A DNA stretch of 64,000 bases, from contig JAKMXF010000321.1 of NCBI GenBank assembly GCA_024704765.1, forward strand, positions 1,137,006 to 1,201,005, written 5' to 3'. The stretch comes from Oopsacas minuta (taxonomy: Eukaryota > Animalia > Porifera). The position numbers and the translations under genes were made by a program. The notes below the pieces were generated by a model. That model had not been told where the DNA came from and did not search any database. It saw nothing but the letters and a program-made list of their open reading frames with translations. Position 1 is the first letter of the stretch; each line of letters starts with the position of its first letter. Positions 1 to 64,000 of the stretch are shown piece by piece.

Positions 1-1023
1 TTTGTGTTTTGTCATGATGTTTCACCGCTAGTTAATGCTCTTGGATGTCCGTATGTACCTAATGATTGGAGACTCTTTATTGATAGTTCAAAACAAAGTT
101 TGAAATGTGTTCTACTTCATAATGGCAACAAATTTAGTTCCATACCAATTGGACATTCAGTAAGTTTAAAGGAACGATATGATAACATGAAAATTGTGCT
201 TCATAAAATTAATTATAACCAGCACAATTGGGTAATCTGTGGTGACTTAAAAATCATATGCATTCTTTGGGGACAGCAATCAGGATATACAAAATACCCT
301 TGTTTTTTATGCTTATGGGACAGTCGTGTGAAGAGCGAACACTATTCTAGACAGAGCTGGCCAGCTAGAACCAATCTTAATGTTGGAAATAAGAATATTA
401 TTCACGAGCCTCTAGTGGATCCTCTCAAGATTTTGCTCCCATCACTTCATATAAAATTAGGATTGATGAAACAGTTTGTAAGGGCATTAGATAAAGAAGG
501 AAATTGTTTCAAATAAATTACCGAGAAGTTTTACTACCTAAGTGATGAAAAAAGAAAAGCAAGTATATTCGACGGTCCTCAGATAAGACAACTTGTTCGA
601 GATGATAATTTTTCAAATTCTATGATATGCAAAGAAAAATGTGCATGGAATGCATTTGTAAATGTCATGAAAAACTTCTTGGGAAATACGAAATCTCCTA
701 ATTATAAAATACTTGTGAATGAGTTGATTGAACCTTACAAGAATCTCGGCTGCAATATGAGTGTAAAAGTTCACTTTCTTCACAGTCATATTGACTATTT
801 TCCAGAGAATCTTGGAGCTGTTCCCGAGGAGCAAGGTGAACGATTGCACCAAGACATAAAAACAATGGAAACACGATATCAGGGGAGGTGGGACGTTCAT
901 ATGATGGCTGATTACTGCTGGTGCCTCAAGAAAGATTGTATTGATGTGTTATTCATGCTAGAATGTCAAAAAAATGGAAATTTACTCCTGATTCAGACTA
1001 ATATATTCAAAGTTATTTATTAA
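1..1023 (+). pseudogene. DDE transposase pseudogene (Chapaev-like), 5' truncated by the window edge
   Basis: ORFs 4-516 and 622-1023 are in the same frame and separated only by TAA at 514-516; the gap translates ITEKFYYLSDEKRKASIFDGPQIRQLV. Motifs: WRLFIDSSKQSLK, GDLK, GYTKYPCFLCLWDSR, LHIKLGLMKQF, EEQGERLHQDI, MADYCW. Confidence 0.8.
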
Positions 1024-1277
1024 CTAAGATTATATTATCAATAAAAATTTATTGTAATTCTTAGTTAAAATTTATAAATGGCAGATTTTCACTATTTTAC
1101 TTGTGAGGTATTATGCATTCATCGATAAATATACCAATATTTAAAAATAATTTTGCTAAAAAACTAGACGTGATACGTATATTTTACAACATTTTTCAAA
1201 ATCAGAATTAAAATGTGGATTAGAAAATGTTTTGCAATAACAATCAGCAAATAAAATTTTTTTCCCGCAGGGTTGTG
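1..1277 (+). mobile_element. Chapaev3-like (CMC superfamily) DNA transposon, right-hand part; left end lies outside the window
   Basis: Carries the transposase below and ends ...CCCGCAGGGTTGTG followed by TAA (GTG-3' terminus plus TWA-type flank, as I recall for Chapaev3). The superfamily is assigned from remembered motifs, not a search. Confidence 0.6.
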
Positions 1278-1402
1278 TAATAATTCAGGGCTGTGTAATA
1301 ATTCAGGGCTGTGTAATAATTCAGGGCTGTGTAATAATTCAGGGCTGTGTAATAATTCAGGGCTGTGTAATAATTCAGGGCTGTGTAATAATTCAGGGCT
1401 GT
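1268..1402. repeat. 18-bp minisatellite (CAGGGCTGTGTAATAATT), 7 full units plus a 9-bp partial unit
   Basis: Units start at 1268, 1286, 1304, 1322, 1340, 1358, 1376, with a partial at 1394. Only the first unit differs (CAGGGTTGTG). Confidence 0.97.
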
Positions 1403-3432
1403 ATCTACTTATTTTGAGTTGGCAAAAACTCCGCCAACTCATTCAAAACCAAGAGTTAACTCCAAATAATGAGTTTACACATTATATCTGATATATTACA
1501 GTTACTGCGGAAGCATGACTTGGCGGATGCAAAATAAAAGGTTACGTTATTCCATAGATGCTTTCCAATTCTTGGAGCAGATATTAAACCTAACTTCCAG
1601 GCTCGATTTGTTTATGTCACATTCAATCATGTTTAAGGATAAAAACATTGATAGATCTTGTCAAAATGTTGAGTTTTGAATTTATCAACTTTGGGTGTTG
1701 CACTCAACTGTCAACATAGATTTGAATTGCGATTTTATATATTTGTGTGTTTATCACAACCCTTAGAATATACAGTATCAACTTAGAAGCTGAGACATCC
1801 CTTTTGCATTATATAGAGGAGTTATTCTCAGAACCCTAGGGTCCTGATAGTAAATCTCAAGTCCCTAGTGTCCTAGCATTATAACTGGGACCCTAGGGTT
1901 CCAGTTCGAAATTTTATCCAGGTACCCTAAGGTCCTAAGTCTAAATATTCGCTCCGGGACCCTATATTTACTAATGGAAATATAACTATATAATTCTACT
2001 AATAATTAAACACATAATTGTTTCTCTCTATAATCAAATCAAACACCACACCAGTTATCCATATAGTGTACTGAAATGCTCACTTCCTGCGCTAATGTGA
2101 ATGAAAGAAACCAATCAAAATTAAAATACACTAGACTGATATAATAAGTTTTTAAAATACACTAAAATAGAGTCCTAGATATAATTTTCCAATTACATAT
2201 AGCTTGTAAACACCTAAGGACCTATCATGTCCGGACATTTTACCGCAAACTAGAAAAATTCAAATTTCCAAAAATTATAGTCTTAAACTCTTCGTTATTG
2301 TTAAACCTGGAATATACACTATCTATAATATTAAATCACAATTGTTGTTTGTCTGCTTGTTTGTCCGTTGTCAAGGAAAGGATTTACGGTATGCAATTCT
2401 GAAATTGTCACATAACTATGTATTTATCGTGTTTATCAAGGAAGTAAATAGAATTCAATAAAAACTTCACTAAATATGTTCACTGAATAACACAGTAAGC
2501 TGAATCCGAATTTCGCATTTTCAAGTTTCTCATGTAAATTTATTGTTGTTTTTATGAATATAAAGGAAAGAAATTAGCAATATCTCAAAATTTACGCAGA
2601 TTCTTGCTCTTAACGGCTACAAATGGGGTTGATCTTACAAAACAGTTCAATATTATATATCCCATATATACATATATTTGTGAATTACATTTTTCTAAAT
2701 ATATCTATATTATAATACTCAAAGGTGCCGTCAATTTGAAGAATGATGGATACCTCGAGACGCAATGCGCCGAGTTAATCGCGAAGCGACGAGCCAAAGG
2801 CTCGTATAGAGGTAAATTTCAATGATGTAAAGCATCATTACCTCTAATGTATGCCCAACTCGCTGTGGAGGTTCATTTCTATGGAAATGAATGAAGGTGG
2901 ACCAAAATTGCATTGATTATAGAGACCCCACTTATAGAGGTTACGCTGTATATCAGAAATATTCTGTCTGACCCAAACTAAAAATTTATTAGACCAACTA
3001 TTTCAGACGTTTTGGGTCCGGGATAACATTTAGGTACGGCCTGACCAAAAACAACATAGACCATTTATTTCGTGACAGGTATCAATCATATTTTATCATG
3101 TAGTATTCATGCTTGAATTTCTACATCTGTAGTAGACTAACAGTTGATGTCAATAGAAATACATTTTGATATTTGTAGGATAATTTAATTAATATGTTTT
3201 TCTGTATGATTAGTCAGAAACTAAATTCAAAAGTGTTTGTGTATGCTGTTTCAGCATTCTTTGGGTAAAATTTTAAGCCCCTCCCCATTCTCAAAATCCT
3301 AGATAGACCAGTGATAAATGGTTGGATATGTATATCAATCATAGCTTAATATATACAGACACTGCATTTCAAGGACATAAATATATTTGTATTAATCAAT
3401 ATATATTTGTTGAGCATTTAAATTTAATTCAA

Positions 3433-4371
3433 TTATATTTCAAGGAACTTAACTTGAGGAGTACTCCATATTTCAGATGTAATGAAAACTAAACGTTGTT
3501 TTGAGTCAATTGTAATTCCTCTTTCGGTGCGACAATTACGTCCATAACTTAGTAAATTTATACTAGAGATTGTTGAAAACTTCTCTCCATCCCACTGTTT
3601 GATGGTATCTCCTTCACAGAAGTAGTATACCCCAGAGCTACTAATTGTGAATGTTACAATGGTTGCTAGATCCTCCTTCTGATAGAAGTAAGCTCTCATC
3701 TGTATCCCTTCTTTAGACATAATCGTAATTAAATGTGCATTACCTTCTAGTGACAGGATATGTAATAGATCTTGATGAATTCTGATGTCTGATGTTTGAC
3801 CTTCATCCTCTTTAACGACGTCATATAACTTTGGTTTCATTTCATGCATTATGGCTAATACTGAATTAAACTGACATATGAATAAACCATCACAGTCTGC
3901 TTCTATCCTTGTAGACCCTCTGGTTTCTTTCACTAGCCCGATTCCATAAGCGTAGTAGTATGGACTTGTGTATACAGAACATTTAAAGGGCATTTTTATT
4001 GTAGAAATCAATTCTGCATCTTCTGTGATTACCGATATAACCCGAGTACTTCTGTTTGTTATGTAGATAAGATTGTTATGAAACGCTATCCCGTGGAGAT
4101 CAAATTGAGTCCCAGGCCTGGTTGTATTTGTGAGGTTGTATTTTATTTTCGTGTTGTAAATACAATCTCCTTCTTCTGAGAATACAAACAATCTGTCATA
4201 CCCGTGTTCTGAAACTATACACCCAGTAGTTATCATTCTTAATACGTAAATGTTGTTTGTGATAGGATCAATGGCAACTGCAGAGGCAGATTGCATACAA
4301 ATAAATTCTTCAAAAGATTGCATACGATTAAATGTTTTATATTTAGATGTCTGTGAATTTCTGTTTCCCAT
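3433..4371 (-). CDS. Intronless NHL/6-bladed beta-propeller-like protein, 312 aa, predicted N-myristoylated
   Basis: Uninterrupted 312-aa ORF with NHL-like blades (AVAIDPITNNIYVL, HGIAFHNNLIYITN, GITIDSKQRLVFI). The N-terminus MGNRNS fits the MGxxxS myristoylation consensus. Confidence 0.8.
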   Translation of the reverse strand: MGNRNSQTSKYKTFNRMQSFEEFICMQSASAVAIDPITNNIYVLRMITTGCIVSEHGYDRLFVFSEEGDCIYNTKIKYNLTNTTRPGTQFDLHGIAFHNNLIYITNRSTRVISVITEDAELISTIKMPFKCSVYTSPYYYAYGIGLVKETRGSTRIEADCDGLFICQFNSVLAIMHEMKPKLYDVVKEDEGQTSDIRIHQDLLHILSLEGNAHLITIMSKEGIQMRAYFYQKEDLATIVTFTISSSGVYYFCEGDTIKQWDGEKFSTISSINLLSYGRNCRTERGITIDSKQRLVFITSEIWSTPQVKFLEI

Positions 4372-4976
4372 CCCAAGTTGTTTCGATCTAAAACATAGTT
4401 ACAAAACGCTATATTTGTCATACTTGCCAACTAACCTGCTTTGGCGGGACGTCCCGATTCCGGCCGTAGATTCAGTGTTATGTCCCGATAAATCGTGATA
4501 TTAGTTAATTCAGTAGCGTAGCTAGTAGGTCGGGTCCTGAGCAATATTAATTTGTACCTGATCAATAGAGGTTGTAATAATAAATAATAGCTGGCTAAAC
4601 TCAGGACTAGGAATATTTTCGTGCCTGGGCAATCATTGAACTCTAGCTACTCCCTAGCTGAATTGTCCCACTTTAGGTAGTACATAATATTACTAATATG
4701 CTATGTCCTGTGTACCCACCTAGAATTATACCTTCCGTCCCACTTTTCTCTTCACCTCGGTTGGAAAGTATGCTCTGTAGGGTAAATTTCCATAATAGCT
4801 AAGCCTTAGAGATGCGACATTGTTGAGCGTCCTTCCATTCGAGTACCGAGCGAAAATACCATTAATATCCAAAAATCCACAAATTTTATGAAATGAATCA
4901 TCATAGCATTCTATACACTAAGGTAATGATAATCCATTAAAATTTTGGACCAGGGACAGCGCACGGGCCTCTGAAT

Positions 4977-5361
4977 GGGAACACAGCATTAGTTCTACTA
5001 CTTTAGTAGTCATTAGTTCTAATTTTCTTTTGTAGACGTTAGTTCTACTATTTCAATGTGTAGGCATTAGTTCTACTACTCTAGTAAGAAAATGGATTTA
5101 TAGAAACGAGGACGTGATATGATATTTATTGTATTAATTATAAACTCGTACCATTGGGAGGGGATTAGGGATTTTGTTCACTGCCTTATCGTTCTGGGAG
5201 TTTCATTTGTACTCGTTATTAAGCTACCTAGGGGTGAGGATATGGAGTCCATGCTAACATTGTGTTTGGATGGACTTTTATTGGATTAATTAGCAGAAGC
5301 ACTGTCAATTTTCAGAGTGGAACTAATGACTACATATGCAGTAGAACTAATGCATGTGCCC
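4977..5361. mobile_element. 385-bp MITE with a 9-bp TSD (Mutator- or Merlin-type)
   Basis: Left end GGGAACACAGCATTAGTTCTACT; right end (reverse complement) GGGCACATGCATTAGTTCTACT. Perfect direct repeat CCTCTGAAT at 4968-4976 and 5362-5370. Internal CATTAGTTCTA subrepeats. Confidence 0.8.
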
Positions 5362-5699
5362 CCTCTGAATACTTGATCTCGGTCAAGTGTGATTTTAATA
5401 TTTGGTGTCATATCTAAATTATCTGTCAACTCTATTTCCGATTTCAGCAGTTTTGAATATGAAACCTTTCATTATAATAAGATAGTGTTTTATTCAATAA
5501 TTTAATTGTATACGGTAATAGGATGTGGTTTAGTCATTATTTGCAACAAGAGATAATTAATAACCAATTACTACACTGATTCGTGCACAACTTACGCAAC
5601 ACATTAGCTAACATAAAGTTTAAAACATTAATAACCTTACCAATTGCGAAAACATATTTCATTTAATTATGGATGCGCATGAAGCAGCTAAATTTAAGG

Positions 5700-6620
5700 T
5701 TTGTCTTTGGTACTGCGCCAAAGTTTGCAATATTAAGCTCATTTCGCATCACTTATTCAAGGAACCAGCTGATGAGATAACAAAATTAGCTGATCAATAC
5801 ACGAAAGTATTTGAACCCCTAACTATAGATCATGCCTTGGCCCAAATATTTATGTACAACCTGTAAACTTTATTTGGCCAAGGTTGCGGGTAGTGATGCC
5901 CCTCAGAAACAGCCAATCCGATAATTTGGGCCAATTTCTTGCATCAAACGCTTTCAACATGTACTCTTAATAATCAATGCCCAATGTGTGAGGAAGCGAC
6001 TAGATTTGGAAGACGTTCTCTTGCCAAATCGGAAATTTCACATGCAAAACCTGGAAGACTAATGATAAATTCTCCAGCAAAGGTTGTTAAACATTGTAGC
6101 GAATATTTAACAACCTTTCTTCTTTGGAAAGTTGTGAACATTTTGGGACCTTCCATTCAAGAGACCAGACGGGACTGTATATTTTGATCAATCTATGTAA
6201 GATTTTGACAACACTTTATTCATGTAGGATTTGGAGCAACGCTTTAAAGTGAATATTTCACACCTTTTAGGTGAAAATAACTTAAACAAATAATCCTGTA
6301 AACTGATAGAAAATTCGGAAAAGTATAAAATGATTGCTAATAATAGCATTTTATCTGATTATCTACACATACAGTAGCCTTATGCATATATGAGTTACAA
6401 TTGCCAATCAGAAGTTGAGAATATTCAATTACAGTTTTGGACATAACTGGAATTTGCAGCATTCTTCTTTTACACATAATACATTTTGTGTTGCGATAAG
6501 ATATAGATGCTGCTTCTGGGTGATTTCGGCATGTATCATTGAAGTTATCACGCAACCTATCGCTAGATGTTTCAGACGCTCTCTTTAACTTATTTCGGAG
6601 TTCAATCGGTCGAGCTTTAT
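5700..6620 (-). pseudogene. Probable MULE (Mutator-like) transposase remnant, heavily degraded
   Basis: Minus-strand fragments KRASETSSDRLRDNFNDTCRNHPEAASISY...KRRMLQIP and YPQ..KVY....IWAK resemble MULE transposase segments. Many stops and frameshifts; boundaries approximate. Confidence 0.45.
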
Positions 6621-8512
6621 ATGCATCAATATCATGGTTATGGCCTTGTGTGGAATAAATTGGTTCAAGTACAGGTCAATTTTTCCAAAACCTTTGTATT
6701 TTAACTTTTTATATACGATGCATCTTTGATATTTGTATTTTGGATAATATCTTACATTTGAGTATATGAACCCATCAGATTCGTAGTTAAAATAGTTGAG
6801 TATATTTTATTCAATGCTGGAAAAAGCCATCGGGATAAAGACCTGCTAATTTGTGTAGAAAGTGTAGGGACACAAATCACACAATTCAATAGCACCCCAT
6901 ATAATTCTCTTTATATATCCCTCAACGAATTTATGATAACATATATATGCCACCTAAAATCAAAAAAATGAATCCTATTCTTCTTGTTTGCTCTCATATG
7001 ATAATTTGTTGGTTTAACTCAAGGTATACTGAGCCAAATCTGAATAAATAAGCGTTGATCAAAATCATACACAATCGTTGATCAACATATACAGTCTCCC
7101 ATTTCAATACTGGGCCACTTTACTAAAGCATAGTCAACCCAGTTTAATTCAGTATTTTTCATTCAGTAAGTAAATATTTGATTTTTGCATATTCATTAGA
7201 TATTAACTTCCAATGGTTCTTAAACGTGAAATTAATTTTTGCGGTTTAAAGCTATTGACACCAACCGGTTGGGATCAAAAGCCAAATCTAGGAGGAACCC
7301 CTTAAAAACTTTGTCCCAACAGTTGGACATCTAGCGATGACAAATGCAAGAAAATACTCTGAAAATCACATCCTGGCTGGCTTATAAAAATCTAAGAAAA
7401 CAGGTGGTCGGTGTCAATAAGACCACAGATTGGCTATTGTCACTGACACACTTTGTTATTTGTGTACTCAAATAGATTGAACACTAGTCACTTATTAATT
7501 AATATATTACATTATAATATTTACTCTCCAAAAACGAGTAGAACTAATGCCAACTCTCAAATAACGAGTAGAACTCAAGCCAGCGGAGGCTCTGCCATTA
7601 TTAATAGAATTATCCACTGTGAGCGCACGAATGGTTCTAAATCCCATTTTCCAGAGGACATTCTCTACAATATCGATATTTTGATAGAAAAGTACAAGAT
7701 GATCAGCTGGAGAGGCTAAAACATATATCCTATGGAATTTTGATGATGTTGCAATATAAGTTTTGGATTATGATATGTATCAAACTACACATAATTTTAT
7801 CAATGAACTTTATTGTGTTATAATGAACAATAGTATTTGTATAATTAACCATGACATTTGATTAATGGTCTGACCTATATGTTCATATAAATAATAGAGA
7901 ATAAATAAATAAATGATTATATTAGTGAATCCATGGTCCAAGAATATAGTGACTGTCATTAGAATGTTATACCATATATAGAAACCTCATTGCATATAAC
8001 TAATTAACTATACAGCCAGACTGAGCCAGATACTATTAGTATATCTATACGATTACACAAATACTGAAGTAGTCCAATTTCGCTCGTTTATGAAGAAATA
8101 GAGCCACTTATTGATTAAGAATTGAACTTTATTGGTTTCCAGACTTGTAAATTGTAGAACACTTATGGTCCACATAATATGTTTAAATTGCCATCTTTCG
8201 TTTCGTTTAGACTCAATTAAAATTCTTACATCACAATTACATACTTGCTGACCAAAATCTGTACGACTTTGTTCATTCATATTTGCGAAAAATCAAAATT
8301 GATAAGATTTTCCGGTTAAATCATGCAATGTAAATTAGCATCTTTTGCAGTGGACATACTGGGACTTTACTTGTATTTCTTAATTTAATTGATATCTGAT
8401 ACAATTAATAACTATGCAATGTATGTAGGCTCATGTACCAAATACAGCTGGATAATAATGTGAAAAGTGCATTAAGATAAACTAATAACAATATAATTAT
8501 TAATTAATTAAT

Positions 8513-8855
8513 ATGATATTATTTAAGATGACCTTTTGTATTAGAAAAAGATTGTGCATATATTTTATCTTAGTATTCGTATGTTGTTTATTTATCAATC
8601 AATTCCTTCATGTATTTAACCAAGACCGTTTCTCAAATACTATTTTACAGCTTACACCGCTCCCTTACCAAATTTACAAAGAAAGCAATGACAAATACAC
8701 AAAGAGAAACACAACTATCATATCCAATGTGACCTGTCCTGTCTCTAAGAGACATCGCAGTCGTAGTCAAGCTCCAATTGCTCTTGCAACTTTTCCTGGA
8801 TCTGGCACCACTTGGCTAAGATATCTTATTGAAGAATCCACAGGCTATCTTACTG
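8513..8855 (+). CDS. WSCD-like: WSCD-like sulfotransferase, coding exon 1
   Basis: ATG at 8513 (alternative ATG at 8528); transmembrane anchor and TFPGSGTTW motif; donor G|GTAAAT at 8856. Confidence 0.85.
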
Positions 8856-11800
8856 GTAAATTTTCAATATTTACTGACATATCTACCAAATTTATAATAG
8901 TTAGGGTATGTATATCAGGGGTCCTCTATAGAGACCCGCGGGTTAAATATAGCCCTCCAAAAATTTGCACTTCGTTCCTCGGATTTGCTTAATTACACAT
9001 TGACTATCTTGCTTATTCCTTTTGGTCACTACACGACTAGTACTCGGCACCATGTGTCTCGAATTTAAACAGTAGCGGAAGATTTTATTAGCCATGGTCC
9101 AGTAATCCAATTTTTTCATATTTTCATGGATATACATATACCAGAGACCAGTCAACTCGTACCAATGACCAACTCATACACCGCATTAAGTCAACTCGAC
9201 CACCTCTGAAGAGGCTACCCCGAAATTACGACCACTATTTTATGTCCCGTATAAATCTGTACTCATAGACAGACACATTAGTATTAATTCGTTTCAAAAT
9301 CCTATCACCTCGAAATTATCGCCGGAATTATTGGTCCCAAGGGTGGTCGTAATTTCGAGGTTCCACTGTACAATATCCACTAAAATTTCAAAAACAGAAT
9401 TTTAACTACCATAAGAATAAATTAAATATTCCCCCATTTAGCAACAATATACGACCGAGATAACGAGAACTTCAAAGGTAGCACATTCAAAGACGGAAGA
9501 TCCATTGCGATCAAGACTCATTTAATGTACAATGAATTTAAGACTCCACATCCCTTTATGTTAGAATATGGAAAGGCTATTATCCTAATAAGACATCCTA
9601 GAAATTCAATTATTGCAGAAGTTAACCGTGAATTTTCTGATAACCCCTTAGGCTTTATGGATCTCTCATGGAATGGTAAGTTCAAATATCATTACGTATT
9701 TATATTTGTCTGTAGTGTGACTTAGTTCATGTGTGGAGATTCCATCAGGGAACAAGCGTGATACTAAATATACATACCAAATTAAAAGTCTCATTGTGTG
9801 TGTATGTGTGTGTGTGTGTGTGTGTGTCAGTGAGTGATTATAATTTTTGAGGACATTCTTTATAACCAGACTCGGGGGGAAGGGCGACAAACCCGATACA
9901 ACTGCTGGTGCGGCAATTAGGACTTGCAATGTTGGAATTAATAATAAATTATTATAAGTATACCCTACCCAGACAAAAGTATTCATCCATATCCAAATTT
10001 TCCATCCAAATAATACAATAGTGGGTTATTCTTGATGTCAATACAGTACAATATTTCATTTTCAATATTTGTTCACTTTTGGGGGCATAAAGTAAGCAGA
10101 TTTAAAGATTATGGTAGTATCATATTTACTACGGTTAAGATTATGAGTTCATGTACTCGAGTGCCGCAGGCCGAGTGCGTATACAGAGTGTTCGCAACCG
10201 CGTAGCGCAAGTAAACTAACCGCCCGCTAGCATATTTGAATGTACTTACCATTATGTAACTGAAATTGTAATTGTAATCTATACTATCATAACGCGATTA
10301 ATCTGTATATATATATTTGTTTGTATGTCAAGAATTTATTCAAGAAACTGGAGGACCCCCAAGGCTGATTTTTAGCATACAGGGGTATTTTGGGCATGAC
10401 TCGGGCATGTTCGAGTCTTGGATGAAAATTCAAACCTATGACGAAATTATGACGCCATTATCACTTTTTGGATTTTCGAAAAATTACACTTTTCACCACT
10501 GCTCAGCCGATATACATGATAGAAGTTTGAAATTTGAATCACAGGTACCTCTCAAAGTGAGAAATGTACTGGCGTCATGGTTCTGACCGAAAGCGACATA
10601 GCATCTCTAGTGTCACCACAGAAGGCCATTCAATGTAATTTGAATGGACCATGGATAATAAAATTTTTACTATTCTGTGAATTCGAGGCATGTACTGCCG
10701 AGTGTATTCTGTAGCATAGCGACCAATATCGTTATCAAATTTACCTGTTTAATTAATACTTAAGCTAACCTGGAGCTCTAAGCTGTCACACAGCTACCTA
10801 GCAAGGGAAGCGGCTAGTTGTAAATATATTCTCTATTGCAGTCTATAGCAGGGGTCCACAGGATGTGTTCAAATTGGTATATGGGGTTAACGTGTCAAAA
10901 AGGTTAGGACCCGCTGCTCTAGGCTCTGGAAAAGAAAATTTCGAAACAATAACAGAATTCCATGATGCATACATGCCAACCTGAGTGTAGAAAAAGCAGG
11001 ACGGAAGATATTAGCCTCATTGGCCTCAACATATTGTTTTGACAAAAATGGTCCCCTCATTAGTGATTACTTAATAGGCTTTAGACAAATTGTAGGTCAT
11101 TCAAACTTTATGCATGTTGTCTATTCTATTAGTTACTTTTACCCGAGTGTTCATAATATACCTTTGGCATCATCTCTTAAATTATAGTACTTTTTCACAA
11201 TTAGAAGTCTCTAGAACAGATGCGATTATAGTATTTTTCGCATGCGATTTTAATCTTATGCATATCGAGTGAATCAACCTAGCAGTTGCTGAGTTTATTT
11301 ATTTGGAACAATGTCAAGGAATTTCACAATAAGCTCCCTATACTTTGATCCCAAGTCTAAGAAGAGAAAGACCTGAAGACCCGGAGTTTTTTTATCTAAC
11401 AATATCCTCACACGGTGTCCCTAAAAGTCGGATAGGATTGATAAAATATGGTCTGAAATAATCACTGGTCAATAGATTCGTTGTTATGTGTAGAATTCAA
11501 TGAATGTGTCTTTCAAATATGTGGTTGGCCAACCCAAGAGGAGCCTGCAAAATCTAGAACAGACTTCTATATTTTACAGTGATTGAATGCAGGTTGCTTT
11601 AGTATTGTGAATACAGTACACCCTCGCTAATCCGAACAGTCCTGTGCCAATGAAAATACAAACTGTTCAAATTAGTGAATAACACTAATCCAATGGAGAA
11701 TTACCACCTCGCTAATCCGATCCCTCACTTTATCCAACAAAAATCAGGACTAATATCGAGTGCGGTATTAAGATTTGCATTCAGTCTAGGCAAATAGTAA

Positions 11801-14800
11801 ATAAGATCTTGCTAATATCAGAATCGTGGTAACTATGCCCGGTTGAGGAGGTGCCCGTGTCTTAACAACAAATCTCGTATGTTTTCTGGCTAAAATGATA
11901 TTTTCTTACTTACTGCATATAAAGAGGTGCGGATCTTGGAGGTCTACTAACTGTACAAAATCGCATGCGAAAAGAGGATTTCAATCCCACATATTTTGTT
12001 CAATAATAGGGGGACGATTTTTGTCAAAACAATATGTCCAAAAAAACGGGAGAGTAGCAAGTATGATGACGTCATTAACGACATAAAATTGAAACGCGAA
12101 TAACTCAATAATGATAACAACTAGACTGTTAGAGTAATACTTCCAATTGATTAAGTGTAGTAGATGTTGCGACGGACACATTGCCCACTATAACTATGAC
12201 GTCACCATAGTGGAGGTGGTGGTGACAAAGCGAAATTTTCAAAAGTGAGATTTCATAAAATTAGGCCAAACATGAGTGTTTGCAGACAAATAAACAGATC
12301 GCAAGAAAAATGAAACACAAATATTTGGATGAAATTTCACAAAACTATCTTACGTCACATAAATATATAATTAGTCTGTATAGAGACAAAATTGAACTGA
12401 TTAAAATTATTTATATACGTCAGGGTGGGCAGTTCTTTATGAGTTCCTTAATTATTTCCCCAATCTCACCCTGGGGTTCTTATAAAAAATACGTGTATTT
12501 TTCTAAAATAGTGATTCAATTTACAATCAAATCATTTAAAGTGAGGCTACTGCCACCCACCATAACAATATTATTCACTAATTCGAAAATGATCTAATCC
12601 AACAGTTGTAGCTCGCTTCAAATTACCTCTCTACAATCTGAGTGAGGTACATAATCAGCAATACCTCTCAGCGTGCTTTCCAGACAGCCCGCCGCTCCTG
12701 ACTTTATTATATCTAGCACCTTTCAAGCCGAATTCAGGATGTAATTTTCCCAGGTGGGCATTGCTTCTATGTTCCCCCTTGGCAGTTTTCGGTCGATGTC
12801 CCCCTCGGACTTCTTTCTTGACAGGACAGGAGCACAGGATTCTAAATTACAATCAGAGATAAACTATCCTAAAAATTCAACCCCTTACTTATTCCCACTG
12901 CGTTTCTCAAGGCGTTTTGAGTATGATGAGACATTTATCACTGGTTAGCTGAAAACAATCCTTTAATGTTGCCAAATAGATTTCCGTTAAAATTCTACAT
13001 GATTTCTGAACAATATATGTAGTCTACAGGGTTAGGCATAAGTTCTACACCAACTTCTCAAAGTAAATATCCCTAGTATTTTCTATCATGCATTTTTTCT
13101 ATAGGTTGTAGAATATACTTAGAGCATACATACTCAATTTTTTAATTCCAAATCTTTTCTAAACAGCGAATTCTTTTATGGAGGGCCAAAAATCCAAACG
13201 CCCTGCAATTTTGGAATTATATACACAGGGGAAGACAGTCAAAGAGATAACGAAAGCGCTCTGTTACCAAATGGACTGTGTATAGGACGATCCAACGTTT
13301 CAACGAAACAGGTGAGACGTCTGACAGACCTAGATCAGGTCGACCTCGATCCATACGCACACCATTGTTGAAAAAATCGGTCAGGGAGAAGATCAGATAC
13401 AACCCCAAGAGAAGCGTCCAGAAAATGGCTAACGAATGCAATTGCTCTACGCGAACTATGGGAAGGTTAGTTCATGACGATTTAGGACTTAAATCATACA
13501 AATTTAGAAAGGCACAGCTATTATCTGATGTCAACAAGAAGAGGATAGAGAAATGTAAGAAACTTCGAGAGCGGTTCAGAGATGGCAGACACCTTGATAT
13601 TCTTTTCACAGATGAAAAGTTATCCACCGTTGAATGCAGTTTCAACAGGCAAAATGATAGAGTTCTCTGCTCCACTTCAAAAGGGATATCTCCAGTTGCA
13701 AGGATAGTTAAACGAACCCAAAAACCTGCTTCTGTTATGGTCTGGGGCGGGATCACAGCTACTGGTCGGACCTCCCTCGTGTTCATTGATCAAGGTGTCA
13801 AAGTCAACCCTGAAAAGTATATTCAAGACATATTAGAAGGCGGATTAGAACCTTGGGCTACCCCGCATTTTCAAGGAAGGCACTGGATCTTTCAACAGGA
13901 CTCAGCTCCTGCTCATAAGTCCAAAGCAACCCAAACCTGGTTAAAGGACCATTTTCCAGAGATAATCTCCCCTGTGGAATGGCCAGCTTCATCTCCTGAT
14001 CTAAATCGGATGGACTTTAGCATTTGGTCAATTCTGGAGAGCAAAGCTTGCGTTAAACCCCACAAAAGTCTGGAGGCTCTCAGAGCATCATTAGTTCGGG
14101 AATGGCATCTAATACCACAGGAAGTGCTGTCTGCCTCCTCAGATTGTTTCTATAAACGTCTGAGCTCATGCATTCAGGCAAAGGGCGATATTTTTGAAGG
14201 GCTAGTATAGGATATATACAAAATTATGTGAAAACCTTGAATCACAATTATTTGATAAGTTTGCAATGCCATTGAATTGAATATACAACGATAACTGAGT
14301 TGCAGAACTTATGCCTAACCCTGTAGACAGGTCAAGAAACTTTTACACATTGGGTTAGAGTCAATAATATTCACTTTGTCTACTAGCCTAAACCCAGAAT
14401 TCTGGAGCTGGAGGGCCACCTGATTATAGTGTCAATGATATGGGGATCGGGGAGATGCCACCCAATAGTTAAATATAGCATACGAGGGGCACTTGAAAAG
14501 TTTTGTCGTTTATATACTTATATAATAGGTATTACATATTATATGGTCACATTTTTCAAAATACTCGCCTTGACACTCTATACACCTTTTCATGCGTTTA
14601 AACCAGGTATCAAAGCACATTTTCCATTCTTCTTTGGGTATCTCCTCAATTGCTAAGAAAAGTGCCCCCGGTCAACTCTTCATTGCTGAAAAATCTCCTC
14701 CCACGAAGTTGATCTTTCAGCTTTGGGAATAACCAAATTCGTAAGGGGCTAGATCTGGACTGTAGGGTGGGTGGGGTAGCGTTCCGATCCTATAATTCTC

Positions 14801-16691
14801 TAAAAACTCACGAGTTCTTAGTGCTGTATGTGATGAAGCATTATCGTGGTGAAGCAGGATTCCTCGGACACCTGACTTCTCACGTTGTTTTTTCGATAGC
14901 ACTGAATACTTTCGGAAGACATATTGTGGTATACCAATCAGCGGTGACTGTCTTCCTATCCTCAAGTGCAATTCCTTCAACAAATCCACTACGTCTAAAG
15001 AAAATCGCCCACATCTGCTTTCCGACTGATCTAATTCTCCGAACCTTTGTTGGAGGTAAACCACCTTCTTCGACCCACTCCTTAGATTGTCTCTTCGTTT
15101 CTGGATCATAGTGGTATATCCATGTCTCATCGCCTGTGAGTATTTCAGAAACAGCTCTAGAAGTTCCATTAGTAAATCTTTTAAGCATAATTTTGCAAAA
15201 GTCCACTTGGCACTTTTTCTGATCGGACGACAAAGAATGCGGGATCCAACGTGCACATAACTTTCTAAGACCGAGCTCTTTATGTAAGATGACGTTTATA
15301 CTCCCCGATGACAATTTGGTTTCATGTTCTAACTGAGCGTAAGTAACATGAGGGTCTTTTGTTACTTCGTCCAACACCAGCTCTACATTTTGGACCGTGT
15401 GTGTAATACTGGGCCTACCAGGACGGGGACCATCTTCAAGAATAAAATTTCCATGAATAAACTCTGAGTACCATCGCTCTACTGTTCTCAAACAAGGAGC
15501 TATATTTGGGAAGTGCTTCTGCAAAGTTTCGTGTATTTCCAAACGGCTCTTCTCAAGTTTGAACAAAATTAAAATCATCGCTCTAAAATCGCGTTTTGTG
15601 AGGTCAGATTCTGGTTGAGGAATCATACAAGCCATAGCTTTTAGAAATCAAGCAATTCGAAAAGTACAAAAGATAAACTGATGAAATTTGTTGTGTAGGT
15701 AAATAATATGCGTCTAAATATATATAAAATAATTTTATTAGAAAATACTTGTGGTTTAATAACAAACGACAAAACTTTTCGAGTGCCCTTCGTATGTGTA
15801 GTATTCTACTCTTAGAGCAAGTTATAATCTTTGAATGACCAGAACCATTCACAAAATAGTGCTTCCAAGCTCTGTTGTCAACAACACTACTAGAGTACTA
15901 TTCCTTTTCGCTTATTATTAACAATTCGTATTTTAGTGCAGCTCCTATAGGGAGATGCCCTAATGGCATGGACGATGTGTGACGTCCGTCCTTCCTCGCG
16001 GCAGTGTGAAATCTAGCAGTCCAATTAACATAACAATTGGTATACATATACATTTTGGGTCGGAGATTTGCACCTCAGGTATAAACAATGCTAAAGTGAA
16101 TATTTCACACACTTTGGAAATACTTCGAAATGATGCTAGAGATTTTGTTTCAAAGTCATGGGTGATCGAGTATGTATGTAGATTTCAAATTTCACATTAT
16201 AAATCTATATCTAAATGATTTATCATATGATTAATCATAACACAAACAAACTTTCCTGTGTTGCACTCCCAGTCTGTCGGCTGGGCATTTTATATACACA
16301 TTTCCTTGCTAACACTTGATATTAATCCTATTATCATTTAGATTCAAAAACTTTGGCTTATCAAGCTCATATGGCTGAGAGATGGCCAAAATTTATTAAA
16401 AGCTGGTTGAATGATTATGCCAGACCAAAGTTAGTACTTGTCTACGAAAAAATTAACAACAATAAAGAAGAACGTTTACATTCAATAGCTGAATTCCTAA
16501 ATGTCCCTATACTCGACCAAGGTCTAATGTGTTTACAGAAATACCCTAATGGTTATGCTCTCAGGGATAAACAGGTACCCAGGCCGAAGTTTCTTAATCC
16601 GTCAATAGAGCACTTAATCCAGGAAGGATTGAGAGAAGTATCTCCTATTCTCATGAATTATGGGATATATTACAATTTGGATAATAACTGA
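8513..16691 (+). CDS. WSCD-like: WSCD-family (WSCD1/2-like) type II membrane sulfotransferase without a WSC domain, 308 aa; join(8513-8855,9442-9675,16342-16691)
   Basis: Both introns are GT-AG and phase 1; 927 nt spliced gives 308 aa plus stop. N-terminal hydrophobic anchor; PAPS 5'-PSB motif LATFPGSGTTWLRYLIEESTG; IAIKTH; 3'-PB-like IILIRHPRNSIIAEVNR; C-terminal LVLVYE..AEFLNV..LMC. These match remembered human WSCD1 motifs (SFPGAGNTW, LIRNPYRSLVAEFNR). Confidence 0.88.
9442..9675 (+). CDS. WSCD-like: WSCD-like sulfotransferase, coding exon 2
   Basis: Acceptor CATTTAG| and donor G|GTAAGT; in frame with ORF 9525-9725. Confidence 0.88.
9795..9827. repeat. (TG)n microsatellite with one interruption
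   Basis: tgtgtgtgtatgtgtg... read directly from the sequence. Confidence 0.95.
10250..10720 (+). repeat. Interspersed repeat family B (HINE/Helentron-associated-like), partial copy
   Basis: Clearly similar to 40199-40944 (inverted), 34810-35030 and ~60830-61080 (GAAACTGGAGGACCCC..CATACAGGGGTATTTTGGG..GTTCGAGTCTTGG). Boundaries approximate. Confidence 0.55.
13027..14323 (+). mobile_element. Full-length Tc1/mariner element of the DD37D (maT-type) class, 1297 bp, in WSCD intron 2
   Basis: TIR CAGGGTTAGGCATAAGTTCT (20 bp identical) at both ends; TA TSD at 13025-13026 and 14324-14325. Confidence 0.93.
13178..14210 (+). pseudogene. DD37D transposase with one 5' frameshift
   Basis: ATG at 13178 (MEGQKSKRPAILELY) is out of frame with ORF 13278-14210; shift near 13260. 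Triad FTDEK / QQDSAPAH / SPDLNRMDF with 37 residues between D2 and D3 (counted). Confidence 0.9.
14483..15792 (-). mobile_element. Full-length mariner (DD34D-type) element, 1310 bp, in WSCD intron 2
   Basis: 29-bp TIRs CGA(G/A)GGGCACT(T/C)GAAAAGTTTTGTCGTTT with 2 mismatches; TA TSD at 14481-14482 and 15793-15794. Confidence 0.93.
14547..15635 (-). pseudogene. Mariner transposase pseudogene (at least 2 frameshifts)
   Basis: WIPHSL, TGDETW, HHDNASSH and PYSPDLAP are spread over ORFs 14880-15635 and 14717-15256. The third catalytic position (34 spacing) reads E next to a frameshift. C-terminal WFKRMKRCIECQGEYFEKM* ends at 14547. Confidence 0.9.
15931..16291 (+). mobile_element. HINE/DINE-1-like non-autonomous Helentron-associated element (family A), complete-looking copy
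   Basis: T-run at both ends, subterminal inverted repeat AGTGCAGC / GTTGCACT, GTCC-type microsatellite core and a 3' stem-loop CCCAGTC-TGTC-GGCTGGG (16268-16285). No TSD seen. Confidence 0.65.
16342..16691 (+). CDS. WSCD-like: WSCD-like sulfotransferase, coding exon 3 (last)
   Basis: Acceptor CATTTAG|; translates DSKTLAYQAHMAERWPKFIKSWL...NLDNN*. Confidence 0.88.
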
Positions 16692-18074
16692 ATTTATCTA
16701 TTGCACATTTTAATGTATATACGTATTGTCAATTTTATCATTTACATAATGATTTTCTGGTGTTATTCCTTGATATATTTCAGATTTTTGCCGGAATGAA
16801 TATTACAGGTATCCTTCATCCTCGATTTAAGGGATAGATTATTCTTTGGAAATACCGTGTAAAACGAATTTTAGTCGATCACCAAATTAATGATCACGAT
16901 TTCAATCGTTCAAGAAGAATGATCGGAGATCGTGATTCCGATCCTTGCACCGAAAAGGGTAGCGATCACAATCACGATTTCCGATCACATTTCTGAAATT
17001 TATAAGCACCCCATATAGAGAGATGCTCTATTACCTGCTGCAGTCCACCCGTTCGGGTGGCCATGCGAAATCTACCAGTCTGATTGCCATGAAAATTCAG
17101 TTTCAAATTCTGTCTGCCCAAAAAGATCGAAAATATGATCCAATAATTTTCAGGATAAAATGATCGCGATCTTACACTCGATTACTGTTTATAAAATGAC
17201 CGGCGATCATCCTCCGATCGACAAAAACAGATTGCGATCGCACGATACTAATGCCCTAACTACAAGTGATAGAACCTTTGCGTAAGAGTCAGCCAAAAGT
17301 CCAATCAGCACACATCTTCGTGGTCGAAGGTTCGCCTTTGTGATCCGAAACCCGACGTTTAGGGAGGTGAACAAACAGCAGTTATAGTACGGACTGCTAA
17401 CAACATCCTAGACCTGAGAGAGAAGAAACATTCCTCGGCTGGCACGCCATTACCCGAAAATGTGCCGGGTCACTGGTTACTCTGATAGAAGACATTCTTC
17501 GTATATATGGATATAGAAAATAACTGTGTTGGTCAGGTTCTAGATGGCGCTGCAGCAGTGAGGGAGGGCTAAGTGGAGTGAAAACGAGGATAATATCTAT
17601 GCATCCTCAGGATTTGTTCATCTATTGTGTAGGTCACGCACAATATTTGGTCCTCAAGCAAGGCGATATAGTAGTACCCGCTTGCGAACACGAAATGTCT
17701 GTAGAGAAAATCATGTTAAGCGTACTTCAGCCTGGAAGGCTGAACATCAACGGAGAAGTGATGAGAGAACAAGTGATCAGGGAAAGGATAACGACGAAGG
17801 AGACTCTGACAGCTAGGAAGAGTAGTGGATTGGTTTGTACGTGGAAAATATTGGCAAAGAAAAAGAAACTGTGATGTTACTCAGTGATCGAGATGGTTGT
17901 GCAACTAAGGGGTCGTTTCAAGATTTTAAACAATTATTCTTCACTGTTGGATTACTTTACACAGTCATTAAAAGTGGACGAATAGTCAAGTGTTAAGAAT
18001 TCTTATCTAGCTAAAGCTAGAGAGTTTGTCAACCTACTAGATAACTACTGCACGTATTACAGCTTACGTGTATT

Positions 18075-18847
18075 CATAGACTACTATATAATACAGATAG
18101 GAAAGTAGTCGAGGAACGAATAAAAACGAAAGGCCATTTATATAAATCTCATAAAAGTTAAATTAACCCTTCAAAATTTGTGAATTGAACTTTTTTAAGG
18201 TTAGAAAATGTAACTAATCAGTTAAGACTACCTAAAGTTCAAGCGGCCATCTTTCATCTCGTTTAGGCGCATTCAATTCACGACATTAAAATTCACACAA
18301 ATGCTCATCAAAATAGAATTTTTTACTTTATGAAATTCTTGTATTTCAATGAATTAATGTCCTCTATTTATTCATACGGTATATAAAATTAGCCGTTTTC
18401 TTTAGAATATTTGTATCACATCTTAATAGCCTATTTTTGAAAATTCATAAATGTATTTTTGATAAATATATTATTTTATGTCACATGAAATAATTGCAAT
18501 AAGCAATACTTAAAACATAGATTTAACTTGAGTGTGAATTACTTGTACGAATTCTAACAATATTAGCATAAAGTTAAATACAATACATTTTTTACAAAAA
18601 TATTTGAGAAAATGTTCAAATTATATAAATGCTAACGTCATCGCATAAATTGCGCCTAAACGAGATGAAAGATGGCCGTTTGAACCTTTTAGGTAGTCTT
18701 AACTCATTCTTCACATTTTCTAACCCTAAAAAAGTTCAATTCACAAATTTTGAAGGATTAATTTAACTTTTATGAGATTTATATAAATGGCCTCTTTTGT
18801 ACTCGTTCCTCGGCTACTTTCCTATCTGTATTATATAGTAGTATATG
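18075..18847 (+). mobile_element. Fold-back non-autonomous DNA transposon (P/Galileo-like), copy 1, 773 bp
   Basis: ~195-bp TIRs beginning CATAGACTACTATATAATACAG / CATATACTACTATATAATACAG; perfect 7-bp TSD GTGTATT at 18068-18074 and 18848-18854. Confidence 0.85.
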
Positions 18848-20519
18848 GTGTATTGCAGGATGCGTACTCTATTATTAACCTGTACATCGTATCATTCAAT
18901 CTCCTACCTTGACCGGGATCATATAAGGACTACTCATGATCGGATGAGTCCGAAAGCTAAAGATTGGATCGCATAAACAGCATTCTACAAGAAAGTGATA
19001 ACAGAAGCTGATGAAATAGGCTTATAGGGTCTTATTCTTGAGCGTGCCTCCGGGCGGGGGAGAAAGAGTAAATTTATGGCTGCTTTAGAAGAGGATCAGC
19101 TTCTGCTCGTGCAACATGCTCCACCAATTCATAGGTCTATCCTGCTCGAACTGGTTGTGATTCGAGGAGGAAGTATGACTCCGCTGACATAACTATTGTA
19201 GGTACATGGAGAAGCTATGTTCAAATCTGAGCGCGATATACAGATACTATGTGGTTGCTTTAATAATATCGCATGGAAAGGATTTTATCAGTACTGCTCA
19301 GTTGAAAATAATTCGTTCAGATTGGCGAAATGCACTGAAACAATACTATAGGATCTATGATCCTTTTTTAGCGCAGCTCCTATGCCCTAAGCATAGGGAC
19401 GTACGTCAGATGCCACATATCCTAAGTACGTCCACGCGGCCGTGCGAAATCTGACATTCCGATTCACATGAAAATTGTTATCGCACATATATTCATTTTG
19501 GGTCGGCGATTTCCACTTTGGGCATTTATTTTTTCCAAAGTATAATTTTCACACCTTTCTCTATATTAAATTCAAAAGCATATTAGAGATTAGGTTAAAT
19601 ATGTCATAGATAATTGGGTGTGTAGAGTCCGATTTGAGATTTTCCGAGTCTGAAAGTTACAAATTCACAGTTTTATCATATGATTAATCATATTTTCACA
19701 CCTTTTTGCACATATTTTGAAAGATCCTGGAGATTTCCTTTCTACTGTTAGTCAGGGGTAATTGTGAGTTTAGATTCCAATTGTATCTTTTCAAATCTAC
19801 GTATACTCAAATTATTTATCATAAGCCGAATTGCCCCTTGTATGCAGCTGGTAGCAGCAAAATCTATTAATATTTCCAAGGCCATTTTGAATATTTGGTG
19901 TATTTTAGGATTTTTCTTAAGTAACATGGTTAATGCAGGGTTGGTGTAAAATACATTAAGATGTATTTAAATACATACAAAAAACATTTCTAAATGTATT
20001 TTATGGAACACAATTACTTTGTAAATGATCACCAAAGTATTTAAATACTTTTAAAATACTTTCCGACAATATTTCAACACTTCACAAATCTTCCTTAACA
20101 GTATAGATTATCTATTATACTAAGGAACATGGATCTATTAATTAACATTAACAATAGTCTCTCGTTAATACGAACACTTGGATAAGACGAACACATTTTG
20201 ACGGTCCCCTGGTGTTGTCTGTTCGCACACTTTCAAAAGAGCTTCTCTTGCATTTCGTTTATTCATTCTGGCCATCTTTGAGGTTTGGAAATTATGTCAA
20301 ATTAAATCTATTTATTTGTATATGCGAAATTAAGTCCTATTTATTTCAAAGTACGAACGAAGATTCTGAGGTGATATGCCAGCATAAGCGCTAAATTTGA
20401 ATTGTCAACTGCTGGTAATTGTAGACCTTTGTTGTTCGCATACTGATTATTTTCCACAAACTATTTGTATTAATTTATTCATATCAATATGGTCTTTGAA
20501 ATATGATCTTTGAGACTTT

Positions 20520-21000
20520 TCTACTAATCTTGTGAAAAAATTCCTCTTCATCCTCTAATTTGAATTATCACCTGCTTGGGCATATAGTCTCGCTCTTTCA
20601 TCGCAATCCGTATTTCCTCAGTTAACCAATCTGGAACAGTAGAATATTCTACTCCTTTTTCCTGCCAGGCGTGTGAGTCTAAGACATCTATTAGGAGCTC
20701 AATACACGAAAACCTCCTGTATACAACCTCAATTATGTTTGTTTCATCTCGACATTTAAACTTCAGTATTTCGTCAAATATAAATAGTAACACCACCGTG
20801 ATTCATTCCATTTGATCTATCTTTCCTCAATAATTTGTACCCTGGAACATTAAATTCATTATTTGTATGAGTAGGAGCTAACCACGTCTTGGACTTACAA
20901 AAATTGTCGCATTCTTTATTGGTTAGTAGAATAAGAACATCACAATCTTATCAGCAAGGCTTCAAATATTCCAATGAGAAATCTTTAAACCCTTCGGTAG
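20520..21000 (-). mobile_element. Degraded non-LTR (CR1/L2-like) retrotransposon ORF2 fragment
   Basis: Minus strand gives GLKISHWNI*SLADKI..ILLTNKECDNFCKSKTWL (start of an APE endonuclease) and PDWLTEEIRIAMKERD (pre-RT PW-like motif). Boundaries approximate. Confidence 0.55.
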
Positions 21001-22079
21001 GCCAAAGCCAGAGGAGACAGACCAGATTGTAAACCCATAATCTAATAGCTCCTTAGTTTGTTTTATGAAGTTTTGAAATTGTATGTATATGTAAAGCCTT
21101 TTTATGAAAATGGCAATTGGAAATTAACAATATTTGACAATGCAATGGAATTTATTAACTTTTGTAATACAAATTTGTTCAAAAAGTTTTGAACAGCCCC
21201 TTGTAGTTTTAAATATGTATACTGATATTCGCATGAGCCAATACATTTCATAGGACTACAGATTTTTTAGATGAGCCTTGTAATGATATATCCCTGTGTA
21301 AATGTGGCCTGCATGTTGCAAAAGTTTACGAACCCCTGACATAGAGCATAAACTTATATGCAAGAATATCATATATCAACATACAATATCTGATTTCTAT
21401 GGTTTAGCTCCACTGTAGGTTATCTATATTTCTAATATGAAATTAATATTCTGTAATCTTACGATATCTTATTTGTGTGATTTGACTTTATATGTCTATC
21501 TGATTATAGTTATAATAGCAAGTATGTATATAAGAAATCAGTAAAATTATTCAGTCTCATTATTCAACAACATTTGATTGCTAAATTATAATGTTTTCAA
21601 CTCGACTCGGAAATATATCCTTCAATATCAATTGTAAGTTGAAAACTTTCCTATAATTCGCTCTTTTCATTACATCCATGCTGATCGTCCGGCCCGCCAG
21701 GTCTAACACTCAGACTCGAACCTTCTCACTTTAGATACTTTCTAGTGATTCTAAGTATGAATCCTATTATAGGTCAAACCTAGATTATCCGAATTCAATT
21801 TGATCATTGAATTGAAGTGATCGTAATATTTTCCCATCTAATATATTTGATATTTACCACTTCTTATTTTGCCTTAAACAAGCTAAAATCTATTCAAATA
21901 TCTTCTGTGACCCCCACAATATAATTTTTGTGCATTTTATTATCCAAACCAAGTATATGAACAAATTTAGTCTAAAAATTGATGAACTCTTCTTATGCAT
22001 CAAAAATTGACTTGGAGGTCATCAAAAACATCTATGGTCAAAGCTCCAAGAGGGTTGTCGGGCTCCAGGGCAACAGTCT

Positions 22080-22170
22080 TATTGGGCTGGACGATGTGCG
22101 ACGTCCGAGGTCCGTTCATCCCTCCGCGCGGACTTGCGAAATCTAGCAGTCCAATCAACATGAAAATTGG

Positions 22171-22210
<40 letters not shown>

Positions 22211-22270
22211 GTCGGAGATTTGCACCTCTAGTATGAATTTGCCTACCTGAAAGTAGCAATACATGTTCGT
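22080..22270 (+). repeat. Family A HINE-like partial copy containing an expanded (AT)~16 tract
   Basis: GGACGATGTGCGACGTCCG..AAATCTAGCAGTCCAAT matches the copy at 15931; (AT)n at 22176-22207 replaces ATACATATACAT of the other copies. Confidence 0.7.
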
Positions 22271-23786
22271 ATTTGAGTTAAAATTGTATTTGAAATTTAT
22301 TGTTGATATTTGTCATTGGGCTAATTCATGGGTATATTTTTCAAAAAATGGAAAAAATCCATGAATTTGCCTATTCTCAGTGACAAATATCAACTAACCA
22401 TTTCAAATAAATTTTAATAAAATGAAAATAAAATTTTGGCAAATTTCTATGGAAATTAATGAAACAAAGTCCCTATTAGGAGGCTTTGAAGTAAATCGTG
22501 CAAGGGCCAATTCATTTTAAATTTCTTTGGAAAAACATAGTTTCGTTTACGTCAAAAAGGTGCTAAAATCTCGTGTTTGGGGCGGGAATTGGTTAAAACG
22601 AAGTGGTAAAATTTCGCTATATAGAATATGAATTAACAATATTATTTTTGATCCCCCTATCCCCCTATCGACGCCCCTGCATATGGAGCTGCGAAACGTT
22701 TCTCATTTACAGTAGCCTAATTTGAATTATCTAAAAAATGTATATTGATTATCTGATTGAGACATAAGGGTTCGTTCGCTTTGTGACGAGGGTCTACATT
22801 CATGGAATGAAAATGTTAGCAGTTCCATCTTTAAGAGTAAATGGTATGTGAAATTATGACACCAATTCTCGATGTCTCTGTACCGTACAACATAGAACAT
22901 TACATCAACCATTCTCATACTTGTCAACGAGCTTCCTCCCTCTCAGTTTGAATTTCTATCAAACTTAGAGGGGGCAAGCTCTCTCATTTGAAAAAGAGCC
23001 TAGCATGGCCGCAGTCTCTCTTTTTTATTAACATGCATTGGGGCTAAAATGCCCAATGCATGTTATACAAATATCGATATCGGGGAAATCTCCTAATAGA
23101 TACGATATATCGAGAAAATGTAAAGCGATATTTGAAATATCCGAAATCTTTTGATTGTTTCGATATTTTTCAACCCAGTATATCGATGTCAATCCTTGAC
23201 CTACGTATTTTCCTATCATTTATGTTTGTAGATGATCTTATTGCAATTTGGTCATAAATTTTCACTCATTTTCCTTTTGACCCCTATATTGTTCCATTCA
23301 CCTCATTTTGTGTCATTATCAAGGTTACAGAATAGTGCTTAGAGAAATCGTATCAAAATGTATTACACGGGTATAGGAAGTTGGGCATGTAGTTCATATT
23401 GTCTTGAATGATTTTTGGCTAAAACTCTCGCAATAATCGAGTTATAAGTGGATATTGGCCAAAAATGTGCCATACATAACATTTGATATAACTCAATAAC
23501 GTGTCAACTTTATTATTACAAAATTTTATATTTTATGTGTAAACATCCTTAAATCACTTTATTTTAATTCTGGAATTGAAGAAGCACTAGTGATCGTTTA
23601 TCAGAGCTTTAGAAAGGGGAATATTTTTAACAATATATCAAATGAAACCCTACGAGTAGTCTAATAAATCTATTCTAACCAGTGCGAACTTCGAATTTCT
23701 GACTTGTGTAACTACCCCATAGCACTAGGATGCTGGTTAGAAGACCCTGTGATTTATGAATATGAATTGTTATTGTATAATTTAAT

Positions 23787-24104
23787 ATGACTCATAAAAT
23801 ATTCAGAAATCATAGTAAACCTTTCACTAAAACTCTCAAAAGATCATATTATACTACATCCATGACAGATAGTTTGGACTTACAACCACTTACCAGTACC
23901 ATTGACGTAGGGGTAAATGAGCCCCAGACAAATCTGGACCTTCCTTCCATTTGTCTATGCATTGTGAATGACGAAGCAGCTAATCTAACTGATCAGCTAG
24001 TAATATACAATGAATCTTTGGGGGCTGCTACTGAAGATCATTTGCTCAAAGTAAAGCCAATTGAAGGGGGCGATGTAATTGAAGTGAAGAAACAGCATAC
24101 AAAG
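23787..24104 (+). CDS. TRPA1-like: TRPA-like channel, putative coding exon 1
   Basis: Open frame ending in donor AAG|GTATAT (phase 0). No homology motif, so supported by splice-phase fit only. Confidence 0.55.
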
Positions 24105-27100
24105 GTATATTTTTATAATTAAACATTGATACATTATTTTCATTTTGACACACTTTAGCCTATCAATTGGGAAACTTATCAATATTGAAAACGGAAATAC
24201 AAATTTTCAAATTTTTCCGACGTCACTTTACGTACGTACAAATATTTAATGAAAACATGGTAAATTTGACGGTACAACGCGATATATAATCTTCTGGGGC
24301 TATGAAATTAACCCAAATGTACATCTGTAGCTCCAGAACTGACCAAGTTAAGATGGTTATTTTTGAAGAACAATTTGACTTGTGGCTTTAACGTCATAAC
24401 TCCGTAAGTTTTGGAGCTACAGATTAAGTCGATAGCTGTTCTATATTGGATTCTCTATTCTAGAGTTACTTTAGCTTAACTCCCATCGACGACACGGTTT
24501 TTTGTCCACCGATTACCACATGCTATTTGCAGATTTTTCCAGTGAATATGATAAATTTTATCTGTTTAATAACACTGTACAACAAATTTCAATTTGGAAA
24601 CAAAACGAGAATCTGATTAGGTCGCTATAGTCAATTAGGATCTCCTGATTCCGAATATCAATACAGTTACTCAAACACGCAACAATTTTATAGAATTCAA
24701 CATGCAAAATGGGAAATTACAACAAATTACAAAATTATATATCAAAATATCATCTAGTCATGTAAAACCTGTGAAGATTATTAAACTACTTCGTATTTAG
24801 AGCATATATATACCAGAACGAGCTAGTATAGGAAAAAATTGGTCATTTTACTAACGAAATCTAAATCACACATACAAAAAATGAAAAAATTACACAATAT
24901 CGTAAAATACAATACAAATAAAAGGTTTAGCCAATTCAGAGCTATTTCTTGGAATAAATGAATTCAACATAACCGCGAATTTTAATCCTCAAAGGTTTTA
25001 CATAACTAGTTGATATTTAAGGAGAAACCTTTTGGTAATATATGACATTTTCTCAATTTGTGAGTTGAATTCTATAAAATTGTTGCGTGATTGAGTAAAA
25101 CTGTATTCATATTCGGAATCAGGAGATCCCAATTAACTATAGCGACCTAATCGGGTTCTCGTTTGTTCCCAAAATGACAATTTATTGTACAGTGTAATGA
25201 ATTAATTCCACTCTGTGCACTATTCACAAATATGCTGTCACTAATTGATCAACTGCTTACTATTCTAGATTCTACAAAATCCTGAAAAGAGTGAATCGGA
25301 TGTTGACATGTAAGTTTCCTCCTACCTTTTATCCATTATTTGGAAATGTCCAGTTTCTCCCTATTTTACCTTGGCAATGTTTCAATAAATTTATATTATC
25401 TTGGCATCTTCGCAAAGTGGTCGCAGACATTTGGGATGGGTCCGCAATCAGCGACTTACCATATGGTCAGTCGCTTATTGTGTATCCCGACAGTAGCAAA
25501 ATTATTTTTATAATATATATATACTTCATATTTAGCTAAGTCTATATACAAGTACGAGACCTATATAATAATTTATAGGGAAACCAGACTGGTTCATAAT
25601 AGGAGAATGTTCAGGCTATACATGTTTACATAATGCCACCACAAAATTTAGTTGTGGCTAACCAACGAATTTCATTATTATTTACCGATACAATATTGTA
25701 AGGCGTACCATATACTACTATATAATACAGATAGGAAAGTAGCCGAGGAACGAATAAAAAAGAGAGGCCATTTATATAAATCTCATAAAAGTTAAATTAA
25801 TCCTTCAAAATTTGTGAATTGAACTTTTTTAAGGTTAGAAAATGTGAAGAATGAGTTAAGACTACCTAAAAGGTTCAAACGGCCATCTTTCATCTCGTTT
25901 AGGCGCAATTTATGCGATGACGTTAGCATTTATATAATTTGAACATTTTCTCAAATATTTTGCTAAAAAATGTATTGTATTTAACTTTATGCTAATATTG
26001 TTAGAATTCGTACAAGTAATTCACACTCAAGTTAAATCTATGTTTTAAGTATTGCTTATTGCAATTATTTCATGTGACATAAAATAATATATTTATCAAA
26101 AATACATTTATGAATTTTCAAAAATAAGCTATTAAGATGTGATCCAAATTATATTCTAAAGAAAACGGCTAATTATATATACCGTATGAATAAATAGAGG
26201 ACATTAATTCATTGAAATACAAGAATTTCATAAAGTAAAAAATTCTATTTTGATGAGCATTTGTGTGAATTTTAATGTCGTGAATTGAATGCGCCTAAAC
26301 GAGATAAAAGATGGCCGCTTGAACTTTAGGTAGTCTTAACTGATTAGTTACATTTTCTAACCCTAAAAAAGTTCAATTCACAAATTTTGAAGGGTTAATT
26401 TAACTTTTATGAGATATATATAAATGGCCTCTCTTTTTTATTAGTTCCTCGACTACTTTCCTATCTGTATTATATAGTAGTCTATGGGCGTATTAAATAT
26501 TTGAGGGGTGCGCACCCACACACCCCCCGGAGAATCCGTGCCTGGTAAAAAGGTGTGAATGTATGATTTATCATGTGATAAATCATGTAGATATTGGTTG
26601 GAAAATTGAAATCTACACACTCGATTACCATGACTAGTTTGTGAAACGAAATCTCTAGCATCATTTGAATAATATACAAAAAGTTGTGATATATGTAGTG
26701 GAACCGCACAAAGTGGAGTTTTTGTCAGAATTGGGTTTAGGTTGAGCCGTAGGCAATTTTGAATGAAATTGTATACAATAATTCAAGGAGAAATTCCCGA
26801 AGTAGGGTTAAATCGCATTAAACCTGCCGCTCTAAGACTTTTTAAGGTAAGGTACCTCATAAAATGGTTGAAGGAAGGATCTGTAATGAAGACAGCCAAG
26901 TGAATCTCCAAAAGTATTTTATATCTCATAACTGGGGTAAATATACTATGAAAATCCCAGGAGTAGGTCATGCGCCATGGGTCATAAGTCATAGCCCATC
27001 AATACTTTGATTCAATAATAATGTAGATCTATGTAAAAGAGACCAAGAGATCAATTTACCAGACCTGTAATAAGTGGTCTTTTCACTGGCTATTTTGAAG

Positions 27101-30100
27101 GCTAAGTCCGAGTCAACATTGCTAGACTCTGCAGTGCTAGAATTCTCCAACTAAATTTCATGAATGTGTGAGATGAAATTATCATTACATTATATATAAT
27201 TATAATTGGTCAGACCGTATTTAAATGTGGTACGGTGGGGAGCACCAGTTTTCGACAATGGTCCTACGACTCTGCACTTCTTTCATTAGTTTATTTGTTA
27301 AGCAGGAATAATACTTTACAAATTGTCAATAATGTGTATAGACAGTATATATAACTGTAGATATAAATATAATTAACTAATTGTAGAATTTCGAGAAGAT
27401 AAGGATGTTATTACATAACTAGAAATCCGGAAAGTGGTACGGCGCTTGCCGACCAGTCCTGCGGGATATACCGCCCCAGACTTTAGTAAATTTACCAAAA
27501 GTTCAAACTTTTGAAAATTCTTCGGTCAAAAAATCTATATATCCAAATATACGAAGAGTTTGTTCCGTGAATCCGATTTCCAATTATCAAGTTTGATACT
27601 TTACTGACAGACATCCTAACAATCCTAAAACTCCGTGTTTGAAGTATTAGTAGTCTGGTTTCCTGATCTCAACCAATTCTATTTGAAGGAATGGTTTTCC
27701 TAAATTGTATTACGATATCGGGGTTTCTGGCAAATTTTCGTACGCTTAGGGAATAATAATAAAATTTATGGGCCTATATTCGCGCCGCATACTCTTGGAT
27801 AATATCCTGCTAGCTGCTTCAGCTCCCCCTAGTCCCCCTAAATTCGTCCCTGATTTAAAATCCATCCTCAAGTCTTGTGATGTATTCTCCTCAATATTTT
27901 GAACAAACTTATTAAAATCAATATTATTTATAGATTCAAACATGTGCATGATCTCGTTAAAGTTCAGGAACCAGATGCACTCAGGTTGGCTATTTCTCAA
28001 GGTGTTTTGAGCACTGACACCGAGTTATCACAATCTGACGGAGACTCTCTACTACATTATGCTTCAAGGGTCGGGTCTGCTGAGTGTTTAAAATATTTAT
28101 TATTTGAAGCAATAACTGTGTTCCCGTTTAACTCGTTAAATGATGAAGGATTTAACATCCTTCACTCCGCAGTGGAAGGAGGTAAAATTGAAAATATCGA
28201 TCTCCTTTTAAACTTTTTGTTAAAGTCAGAAGATGAAGCGTCTAGTGACTTACTTAAGAGTCATGAAGACTTTTTGAACGCTAAGACAACAACAGGTTAC
28301 CTTACATTCCTTATTTGTATCATATTTATTATACTTGTACAAGTTTGGTTGCGCCGCGACTTCTATGTGCCCTGAAAGTTGTAATATCTATTTCAATGAA
28401 GACTTTATGATACGTATTATACGTTTAGCGACTTTAGTCTAATTTTGGGGACGCAACTTCTAATAGGCTGATTTAGGTAATTTATTATTTTACACGATTC
28501 GTTACTTTTCGAATTGTTTATGAGATATATGAACATAATTGAGGAATTTATACAATATTTGATCATTATGAGATCTATACAAGTTCTAACATTGCCAACT
28601 TCTCCTATTTCGAGATTGAATTAGTCCTTGGTTTGGAATTCTTGGAAACATCCAGATTTGTCTGAAGATGAAAATTTGCTAGGTTTTCTGTATTTTTACA
28701 TTATTGTGTGTGTATTGTGTACTAACTCGTGTTTTTATTAGGGAACACTGCTCTCCATCTCTGCTCTATATTTTCTAAGAGAGATGCAATACGTCCATTA
28801 TTAAAGGCTGGTGTTCACCTGAGTGAAGTAGATAACAACCAAAACACTCTCCTACATCTTGCTGCCGAGAAATCGCTTATCGAATTTTTCAAAAGAATCG
28901 CTAACTATCATATAACAGATAGAGGAGACAAAAGTGAAGCTCTTAGTAAGTTTGCCATACATTGCACACTTCATATTTCAGATATCTCTAATCTCTTTAT
29001 ATTTAATTATAAATCATTATTAAATGATTTTCTAGTTTTAGTTGTTATTAGTAAGTAATTATTACCCCGATTAACGCGTTGCTTGTGATAGCTATATAGC
29101 AGGTTTTTGGAAGCGCTTGGTTCAATTCCGCAACGCTGCACTGCTCAGTAATTATTTCGACTATCAAATTGAAATTGGAATTTTGCGTTCATGAAAACTA
29201 TATCGATAGCGGTCATTATTTTTGCTACGTCGTTTCGCGACTTGGGGCGAAACTCAATTAACTAGAATATGTTGTCTTTTCGCGGTTTGGACTGTCTTCT
29301 ATTTTGTGAATGTAAATCTTTGCGATTTCTGTCCACAAAATGAAGCATATTTAATGGTTCTATTTATTAGGTTAACAAAATGTATTAAATGTCTAACAGA
29401 TTTGCCTCTATCAAAAGTAATTAAAAGTCTACCAAAATTGATGAAATGTCTAAAAAAACTGATCAAAAGTCTAACAATTTGTATATATACTCTAAGCTAA
29501 GTAGCTATTTAATTAAATATGGAGTTAGAATATAAATCTCTCTACTTAAATTATATACAGTAGGCAATCCCAAAACCGAGGCACACCTCTCAGATTTTGA
29601 GTTTTAGCCTACTTATACGGTACTTTAGTTCATTTTCCTTAATTTTTTGCATATCTTATATCATCATCCGATATTGGTTAGATCTTCCAACTTCCTCCAT
29701 CCACCATGCCTTACATACTAAATGTAGGTATGTGGCAGTTACCATTTATCAGATTAATTCGGACAAACAGACAACCAACATAGTTTTATAGTACGTATAG
29801 TTGTATTGTTTTCATGCGAACTCTAAGCAGGGATTCCATTCTGGACACAAAAAAGGCGTGCAAATATTATTTGCAACGGTTTACTTGCTACTTTATTTTC
29901 CTCCTTTTCTTATAGCATTATATTTACTCATTCTCTTTTTACTTGCTTCCCTGTTTTGCCATGCTATTTGGGTCGAGGTTGGGTGATTCCCACAAGAGTG
30001 GTGCGGCTTATTGTTACAGGAGGTGATTCTTAAGCTGTAGTTTGTCGACTCGTATTGAAGTGTGCAGGGGCGTGCCAGTTATGTAAACTGACCAGGTCAA

Positions 30101-33100
30101 ACATGTTAAAGCTGTGGTATTACTAGCGCGCTACGTTTTCTAGGTCGCTGCCCGACGAGCCGTCACATACTCAGTAGTTTCCACAGATGTTGCTTAAGTT
30201 TCAAACGGCTAAATTTCTAGTGCTTTGGTAGCTACGCGATGGAATATACTCGACACTACATGCTTCAAATTTACAAACATTTGTGAATGTATATTATCTA
30301 TGGTATGGTCATCCAAATTACATTCAATAGTTTCTGTGGTTATAAATCACGGATGTACGGGCATTGTACATCGTCCATGCCTTTAGGGTATCCCCTAAGG
30401 AGCAGCACTTAAAATTTAATGGGTAGTTATCCATTTTACTTTATTTAGAGGAGCTAAAAGAGTGTTTTCTGCTTCAAAATAAAGACAAGAAGATTCCTGT
30501 CTTACTAACAGATGATAGGGCTACCATAGATATTATTTTAAAATATTCCAACGTTGATGCTGTAGTTGATAAAGAACTTGGTAGACTCATCCATATATCA
30601 GCAGCAGAAGATAATCTCATATTAGCAGAGGCTCTGATTGATAAAAAGATCGATCTAAATATACCAAATAGCAAAGGCTTCTCGCCACTTAAGATAGCAG
30701 CAAAGAGAGGAAATGTAATAGTTTTAGAGGCATTGCTCAAAGCTAAGGCTAACCCTAATTATATTGGTAAAAAGCTGCCTGGATTTTCTCCTTTGAATAA
30801 TGCAGCTCAATTTGGTCAAATGGGTTGTGTGAAATTGTTGATTAAACACGGAGCTGATCTTGTCCACAAAGACATGACCAATACAATTATACATTCTGCA
30901 GCTTATGGCGGCCATGCTAAAGTTGTAGAGTACTTGCTTAAAGAAGTAGGAATGGATGTTAATCAGAAGAATAATGCCAACAGAACACCTCTCTACCAAA
31001 GCATAACTCAAGGTCACAACTCAGTTGCAAAGACTTTATTACATCATGGAGCTGACCCTAATGTATTGTTGGGAAAAGATAGCGAAACACTTTTACACGT
31101 AGCTATTAGAGAGGGTAGAAAGGATATCGTCAGGATGTTGCTTGATGCCAAAGCTAAACCTGACGAGCCTCTTAAGAATGGTGTGACACCTCTCATGCTA
31201 GCTGCAGAGAGGGACTTTGCTGACTACATACCTCTTATCATGGCTCATGGAATAACACTTGCGAAGAAGGATGGAGAAGGGAATACCGTACTTCATCATA
31301 TTGCAAAGCATAATTCTTGCGCTTCTGCTAGGTATATATTGAGGAGGATAGGTTTGATGAAAGGAATATCTCAAGAATTTCAATTGTACAAAAATGGCAA
31401 CAATACCAAGCAAACGCCATACGATGTAGCATTAGAATCTAGGAATGAACCTGTATTGAAGATATTCATTGGTTATGCACCGAAAGATTATTTTCGAAAT
31501 AATCCTAAACAGATTCACAATTATTTTGACTCTAAACTATACGATACACTTAAGGAGGTGATAAACAGATCAGTAACCGTGAATGAAAATAAAGGTAAGT
31601 TATTGATTAGATTATTTGATTTATGGCTGAGGTTGAGAATCGTATACTCAATCGGCAATCGCGTATTAGCAAGGCTATACTTATTATATCGTGAAATTGC
31701 GTACACAAACATAACGGTTTGAACTGTAAATCCCAGGCACAAAGTGCGGTGTATACTGCCGTCTGCAGCGACAACCAAGTGAAAACAAATGGAACGGTGA
31801 ATATTTATTCGTTTTAGTCATGAATACACAATATACGTGTTCATTATGTGCATTTTTCGCTGTAAATTGATTATTTTAGCCATTTGCTTACACAAGGAAG
31901 AAGACAATTACCTATTTCTTTACAATACATACGTTCGAGGACTAAAATCTAATAATTTAATTAACCTGGTGCATGGCCTACTAAAAGACGGCTATACATG
32001 CTGCCGAATTATAGTAAAAATAAGAGTCCAGTAGTATAATTCTCATAAGAGAAAAATTAGGCCTCCAGTGTTTGCAATTAAGACTACTTAAAAAGTAAAA
32101 ACGGCTACCCTCCATCAAGTTTATGCGCAATTATGCATTGACGTCATCATTTATACATCTTGAATACTTTTTTTAACAGAAAAAATAAGATTCCAAATTG
32201 ATGCTGAAAATTGGATATATTTTTTATACTTCACAATCAAGAGAAATATATGTAGAACGATAAAAAAATTGCTCTTTAGTATTATTATTAAGATATCTCG
32301 ATTAATTGGGAACTCCGCTTAATAGGGACAAAAGGACTTGAACTGATGTGTCCGATTAAGCGGAGTTGACTGTAATTCACAAATAGATTGTTGATAAATC
32401 TATAATGTTAAGTCCAAGGTATATATTGTGATTCTTTCAGTCGCAGAGTCCCCTAAAGTTAATTAACCACTTTATGGTTGAGCCAAACCCATCCAATGTA
32501 CAAACTCTACAAATTTCGGATCGTTTAGTGCCATCCGTGTATCATGTTGATAACAATGACTGGTAAATAGAATTTGATTTGGCCAAATTCATCCCAAATT
32601 TAGTCTATATCTATCCTAATTTTGTACATGTACGTAACGTATTGGAATTTCCTAACTCAAGAGAAATTTCTTCTTGATTGAGTTACTAATTTCCACTCGA
32701 TTACCAGAGTTGGTCCCGATTAACAGAAAATATTCAGTATTAACTTTAATGGAGATGATTCTGTTCCTGTAGATTTGTACCAATTATGCGGATTTCGCGA
32801 TTAACCGGTCTCCCAATTAAGCGGAGTTGACTGTAATCGAAAAAATATATGAAAATGGTGTAAAAAATTGATTTTACAGCTAATTTGATGAATATTTATG
32901 CAGTATGGATGAATAGGAGATTTTCCTAGGAAAGATGAAATTTACAAAATTCCAAAATTCAATTTTAGATTAGTAAATTTTTACATTATGATGTCATGAT
33001 TTGAATGAGCCTAAACGAGATAAAGGATGTCCGTTTGCACTTTTTAAGAGTCTTGATTGATTCCTTGAATTTTGGGAGAAATTGAACGCCCAAAATTGTT

Positions 33101-36100
33101 CAATTCGCAAGTATCGGAGGCCTAATTTTCTTTATGAGAATTATAAAACTTGACTCTTACTTTTTGCTATGATTCGATAGCATCTATAGGTGTATTTTAG
33201 TAGCCCATTCCCGGTGTCAATTTTACCCGATTTCAAATGTAACTTAAGTCTGAAACAGCTAAATTTCTTAGTGCTCTTGGTGGCTACGCGATCGAGCGAC
33301 AGGGTGTTACTCATCACTACATTCCTCGAAAAAATAATGACCAGCAGACAGACTGGTAGTGCAGCTCAGGGTTATGTGTTTTTGTTCTTTTCAGGGAGTG
33401 CACCCCATGACCCTCCCGTCTACATGGCGCATTTCACCAGATCCCGACTGATTTTGGGCTCCTAGATCAGGAAATTTCAGGATATTCAATATTATTTATC
33501 CAAATCTTATGGATAAAATTCTAAAATATTTTCCTTCAATTAGCCCCTGTCTCACAGTCTGGTAAAATTGCGATTATGGTGTAATATGTACTTACACTGA
33601 AGATATATGTTAAAATGTTGTCATATATAATAAATCGACTCTGTAGATTTCAAAAATGGCAACAGATTTTAGTTACACTTCTGGAAATGGGACTATAACG
33701 TAATCTGTGGTATTTTGATTTAATTCATAATTATGGTTCAAGATAAATATAAATGTGTTCTAAATTTTTGAGTGTTATATATCAGCCAGCCCTATTTATT
33801 AATAAACTTGAATAACAATTCGTATACTGCATTCCATTCTGCATTGGATACTTCATAAAATGATACTAGTGAATTAGAATACAGTAATTATAAAATATTA
33901 TAACGAAAATTGGAAATTTCTAAAATACATTTCATCCGACTCGGTGTGCCCCATACACTTAATGTCAAGAAAATTATAAGTGGGCGCCTTTGGGCGGGTC
34001 TAGAAATTATTGAAAATGAAATTTAGAAAGATATACTATGCGAAATTATCGACTATTCAACTCGCAATTATTTGCATTGTAAGATCGGGGACCTAAATTG
34101 TAGGTCAACGAGCTGAAATATGCATAATAATAGACGGATAAAAATGCTTGAGAATGAATAAATAAAAATATAATTTGTTTTGCAAAACGAGTAAAATTAA
34201 TCACATAATACATACGAATACTGATAAATACCATTGAATAACGAAAATCCAGGAATGCTGTAATATCGCAAGGATATTTGAAGAATAAATATTTGTGGTT
34301 TTCAGGTATTTCAAATTTCACGTTTTAGCCTAAGTTTTATACTTTGGTCAGACACGCTATAAGTTCATTAAGTAACTAATAATAGCATTTTTCTAGGTTG
34401 AAATAGTGTAGAATCGAATTCACACATTAATTTTGATAAATAGCGCAGTCAAATTTGCACCTATTACCGCATAATTCTACACTATGTGTCTGACTTTTGG
34501 AACCAGACATTTGGCATCAATTTGAAATATGTGCAAAAGGTGTAAAAATATGATTTATCGTGTGATAAATCATGTAGATATAGATTTGAAAGCGCGAAAT
34601 TTGGAGTCTACATACTCGATTACCCCTCACTTGCAGTTAAAAGGAAATCTCTAGCATCATTTGAATTTTACATTTTTTCCAATTTATCTCGTGAATTGGA
34701 CTTCTAGATTTCGCACAACCTCGCGGACGGAATTACGCAAGTCGCACATCGTCCATGCCATTATGGCATCTCCCTATAGAAGCTGTACTAAAAATAGCTG
34801 AAATTGTATGAATTTATTGTCCATGGACCATTATCCATCCGAATTACTCTTATGGCTTCCTATGTTGACCCTGGAGCTTCTAACATAGCTTTATCTCCAG
34901 TATCATCACAGAAGCCCATTGAATGTAATTTGGATGGACCATGGATAATAAAATATTAGTCTTTTCACTATTCTGTGAATTCGAGGCACTTAGATCCGAG
35001 TATATTATTTCGCGTAGCGATCAATAACACTATAAAATTGCAGTAGTCACCATCTAACACAGTAATGATTCGCAAATGCTTTGGGTTGCTCAGCATTCAG
35101 TCCCTTCTAAATGATAACATTTCCAGTTGTAGTAAACCGACTATTCATCTCTTCCAGTATAGTATCAATAAACTGGTAGAAATACCTAGAAATAGTTATG
35201 GTTTCGCTTGGCATTCTATCTTCCAAGATCGTTGCCTCAGTTACAGACATTTTGGGGGTTTCTAGGACGAGGTTTTTCATCAACATGGGAGGTTTGCTTT
35301 CGAAGCTCGACAATTTCAATCCAAAGGAAATGGTAATCTTGCAGGGTCTTCAGTGCCACGTACTAACAGAATGACAGAAGCCTCAGAGTTTCAGCCGTTA
35401 AGGATTTTGATAAAATATGAGCTCAAAGAATCTTGATCCGAATTTTTTGCAGCTATCTACCAAAAGTAAATTTATGTGGAAAGCAGAGTATCTGACGTTA
35501 GAAATTCTTCAGTAACTCCACTAGTTTCGCTATCTTCAAGCCAATATCGAACACAAATGCTTAGTTGTTTATGTTTGATGGGTATCTTGTCTCATCAACA
35601 ATTTGGGACCAATACTTGACCAGAGTTATTTCAACTTAATTTGTATCTGTACTAACATGACCATAACGTTCAAGATTTCGTTCTGAATTCGAGGTGATGG
35701 TTTTGAGAGTTTTCGCTGGACGTGACTTCCTCAAATTCTCTTGGATTCAACAAGATCCAAGAGCGAGAGAAGTTTCCCTTGTTTTCTGAAGTCTCTGACA
35801 CGTCATTCCCTATTTATGAAATTCGCTGGACTGCATCCCATCTCAAAATAACAATTGCCACATTGAACCAATCCCTGTTTGTAGCAACCAACTGTCTTCT
35901 TCCAGTATCAAGTTGAGCCTATATGTCTTTTTCAATCGTTTCAAAAAATCATTCCATCTAGCAAGTGTAAACGTTGTAAACGTTTCTTACTCAATAGAGA
36001 TAAGTAAGATAACTCATTATGTATTTCAGTTTCAAGTATGCTCAGTAGCGGATTAACCATGGTGCCAAAAGAGTCTTGGCACCCAGCCTCGACTTTTAAC

Positions 36101-39100
36101 CGGCCTCGCGGTCTTAGCATATATGGATGAAATTTTCCTGTTTGTTAATAGGACATTCTTATTTAGATTTCGGATTTACCTCAAAAATTATAAATTTCTT
36201 AATTTTCTATGCCTAGAGACCCTAGTCTATATGTATATACATAGCCTACTAAATATAAGGCCTAACAGTAAAAGTACCAGGGATGAAGTATTAGCTGAAA
36301 GCATTTATCTACACGGTTCCTTTATTGCAGAAAAATGCATTTTTGGCTGAATAAATGTATTACATTTTTGTAGAACATCAAACTTTACACAAATAAATGG
36401 TAAAAACTTTTAGGAATGTGTAAAAATATGTCTCTAGCAAGTATTTATTTAGCAAAATATTTTATTCTTTGATGCCTTGTAGAACGTTAAATATTGCATT
36501 TATCAACTCAAAGTGAATAAATGAAATGATCTATAGATCCTTTTATACAAAATGTCAAAAATTTGTCATTCAAAAGTTGGCTCGTTGTTGAGTTAAGGTA
36601 GAGACCATGGATGACAAGTTTTTATGAATATTCAATTATAACTCGAGAATCATTAAAATTATCGTAAAATCAGGATAGGCAATTTATACTATTTACCCAA
36701 CTTCCCATACCTTTGCAATACATTTTGATATGAAATAATTGAAGAGTATTGCAGAATATTGAAAATGACCATATATGGGCATCGTCACATTGGTGAGAGA
36801 TATCATATCAAAATGTATTGCAAAGGTATGGGAAGTTGGGTAAATAGTATAAATTGCCTATCCTGATTTTACGATAATTTTAATGATTCTCGAGTTATAA
36901 TTGAATATTCATAAAAACTTGTCATCCATGGTCTCTACCTTAACTCAACAACGAGCCAACTTTTGAATGACAAATTTTTGACATTTTGTATAAAAGGATC
37001 TATAGATCATTTCATTTATTCACTTTGAGTTGATAAATGCAATATTTAACGTTCTACAAGGCATCAAAGAATAAAATATTTTGCTAAATAAATACTTGCT
37101 AGAGACATATTTTTACACATTCCTAAAAGTTTTTACCATTTATTTGTGTAAAGTTTGATGTTCTACAAAAATGTAATACATTTATTCAGCCAAAAATGCA
37201 TTTTTCTGCAATAAAGGAACCGTGTAGATAAATGCTTTCAGCTAATACTTCATCCCTGGTACTTTTACTGTTAGGCCTTATATTTAGTAGGCTATGGTAT
37301 ATACTATACATATATATATTATACTTAGTTTATTAATTGGACAGTTATCTTACTTTCTTCTCATATCCTAAGACATTTAGCATCAGTGGCGTAGCACTGC
37401 TTCAAAAAGTGGTCCGGCTAGAAATAGAAACAAACCTTGGATGTATGGTCCAATAAATGTACACTAAAAGCATTGAGAAGTAATTAATGAAAATATAAAG
37501 TAGTCTCATAGTAGAAACACTAGATTACATGTCCTGTTTTGAAAACGTACCAAAAACCGTCATTCGGTATTCAGTGCTCGAAATTGATTGACCATAAATG
37601 GAAATATATAACGATTAACATCTTAGAAAACTATTTACATACTTTGGATACGATAGTGCGAAGTAATAATTCATCAAAACATGAAAAGTCATGGTCTGCT
37701 AAAAACCGGCCAGTAAATTCTACCCAAAAAGGGTCTGGTTTTGTGCCGGACCTACTCCTATACCTATGAGCATATACATATCAATGCGAAAATTCAAGGG
37801 AGGTGCTGAAAAAGAAAGCTTTCTTTATTAGTGTTAATTTTTCTGAATTATATTTGATTATGATGACTGTTTTTAATGAATGGAGGCTAAAAATAACAGC
37901 CTCACAATCCTACTGGCCGCCCGGCCTCACAGGCCCTTAATCCGCCCCTGCGTATGCTATAGCGAATTCAAGATTTTAGTGGATAAACTGTGATCGTCCG
38001 AATCAGTTCGTCATAAGATTGTTCCATTGTAAGTAGTTTCTCATCAATTCCCAATCAGAATATTGTACAAAGTCTTGATCGTGAGGGCTAGTCATAACGC
38101 TTCTACCTTGTGATTTCATTCTCTAAATCAAAATATTGATGTTAAGGGATGAAAAATACTTAAATTTTCAATGTCCCCAACTATAATTTTCCCTAATCAT
38201 ATACCTAATGACAAATGGAGTGTCCCGGCCTCCTGAATATACCCTATACTAACCTTTACAAAGATATTATAAATTGTACGTAGATTAGCAAACATTAGCA
38301 ATCAGTTATTTGACCTAATTCTATTATTAATTTAGGAGAAGTTTCTGCACAAACTAGTTTCTTCGATTCAAATGACAGTGGACAATACCCAGACGATCCT
38401 AAATTCAAACCTCTAAAAGAATCATTATTACATAAATTGATAGATTGTCAAGATCAAGAATTGAAGTACCATCCTCTAGTCAGTATAATTGTAGACAAGA
38501 AGTTACGCTTCTACCGCTGGTGGTATGTAATTTCATTCTTTTTCTACCTTTTTTTCCTTATTTGCCTAGCTTACGCACTAGTTCAAGCTTCTACCGTGTG
38601 TGACTCAAATATTTGGCTTTATCAGAACCCAGCAGACTGGGTTAGGGGAGGTTGCGAAATAATTTGTCTGCTTTATTTTATTTTCTTCTTATTTAACGAA
38701 GCAGTGGAATTTATTATAGAATGGACACAGATATACGAAGAAAACAAAGATAAATGTGAAGAAAGTCAATTAACTATAAAATATATTAGCGATGCAACAA
38801 GTGGCGGAGACAAAACATGTCTATCTATATTCTTCGTACAATGGAAAAATATCCTTGGTCTCTTTCATAAATTAGATGTAAAGCTGAAATATTTTTTCAG
38901 TGCATTCCCGGAGTATTTTGATGGTGTTTATAACTTTATCGATTGGTTAGGAATTGTTTCTTTCATCGTCTTAATTTTCCTGAGAGCAACTAGCGTCTAT
39001 ATACAGTGGTCGTTTGCTGGACTCACTTTTATCTTTTTCAGCCTTTCGCTCTTCAAATATACTCGTATATCTCCAGCATTAGGTGCATACGTGAGTGGCG

Positions 39101-41687
39101 TATTCAAGATATTTGTAATAGATATTCCTCGTTTCTTCGTAATTATTTTTGTAATCTTGATTGCGTATATCGGTGGTATTCACTTAGCAGCGAGACAGCA
39201 GCCAACATCCACCCAGAGCATATGTTCGAACCCGCCTTATCAAGTTTGTAACAACACTCAATCTGAATTCTTTTGGTTCAATCGAGAATTGACTTGCTTG
39301 TATGATCTGAGGAGACCTCTGCTGTCTGGAGTGATTTTCATGTTGGATGGCGGCCCAGGAAATCATGTAGAGGACATCTTACAAGATAATTTCTTTTTTA
39401 CTATTGTATATTTAGGATTTTCCTTCACAATAATCGTTGTCATGTTGAATATTTTAATTGCACAACTATCTGAAACTTATGGCGAAATTATCAAAGAAAA
39501 TACTTATCATTATAAGATTGCCCTGGTTGTTACTTTGGAGCTTAAATCTAATCTTGCTTTTTGGTTTGGCAAACGATTCAGAAAATTCACAGCAATTGAA
39601 TCATTAATTATACCTCTTTCGCGCTGGAACACACTCAAAGATGGTGAGTTTAATTAAATATTGTGTACACAAAATCTATAGAAAGATTGTTATTCTGTTG
39701 TCTTTGCCTTGATATTCGATAAGCGCCATTTAGCTTGTCTATATAATAAATCGTTAGTCCTTTAACATAATAATATGAGTGTGAAGTTAGCGCAGGATTC
39801 TACACACTTTAAATTTTATGCCATTCCAATTTTTTGATTTGGTTAAACGTACAGAACAAATTGAAGACATACGGACGTTTATGAATATCCGAAATAATTA
39901 CCTTCAAATTTTAGGACAAAATGTTTTGTAGTTTTTTTTCAAAATTGAAATTTCTACTAATTACACATGTTTCAGGACGTTGGACGTTGTTAGTTACGAC
40001 AAAATTTTGTGCATTTATGTTAACATTCTTGTGAGGCATAGTTTTTCAACTAATTTTGAGTTGCGATCTGATTCTATACTATCTTTCATTTACATTTATA
40101 CTAAATTGCTTACTAGCCCTTGCTAGCTAGTTGCACGACAGCTTAGTGCCTCAGGTTAGCTGAAGTAGAAATAAATTAAATAGATAAATTTCTTGATGGT
40201 TTAGGTCGCGCGCGACCAGATACTATACTCGGCACTACTTGCCTCGAGGATAATTTTTCCGGAATTTTTTGTTATATTCACCATGGTCCATCCAAATTGC
40301 ATTCAATGGCCTTCTGTGATGACCACTGGAGATACTGTCGCTTTTGGTTAGTAATCTCGGCACTTCGTGCCTCGGGTATTAAGGAATTCTTAAATTTGAA
40401 AATTTGGATTTTTTGGTACAGTCATGATGACATAATATTCCCATGAAGAGTTAGCTTTTGGTAAGAATCATGACGTCTCAAAAATTGTCCCATTATGTGG
40501 TACCTGTGATTCATATTTCAAACTTCTCTCATGTATATTGGCTGAGCCGTGGTTAATAATGTGATTGTTCGAAATCCAAAAAGGTGACAATGACATCATA
40601 ATTTCGTTGTGTGAGTTTTCGTCCAAGACTCGAACATGTCCGAACCAGGCCCAAAATACCCCTGTATGCCAAAACTCAACTTTGGGGTCCTCTAGTTTCT
40701 TCAATCAATTCTGGACAGACAAACATATATACAGGCAGCCCTCGGATTTCGTGGGAGTTAGGTTCCTGAGAATTGTCTCGAATGGCAGAATTACGAACGG
40801 CAAGACGTTAGTTCATGAGGATAGTGTAGTTATGTTCCTAGTTTACAAAATGACCACCAATATGTGATTCTATGTATGATCGGCCTGTATACACATATAT
40901 AAATTCATTGCGTGTTAATCATATAGATTAGTGAACGACCGAAATTTATTTATATTTTAACAATTCTCAGACAGTAACCAATGAAAACTTATCAAGAGTG
41001 ATAAATATACATTAGATGTACTCATTCTAAATAGTCTTTCGATTGGCAATCCATTGATTTATGTAATTGAAAATAGAATAATTAAGATACAATAATTATT
41101 ACGAGCCGTTTCGCTTGCATATATCTGTTGATCCCTAGTCTCTAGCATTTTACTTAGAAATGTATACGAATATGATTAATCACCTAAAAGGTATGAAAAT
41201 ATACACATCAGATATAAATCCCAAATTTCGAGTCTTAACCGACTTCGGCCGAAGTGTTTCATTCCTAACGAAAGGAAAACGATAGTTTGCCAGTTCGTTT
41301 TAACCAATTCCGTACCAAAATCCAGATTTCAGCACCTTTTTGACGTCATAAAATGACACATTAACTCAAATATTCGCTATCTCAACTTTGATTTCCCTGA
41401 GCTTCGAGTTACTGGATATTGACAGTATCTATTTGGCTAATTATTACTAATGTAAATATTTCTTAGATAGTCCCAATCGCAATGTGGATCAAGTGGCATT
41501 GGATACAAATAAAGATTTAAACAAATCTACAAAAATGATAGAAATAGAATTCGAAAAAGCTACTAAAACTAATGAAGAGCTCAACCATAAAATCGACGAA
41601 CTTACTGACAACATGTCTGTTATCGATGATAGGTTAGACAGCTTTGAACAGAAAATTAATAAAGTTATTGAGTTATTGAATAAATAG
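23787..41687 (+). CDS. TRPA1-like: Ankyrin-repeat TRP cation channel, TRPA-like, ~1199 aa (1174 aa from ATG 23862); join(23787-24104,25269-25309,27934-28295,28742-28945,30449-31594,38336-39643,41467-41687)
   Basis: All six introns are GT-AG with compatible phases (0,2,1,1,1,1); 3600 nt spliced and open. About 13-15 ankyrin repeats, pre-S1 ELKYHPLVSIIVDKK, six hydrophobic segments, S6 end MLNILIAQLSETYGEI and a C-terminal coiled coil. Orthology to TRPA1 is untested and the start codon is uncertain. Confidence 0.85.
24573..25194. mobile_element. 622-bp CACTG-ended MITE with a 3-bp TAA TSD (CMC/Chapaev3-type) in TRP intron 1
   Basis: ~100-bp imperfect TIRs (CACTGTACAA...GATTAGGTCGCTATAG...GATTCCGAATAT); TAA at 24570-24572 and 25195-25197. 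Confidence 0.8.
25269..25309 (+). CDS. TRPA1-like: TRPA-like channel, putative 41-bp micro-exon 2
   Basis: TATTCTAG|ATTCTACAA...GACAT|GTAAGT; converts phase 0 to the phase 2 that exon 3 needs. Confidence 0.6.
25709..26486 (-). mobile_element. Fold-back element copy 2 (778 bp), inverted relative to 18075-18847, in TRP intron 2
   Basis: Reverse complement of copy 1 with only scattered substitutions and indels by eye; TSD GGCGTAC / GGCGTAT (6 of 7 match). Confidence 0.85.
27934..28295 (+). CDS. TRPA1-like: TRPA-like channel, exon 3 (ankyrin repeats)
   Basis: GDSLLHYASRVG, GFNILHSAVEGG; acceptor TTTATAG|, donor G|GTTACC. Confidence 0.85.
28742..28945 (+). CDS. TRPA1-like: TRPA-like channel, exon 4 (ankyrin repeats)
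   Basis: GNTALHL, QNTLLHLAA; branch-point-like ACTAAC at 28721; donor A|GTAAGT. Confidence 0.88.
30449..31594 (+). CDS. TRPA1-like: TRPA-like channel, exon 5 (ankyrin repeats)
   Basis: Open from the acceptor at 30448 into ORF 30733; about 9-10 ankyrin repeats; donor G|GTAAGT. Confidence 0.9.
31972..33209. mobile_element. Older fold-back element of the same CATRG/7-bp-TSD class, with nested pogo-like MITE fragments, in TRP intron 5
   Basis: Left CATGGCCTACTAAAAGACGGCTATACATGCTG; right (reverse complement) AATGGGCTACTAAAATACACCTATAGATGCTA; TSD CCTGGTG / CCCGGTG; shares a GCCTAAACGAGAT motif with copies 1 and 2. Confidence 0.65.
34500..34794 (-). repeat. Family A HINE-like copy (inverted)
   Basis: GTCGCACATCGTCCATGCCATTATGGCATCTCCCTATAGAAGCTGTACTAAAA is the reverse complement of the family A 5' end. 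Confidence 0.65.
35060..36030 (-). pseudogene. hAT (ZMYM1/DUF4371-like) transposase remnant
   Basis: Minus-strand SQIVDET..KQLSICVRYWLED and YFYQFIDTILEEMNSRF; many disruptions; boundaries approximate. Confidence 0.6.
36043..37950. mobile_element. Non-autonomous hAT element hosting the perfect fold-back
   Basis: TIR CAGTAGCGGATTAA / CAGGGGCGGATTAA (reverse complement); 8-bp TSD AGTATGCT / CGTATGCT (7 of 8 match). Confidence 0.75.
36240..37296. mobile_element. 1057-bp fold-back element: perfect 494-bp inverted arms with a 69-bp spacer (P/Galileo-like)
   Basis: Arms 36240-36733 and 36803-37296 were compared base by base with no mismatch found. Termini CATAGCCTACTAAA; 7-bp TSD GTATATA at 36233-36239 and 37297-37303. 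Confidence 0.93.
38336..39643 (+). CDS. TRPA1-like: TRPA-like channel, exon 6 (pre-S1, S1-S6, pore, TRP-like helix)
   Basis: In frame with ORF 38437-39657; acceptor AATTTAG|, donor G|GTGAGT. Confidence 0.9.
40199..40944 (-). mobile_element. Family B HINE-like element, near-complete copy, in TRP intron 6
   Basis: Short terminal inverted motif TTT(A/C)GGTCG, perfect palindrome GGTCGCGCGCGACC at 40204-40217, and similarity to 10250-10720. Confidence 0.55.
41467..41687 (+). CDS. TRPA1-like: TRPA-like channel, exon 7 (C-terminal coiled coil)
   Basis: Acceptor TTCTTAG|, phase 1; heptad-rich NEELNHKIDELTDNMSVIDDRLDSFEQKINKVIELLNK*. Confidence 0.8.
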
Positions 41688-44644
41688 ATTTTTCTATTAT
41701 TCAAACAAATTGTAAATCTATGTGTAGATAGAGTATATTATGTATTTCGAGGATTTATAGATAAATTTATATACTTGTGTGTAGATATATATACTTTGTA
41801 CGTATATGCATTTAGGCTATAGATTTTCAGGTAGTAGAATTATGTGCATTTATTGAACTTTTCTTATCAATTATTGTATATTTTTGCTACTAAACTGTTC
41901 GTATTTTGTTCATTTACTAAGGATAGTACTTAAGGTTCCAATCAAATCCAATCGATCATATTTTCGATTACCTATTGCTATATTTTCTTGGGAGTGGATT
42001 CTCGATTAGATTCTTTTTTCATTAATTGGGTTACAATCGATGGAATTTCATTTATTGTTTTTAAAATATTGTCCAACTTAAGCGTACTTGTTACCCCTCT
42101 ATACGTATAATCGTATATATAGCAGTTAAGAGCAAGCTTCTACGTATCTTTTGAGATTTGGTTGATTTGTTTTCTTTATATTTATGAAAACAACAATAAT
42201 TTGATAATGTGAAATTCGGTTTGTAACACAGTGCGGCGAAGGTGTAGCTGTTGAGGGCAGATTATACTTATATTTTGAGATTGGACTTATTGATTTACTT
42301 TATATTCAAAAATCAGTGCTTTTTTAGAACAATATATCTTAATCTTTTAGGACAAATTCCAGCTATTGTTGCATTGGTATAATACTGTCTTTGTAAAGCT
42401 TCACTATATCACTTGGCGAACAAAGGGCGGTCTAGACCCTCCGACACCGCTTATGAAATTCAATGCGATCCGACCTGCCTGTCTATCAGTCGGCAGGTCA
42501 ATTTAAAGCAAATGTAGATCATTTACGCAGGGATCTTAATAATTATACTTGTAGAAATTAAAATCAATAATGAATACTGGCCATATCACAAGTACAATAG
42601 GCCTTATCTCGAGGTTAAAATTCTTAAGGTCAAAATGGTCATAGGTCGACATGCCGGTTAATCTGACATCAATGTTGGGTGGCTATACTTTAATTTCGGC
42701 CCAATTTAAAATGATGTAGGAATCTCACATTAGTGTATTAGGGTTCAATAATAATAGAATTATATTACACTAATCGACTTTTTACTCGATCAGCGCTCAC
42801 GCATAACCAGCCAGTCCTAACTTTATATGTATGGTGTTACAATTTGTTAATCTAGGCATACTCTATTATCATATCCAGACAGGGGGCATATATAGTTTGG
42901 AGCTCCTCAATGTCTAAAAGATATTCGTTGAAGCAGTACAAAACATGAAACTAGTAGCACCAGCTTCGGTAATATATAAATGATCAGGTATGGAAATAGC
43001 TAGTAGCTGTTCATTAGATCGTAATTAATAAATTCAACGCCTTGAAATAACAGGATTTGTACTCAAGTTTTCGAGTAGAAAATACTCTTTTGTGGACAGA
43101 CTTATACGGATTAAATCAATTATCCGTATAATTTCTGAATGATTGTAGTGGAACTATAGCGGCCATGACAGCTACGCTTCCTACGCCACTGCCTTGTGAA
43201 TATTGTCTATTTGAAAATTGGGTTGAAATTTCTAATCCTGTCCCAAAATGGCTAAATTTATCCACCTTACATTTAGAACTTTGGCTCAAAAATTACATTT
43301 TCGCCGTTTTTGCGATGAATATTAGCCATTTTTGAAAATATTTGGAATGAACATTTTCCAAAACAATTAAACCTCAAAATTTCTTTCCAAAAATATCCGA
43401 AATGTACTAATATTCCTCGCTGGTACTGCGAAAAAGTTCTGTAAGTTTGATAAATTCTACCATTTTTGGCAGGATTAGAACGTTCAATCCACTTTTTCAA
43501 ATTTACAATATTCACCAGGCTCTAACCTTGACAGCATATTCACAATCCCTGTATGCCTGATACGACTAAATTCAATCCTCCAAATCTTGTTCCCCTGAAG
43601 AATGCCCCGCGACCAGGGTCCAGAATACTATTATTTCCTCCAACGGATAATTACAAGAAAGCTCCCTTTATAATGAAGTGCTTCTTTCTCCCAATAGCTT
43701 GAATTGAAAGTAACCCTTTAACCAAATATCGCTTGGGAGGGCATTTAACCGTAGTCCCGAGCACTGCGTTATGACGAGATTTTACTGTATTAATTTATTC
43801 GAAATACGGTTTACAACAGCTGGTTATATCATTTTTCCCTGCTCTAACTCGAGAGATAATTTGTTCAAAAGAAGAATTAGCATTGTCTACTCGGTAACAA
43901 ATATAACAGTATATCTAGTTTCGATCCAGTCCTCTGGGGTTTATAATGTAAATGTGAAAATATGATAAGTGTAGCTATTTGGACTTTGAATCAGCATTTT
44001 TTGCCCGATAGTGAAGGGTTTCATTCAATACACAAGTATTTAAATATATGGTGCATGACAGGCATAGGCTAGACATCATATGTGGCCGGGGGGGCCTAGC
44101 ACCCCATCATCGCCTGTTGGACACCTCATATCACCGAATTTTGGCTTGCGCCCTGGATCAACTCCAAATTACATCCATAATGACAGGGCCTTACACAACT
44201 TAAAGGTGGAGGCTTATTATATATTTACCATAATGGTTTAAATTAATGTTAGAAAAACTATAGGCTTAATGCCTCAGAATGTCTACAGCCTTGCATTGTT
44301 TGTACCTCTGGTCTCTACCTGATCGGTTAAAATTCTAATGCGAAAACTATACCTGCTAATCAACAAAGTGTATTTCGTCCTCTTATAAGTGTTTACTACT
44401 TGTAATAGGGGCTTATAGGGCGAAATGCTCATTGTTGATTAGCTGGTATTGAGAAACAATCGAATTCAATTTGTTCAAAGTAGTATCCAAGATTATATCA
44501 CGTATTCAGTTTACCAAAATTCAAATAATACATTTTATCACATCAACAAACAGTCATCAATTCAACAAAATTTATTTAACTAATTAATACTTTGTACTGT
44601 ATTATTCGTTACTAATTATTAATAGTTTCAAACTGCTTTAACCA

Positions 44645-44938
44645 TTATTTGTGCTCGTAGTACCATTTTAACCCTTTCAGATATGTGACTTCGGCTTGTA
44701 AACTCATATATTCAGCTTCAAGAGTGTCTTTCTCTTTCTCCAAAGTTTCCAGCATGTCCTTCACTCTCTGATGATGTATTTTGCTATATTCTTTAATCTT
44801 TAATCTTCTCCTTTGATATCTTAGCTTGCTAGCATCTTCCTTTGTTACGTTAGTTTCTTTAAATAGTTTATTGATTTCTTTCGTTCTCATGCCAGCAAGA
44901 TCTTTTACAGATATCTCATTATCATATATACTCGTCAT
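44645..44938 (-). CDS. MAF-like: Small-Maf-like bZIP protein, 97 aa, with a non-canonical basic region
   Basis: Maf extended-homology-like region DLAGMRTKEINKLF..TKEDASKLRYQRRRLK plus a four-heptad leucine zipper (L..L..L..L). An in-frame TGA ends 3 nt before the ATG, which fixes the start. Confidence 0.75.
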   Translation of the reverse strand: MTSIYDNEISVKDLAGMRTKEINKLFKETNVTKEDASKLRYQRRRLKIKEYSKIHHQRVKDMLETLEKEKDTLEAEYMSLQAEVTYLKGLKWYYEHK

Positions 44939-45666
44939 TTTTCACACCTTTCTTTCACTTGACCTGTATTAGTAATAATTATTTAATTATATTTGCTTTC
45001 AACAGGCAACTTTATCTCTTATATATCATATCACTTAGGATTATTATGTACATTTGTGATGCCTACTTGCATAGTATATCATCCCACTCGTAATGTATGG
45101 CTAACTAGTCCTTGCCTACTTGGATATAGTTACATAACCTAATTCAGAATAAATGTGTTACATAAATCCAGCAGCAGGTATTTATGTAACAGGTTGCAGA
45201 GGCGGACCTTAAAATGTAGTTTGTAGTTGAAACCTTGTAGTAATTTCACTAATGTATCCTAATCATAGATCATAACCTGTATAAATCTAATTGGATGATG
45301 CTTCATTATTGAAGATAATATAATAATGAAACAATTATAAAATTGGGATTTTGATATTGGTCAATACAACCAACTAAAATTGGGTTTAATAGTTGCAGTT
45401 TCAAATTCTAGTACCTGAAAGTTTTAGATTTTTCTACTGACCTTCGGAGTAAAGCGCGGTACTCACTGACACATCAACTCGGGACTACAGTCACTGCACC
45501 TAGATAATGCTATATAATTCAAGGAAATATATATACATAATTTGCCATATTCTATTTTCAAAATATATCCTTTCTTAATTACTACATAAAAGTTATTCCA
45601 AATGTATAGTTTTGTAAATTTGCTGACAATATGTTGTTTTGAAGTTCAATTTAGATTGGCTGTGTA

Positions 45667-46210
45667 ATTAGTGTAGCTCCTATAGGAAGATGCCCTAAGG
45701 CATGGACGATGTGCGACGTACGTACGTAAGTATATCCTTCCGCTTGCGGCCGTGCCAAATCTAGCAGTCCAATTAAAATGAAAATTGGCATACGTATACA
45801 TTTTGGATCGAGATTTGTACCTCGGGTATGAATTTTTTCTAAAGTGAAATTTTCACACCTTTTTGGTGATAAATCATATTTTCATAAATTTCTATGTAAA
45901 ATTCAAAAGTAATCTAGAGATTACCTTTCAACATTTTGTCAGGGGTAATTGGGTGCATAAAGTCTCATATGGAAAATTTCAGAGTCGAAAAGTTACAAAT
46001 TCACTGAATTATCATATTCTCACACCTCTTGCTAATATTTCTAAATTGATGCTAAAGATTATGTTTAACTGCTAGTCAGGGGTAATCGAGTATGGAAATT
46101 CCAAATTTGACATTTTCAAATCTATATCTACTTGATTTATCAAATGATTTATTATATTTTCCCACCATTTTGCATATATTTCAAATTGATGCTAGAGGTT
46201 CGTTTCAAAA
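45667..46210 (+). repeat. Family A HINE-like copy with internal duplication
   Basis: TAGTGTAGCTCCTATAGGAAGATGCCCTAAGGCATGGACGATGTGCGACGT matches the copy at 15931; the AGGGGTAAT..GAGTATG block is repeated. End approximate. Confidence 0.65.
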
Positions 46211-46727
46211 GGTAATTGCAAGATAATTATTTAGAATTTTATCCTTCGGATTTGAAGATAAAACAATAGGTGATCCGATTTTGAGGAAAGTACGTACTGA
46301 TTAAAATCCTGATATGCGAACTGTGTAAACAATCTGTAGCAGTCACGAAACTGTCCAAGAATTTTACCTGCCAGTCGACCGAACTTATCTCGACTTTTGG
46401 CATGCTTTAATTTGTATTGCAGAAATATGTATCCTAGGTGCCAGCAACAGGGAGCTAAATTAGTCGAATTAGTGAATAATTGGGACCTTTCACCTATTTC
46501 GAATTAACTGTCTTTTTACCAAAATGGAAAACGTATTTATTTCAAAGGCCATTATCCTCCAACATTACTCACTAGACACTACGGTCGCATGCTATGACAC
46601 TGATATGGAGTTTTTCCGAACCCTACCATGCTCAGATATACAGAGTCAGACCTTCTACGAGCTTCAATACTTCTTGGCAGACCGTCAGCTGTGCCAATTG
46701 AAAAAGTCTTCAATAATTGGTTTCTTC

Positions 46728-46909
46728 CAAGGTTGAAACCGATCGAACCGAATATCAATATTCATGAATAGTTGCTTGACCGAATACTGATATTATTCGC
46801 TTTGTCCAACCGAATACTGATAATATTCGGTTACATCAACCGAATACTACTGATAATATTCAGTTTGGACCAACCGAATACCGAATACTGATATTCGGTT
46901 GCAACTTTG
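46728..46909. mobile_element. 182-bp hAT-type MITE with internal ACCGAATACTGAT repeats
   Basis: TIR CAAGGTTGAAACCGA / CAAAGTTGCAACCGA (reverse complement); perfect 8-bp TSD GTTTCTTC at 46720-46727 and 46910-46917. Confidence 0.8.
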
Positions 46910-48556
46910 GTTTCTTCCAGTCTGCTGACAAACATGAATTTTGCATGTACTAATACGCCTAAGTAAGGCATTGTGATTTCATCATACTTGTACCTCACAT
47001 ACATTTCCTTTGTGTCTGCAAGAGCGTTGCATCATATCAAAATGATTAATTTGGGGACAAGCAATAAATATAATACAGAGAATCACTGTGATAAATGATT
47101 AATTAAGTGTGTTGGATATTCGTCAGTTGTACTTTTGCTATTCGATTGGACATCAAGTGTCACTATATGTCGCAAGGATGTTCAAATAAATTCGAACGAT
47201 CTATTCGGTCGGGGATGAGAAACAAGTATGTTACTCTACTAGCCTATTATGTCAGATGCATTAGATATTTTTGTAAAATGTCTTTGTATTGCATACTTTC
47301 CAACTGCCCGTTTTTGACAGGACATGAACGTCCAGCTATTACCGGAATGTGTTGAAGGTAATGTCCCACCAAATTTACCAAAAACCTTAATTGTCCCGCA
47401 TTTTTGTAGTCCAGTCTAATACAAATATGCTACGTCCCGCCATGTCTCGCTAAATTAGTGCCTTACTGAGATAAATAAAGTCATAGAGTCACGTATTCTC
47501 CATCCTGTGGCCTACGTTTATGATTTAATTTCATATGTGTGTACATTATTTTAAGGAGGCATTCAAGGTATAATTCAGCTCATTTCTATTGATTTCTCCA
47601 TACAAATCTTGTTAATCAAAAGTTTAGGATTAAGCCTCATTCAAATAATCTGAATATTATAATAATATAATTTAAATACAGTACTAAACTTAGGTTTTCC
47701 AGTCATTGCAGTATTCTATTTGGGTGGTCATTTTTTCACAGTTTCGAAATATTTTCGCGGATTTTCTTAAGAACATTTTAATCTAATACAATCATTTATC
47801 ATAAATATAATGTAACTTAACCGATTACGCAGAAGTGTTACTTTCGTAACATATAGAAAAACTAATAATTTGATACTTAGTTTTAACCAATTCCAGTATA
47901 CAAATCGAATTTTTGCACCTTTTTGACATGATAAAATCGCTCATTTTTCCCGTTCGTATTCGGTTAAGCAATTCAATTTGTAGAATTAAAAAATTTTCAT
48001 CCATGCTATTGAAGCTCAATTATTGTGTATTTGTGTGTGTGTCCTTTATATTCATTAAAACAACAAGAATGTAAATTCTTTGTTGTTTGAAAGAATATAA
48101 AGTAAACCGATTGTTGAAATATTAATATATTCATTCAATTTTGCAATTTTATACTTTGCTAAACTCGAGGCACAAAGTGCCGAGTCTCATACGAACATAA
48201 AGTGTTGGCAAGCCCCACAGCGCGAGCAAGCAAAGCGGCTCGTTTTTAATTGTAACTTGGTCATTAATGAAATAATAGGATCTTAGGAATGTTACTTCCG
48301 AAATGTTCACGTAAACAAGCAATATATATATATATTTAAGAAATCCGAAACAATACCCAACTCATCAAAGAGAACCAACAAACAAGAGCTGGTAAGCATC
48401 CGAGCAACAGCCAGGAGCAATATTGACAGCCATCAAAATGTAAAAATCTTCACTATTGTAAAAATTGTGCGAAAAATGTTCGGCCGACAGACTGATAGTG
48501 CAGCTCAGGGTTATGTATTTTTGTTCTTTTCTTTTTGGGGGGCACGTTCCCCTGGC

Positions 48557-49966
48557 CAGTAGCGTCGAAAATAGGGTATAATTACACGGGGGCCCAGACC
48601 CCGCTTCTGTGAATGTATGCTACATAGGTTTGGACATTTTAAGAATATCAAATCTATCTATAAATTCTAGAAAATTTTATTACCAGTTCGTATATGGTAT
48701 ATGCAATTTCGTTTAATTGAACTTAATTTTTCTGATTACGTCATCTCCATTTTCTCTTTGTATATTTTCCTGTATTATTTTGAAATATTGATAAACTAAT
48801 TCAATTTTGTAAATTCAAAGATTAATCTCATGAAAATATGAACGTGGATCGAGATTACCAACTTAATCCTTGCAACGCTTAAAGGATATGGAATACCAAT
48901 TGCTGATTGTCGTGGACAAGGCTACGACAATGCAACAAATATGTCTGTCAGATACAATGGTGCTTAAAAGCATATAAATACAGCCAATCCCTTATGTTTA
49001 TACTTTCCTTGTGCCTGCCATTCATTAAACCTGCTTGGAGCGGATTCTGCTGAAAGTTAAACCGAGGGTATCACCTACTTTTGCATGATTCAAACAATCT
49101 ACGACCTTTTCTCTAGTCCTCATATTATAACTGCACATAACATGCTCTGTCTGGAACAAGATAGATAGATCGTGTCGCTAGTGTGCGGTCGGAAATTACA
49201 GAAAAAGTAAAACGAGTTGGGAGAAGAGAAAATTCGTCATAAAGCCATACATATTGCTAATTTTGGAAAAGAATCATTGTGTGTGGTCCTCCAAAGCTAT
49301 GAATGTTATCATAAAATATTAGTTAGATGAAATATTTGCATTATTGTACTGCCTTGAGGATGTTCTGCACATTTCCGGTGTACTGCTCAGATTAACTAAC
49401 CACCACCCAGTTAACCCCGGGGTTAAAATAGGCTAGCCCAGATTATCCCCGTGGTTAAACTGGGTGGGGAGGTTATTCTAGGCTGCTACACCGATTACCG
49501 TTGCTTGCGCTGAAAGTTCGTTTAGTAAGCTGAAACTCATCAAGAACTTTCTGAGAAGCTCTATTCGCCAAGGAAGACTGAATGACCTCGCAATGTTGAG
49601 CATTGAGGCTGAACTTGCAAGGTGTATTGATTTCAAGATATTATTAATGATTTTGCAGTGAATAAGCACGCAAATATTTTTGCTGATTACACTGACTGTA
49701 GTATGTTTACTCTTTTTGACTGTTCTTAACTCTAACAACTTTTGTAGTATTATTAGTCTTTCATTTAGACTACTAACATCATAAAGTTTATAAATTCATA
49801 ATCTACGCCGAATAATAGGACTAAATTTAGTCACCAAATTCAATAAGGATAATACGAATGCGATAGTTTGCGTAAGTTTATTTATTTCACGATGGCTGAA
49901 CTAAATATCAGAGGGGCCTCCATTCAAAATTATGACCGGGGCCCACTCGAGCTCACGACGGCCCTG
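48557..49966 (+). mobile_element. Internally deleted hAT transposon (1410 bp)
   Basis: Ends CAGTAGCGTCG / CAGGGCCGTCG (reverse complement); TSD CCCCTGGC / CCCCTGAC. Remnants CRGQGYDNATNM..CACHSLNL and the dimerisation domain TVACAESSFSKLKLIKNFLRS..RLNDLAMLSIE. Confidence 0.8.
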
Positions 49967-52423
49967 CCCCTGACCCCCTCGTGTAGATGCCGCAATGCTC
50001 CAGACCCCGACTGTTTTCGGGCTCCTGGATCTGATAAATATTTCAGGATATTATTATTCGTCCCCTACTGCACTTCATGTTCTATCTTCAAATCCTGAGC
50101 TTAAAATTCAGAATGATTATCGTGCAATTAATAACTTCAATAGGTCATTTGCTAGTCCATTTACTGATGTTCAATTAGAACAGAATATCATCCATTTGGT
50201 AAAGTAGTTTTTTCGGTTGAGTCAAATATTAGACTATTCGGTTGCAACCTATGAAATAATAAATTTTCAAAAGTAATTAGTTGAATATTGATAAACAGGC
50301 AGGGACGCAAGACTGGCACGAAGGAGTGGTAAGGAGCGCATTACCTTGTGTTGGACCCCCTCGCGCGCCTGCAAAGAGGCTGCTGAGCTATAACGAAAGA
50401 TGAGGTATATCTAAAATTAGGATTATACATCTCTGAATTGGGGGGATTTCCTGCTCATAGAGCACGACCCACTGTTATCACAATAATACGTTAAGATAGG
50501 ACGAGGGTAAGATTCTAAAATTGCTGTGCCGCTGAATATCCGGTATTCCTATATGTAACGAATTGAAGCAGTAATCCAAACCTCTGACAATAAAATAACT
50601 AAATTACCATCTTTGACGGCTGTCCAATATTTTCAAGCGCCGGTCGGTCAGCGTGAAAACATGATTCTGCCGGTAGACGCCTTATCTGGAGAACTATGTA
50701 TTTTTTATTTACAATTACATTATGGACTCTAATATTCCATCCCAAATTTGGAAATATAGGTAAATTTTACTTTTGATAATATAATCAATGTGCCGCGGCA
50801 AATATTATTTCCTTTTGACGCCGCTCATTAGTTCGGGCTGAAAATATAATTTTAAAACCATACATTACACGGCCAATTAAACACCAAAACACACTTTTAA
50901 CGCGCCAAGTTAAACACCAATTTGACGATTATTTGTAGTATTTCCGACTATTTTCATTACGTACTTGTCAATCAAATCGCTCAAATGTATTTCTATAGGT
51001 ACTTTGTTGTATACAGTGATCTTCCGTTATAACCAAGTCAGATATAACGAAGAGTTTTTGATCCGCATGAAGCATTATGTTAATGTATATCACTTCGATT
51101 ATAGCGAAGTAAAATCACGGTCCCGAGGGCTTCATTATAACTGAGTTCACTGCATAACCAACAAGTCTCCCGGTCTGTCGCTCATTAATATCTTGCTTAG
51201 GCCATGTAAAATTAATTACTTGTTTCTCATTCGGAATTCCTTCGGAAACTGGAACGAAGGAAGGTATTTTATTTTTATTTTTATAGGCCAGTTAATATAT
51301 ATAAAATATATTCAACGATACATTCCAAGTCTACATGCAACTATATAATTGCGCTCCATTTTAGATCAAGTTGATAAGTATATATTTTCCCGCTATTTCA
51401 ATACTTTTTTTATCGTAACAATTATTAATACCAAACTGAATGATTACTGAATGATTAAATTAATGAATTAATGAACTTCTATGATACACTCCAAGTCTAC
51501 ATGGAAGTTAAAATGACAATCAAATTTTTATTAACTTAATAGGTAATTTATTAATTATATATATTTCCCGCGATATCAATACTTTGATCCTTACCGATAT
51601 AAAATTTTAACTTTGTTAACTATTTACAAATGGATAATCGATATAATGGTAAATCTTACGGGAGAAGAGGTGGCCGCAGACGTGGTGGATCCGGGAGAAG
51701 TGGGCAAGCATTTCTGCTATAAACTACCAGGTTAAAATTTCATGTAATTTTGGACATGATTGAAAAAGGACTGTAGTCGGGAAACTACCACAGCATTAGA
51801 CGATAAATAAAGATTTAAATCGATATTATAAATGAAATTTTAACAAATTGAAAATATTTCAAAATGTCCAAAATGACAAATGTGCATAAATTACAAACGT
51901 CCTTAAGGATACCGGGGTCGAACTATACACAGGTTACATGGTGAATTTCTTTGTTTATTTAGTGAGGCTAGTATATTAGATGTAAGTAAAATAATTTGGG
52001 CATAACACAAGGCTCTCAACTCTCACGATTTCGGGTCTACAAATACTACAGAATCCCTGGTTGTTTTAAAGAAAACTAATACTAAATTCAGCATCTCATG
52101 ATAGAATCGTGAGATATTGATGGTTTCCAGGTTGAGAGCCCTGACAACATTCAAGCGTGACCTACGTAATATAGGGCCTAGGCACAGAGATACCATGGAT
52201 TGATTGAAGGGGTAATATTTAATCCAACCATAATATTTATCACACATATAATCCTTTTAATATGTAATAAGTCGAAAATAGTTTTTCATTTTAATTGACA
52301 ATTTTCGTTTTACTACACTCCCAAGTTTATTTCTTGAATCTTGATTTCTCTTACCATCCATATTCTGGCCTTGACTCTTATTTTATTTTCTTAATTATTG
52401 ATTATTAGCCTTTTTGTATATCA

Positions 52424-52950
52424 ATGCCCAATATATGCTCCAATAGCAAAAGCGATTATTAGGGTGAAGGTTATACACCTGTTTTTTTGCCCAAGTCTCC
52501 AGGTATAGTGGACAATGGCGACAAGCTATTTGTAGAGAAGGAGCTTTGGAATTGAAGTCAATATATGTGTGTATCAAGCATTTTCGTAAGGAAGATATAC
52601 TACGAGCATTTTAAATTCATTAAATGGACGGCTCTATGCCACTTTTGAACGTTCGAAGCCCAAACTTTTAGAAACTACCCATCCCTTGTATCCTACCTGG
52701 TTGTCCGGCATACCTATCTTCCACCTGCTAACAAACCTGCCCGCCTCACGAATGAGTCTAAGGAACAAGAATCGTTTGATCAAGCATTGAGACTTAGCTT
52801 TGCCACCGACTTGTTGCAGAAGACAAATTCACACTTCATCACTTTACAGACCTGCTGAAAAAGCTTCCTTCATGTCTTTACCTGACAATTGCATTCAATG
52901 GCATACTCTTCACTTAATGTTACAGTGAAATCAATTGATACAACGGGATC
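52424..52950 (+). pseudogene. THAP-domain (P-element-type transposase N-terminus) remnant
   Basis: MPNIC..(stop, frameshift)..VFLPK..QWRQAICRE..YVCIKHFRKEDI, then ILPGCPAYLS: a C2CH THAP signature with lesions. End approximate. Confidence 0.6.
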
Positions 52951-53528
52951 AGTGAACGAAAGTTGTATTCAATAGCAGTGGTCAGCTGATCGCCAGCACA
53001 TCCCCAAGCTGTAAACTCTTCAAATCATATCTTAATTATCAATCTATGTTCAAAATATTAAATACCAAATGATATAAAACTCTGTACAAAATATAAGGAT
53101 GTTTCAAGATAAGGTTCTCACGTTTCTGAGGTCGCGTCGTTAGTCCAAATTCATATGTTTACGTTAGTCCAAATTTTTGGGTGATGTTTGCGTGAGTTGG
53201 ATCTGGAGCAGCTTGTGAGTTGCTGAGAGTATTTAGAACTCACGTTGGAAGGTGATAGAATTGGCATTTTCGTAGAGTATCTAGCTAGATTGGCTTGAGC
53301 TGAGAAGATGAGCATTTCAGTATACTATTTGGATAACTGGTGTGGTGTTTGATTGGATTCGAATTGGATCTGTAGCAGGCTGTGAGTTGCTGAGAGTATT
53401 TATATTCAAACAACAAAAGTAAATGGCTGTATTTCCTCGCGACTAAATTTCCCCGTGCATGCATGCATTCGATCACCAGATATTTGGACTAATGCATGCG
53501 TCCCTTTCTGAGTTATCGTACAGACTGC

Positions 53529-53779
53529 GGATAGCACATGTATCCTCTTATAACTCGATAATCGTGCATTTTATAATACCATTTTATAGTATACACCCAA
53601 CTTCCCATACCCTTGCAATACTTTTTGATAAAATATCTCTCAAGATTATTGCGGAATCTCTTAATTGACCATTTATGGGCATATTTATGATTACGCCATA
53701 TAGGTAAGAGATATCATATGACCATTATGTCCACGATTATCGAGTTATAAATGGATATTGGTAAAACATGTGCTATCCA
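53529..53779. repeat. Diverged core of a relative of the 36240 fold-back
   Basis: Shares CCCAACTTCCCATACC.TTGCAATAC and GACCAT.TATGGGCAT with the 36.7-kb centre; inverted TTATAACTCGATAATCGTG at 53548-53566 and 53732-53750. Another relative lies at ~23340-23560. Confidence 0.65.
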
Positions 53780-54597
53780 TGGTATATGCTATAAGAAAAA
53801 AGCCAGCTTTATCATGACAAATTTTTATATTTTGTACAGGAACGGTTCTAGATCATTTGGAATTTTAACATTTTGAACAGATTAATACTTAACTTTCCAC
53901 ATGGTTTCAAAGATGGAACATGTGTTAATACATATTTGCCAATTATGCTAGTAGATGACGTCACTTCGATCTGTAAATCTTCACAAATGTGGCTTTTGTG
54001 AATTCTTGCATATCAATAATACATTTATTCGAGTGAAAATTACCAGTTTCTAATTATCTGCCGTTATAGAATTTCCCATCAAAATATAGCCTCTTCCTTT
54101 TATCCCTGGCCCAGTGAAAATGGGCTCAGTGATCAGGCTTTATCTTAATTATAGTTCCACATTATAGCAAAATCCATGAAATACACACCTTTAGGGTTAG
54201 TACTGTACGAATGTGTCTAATGAATATATAATCTGTGTGATCCTTGTTGTGACGAAATTATAAAATTTTGCAACTTTACATATTCATTAGAAAATATCCA
54301 AATACTTTATGAAACATTTTTAACATTTCTAAGGAAACGTAGGGTTATAAGGAGATTATCTTAGCAAGGCACATATGAAGGGTATAGATCCGTATTGTAC
54401 AGGTTACCTATATAGTTCAGACCCTAAGCTATTTAGTTTGTGCTGTGGTACACTAAGGAATATATAATATGTAATATTTCAAATATTTGTAGGTACTATA
54501 CAGCTATACAATAGTCAGTACTAATGACTTTGACCTACAGTATCTATCTGGTTTATATTAGTAATTCTATATCATAATAGTATTTGTAGATTGTATA

Positions 54598-56450
54598 ATG
54601 GCAGATAAGTTAATAGACTCAGAAGGGAGAGAGAACTTGGTCTACATAAAGACAGATGCTGGTAGCTATAGAGGTTGGAGGGTTGATTTGTTGATAGACC
54701 CCTTATCCAACAAAATGGAAGAGAAATATTGCTATGTGCCTTTTGTAATGGATTGTTAAGAGATGCTTGTTTCTACCAGGGAGGAGTGAGGTGTGGTGTC
54801 TGCATTCCTGAGGGCGTAGCATGGCAACCTGTCATAATGAACGGTGAAATTGTCTCCGATAAAATGGTAGTTTATTTGTTGTTATTTACAAGTGTTTGTT
54901 TGTGTTTACAGATGAGTTACCGTAGTCTGGGGCTACTTTGGCCCACTGGATTTGCTTTAGCCCAAATATCAAAGTTTCAAAGCAACTAGATTAGATTCAG
55001 TATTATACTTAAATATGACTTGCCAAATTTTTAACGAATTTTCAAATATCGGTAGACAATTTCGAATATAAATACAATATCTATTCGATACGTAAGGAAA
55101 TTTCAATACTTGGGCTAAACCAAACCCAGTGGGCCAAAGTAGCCCCAGTTTACGGTATTTATTTTAGATTAGTTGTCTCTGAAGAAGAGAGGGTGTGAAT
55201 GGAGTGACACAGTGAGACAGCAATACACCACCTGGAGGAAAGTGAGTTCTTTCTGTACTGTGTCCTCTGGGTTGTGTCTGTCTAGAGGGAGAGAGGAAGG
55301 GGAAAGTCATGAAACTGAAGAAGAGACTGGTTCCAGAACACCAGAGAGACTCTTGTCCCTTAAGAGAACTGGTGAGTGAATTAAGCGTGAATAAAGTTAA
55401 AGCCTGTGAGATGAATCTGTTTGGAGGACTGTGAGCACTTTCGAGTTCCTTGTCCTAATAGATATGTGATAGAAGGAGAGGATCCAGACAAGTGAAGAAG
55501 GGAGATGTTCCTATACATTTAGCTAATGAGTACAGAAAGTAGAGTGTCCTTATTGGGTCTATGGGTGTAGAGAGGAGATGGTGAGGAAAGAGATGGATAA
55601 CCATGAAAGAGAAATCGTGCATATTCACTACAGATTATCCATGACTGACATGAAACTGAAACAAATTGAAACATCTAAACTATTGCAAGACAAACTTGCT
55701 ACAGCAACTGGAGAGAATAGCATTCGTAGAAAATGATAATGAAATTATTACTAAAGAGCTATCAGAAGTCAAACAAAAACAAATAGAAACATCTAAAGAT
55801 CATAAACTAAGATAAAAGACAAACTTGACTGGACTACTGAGAAGATAAAATTCTTAGAAATTGAGAATGAAAGTAAAACCAAAGAACTATCAAAATTTAA
55901 TCATATGGAAGAGAACCTGAATCATCGAAATGAAACATCTAAAGATAATAAACTGATAGAAGAGAAAATGTCCATAGCAAATTCCAAAATCGAGAATTTA
56001 AAGAACCACATTACTGAGAAAGATTCAGAACTGGAATCAGTCAAAGCAATTCCTTATTCTTATACACCTCTACCTCTACCTACAGACAATTAGAATCGAA
56101 GATTAAAGGTTTTAAACAGAAGATAGAAAACTGAGAGAATATCCGTTCTGTGTAGGTTTATACAAGTGTGTCAGTGGAATATTCGATGGGATTGGTGGAT
56201 TCCAGATAAAATAGGTCTTTACATATATATATTATGAAAGGAGATTATAATGATAAACTCCACTAGCTTATCAAATACAAATTTACGTTTATTCTACTCA
56301 ATCACATTAAGTAGGCTATGATAAAACCCATTGTATAGTAATATATACATACATATTTACATTTGAGATTCTTGACATTATCTTTCCTTATTTTACTTTT
56401 TAGCAAAAACCAATTCTAATCTATTGATCATTGCTAAAGGGATGAATGTT
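54598..56450 (+). pseudogene. TRAF-like: TRAF-like pseudogene (RING-like domain, TRAF zinc fingers, coiled coil, MATH remnant)
   Basis: Fragments in changing frames: LLCAFCNGLLRDAC..RCGVC; SC.LKKRGCEW; LCPLGC..EHQRDSCPLRE; DCEHFRVPCPNR; CPYWVYGCREEMVRKEMDNHE; coiled coil; LESKIKGFKQK; MKGDYNDKLH*LIKYKFTFILLN. Intron 54867-55167. Many frameshifts and stops; 3' end approximate. Confidence 0.8.
54920..55155. mobile_element. 236-bp Tc1/pogo-type MITE inside the TRAF pseudogene intron
   Basis: ~60-bp TIRs CCGTA..CTGGGGCTACTTTGGCCCACTGG; TA TSD at 54918-54919 and 55156-55157. Confidence 0.8.
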
Positions 56451-57059
56451 GGGTAATAATTTAGGGGTAAAAGGACGGACAAAGAAAGTTCGAGCTAAGA
56501 TAAAGAAGTGTCTGGTACGAATGAATCGGAAGATCAAGAGTTAGTTGGGCAGATAGCTGTCCGAAGCTTTATTGTTCCAAACCCCAAGCTGAGAAAAAAA
56601 AGGCTTATAAGACTCGTCTCAGCTACAATAAAATCTGTGAGGAAAATTATCCTTGGGTGTACTGGGAAAACGTTGAAGAAGGAATGTTTTGTAGATTTTG
56701 TCAACGACGAGGAAATGCTCCATCAACAGCGAAAGTGGATGGACCACCAGGGAATTAATGATAGGAATCACGCTACTGAATTACTAAGGCTTCATAGAGA
56801 TGCTACTTTGTATGATTTCTAGTCCAAACAGCCACAAACCAAGACACCTCAAATAAATCATTAGAAGTGATACCAATCATTATTTATTAAATAAGGAAAT
56901 GACCAAATGACACTCAATAGCAGACTTATTATATTTATTAATATAAAATAATGCGTAAATAGAAGGATCCACATCTAATATTCTTTATATTGAGGACCAT
57001 TAAGCCTTGAGCGAGCCCGCAACATTTGACTCACAGTTACTGTTCCTTATGAATATTTA

Positions 57060-57700
57060 TCCCATAGAGTGAAAATTGCAGCTTGCATTCTCGTGTAAGT
57101 GATCTTTGGTATCTTTTCAATTTATTTTGAGATACTAGATGTAGTTGTAGTGTGATTACCTGAGACTCTTTATGTAATACAACTTTGCTCTTCGAGCTCT
57201 AGCATTAATTCTTAAATGCCATCCTTCGCATTTGTTATTGGTGCGTACAGTTTGATTAAATACGGACCAATCTTAAGGTGTGCACTGTCCATCCATCCAT
57301 GTATTATCTATATTAGTTGTGAGTTGATGTTCAATATCATTACTGACTCCACCTTCTAAAATTCTGAGAGCCGGTTCTATATGCTCGTATAGCGAAATCA
57401 TGAGTTGAATTGTTACTCAAATATAGTGGCTGCAAACCCAAGAGTTGGATATTCCTCCATACTTGCCTGTGTCCAGTGAGAGGAACAACCTTGAAGTTCC
57501 ACTTCAGTCCTGGATAGACTATTGGGAAGACTTCCATAAATAAGATTCAAAATCCATCACAGCACTTTAAACAGCTGGTGTGCACCAAAGACATTCTAAT
57601 ACCTTCTTGAGTACAGGGTGGTACTAGTAAAGCTTCTAAGATCAACATACATACTTATGGGCCAAAAATCGAATTCCGCATAGAACAACCTTTAGTCAAC
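57060..57700 (-). pseudogene. MULE transposase remnant (catalytic and C-terminal part)
   Basis: AVMDFES, QVWRNIQLLGLQ and NTWMDG..DWSVFNQTVRTNNKCEGWH on the minus strand. Boundaries approximate. Confidence 0.7.
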
Positions 57701-58890
57701 TTATAGGCTACAAGTAGCAAACGATAATGAAGTTCTTCAGAAGCATCATATTGATGGGCCTCAAAATGCACTGTACACTTCGTAATTTTCAGCAGTAATA
57801 CTTTTGGAAGCTATAGATGAATGGATAAATTATATGCTTTTGGACAGTTTAAAATCAAGCCCATACTTTTAAATTATAGTAGATGAGTGTGAGGATATTA
57901 ATATAAATGAAGAACTCACGATATAATTTAGGTGAATAGTGGATGGAGAGCCAGAGGAGCATTTTGTTAACATCCTTCACATAACTATTCAGGATGCATC
58001 CACCATCACTGATGCGATTTGTCCTTTTATGGAATCGAATAATCTAGCGTATAACAACTGATTGGAGAAGGTTATGATGGTGCTGCTACATTTTCTGGTC
58101 ACAGAAGTGGAGTTCGAATGAGAATACCTACTCATGCTCCTCATGCCATTTATCTACACTGTTCTTGCCATAAGCTCCAACTAGCGAGTGTACAAGCTGC
58201 AAAGAATTCCCTGAAATAAAAAGGTTTTTCGTAATGATGGGAAATTTGTGGAAGTTTTTCTTTTACTCTCCCAAAAGGGCCGAAGCCCTTAAGGAAGTAC
58301 AACCTGCACTTAGGTTACCTGAGTTGAAAATAGTTAAACCAACTGATGCAAGGTGGCTTTCACACAAAAGGTGTATAAGAGCTATCTAGAAAGAACTTCC
58401 TGCTGTTATTATTACACTTCAACAGATATCAGAGACTTCCGGTGATGTTGAAGCATATGGCATCAGTGTACTCTTAGCTAGCCAGATTGGAGTATCTAGT
58501 GTTATACTTCTTTCGAAAGTGCTTGACATTCCTGTGAAATTGAGTATAGCCATGCAAATGAAGATTGCAGATTTTATCAAGTTACCCTATCTCTGCTTGA
58601 AACTGAACATAAGATTAGCATCATTTCGTGTTATGGATCCTCAAGAAGTAGATCGTCTACAAGCTAGAGCTAAAACTGTGTTTGAGTAACGATCTCTTAT
58701 TGCAATTCATATATTGAGAACTTCTGACGAATATTAAGTTACGATTTACTGATAAATCGGTTAATGATATAGTTGCCATATCAGTATTCTGTCCAGTCCT
58801 AATCCTTGAAGACGAATCTCTAACCACGTATGGAGATGATAGCATAGCTTTTCTCGCACATTTCCTTAGAAATGAAGCAGCAGTATAATA

Positions 58891-60233
58891 CAGGGTGTCT
58901 CAAAAGTTTTTTCACCTTATTCATCAAGCCAGTAAATTGTATTTATTGTAAAGAATCATTAGACTATTTGCCAATGTATTCACCGTTAAGTTCAATACAA
59001 GAATTAATGCGGTTTGGCATTCCATCGATTAAATTCTGGAGAATCGATGGGCTAATACCACTCCAGATATTTTCCAAGATTTTCGCCAGTTGTTTAGATT
59101 AGTAGCGGGCTTCCTCTTGTCCAGCTCTGCCTGCATAATGGCCCACAGATTTTCTATAGGATTCAAATCTGGCGAGTTATTAGGCCATATATCTTTCGCC
59201 CAGAATCCTGGTAAATGATCAGAAAGCCACTTCTGTGTCTTTATAGCAGAATGAGCAGGGGCTCCATCCTGCATAAAAAAAGTGTCGGATATCTTTCGAT
59301 ACAATTTCCTCTGAGTCAGGGGCCCTCTCATCTTCTTACGTTTATAGGTAGGGAGACAGCACTTAGCCAGTATTTCATTGATATAATAGTCCGCATTCAC
59401 AGAATGTCTTGGGGAGATTAGATGGAGTTCTGATAGTCCACGATGACTCATCATTCCCCAGACCATTAATCTTGGAGGATTTTTGACCGTTTCGACTGGA
59501 GTGATATTACGCGAACTGACGTCCCAAACCCGATCATTCTGTGAATTTGTAGGGTGAAAAAGCTCAAAGGGACTTTCATCACTGAAGAAAACTCGCTCCC
59601 AATCAAGTGAAGTCCAAGATTTATGCTCAAGACAGAACTTGACCCTTTTAGACTTCTGTACTTCCGTCAATTTAGGGTTTGATGGCCGTTTATACGCTTT
59701 AGCCCCAATAGAATTGTGTAAATAACGGTGAACAGTATCTTTACTAATAGCAACATATTTACTTGAAATATATTTCGCCAATTTCCGAGTTGAATGCCAT
59801 CGTTTGCCTATGGATTTTCGAATTATTATTTTTGGGACTCGGGAAAGTTTCGGCGGACGTCCAGAACGAGGCTTGTCATTGAGCATTTCTCCAGCTTTTT
59901 GCTTTTTGTTCCAATTCTTTACGGTTCGAATTGTGACTCCAAGTGTGTCAGCAACTGTTCTTTGACTGGAACCAGCTAGTAGCATACCTATCGCTCTCTC
60001 GCGGATGGATAATCTCGTCATTTTGACATCCATAATATTGAAATTTGATAATTATACAAAGTATCGCAAAATGAATCACAAAATTAAATATTTGATACTA
60101 CTCATGGTTGAGAACATTAATCAACTATAAATTGACAATGCTAAAATAAATGGGTAGGTAGTAAATGAGGTAGACTGATTTCTGTTCAAATATATTGAAA
60201 TACTAATGGTGAAAAAACTTTTGAGACACCCTG
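58891..60233 (-). mobile_element. Full-length Tc1-like DD37E element, 1343 bp
   Basis: Perfect 26-bp TIRs CAGGGTGTCTCAAAAGTTTTTTCACC; TA TSD at 58889-58890 and 60234-60235. Confidence 0.95.
59029..60033 (-). CDS. DD37E transposase, 334 aa, complete triad but C-terminus altered by a 1-bp frameshift
   Basis: HTH region, FSDES / MQDGAPAH / NSPDLNPIENLW with 37 residues between D2 and E. The canonical tail KQLAKILENIWSGI..MPNRINSCIELNGEYIGK* lies in another frame ending at 58964. Confidence 0.85.
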   Translation of the reverse strand: MDVKMTRLSIRERAIGMLLAGSSQRTVADTLGVTIRTVKNWNKKQKAGEMLNDKPRSGRPPKLSRVPKIIIRKSIGKRWHSTRKLAKYISSKYVAISKDTVHRYLHNSIGAKAYKRPSNPKLTEVQKSKRVKFCLEHKSWTSLDWERVFFSDESPFELFHPTNSQNDRVWDVSSRNITPVETVKNPPRLMVWGMMSHRGLSELHLISPRHSVNADYYINEILAKCCLPTYKRKKMRGPLTQRKLYRKISDTFFMQDGAPAHSAIKTQKWLSDHLPGFWAKDIWPNNSPDLNPIENLWAIMQAELDKRKPATNLNNWRKSWKISGVVLAHRFSRI

Positions 60234-61329
60234 TATGGTGAGGTCACACACACCTCGCCACAGCCTTTGCTTGATAGAATTGCCCTGATAAGTGAGTGGA
60301 AATTTTTTAAGAGAGTGATGCTTCAGGAGAAGAAGGAACTTATGAAAAATCATTCACCAGTACAAGAATTTCCAAGAATTATTACAAACAATTGAAAAAA
60401 TCTAATGTACACTCCGGTATTTTTTCGGGGGTATTCAATCTAATTAACATCTTATTAACTCTTCCGGTTGGTACTGCTACAGCTGAAAGATCTTTTAGTC
60501 AAAGAATTGATCAAAAGTAGATTACGCAACCGTATTTCGGATTCGAGTTTGCCCGATTAATGAGGATTGCAATTGAAGGACCAAACTTGGTTGATGTTGA
60601 TTTCGATGCTATTTTAGATATCTTTCGGAAACAGAACCGGTATATTATATTAAACATTTACAACATTTATACTGTACTACCAATTTATACTAACTCATTA
60701 CTAATTAAGAAACTCTATTTCATATAGAGAGGGAAGTGTTTTGGTTAATAATGGAAATTTAGGGGGAAGAAATCCTTGTTTCCCAGGCCCCCTGTATGAA
60801 ACCCTGCATTTGGTCAAAATCATGACGTCAGGACATTTGGTACACGAAGGTCCTTTGATTCAAATTTTAAATTTCTATTAATAATTTCTAATGGCTGAAC
60901 AGTTTGTAATGTGATTTTATGAAATCAAAAAGGTTACACATTACGTCATAATTTCACCATGTGTGATTTTTCTCCAAGACTCGAACTTGCCCGAGCGAGT
61001 CAAAAATTAATCCATAGCCAACAATCAGCCCTGGGGGCCTTTTCTTTAATCAATTCTGGACATGCAAACATATAGTCCAACTTCTATAAGTGGAGCAATT
61101 TCACCTATACTGCCGATGTGTTACGTTCCTAACGAAAAGGAACACTGAAATTTTCCACTTCGTTTAATCATCCGTGAGCTTGAAAACACTGCTAAATTTC
61201 GGCTGTCGTCAACATGTCATTAACATGAAAATAATGCGGTTATCAGCTTCCCTTGGATTGAAATAAGTGTTCAACATTCTACAAAACTTCCGTTTTGGAT
61301 CATCAAACACATGTTCATATTAATGAATG

Positions 61330-62560
61330 GTGCCTCCCAAGTAAATTTTTTGAGGATTTTTAACTTTGAGAAATAATTTGTTTCTTGTGATGGCAAGAAA
61401 GAATCCATGGATCTTGGAAGTTTCTCATTTCCGGACTCAGCAATCATTTCTAGCTGTCCAATTGTCCAAACATTCAGAATTCTTCATACTTAGTTCAAGG
61501 TACTGATCGAAAGTAACGTCGATTCTGGTTGCATTTGCTATCATCGCCATCTTCCTTATATTAACCATAAATATAAAGCAAATTGGCTACAATAACTGGA
61601 AGGCAGCTATGGAAAGGATGGGGAGTTGAAAGACCACGAGAACGGTAACCTTCACGTTTCTGCTATGGCGAAGTGGGAGGGATGGAAGAAAGCGCAGCAG
61701 GATGGGAACACCAGACAGAAACTGGATCTCATTAATAGACAGGATTTTACGTCCAGCCGCCACTATCTGCAGTCGGTGTCCTAGGCGATCTTGTTGTGTG
61801 CAGTACAAAACAGCGTGCTTCGTGGTCATCGTGAGGGGGGTGTTGTGGCCGAAGAATATAATTTTTCAAGTATCTGGTATAACTGCTGTCCTCAGAACCT
61901 TGAGAACTTCCTAGAGATCCTGCACGTCATCTCCGCGTACGATCCGGTAGTCGAAAACCTCTCGCCTAAACATTCCTACTCATATTCAGCGTCATCGGCG
62001 CAGGTGCCGTGAAGAGGTTGATAACAGAGTAGGGACAAATAAGGAGAGACTAATAGACCATTGGTTTCAAAACTTTTAACTGAACTTAACCAGTGGTTCT
62101 CTGATGCGTCTAACAAAATCCTCACGTCAATGGCCAGCCTCTTCCCATCCAGCGAGAAGTTCTTGGATAGATGTGCTTGGTGGCCTTCTCTGATTTCTAT
62201 GGTGTCAGGAATACCATCGGACCCGAGATTGAGGTCCTCAAGACCCAGCTTCAGGAGCAATGCGAAGTTATGGTACAGGAAAATGATTCCCCGTTGGGTT
62301 TACTAGATATGTTACAGTTCTTGAGACCATATTGCGAAGCTTATCGTCGTAACTCTGCATGCCACATCTGCTACAAACAAGCGGTCCTTCAGTTGCCTCA
62401 AGTTTATCAAAACGTATATCCGTTTCACTATGGTGGGTGGAATCTTGGCGACCTAGGGTGTCTTTACTTGAACAGGGAGATGGCTGTTAGACTCAACATG
62501 GCCTAATAGATCGACCCGTAAGGCCAAAGGTCGAAGGATTGAATTATAATGTGTGATTAG
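61330..62560 (+). pseudogene. Internally deleted hAT (DUF4371/ZMYM1-like) transposase remnant
   Basis: LKDHENGNLHVSAMAKW, LRGHRE..ENFLEILHVISAYDP, then C-terminal-like LNQWFSD..LFPSSEKFLD. Boundaries approximate. Confidence 0.65.
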
Positions 62561-63541
62561 ATAATAGACACTACATATAAAAGAAGTTAAAAAAAATGTG
62601 TTGAAAAGATTGTCGAAATAACAGAGTCGTAATAATATTGGGTTTTTCAGAAATATAAACGTACAAGTATATATATTATGGGCAGTATGAGAAATTGGGC
62701 AATATGCAAAATGCTACTTTCTTAGTCAATATACATATTGCCTGGGTATTATGCATAATGCCCAATTTCTCACACTGCCGATAACATATACACTAATGCT
62801 ATCAAAGGGCTATGTTTATACTTCTGGATATCAAAATTGGGTTGAATTATAAATCATTCCACAATCAGTTAATCGCCAGGAAATAATTAATTTTAACCGC
62901 ATACTAAAATCGGTTAACACAACCCCATCCCCGCAATACTGTTGAATTTTTAGAGAATTGCTCTGATTTCACCTACTTATTTGAAATTTGTGTTATGTCG
63001 CCAACTCACAAACAGTTATACTTATTATCAAGTAATAAATTTGCTATTCTGTAGGATAGCAAGCATTAGTCATAAGAATTTATCCCCACAGCAACAGGAA
63101 ACAAGTTAAGAGGTCCTGAACAACACACAGGGGTATCAAAGGGCTAGTTCATTATCACCTGCCACGCATTTTCAGAAAGAACAGAGCTACTGTCGAAATA
63201 GTAACAAGATGTACACAATCTCCATTAATGCAATATAATTAACTAATTCGATAAAATACGTATCTATTCAAACATGCAACAACTAGCTATCACGTCCAAA
63301 GACCCAATCAAACAACGAGAGGGTAGCCAAGTACGCGGACTATATCAGAAAATCCTAACCTTGCAGTATTGTTATTTACTAGTGATTTTCTGTCAATCAG
63401 AAACATAAATAGAAGATGAGAAACCACACATTCGTTAATTTATAGCAAATGTCAATTGATGAAAAGAGTAAGCAAATTGACTCTAATTTCGATAGTAGGC
63501 GAAATGTGAATTTTCGAATTCACCCTAGTCAGCCCCAATTC

Positions 63542-64000
63542 CTAAAATACCATTATCGCTAAACAACAATACAACCCTACTTTCAATAAAAAATAAATCA
63601 ATAAATACAACCAAAACTCTATTGTTACATAAATTCCCACTTTCCTGTAATAAATAATAGCAATAATTCTCATCAAACACAAACAAGATAATTGTCCAGA
63701 ATTATACACATCTAAGAAATTCTTAATCATTGTGTTGACTTCTTTGGGCATGTCTTGCTGCACGAAATGACTGCACTGGAGATATTCAAATTTATAGTAT
63801 TCTGGTACAGTGGTACACTCATCTGCTAATTCTGGGGTCAATACATCATCGAATGCAGACCATAGAACTAGAGTTTTGTTTGTAATCTTAGCTCTGTTAA
63901 CAATGTAATTATCCAATTTATTGAATAGATAATTATTAAAAATGGGAGTTAACGCGTTCGCCTGCTTGAATATAGTTAAATGAGCACCCATATCTTCTTT
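63542..64000 (-). CDS. EPHX4-like: Alpha/beta-hydrolase, epoxide hydrolase EPHX3/4-like, 3' part (5' end beyond the window)
   Basis: EDMGAHLTIFKQANALT, KTLVLWSAFDDVL (acid position), CSHFVQQDMPKEVNTMIKNFL (catalytic His motif); the frame is open to the window end. Confidence 0.75.
   Translation of the reverse strand, partial: KEDMGAHLTIFKQANALTPIFNNYLFNKLDNYIVNRAKITNKTLVLWSAFDDVLTPELADECTTVPEYYKFEYLQCSHFVQQDMPKEVNTMIKNFLDVYNSGQLSCLCLMRIIAIIYYRKVGIYVTIEFWLYLLIYFLLKVGLYCCLAIMVF

Follow-up and report, generated by a model that had tools for sequence, protein, structure and literature searches.

P-like transposons are already on record from Trichomonas, Ciona, and other taxa (PMC3698922), so that the original prediction, which had taken Galileo as known mainly from Drosophila, was too narrow in this respect. 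In the genome paper of the glass sponge Oopsacas minuta, the kind of non-bilaterian host that had been suspected for the elements described here, RepeatMasker placed 1.22% of the genome into the category 'Other (Mirage, P-element, Transib)'. Galileo, a member of the P superfamily, resembles the sponge elements in its 7-bp target-site duplication, its long inverted repeats and fold-back look, its many non-coding 'two-TIR' copies, the 98-100% similarity of the arms within one copy, and the occurrence of some chimeric copies with non-matching 7-bp flanks (PMC3573991; PMC3698922). However, the predicted likeness to Galileo holds for the shape only. The Galileo repeats are internally repetitive and reach up to ~1.2 kb, in coding copies too, whereas the sponge arms comprise 197-497 bp without tandem repeats (tandem- and direct-repeat searches of the arms revealed no more than two weak pairs) and the inverted repeats of the readable autonomous sponge copies only 62-164 bp. 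In addition, the one host is a fly and the other a sponge. A second comparison is offered by the Drosophila repleta group, in which the ~1 kb non-coding MITE BuT5 shares only its ends with a ~3.4 kb P element that supplies the transposase (PMC3698922). This is the relation that we infer for one of the sponge families (family B) and elements of 3.4 kb, although the inverted repeats of BuT5 comprise 3 bp and its duplications 8-9 bp, compared to 200-500 bp and 7 bp in the sponge. The Drosophila melanogaster P element and human THAP9 share with the sponge transposons the THAP domain, the RNase H-like DDE domain with its GTP-binding insertion, and CATG/CATAG-type ends. The P element differs by 8-bp duplications and 31-bp repeats, and its similarity to the sponge transposase is remote (phmmer against the PDB, structure 6p5a, E 5.5e-10 over ~400 aa). 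The near-palindromic form with a short loop is also reminiscent of Drosophila Foldback (FB). FB elements, however, have 9-bp duplications and highly tandem-repetitive arms, and are linked to a different, MULE-like transposase; the sponge elements show none of these features.

The window analysed here comprises 64,000 nucleotides of Oopsacas minuta (contig JAKMXF010000321.1, positions 1,137,006 to 1,201,005). By direct reading, the four elements E1 to E4 were found just as they had been predicted with respect to position, CATRG-type ends, and 7-bp duplications (Table 1). All have CAT(A/G)(G/T)(A/C)CTACTA ends and long inverted repeats, and the left and right duplications match at 7/7 positions in E1 and E4 and at 6/7 positions in E2 and E3. 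The elements are 0.77-1.24 kb long, and a P-type coding match is absent from all four. They are short, encode nothing, and occur in many copies, and together with their inverted repeats and duplications this gives them the features of MITEs. Very probably, E1 to E4 are non-autonomous cut-and-paste transposons of the P superfamily, namely non-coding long-inverted-repeat MITEs, one of which is a near-perfect fold-back, that form two groups and are served in trans by a P-type transposase. Such a transposase, encoded by autonomous elements, would recognise the CATRG...CTACTA ends. Its THAP DNA-binding domain would be accompanied by an RNase H-like DDE domain split by a GTP-binding domain, and its activity might depend on GTP. 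Excision would be followed by reinsertion via a 7-bp staggered cut, which would leave the 7-bp duplication. The P superfamily is well known and abundant in this genome, and E1 to E4 are not a new kind of element; in the literature on P elements in sponges, no description of such families was found. With the present results, some of the repeats that are listed as 'unclassified' (18%) in the sole published Oopsacas genome can be placed in a superfamily; the knowledge of how P elements work remains unchanged.

Table 1. Elements, duplications, and neighbouring features in the window (window positions).
Feature	Position	Strand	Description
E1	18075-18847	+	773 bp, non-coding, family A
E1 duplication	left 18068-18074, right 18848-18854	.	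GTGTATT; direct reading
E1 inverted repeats	18075-18271 / 18651-18847		~197 bp, 92% identical
Decayed inner-arm fragment, family B	23341-23564	.	68-69% identity; local blastn
Fold-back, not a member	24566-25201		CACTG ends, TAA duplication
E2	25709-26486	-	778 bp, family A, opposite orientation to E1
E2 duplication	25702-25708, 26487-26493		GGCGTAC, GGCGTAT; direct reading
Ankyrin/ion-channel host gene	27899-39657	+	open reading frames and Pfam
Ankyrin-repeat exons	27899-31722		
E3	31972-33209	+	old, diverged family A relative, 70-78% to E1/E2
E3 duplication	31965-31971, 33210-33216		CCTGGTG, CCCGGTG; direct reading
Nested small repeat inside E3	~32260-32837	.	unrelated; limits approximate
25-mers of nested repeat	32352-32376, 32813-32837		direct and inverted
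E4	36240-37296	.	1,057 bp, family B fold-back
E4 duplication	left 36233-36239, right 37297-37303	.	GTATATA; direct reading and flank scan
E4 arms	36240-36736 / 36800-37296		497 nt, 100% complementary
E4 loop	36737-36799		63 nt
Ion-transport-domain exon	38437-39657		
Second decayed inner-arm fragment, family B	53580-53913		local blastn
Lone family B-type end	56307-56320		terminal 14-mer scan

E1 starts with CATAGACTACTA, and the reverse complement of its other end reads CATATACTACTA. Its flanks fit at k=7 without mismatch, compared to 5-9 mismatches at k=6 and k=8-10, and its repeats enclose a unique core of ~380 bp. The inverted-repeat search recovered the arms in segments of 55+106+38 nt (91-95%) in E1, 163+38 nt (92-94%) in E2, and 62+33 nt (76-88%) in E3. 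E1 and E2 are inverted with respect to each other, 7.6 kb apart, and 98% identical, while the next closest copy of the family reaches 87%. This arrangement would also be expected if the two were an inverted segmental duplication and not the result of transposition. However, the similarity ends exactly at the element termini, and the two copies have separate duplications (GTGTATT versus GGCGTAC/T). Since the flanks are unrelated, E2 is a separate insertion, and a segmental duplication is hardly credible. As transposons, E1 and E2 may be a recent pair generated by a short-range jump. The left end of E3 is CATGGCCTACTA, its right end has decayed to ...CCCATT, and its likeness to E1 and E2 covers the repeats as well as a portion of the interior. 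Only three copies of the outer part of E3 were seen elsewhere in the genome; the dozens of genome matches restricted to E3 positions ~289-865 belong to the nested repeat, which has many copies elsewhere. E4 has CATAGCCTACTAAATATAAGGCCT at both ends, and its interior is unrelated to those of E1, E2, and E3. That the interiors differ, as had been noticed before, is therefore true for E4 but neither for E2, which is E1 in inverted orientation, nor for E3, a diverged relative. The several fold-back subfamilies that had been proposed for the four insertions come down to two groups, E1/E2/E3 (family A) and E4 (family B), of which family A would be the older and family B the younger one.

The terminal 14-mer CATRKMCTACTAWA was found eight times in the window with at most one mismatch (0.6 expected; none of 100 shuffles reached eight). 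In the whole genome, the search suggested by the original prediction gave 356 exact matches compared to 23 for the reversed control. Family A has ~32 copies in the genome (64 matches of its terminal 24-mer versus one in the control), and the terminal 24-mer of family B, allowing up to three mismatches, matches 259 times versus zero in the control; there are more than 100 family B-type ends. The predicted predominance of 7-bp duplications was also borne out by the genome-wide tabulation. Among 18 non-autonomous copies with readable flanks from three families (A, B, and C), scanned for k from 5 to 10, 7 bp was the sole fitting length in 16. At k=7, eight copies have no mismatch, five have one, and three have two, whereas all other lengths give 1-10 mismatches, mostly 4-8. 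Perfect 7-bp duplications flank six of the seven full family B copies. Flanks that do not match were seen in one copy of family B (L003) and one of lineage alpha (L047). Because E1 to E4 are non-coding, their assignment to a superfamily rests on the ends and the duplications, and it might be argued that they stem from a different cut-and-paste superfamily, such as hAT, Dada, or MULE, and resemble P elements by coincidence. Ends of the C/TA..G type are also found in hAT elements, and 2.69% of this genome is annotated as hAT (genome paper). However, the 8-bp duplication of hAT fails in every copy of families A, B, and C with 4-8 mismatches, the autonomous P elements of the same genome start with CATAG and have a 7-bp duplication, and pairs of the family B 24-mer enclose P-type and not hAT-type sequence. 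A different superfamily is thus extremely improbable.

The assignment to the P superfamily agrees with the transposases encoded in the genome. The profile PF21787 (P-type transposase RNase H) has at least 92 matches over the cut-off, many of them in open frames of 500-950 aa, and in some frames of 750-950 aa a THAP domain is combined with a TNP-like RNase H N-terminal domain and a GTP-binding domain. The columns with D, D, and E (AFDEM, VSDLGTGN, VEHFFG) line up with the D, D, and E of 6p5a, whose roles we take to be those known from that structure. The search with PF21789 gave one marginal match in the genome, and PF12017 (Tnp_P_element) had no match, as was the case for its control, which likewise matched nowhere. 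Complete autonomous elements are 3.5-3.9 kb long, have 7- or 8-bp duplications, and end with CATAG in two of three lineages. Lineage alpha has CATAGCATTCTA ends and 7-bp duplications (ATCCATT, GTACAGC), and lineage beta CATAGACTCCTT ends and an 8-bp duplication. The duplications of lineage gamma are 7 bp in three and 8 bp in two cases. In the Repbase classification, P-superfamily termini follow the rule CANRG, and CATAG, CATGG, or CATAT is present at every readable end of E1 to E4 and in lineages alpha and beta. The terminus of lineage gamma is CGTGACC, and therefore the CANRG motif is not universal among the P elements in this genome. The presence of intact reading frames, perfect duplications, and repeats without differences points to recent activity of some of the lineages.

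For family B, PF21787 or P-alpha-like matches are located between inverted copies of the 24-mer (exact or with one mismatch) that lie 2.7-3.4 kb apart, and at least four such places were found (C332:1067818/1071214, C326:7175/10577, C327:298702/302080, and C73:8084/10752). The RNase H region is located ~1.3-1.4 kb from one end in every full-length case, and the match at C332 is part of a stop-free open frame of 566 aa. A similar arrangement at C111:1728651/1732408 is bounded by a 14-mer pair only. These elements, which are known by their coordinates alone, are likely the autonomous partner of family B. Those bounded by the 24-mer are ~3.4 kb long except for one shorter copy of 2.7 kb; family B has terminal 24 bp identical to theirs, and they are its likely mobilisers. 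An abundant fold-back family is in this way linked to a likely autonomous P element. In the protein searches with lineages alpha and beta, which scored part of the candidates, the C111 and C73 elements fitted neither lineage. The long inverted pairs of the family A 24-mer (C44, 3.6 kb; C77, 5.5 kb) enclose no transposase match. Comparing E1 to E4 with the readable autonomous P loci by blastn gave no similarity beyond the first 8-24 bp, and family A shares only CATAGACT (8 nt) with lineage beta. The P-type coding copies expected between shared ends are therefore represented by putative elements in the case of family B, and none were found for family A. It had also been proposed that one transposase lineage mobilised all insertions. 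A single lineage acting on E1 to E4 and both groups could account for the CAT(A/G)(G/T)(A/C)CTACTA motif in the first 12 bp and the 7-bp duplication common to all, and lineages alpha and gamma have a ...TAAGGC... block in register with that of family B (positions 17-23). However, P-type transposons are diverse in this glass sponge, with at least four coexisting lineages that have distinct ends and transposases of 24-45% pairwise identity. Moreover, family B has 3.4-kb elements of its own between copies of its 24-mer, no element with a transposase match is bounded by the family A 24-mer, and the two groups share nothing past ~14 bp. We therefore regard one common transposase lineage as unlikely.

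In four of seven family B copies the arms are 98-100% alike within the copy, compared to at most 97% between copies. There are two arm types in the family, and three copies retain both types only in their outer ~45 bp. Conversion or self-templated repair might keep the arms alike within a copy, and we propose that the perfect 497-bp palindrome of E4 arose for this reason. The assembly was built from PacBio and Illumina reads and polished with Pilon, short reads may cross-map between inverted repeats, and E4 is the only one of the compared copies with 100% identical arms. Part of this identity could thus be due to polishing, or the palindrome could be an assembly artefact altogether. On the other hand, more than 20 loci have this fold-back architecture, and three other copies have arms that are 98-99% alike with copy-specific variants common to both arms, which polishing would not be expected to create. 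The perfect 7-bp duplication shows that E4 is a real insertion, and we consider an artefact improbable. Taking the proposal of within-copy homogenisation further, one arm could be regenerated from the other by hairpin-primed (self-templated) repair or loop-started conversion, so that the arms would be made identical again during transposition or between two such events. The tendency of P elements with 7-bp duplications to form long-arm fold-backs, as in Galileo, would then be ancient in animals and no peculiarity of Drosophila. This scenario is a speculative one and has a rather low probability. The family B copies nevertheless are a small natural data set on the upkeep of long inverted repeats.

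All four elements lie in or near a gene for a TRP-like channel, and models of this gene should be built with the insertions masked. Its products match Ank_2 (E 4.8e-54) and Ion_trans (E 5.5e-4, under the curated cut-off). E3 and E4 are located between the ankyrin-repeat exons and the ion-transport exon, and are therefore intronic. E2 precedes the first ankyrin exon, and E1 is located farther upstream. A neighbouring fold-back does not qualify as a fifth member, given its CACTG ends and TAA duplication. CATRG ends and 7-bp duplications are thus not generic to the inverted repeats of this region.

The inverted-repeat scan of the window recovered all four non-coding fold-back-type transposon copies (E1-E4), and direct reading confirmed the coordinates, ends, and 7-bp flanks of the original prediction. 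According to the scan, the arms of E4 (36240-36736 and 36800-37296) comprise 497 nt each, are 100% complementary, and enclose a loop of 63 nt. The arms of E1 and E2 are about 197 nt long with 91-95% identity, and those of E3 are weaker (76-88%). The common end motif is far more frequent than expected by chance. It is present eight times in the window compared to 0.6 expected, and the genome-wide search that had been proposed (61,460,524 bases in 365 contigs, with the window at C321:1137006-1201005; published Oopsacas minuta genome: about 61 Mb, 365 scaffolds, PMC10280926) resulted in 356 matches compared to 23 for the reversed control.

Fold-back elements, predicted exons, complete P elements (lineages alpha, beta, and gamma), and longer units bounded by family B 24-mers; flanks of E1-E4 were read directly
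Feature	Position	Strand	Length	Ends	Repeats	Flanks (left, right) or duplication	Content
E1	window 18075-18847					GTGTATT, GTGTATT	
E2	window 25709-26486					GGCGTAC, GGCGTAT	
E3	window 31972-33209					CCTGGTG, CCCGGTG	
E4	window 36240-37296					GTATATA, GTATATA	
Ankyrin-repeat exons	window 27899-31722	+					predicted gene
Ion-transport exon	window 38437-39657	+					predicted gene
alpha			3.8-3.9 kb	CATAGCATTCTA...	71 bp	7 bp, perfect in two copies (ATCCATT, GTACAGC), third non-matching	
beta			3.5 kb	CATAGACTCCTT...	62 bp	8 bp	
gamma			3.6 kb	CGTGACCTACGT...	164 bp	7 bp (three), 8 bp (two)	
Longer unit	C332:1067818-1071214		3,397 bp				alpha transposase matches (40-44% identity), one within a stop-free open frame of 566 aa
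Longer unit	C326:7175-10577		3,403 bp				PF21787 and alpha-like matches
Longer unit	C327:298702-302080		3,379 bp				PF21787 match
Longer unit	C73:8084-10752		2,669 bp				PF21787 match

E1 and E2 are 98% identical in opposite orientation, and the next best genomic copy shows 87% identity. Because their similarity ends at the element termini and their duplications differ, they represent separate insertions rather than a segmental duplication. E3 is an old relative, 70-78% identical to both over its arms and a portion of the core, and E4 shares only about 14 terminal bp with the other three. The copies thus fall into two groups, family A, comprising E1, E2, and the diverged branch E3, and family B, represented by E4, so that the claim of differing interiors holds for E4 but not for E1 and E2, nor for the retained part of the E3 core. 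The 98% pair shows that family A was mobilised fairly recently, over 7.6 kb, a distance that would fit local hopping, which is a known behaviour of P elements. E3 also harbours an unrelated multi-copy repeat nested in it at about 32260-32837, and dozens of genomic copies match this part only. Within this repeat, CCGATTAAGCGGAGTTGACTGTAAT is directly repeated (32352 and 32813); AACTCCGCTTAAT is located in inverted orientation close to the left edge. The ankyrin-repeat and ion-transport exons belong to one predicted TRP-like gene, in which E3 and E4 are intronic, with E1 and E2 upstream.

For copies with flanking sequence, flank repeats were scanned at 5 to 10 bp. Perfect 7-bp duplications are found in six of the seven full family B copies, and nine of the ten family A copies (82-87% alike) have zero to two mismatches at 7 bp, the tenth having four. 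All other lengths give 1-10 mismatches, mostly 4-8, and the expected genome-wide duplication length of 7 bp is thus borne out. Within this small sample there is no obvious consensus among the duplicated sequences. The remaining family B copy (L003, G000:C365:1011622-1012687) has unrelated 7-bp flanks, and those of an alpha element (L047 4924-8697, G000:C25) do not match either; such flanks have been described as the signature of chimeric Galileo copies from ectopic recombination.

A profile search with PF21787, the P-type transposase RNase H N-terminal domain, revealed 92 genomic places above the cut-off, many within long open frames. Open frames of 771-952 aa contain the RNase H N-terminal domain as well as the GTP-binding insertion domain, and the longest of them, with 879 and 952 aa, additionally encode THAP. 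The 952-aa protein matches the Drosophila P transposase structure 6p5a with an E-value of 5.5e-10, and its D, D, and E align with the 6p5a motifs containing the catalytic triad. In lineage alpha the THAP part is encoded in an upstream exon, and the region between this part and the 807-aa frame contains a stop in L044 but is open in L046 and L047. The same genome thus contains bona fide P elements whose ends are CATAG and whose duplications are 7 bp long. Near-identical gamma copies with CGTGACC ends (L043 and L041 versus L042, L045, and L049) carry both 7-bp (three) and 8-bp (two) duplications. At positions 41-55 from each end, alpha and gamma (L044, L043) share the in-register block TTTTGGACCATGGAT, a candidate transposase-binding site. 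An 863-bp fold-back with arms of 153 and 208 nt (L046 8276-9138) directly abuts the right end of an alpha element, and its ends (GTACAG...) overlap the duplication of that element. The window itself contains a THAP-like coding stretch (52510-52746, plus strand) with 42-43% identity to residues 36-112 of the gamma transposase, which may belong to a host THAP gene or be what is left of a P element.

The terminal 24-mer of E4 matches the genome 259 times at up to three mismatches compared to 0 in the control. Besides the 1-kb fold-backs, inverted pairs of this 24-mer bound longer units, and a like arrangement with the terminal 14-mer only is found at C111:1728651-1732408 (3,758 bp). The geometry of the full-length units is constant, with the RNase H region 1.3-1.4 kb from one end. 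Known by coordinates only, these units would relate to family B as one expects of an autonomous family and its deletion-derived or end-mimicking fold-back. Based on the 7-bp duplications, the CATAG-ended P elements, and the P-type sequence enclosed by family B pairs, the predicted assignment to the P superfamily is well supported and very probably correct. Decayed fragments akin to family B inner arms (68-87%) are present at 53580-53913 and 23341-23564 of the window; a single isolated end of family B type (CATAGCCTACTTAA) lies at 56307-56320 on the minus strand.

The family A 24-mer marks 64 genomic ends compared to 1 in the control, and no transposase match is enclosed by its pairs genome-wide. 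Family A has only CATAGACT in common with lineage beta. Mobilisation by one transposase lineage, as had been proposed, is therefore not established: only family B pairs enclose transposase matches, and the transposases are 42-45% (alpha versus gamma) and about 24% (beta versus either) identical. A cluster of at least seven CATGGCCTACTATA ends within 45 kb (G000:C122:552830-597562) points to a further abundant family that shares this end motif; in the cluster, an inverted pair 3.0 kb apart has no transposase match.

In four of the seven family B copies the arms are 100, 99, 98.5, and 98% identical to each other, while between copies the identity of arms does not exceed 97%. Informative sites reveal two ancestral arm types. 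Three copies still combine one arm of either type, another three have a homogenised interior with both types persisting only within roughly the outermost 45 bp, and E4 is homogenised along its entire arms. Both the higher identity within copies and this pattern imply that arms were converted within a copy, and the conversion tracts look loop-centred. Polishing artefacts could have contributed to the perfect identity of the E4 arms, but copy-specific variants common to both arms are not attributable to polishing. Arm identities of 98-100% and chimeric copies have likewise been described for Galileo (PMC3573991).

Duplications are 8 bp in P and 7 bp in Galileo and 1360, and the MITE BuT5 is mobilised by a P element (PMC3698922). 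In Galileo, the terminal 40 bp are conserved among subfamilies and the THAP site is located about 70 bp in (PMC3688188). The sponge elements resemble Galileo in duplication length (7 bp), in having long arms, and in arm identity; unlike Galileo, the sponge arms lack internal repetition and the coding copies read lack long repeats. The proposed Galileo-like family is not established. P-like elements are on record in Trichomonas, dipterans, Ciona, and other taxa (PMC3698922), and we found no description of P elements or P-element MITEs in sponges in the literature. The genome paper puts DNA transposons at 15.44%, unclassified repeats at 18.01%, and the combined class "Other (Mirage, P-element, Transib)" at 1.22% (PMC10280926), so P-type sequence had been found automatically, without description. 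The elements are useful for annotating the Oopsacas minuta genome and of moderate interest for transposon specialists. An unrelated 636-bp fold-back at 24566-25201 of the window (arms of 103, 68, and 36 nt at 81-89%) has CACTGTACAA... ends with TAA flanks on both sides and looks like a MITE of PIF/Harbinger or similar type and not of P type.

Follow-up and report, generated by a model that had tools for sequence, protein, structure and literature searches.

A mismatch-free palindrome with arms of almost half a kilobase in an intron of an ion-channel gene can be viewed as a mobile element, as a product of the assembly or as a hairpin employed by the gene itself. Such a structure is present in the window analysed here, i.e. 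the whole stretch of 64,000 nucleotides of contig JAKMXF010000321.1 from the glass sponge Oopsacas minuta. It raises the question of what this structure is, which kind of transposase would have moved it and what the identity of its arms means.

The fold-back element occupies positions 36240-37296 of the window (1,057 bp; JAKMXF010000321.1:1,173,245-1,174,301, i.e. window position + 1,137,005). It consists of two inverted arms of 494 bp (36240-36733 and 36803-37296) that are exact reverse complements of each other, with 0 mismatches, and of a 69-bp spacer (36734-36802, plus strand). The repeat tool returned arms of 497 nt and a gap of 63 nt because two extra bases pair past a single mismatch at 36734. 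The left arm starts with CATAGCCTAC and the right arm ends with GTAGGCTATG, the termini being of the form CATAG...CTATG. An identical 7-bp target-site duplication, GTATATA, is found on both sides (36233-36239 and 37297-37303). In the window, 7-mers separated by the same distance match at 10 of 62,700 positions (1.6e-4), although the site itself is TA-rich. Direct sequence comparison therefore bears out the mismatch-free 494-bp arms, the 69-bp spacer, the CATAG ends and the 7-bp duplication described in the first-pass annotation, and supports the insertion of a transposon whose ends are defined and flanked by a 7-bp duplication.

This element has no coding capacity, since the longest stop-free stretch in one arm and the loop reaches 43 aa; its GC content is 29%. 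No Rfam family was matched over 31.5-38.5 kb. TRF detected no tandem array in the arms, its sole match being a 26-nt stretch in the spacer, and the only internal repeat of the arms is a weak 22-nt direct pair with a spacing of 109 nt (77%). RNA folding of the element predicts a single uninterrupted 494-bp stem (-834.5 kcal/mol).

The fold-back is inserted in another element (36043-37950), which amounts to 844 bp when the fold-back is excluded. The ends of this host element, CAGTAGCGGATTAA and CAGGGGCGGATTAA, match at 12 of their first 16 bases, and it is flanked by an 8-bp duplication, AGTATGCT / CGTATGCT (36035-36042 and 37951-37958), identical at 7 of 8 bases. The previously proposed nesting of the fold-back inside another element flanked by a TSD is thus borne out, this element being older, with short TIRs and an 8-bp duplication. 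The proposal that the host element belongs to hAT holds for its structure, i.e. the 8-bp duplication and the short TIRs starting with YARNG (CAG ends); on the other hand, homology to a transposase was not detected. The stretch 36043-37950 contains no ORF, and the minus-strand ORF fragments adjoining the host element have no Pfam match. Furthermore, hAT elements have the target pattern nTnnnnAn, which the duplication AGTATGCT does not fit. At a structural guess, the host element would be hAT-like. No second copy of it is found in the window. In contigs of public sequencing runs, depth is about 4- to 30-fold above that of the single-copy flanks from ~36.0 kb on, and this step inside the host element indicates that the host element itself is repeated in the genome.

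The whole nest is carried by an intron of 6,741 bp (31595-38335, plus strand) with GT-AG borders (donor AAAG/GTAAGT at 31594/31595, acceptor TTTAG/G at 38335/38336). It is in phase 1 on both sides: one base before the intron and two bases after it complete a codon, so that the reading frames join. The two exons were searched separately, each by itself. The upstream exon (30733-31594, plus strand) encodes ankyrin repeats (Ank_2, E 4.8e-54). The downstream exon (38336-39657, plus strand) encodes the transmembrane/pore part of a TRP-type channel: its Ion_trans match is weak and lies below the Pfam cut-off (E 5.5e-4), and its alignments with TRPV4 chains (E 5e-4 to 9e-3) cover S1-S6. Splice sites, compatible frames and domain matches agree with the earlier placement of the fold-back in a TRP intron, the gene being of the TRP type with ankyrin repeats. 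Since the mean intron of the Oopsacas minuta genome is 341 bp, this intron is about 20 times the genome mean. Hence, the locus illustrates how transposon nesting can swell an intron ~20-fold in a compact genome.

The fold-back belongs to a multi-copy family. Two decayed relatives of the 1,057-bp family are present in the window: a fold-back copy comprising inner arm, loop and opposite arm at 53500-54034 (~60-68% identity) and a single-arm fragment at 23304-23627 on the minus strand (~65% identity). In the former, the spacer is kept (53.58-53.68 kb). This arm-loop-arm layout with the same loop indicates that the family inherited its layout from an ancestor, rather than the layout having arisen at 36240-37296.

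Moreover, the element has relatives that are recognizable by their ends. The 16-nt terminal motif CATAGNCTACTAWATA has eight matches in the window with at most 2 mismatches, vs 0.53 expected. Six of these eight correspond to both ends of three fold-backs, namely 36240-37296 and two sister copies. The first sister (18075-18847, 0.77 kb) has the ends CATAGACTAC / CATATACTAC and a perfect 7-bp duplication (GTGTATT/GTGTATT); the second (25709-26486) lies in the opposite orientation and is flanked by GGCGTAC/GGCGTAT (6/7). All three motif-bearing fold-backs, including the one flanked by GTATATA/GTATATA, have therefore 7-bp duplications. The sister 0.77-kb family shares with the 1,057-bp fold-back the 16-bp terminal motif, the 7-bp duplication and the fold-back layout, but its interior is unrelated past ~16 bp and the two arms within a copy are just 86-89% alike. 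Given the common motif, duplication length and layout, the sister family and the 1,057-bp fold-back presumably depend on one transposase. The two solo matches of the motif, at 3340 and 56305-56320, have neither an inverted partner nor family similarity and were set aside as chance matches or fully decayed ends. Two metagenome contigs matching the 21-nt terminus were also judged to be chance matches, as the likeness covers exactly 21 nt and extends no further.

Additional evidence on the family comes from public sequencing runs, in the form of Logan contigs compared over 35700-37900 of the window. Three of the runs (X1 to X3) come from one sample of one study, possibly the assembly's own, and a further one (X5) is labelled as another organism. 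Contig depth is ~45-60 in the flanks vs a summed 2,500-58,000 in the fold-back (~100x), a depth ratio that is not a copy number; we take the raised summed depth to mean no more than the existence of numerous copies with ≥90% likeness. Contigs of other copies cross the loop (X3 record 21; X5 records 28 and 29) and leave the right arm at 37297-37299 into mutually dissimilar flanks. Deletion derivatives occur at single-copy depth, one joining 36397 to 36879 and its mirror joining 36657 to 37139. At many sites, almost all the family depth has another letter than copy 36240-37296. As this copy carries the minority letter at these sites, the idea that it is a collapsed family consensus was ruled out. 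In X5, family sequence is mostly 90-95% alike and the unique flanks are absent, X5 being either a related sponge or the same species at thin coverage. One X3 contig of single-copy depth joins 36207 to 37311 without the fold-back, with 24 differing letters between; on the shorter side, the match covers no more than 23 nt. It may hint at a copy of the host element, or possibly at the other haplotype, devoid of the fold-back.

As a young member of a family with many copies, the fold-back represents an ordinary transposon insertion. We consider it fairly probable that the fold-back is a young copy of a non-autonomous, two-TIR, cut-and-paste DNA transposon, inserted by a P/Galileo-like cut and nested in a hAT-like element in the TRP intron. 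The mechanism that we infer would involve a P-like transposase supplied by another element, which would bind the common terminal motif of the non-coding fold-back, excise it and reinsert it with a 7-bp staggered cut. Copy 36240-37296 would have landed recently in a TA-rich part of the older, short-TIR host element with its 8-bp duplication, which lies within the TE-swollen 6.7-kb intron of the ankyrin-repeat TRP-type channel gene. The identity of the arms would mainly result from youth; a further contribution may come from homogenisation of the arms in the lineage of origin and from assembler smoothing.

The nature of the transposase is the most delicate part of this explanation. The fold-back has the characteristics of a non-autonomous DNA transposon: it is non-coding, has TIRs and a duplication, and exists in many copies, although its 1,057 bp exceed the size of classical MITEs. 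In Oopsacas minuta, the RepeatMasker table attributes 15.4% of the genome to DNA transposons, including 2.69% to hobo-Activator and 1.22% to 'Mirage, P-element, Transib'. Galileo elements have TIRs of 0.5-1.2 kb, the range also being given as 0.3-1.2 kb, and 7-bp duplications with the consensus GTANTAC within a 15-bp palindromic motif; copies reduced to two TIRs are frequent among them and some TIR pairs are 99.9% identical. Duplications are of 7-9 bp in the P superfamily as a whole. The 494-bp arms fall within the Galileo range (~0.3-1.2 kb), and the duplication length of all three motif-bearing fold-backs agrees with both Galileo (7 bp) and the superfamily (7-9 bp). A 7-bp staggered cut therefore points to a P/Galileo-like enzyme. 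The TIRs of Galileo are internally repetitive, with multiple THAP-binding sites; here, the arms are devoid of tandem repeats by TRF. The membership in Galileo-type P elements suggested in the first-pass annotation is hence consistent with the 7-bp duplication and the long arms, but the internal tandem repeats are lacking. From its structure, the fold-back is probably, but not demonstrably, P/Galileo-like.

Like Galileo two-TIR copies, the sponge element has long inverted arms, comprises nothing but two TIRs and the short spacer between them, and has 7-bp duplications and AT-rich sites; it is also multi-copy, with deletion derivatives, and near-identical TIRs are known in some Galileo copies. 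Unlike Galileo, it has no tandem repeats in its arms. The sponge terminus is CATAG; Galileo has a conserved 40 bp. The sponge duplications (GTGTATT, GGCGTAY and GTATATA) bear only a loose resemblance to GTANTAC: over these three duplications only, G comes first in three, GT comes first in two and TAC comes last in one. The hosts also differ, a glass sponge here vs Drosophilidae, the sole known hosts of Galileo. BuT5 of the Drosophila repleta group, a MITE related to a divergent P element, resembles the fold-back in being ~1 kb long, non-coding and multi-copy. It is mobilised in trans and has only terminal sequences in common with its presumed master. However, the TIRs of BuT5 are of 3 bp and accompanied by sub-terminal repeats, its duplications are of 8-9 bp and it is not a fold-back. 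If the P/Galileo link is true, long-TIR fold-back P elements, described so far only in Drosophilidae, would thrive in a glass sponge too, which would suggest either a great age or a repeated origin of this architecture.

The same mobile fold-back could also have been mobilised by the transposase of another superfamily, whether Mutator/Foldback-type, hAT or undescribed. We hold this to be unlikely on the whole, while giving it some weight. Mutator/Foldback duplications are typically of 9-10 bp and those of hAT of 8 bp, whereas 7 bp are found at 3/3 motif-bearing fold-backs. The lack of Galileo-like internal tandem repeats in the arms argues for such an alternative, as does the terminus, for which likeness to the Drosophila melanogaster P TIR (23 nt, PMC11368186) is confined to CAT and ATAAGG. 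Mutator-type Foldback families, such as Tm1 of root-knot nematodes, Drosophila FB and Tetris, are also dominated by long inverted arms (PMC3169594, PMC4079207). The sponge fold-back differs from them on two counts: its arms are non-repetitive whereas theirs are internally repetitive, and its duplication is of 7 bp whereas theirs is of 9 bp. An autonomous relative from the P superfamily would have the same termini and encode a transposase with THAP and P-type (RNase H-like with GTP-binding insertion) domains; no ORF of this kind was found within the window. Besides the question of the enzyme, the palindrome might be an assembly artefact, either a chimera or a real fold-back whose few arm differences were merged. 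Assembly GCA_024704765.1 was produced by a SPAdes hybrid approach from Illumina and Canu-corrected PacBio reads, followed by polishing. From this method, reverse-complement arms would form one edge of the de Bruijn graph, so that isolated differences would appear as bulges, which such assemblers usually merge, and polishing could not tell the arms apart since reads map equally to both. On contig evidence alone, perfect arm identity is inseparable from such smoothing and is therefore weaker than it looks. Other data go in the same direction: in X1, the depth of the letters proper to this copy is at several sites nearer 1x than 2x single-copy (58.6 at 36383, 35.1 at 36438), which could be due to one arm only, to a heterozygous insertion or to unplaced short contigs. 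Among the contigs listed, one covers the left junction, entering the fold-back by 24 nt (to 36263) before 17 unaligned letters, and none bridges the right junction. However, a fold-back chimera would not have a 7-bp duplication at each side together with the ends typical of the family, and the arm-loop-arm layout is a trait of the family, which both the old copy of the window and contigs from further copies display. Furthermore, the fold-back sits 1.17 Mb into a 1.33-Mb contig, and the same assembly retains arm differences of 6-14% in the sister family. An artefact is thus improbable.

With 0 differences in 494 bp, the 95% upper bound of arm divergence is ~0.6%. Taken at face value, this dates the insertion, or else the latest homogenisation, to recent times. 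The first-pass annotation had read the zero divergence as recent insertion or ongoing arm-to-arm conversion; recency stands at face value, with the reservation on smoothing made above, but conversion does not characterise these elements in general. For the two sister copies, the left arm of 18075-18847 is 97.9% identical to the right arm of 25709-26486, and its right arm 98.5% identical to the left arm of the latter, vs 86-89% within copies. This grouping across the two oppositely oriented copies is supported by 97 sites and indicates that arm differences are inherited through transposition, which led us to reject ongoing conversion as a general rule. In the 1,057-bp family, the arms of the decayed copy at 53.5 kb are ~60% alike. 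The family is therefore old while the arms of copy 36240-37296 are identical, so that the arms may at times have been homogenised in the lineage of origin. A stronger version can be imagined, in which arms would be repeatedly rewritten from each other by intramolecular conversion or hairpin-templated repair, so that masters would stay perfect palindromes while the family diverges, and in which intronic copies would feed long, perfect dsRNA to the small-RNA or editing machinery, thereby keeping the family in check and also influencing the TRP gene; we would give this scenario little credence. A last possibility is that the 494-bp hairpin has been co-opted in the intron, where it would supply small RNAs or regulate the editing or splicing of the TRP gene. 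Long dsRNA is known as a substrate of both Dicer and ADAR, and a sense transcript through the intron would be predicted to fold into a perfect 494-bp duplex. However, many copies exist besides this one, it bears no mark of constraint and it is surrounded by decaying transposons, and old copies of the family decay freely. Co-option is therefore very improbable, and no function is indicated for the fold-back. None of the public runs found to contain the stretch was an RNA run. A literature search found no papers on ADAR or Dicer in Oopsacas. At the DNA level, the 69-bp spacer should make cruciform extrusion much less likely than for a spacer-less palindrome.

The locus constitutes a natural, perfect 494-bp hairpin in a predicted pre-mRNA, which could be used for testing the dsRNA pathways of sponges. 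Elsewhere in the window, a Tc1-type ORF is located at 59029-60033.

Besides the 1,057-bp CATAG fold-back at 36240-37296 (the element), the window carries a 0.77-kb fold-back family with two sister copies, 18075-18847 and 25709-26486, which are 98% identical. The two point in opposite directions, with about 7 kb between them, and are placed around the TRP-type gene's 5' part. The arm differences of this pair are inherited: the left arm of the first copy corresponds to the right arm of the second, and its right arm to the left arm of the second. A pair of this kind offers a substrate for inversion via ectopic recombination, like the Galileo copies for which inversion by this route has been described.

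At the left side of the element, only one of the listed Logan contigs contains the left junction (run X1, record 3, 36040-36263); it extends 24 nt into the element, after which 17 letters are left unaligned. Furthermore, a 1,589-nt contig from run X2 (record 9) matches the left flank at 35700-36169 with 9 differences over 470 nt, its match ending at 36169, and may represent a second haplotype or a paralogue. To the left of the host element that encloses the fold-back (36043-37950), a minus-strand ORF fragment (35107-35319) may resemble the region preceding the hAT dimerisation domain, a likeness that stays a guess since Pfam gave no match for this fragment. The intron of the TRP-type gene (31595-38335) also harbors a dispersed repeat (34494-35039), with further copies of 72-89% identity at 46044-46211, 10596-10741, 26548-26670, 15931-16239 and other places.

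Two other inverted-repeat elements are found in the window. The 636-bp fold-back-like element at 24566-25201, with arms about 81-84% alike and CACTGTACAA within its ends, is unrelated to the CATAG family. The other (240 bp, 54918-55157), with 87-nt arms that are 77% alike, a 66-nt spacer and TACCGTAGTCTGGGGCTAC ends, looks like a MITE.

Moreover, two adjoining plus-strand ORFs (4-516, 170 aa, and 622-1023, 133 aa) look transposon-derived, but Pfam gave no match at E below 0.01 for either of them. The single-exon ORF at 3433-4371 (minus strand, 312 aa), a gene recorded in the NCBI assembly, had no Pfam match. In addition, Tc1/mariner-type transposase ORFs are located at 13278-14210 (plus strand), 14880-15635 (minus strand) and 59029-60033 (minus strand). 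DDE_3 and HTH domains were matched in two of these three, the two that were scanned, and the ORF at 59029-60033 (334 aa) runs uninterrupted from ATG to stop.
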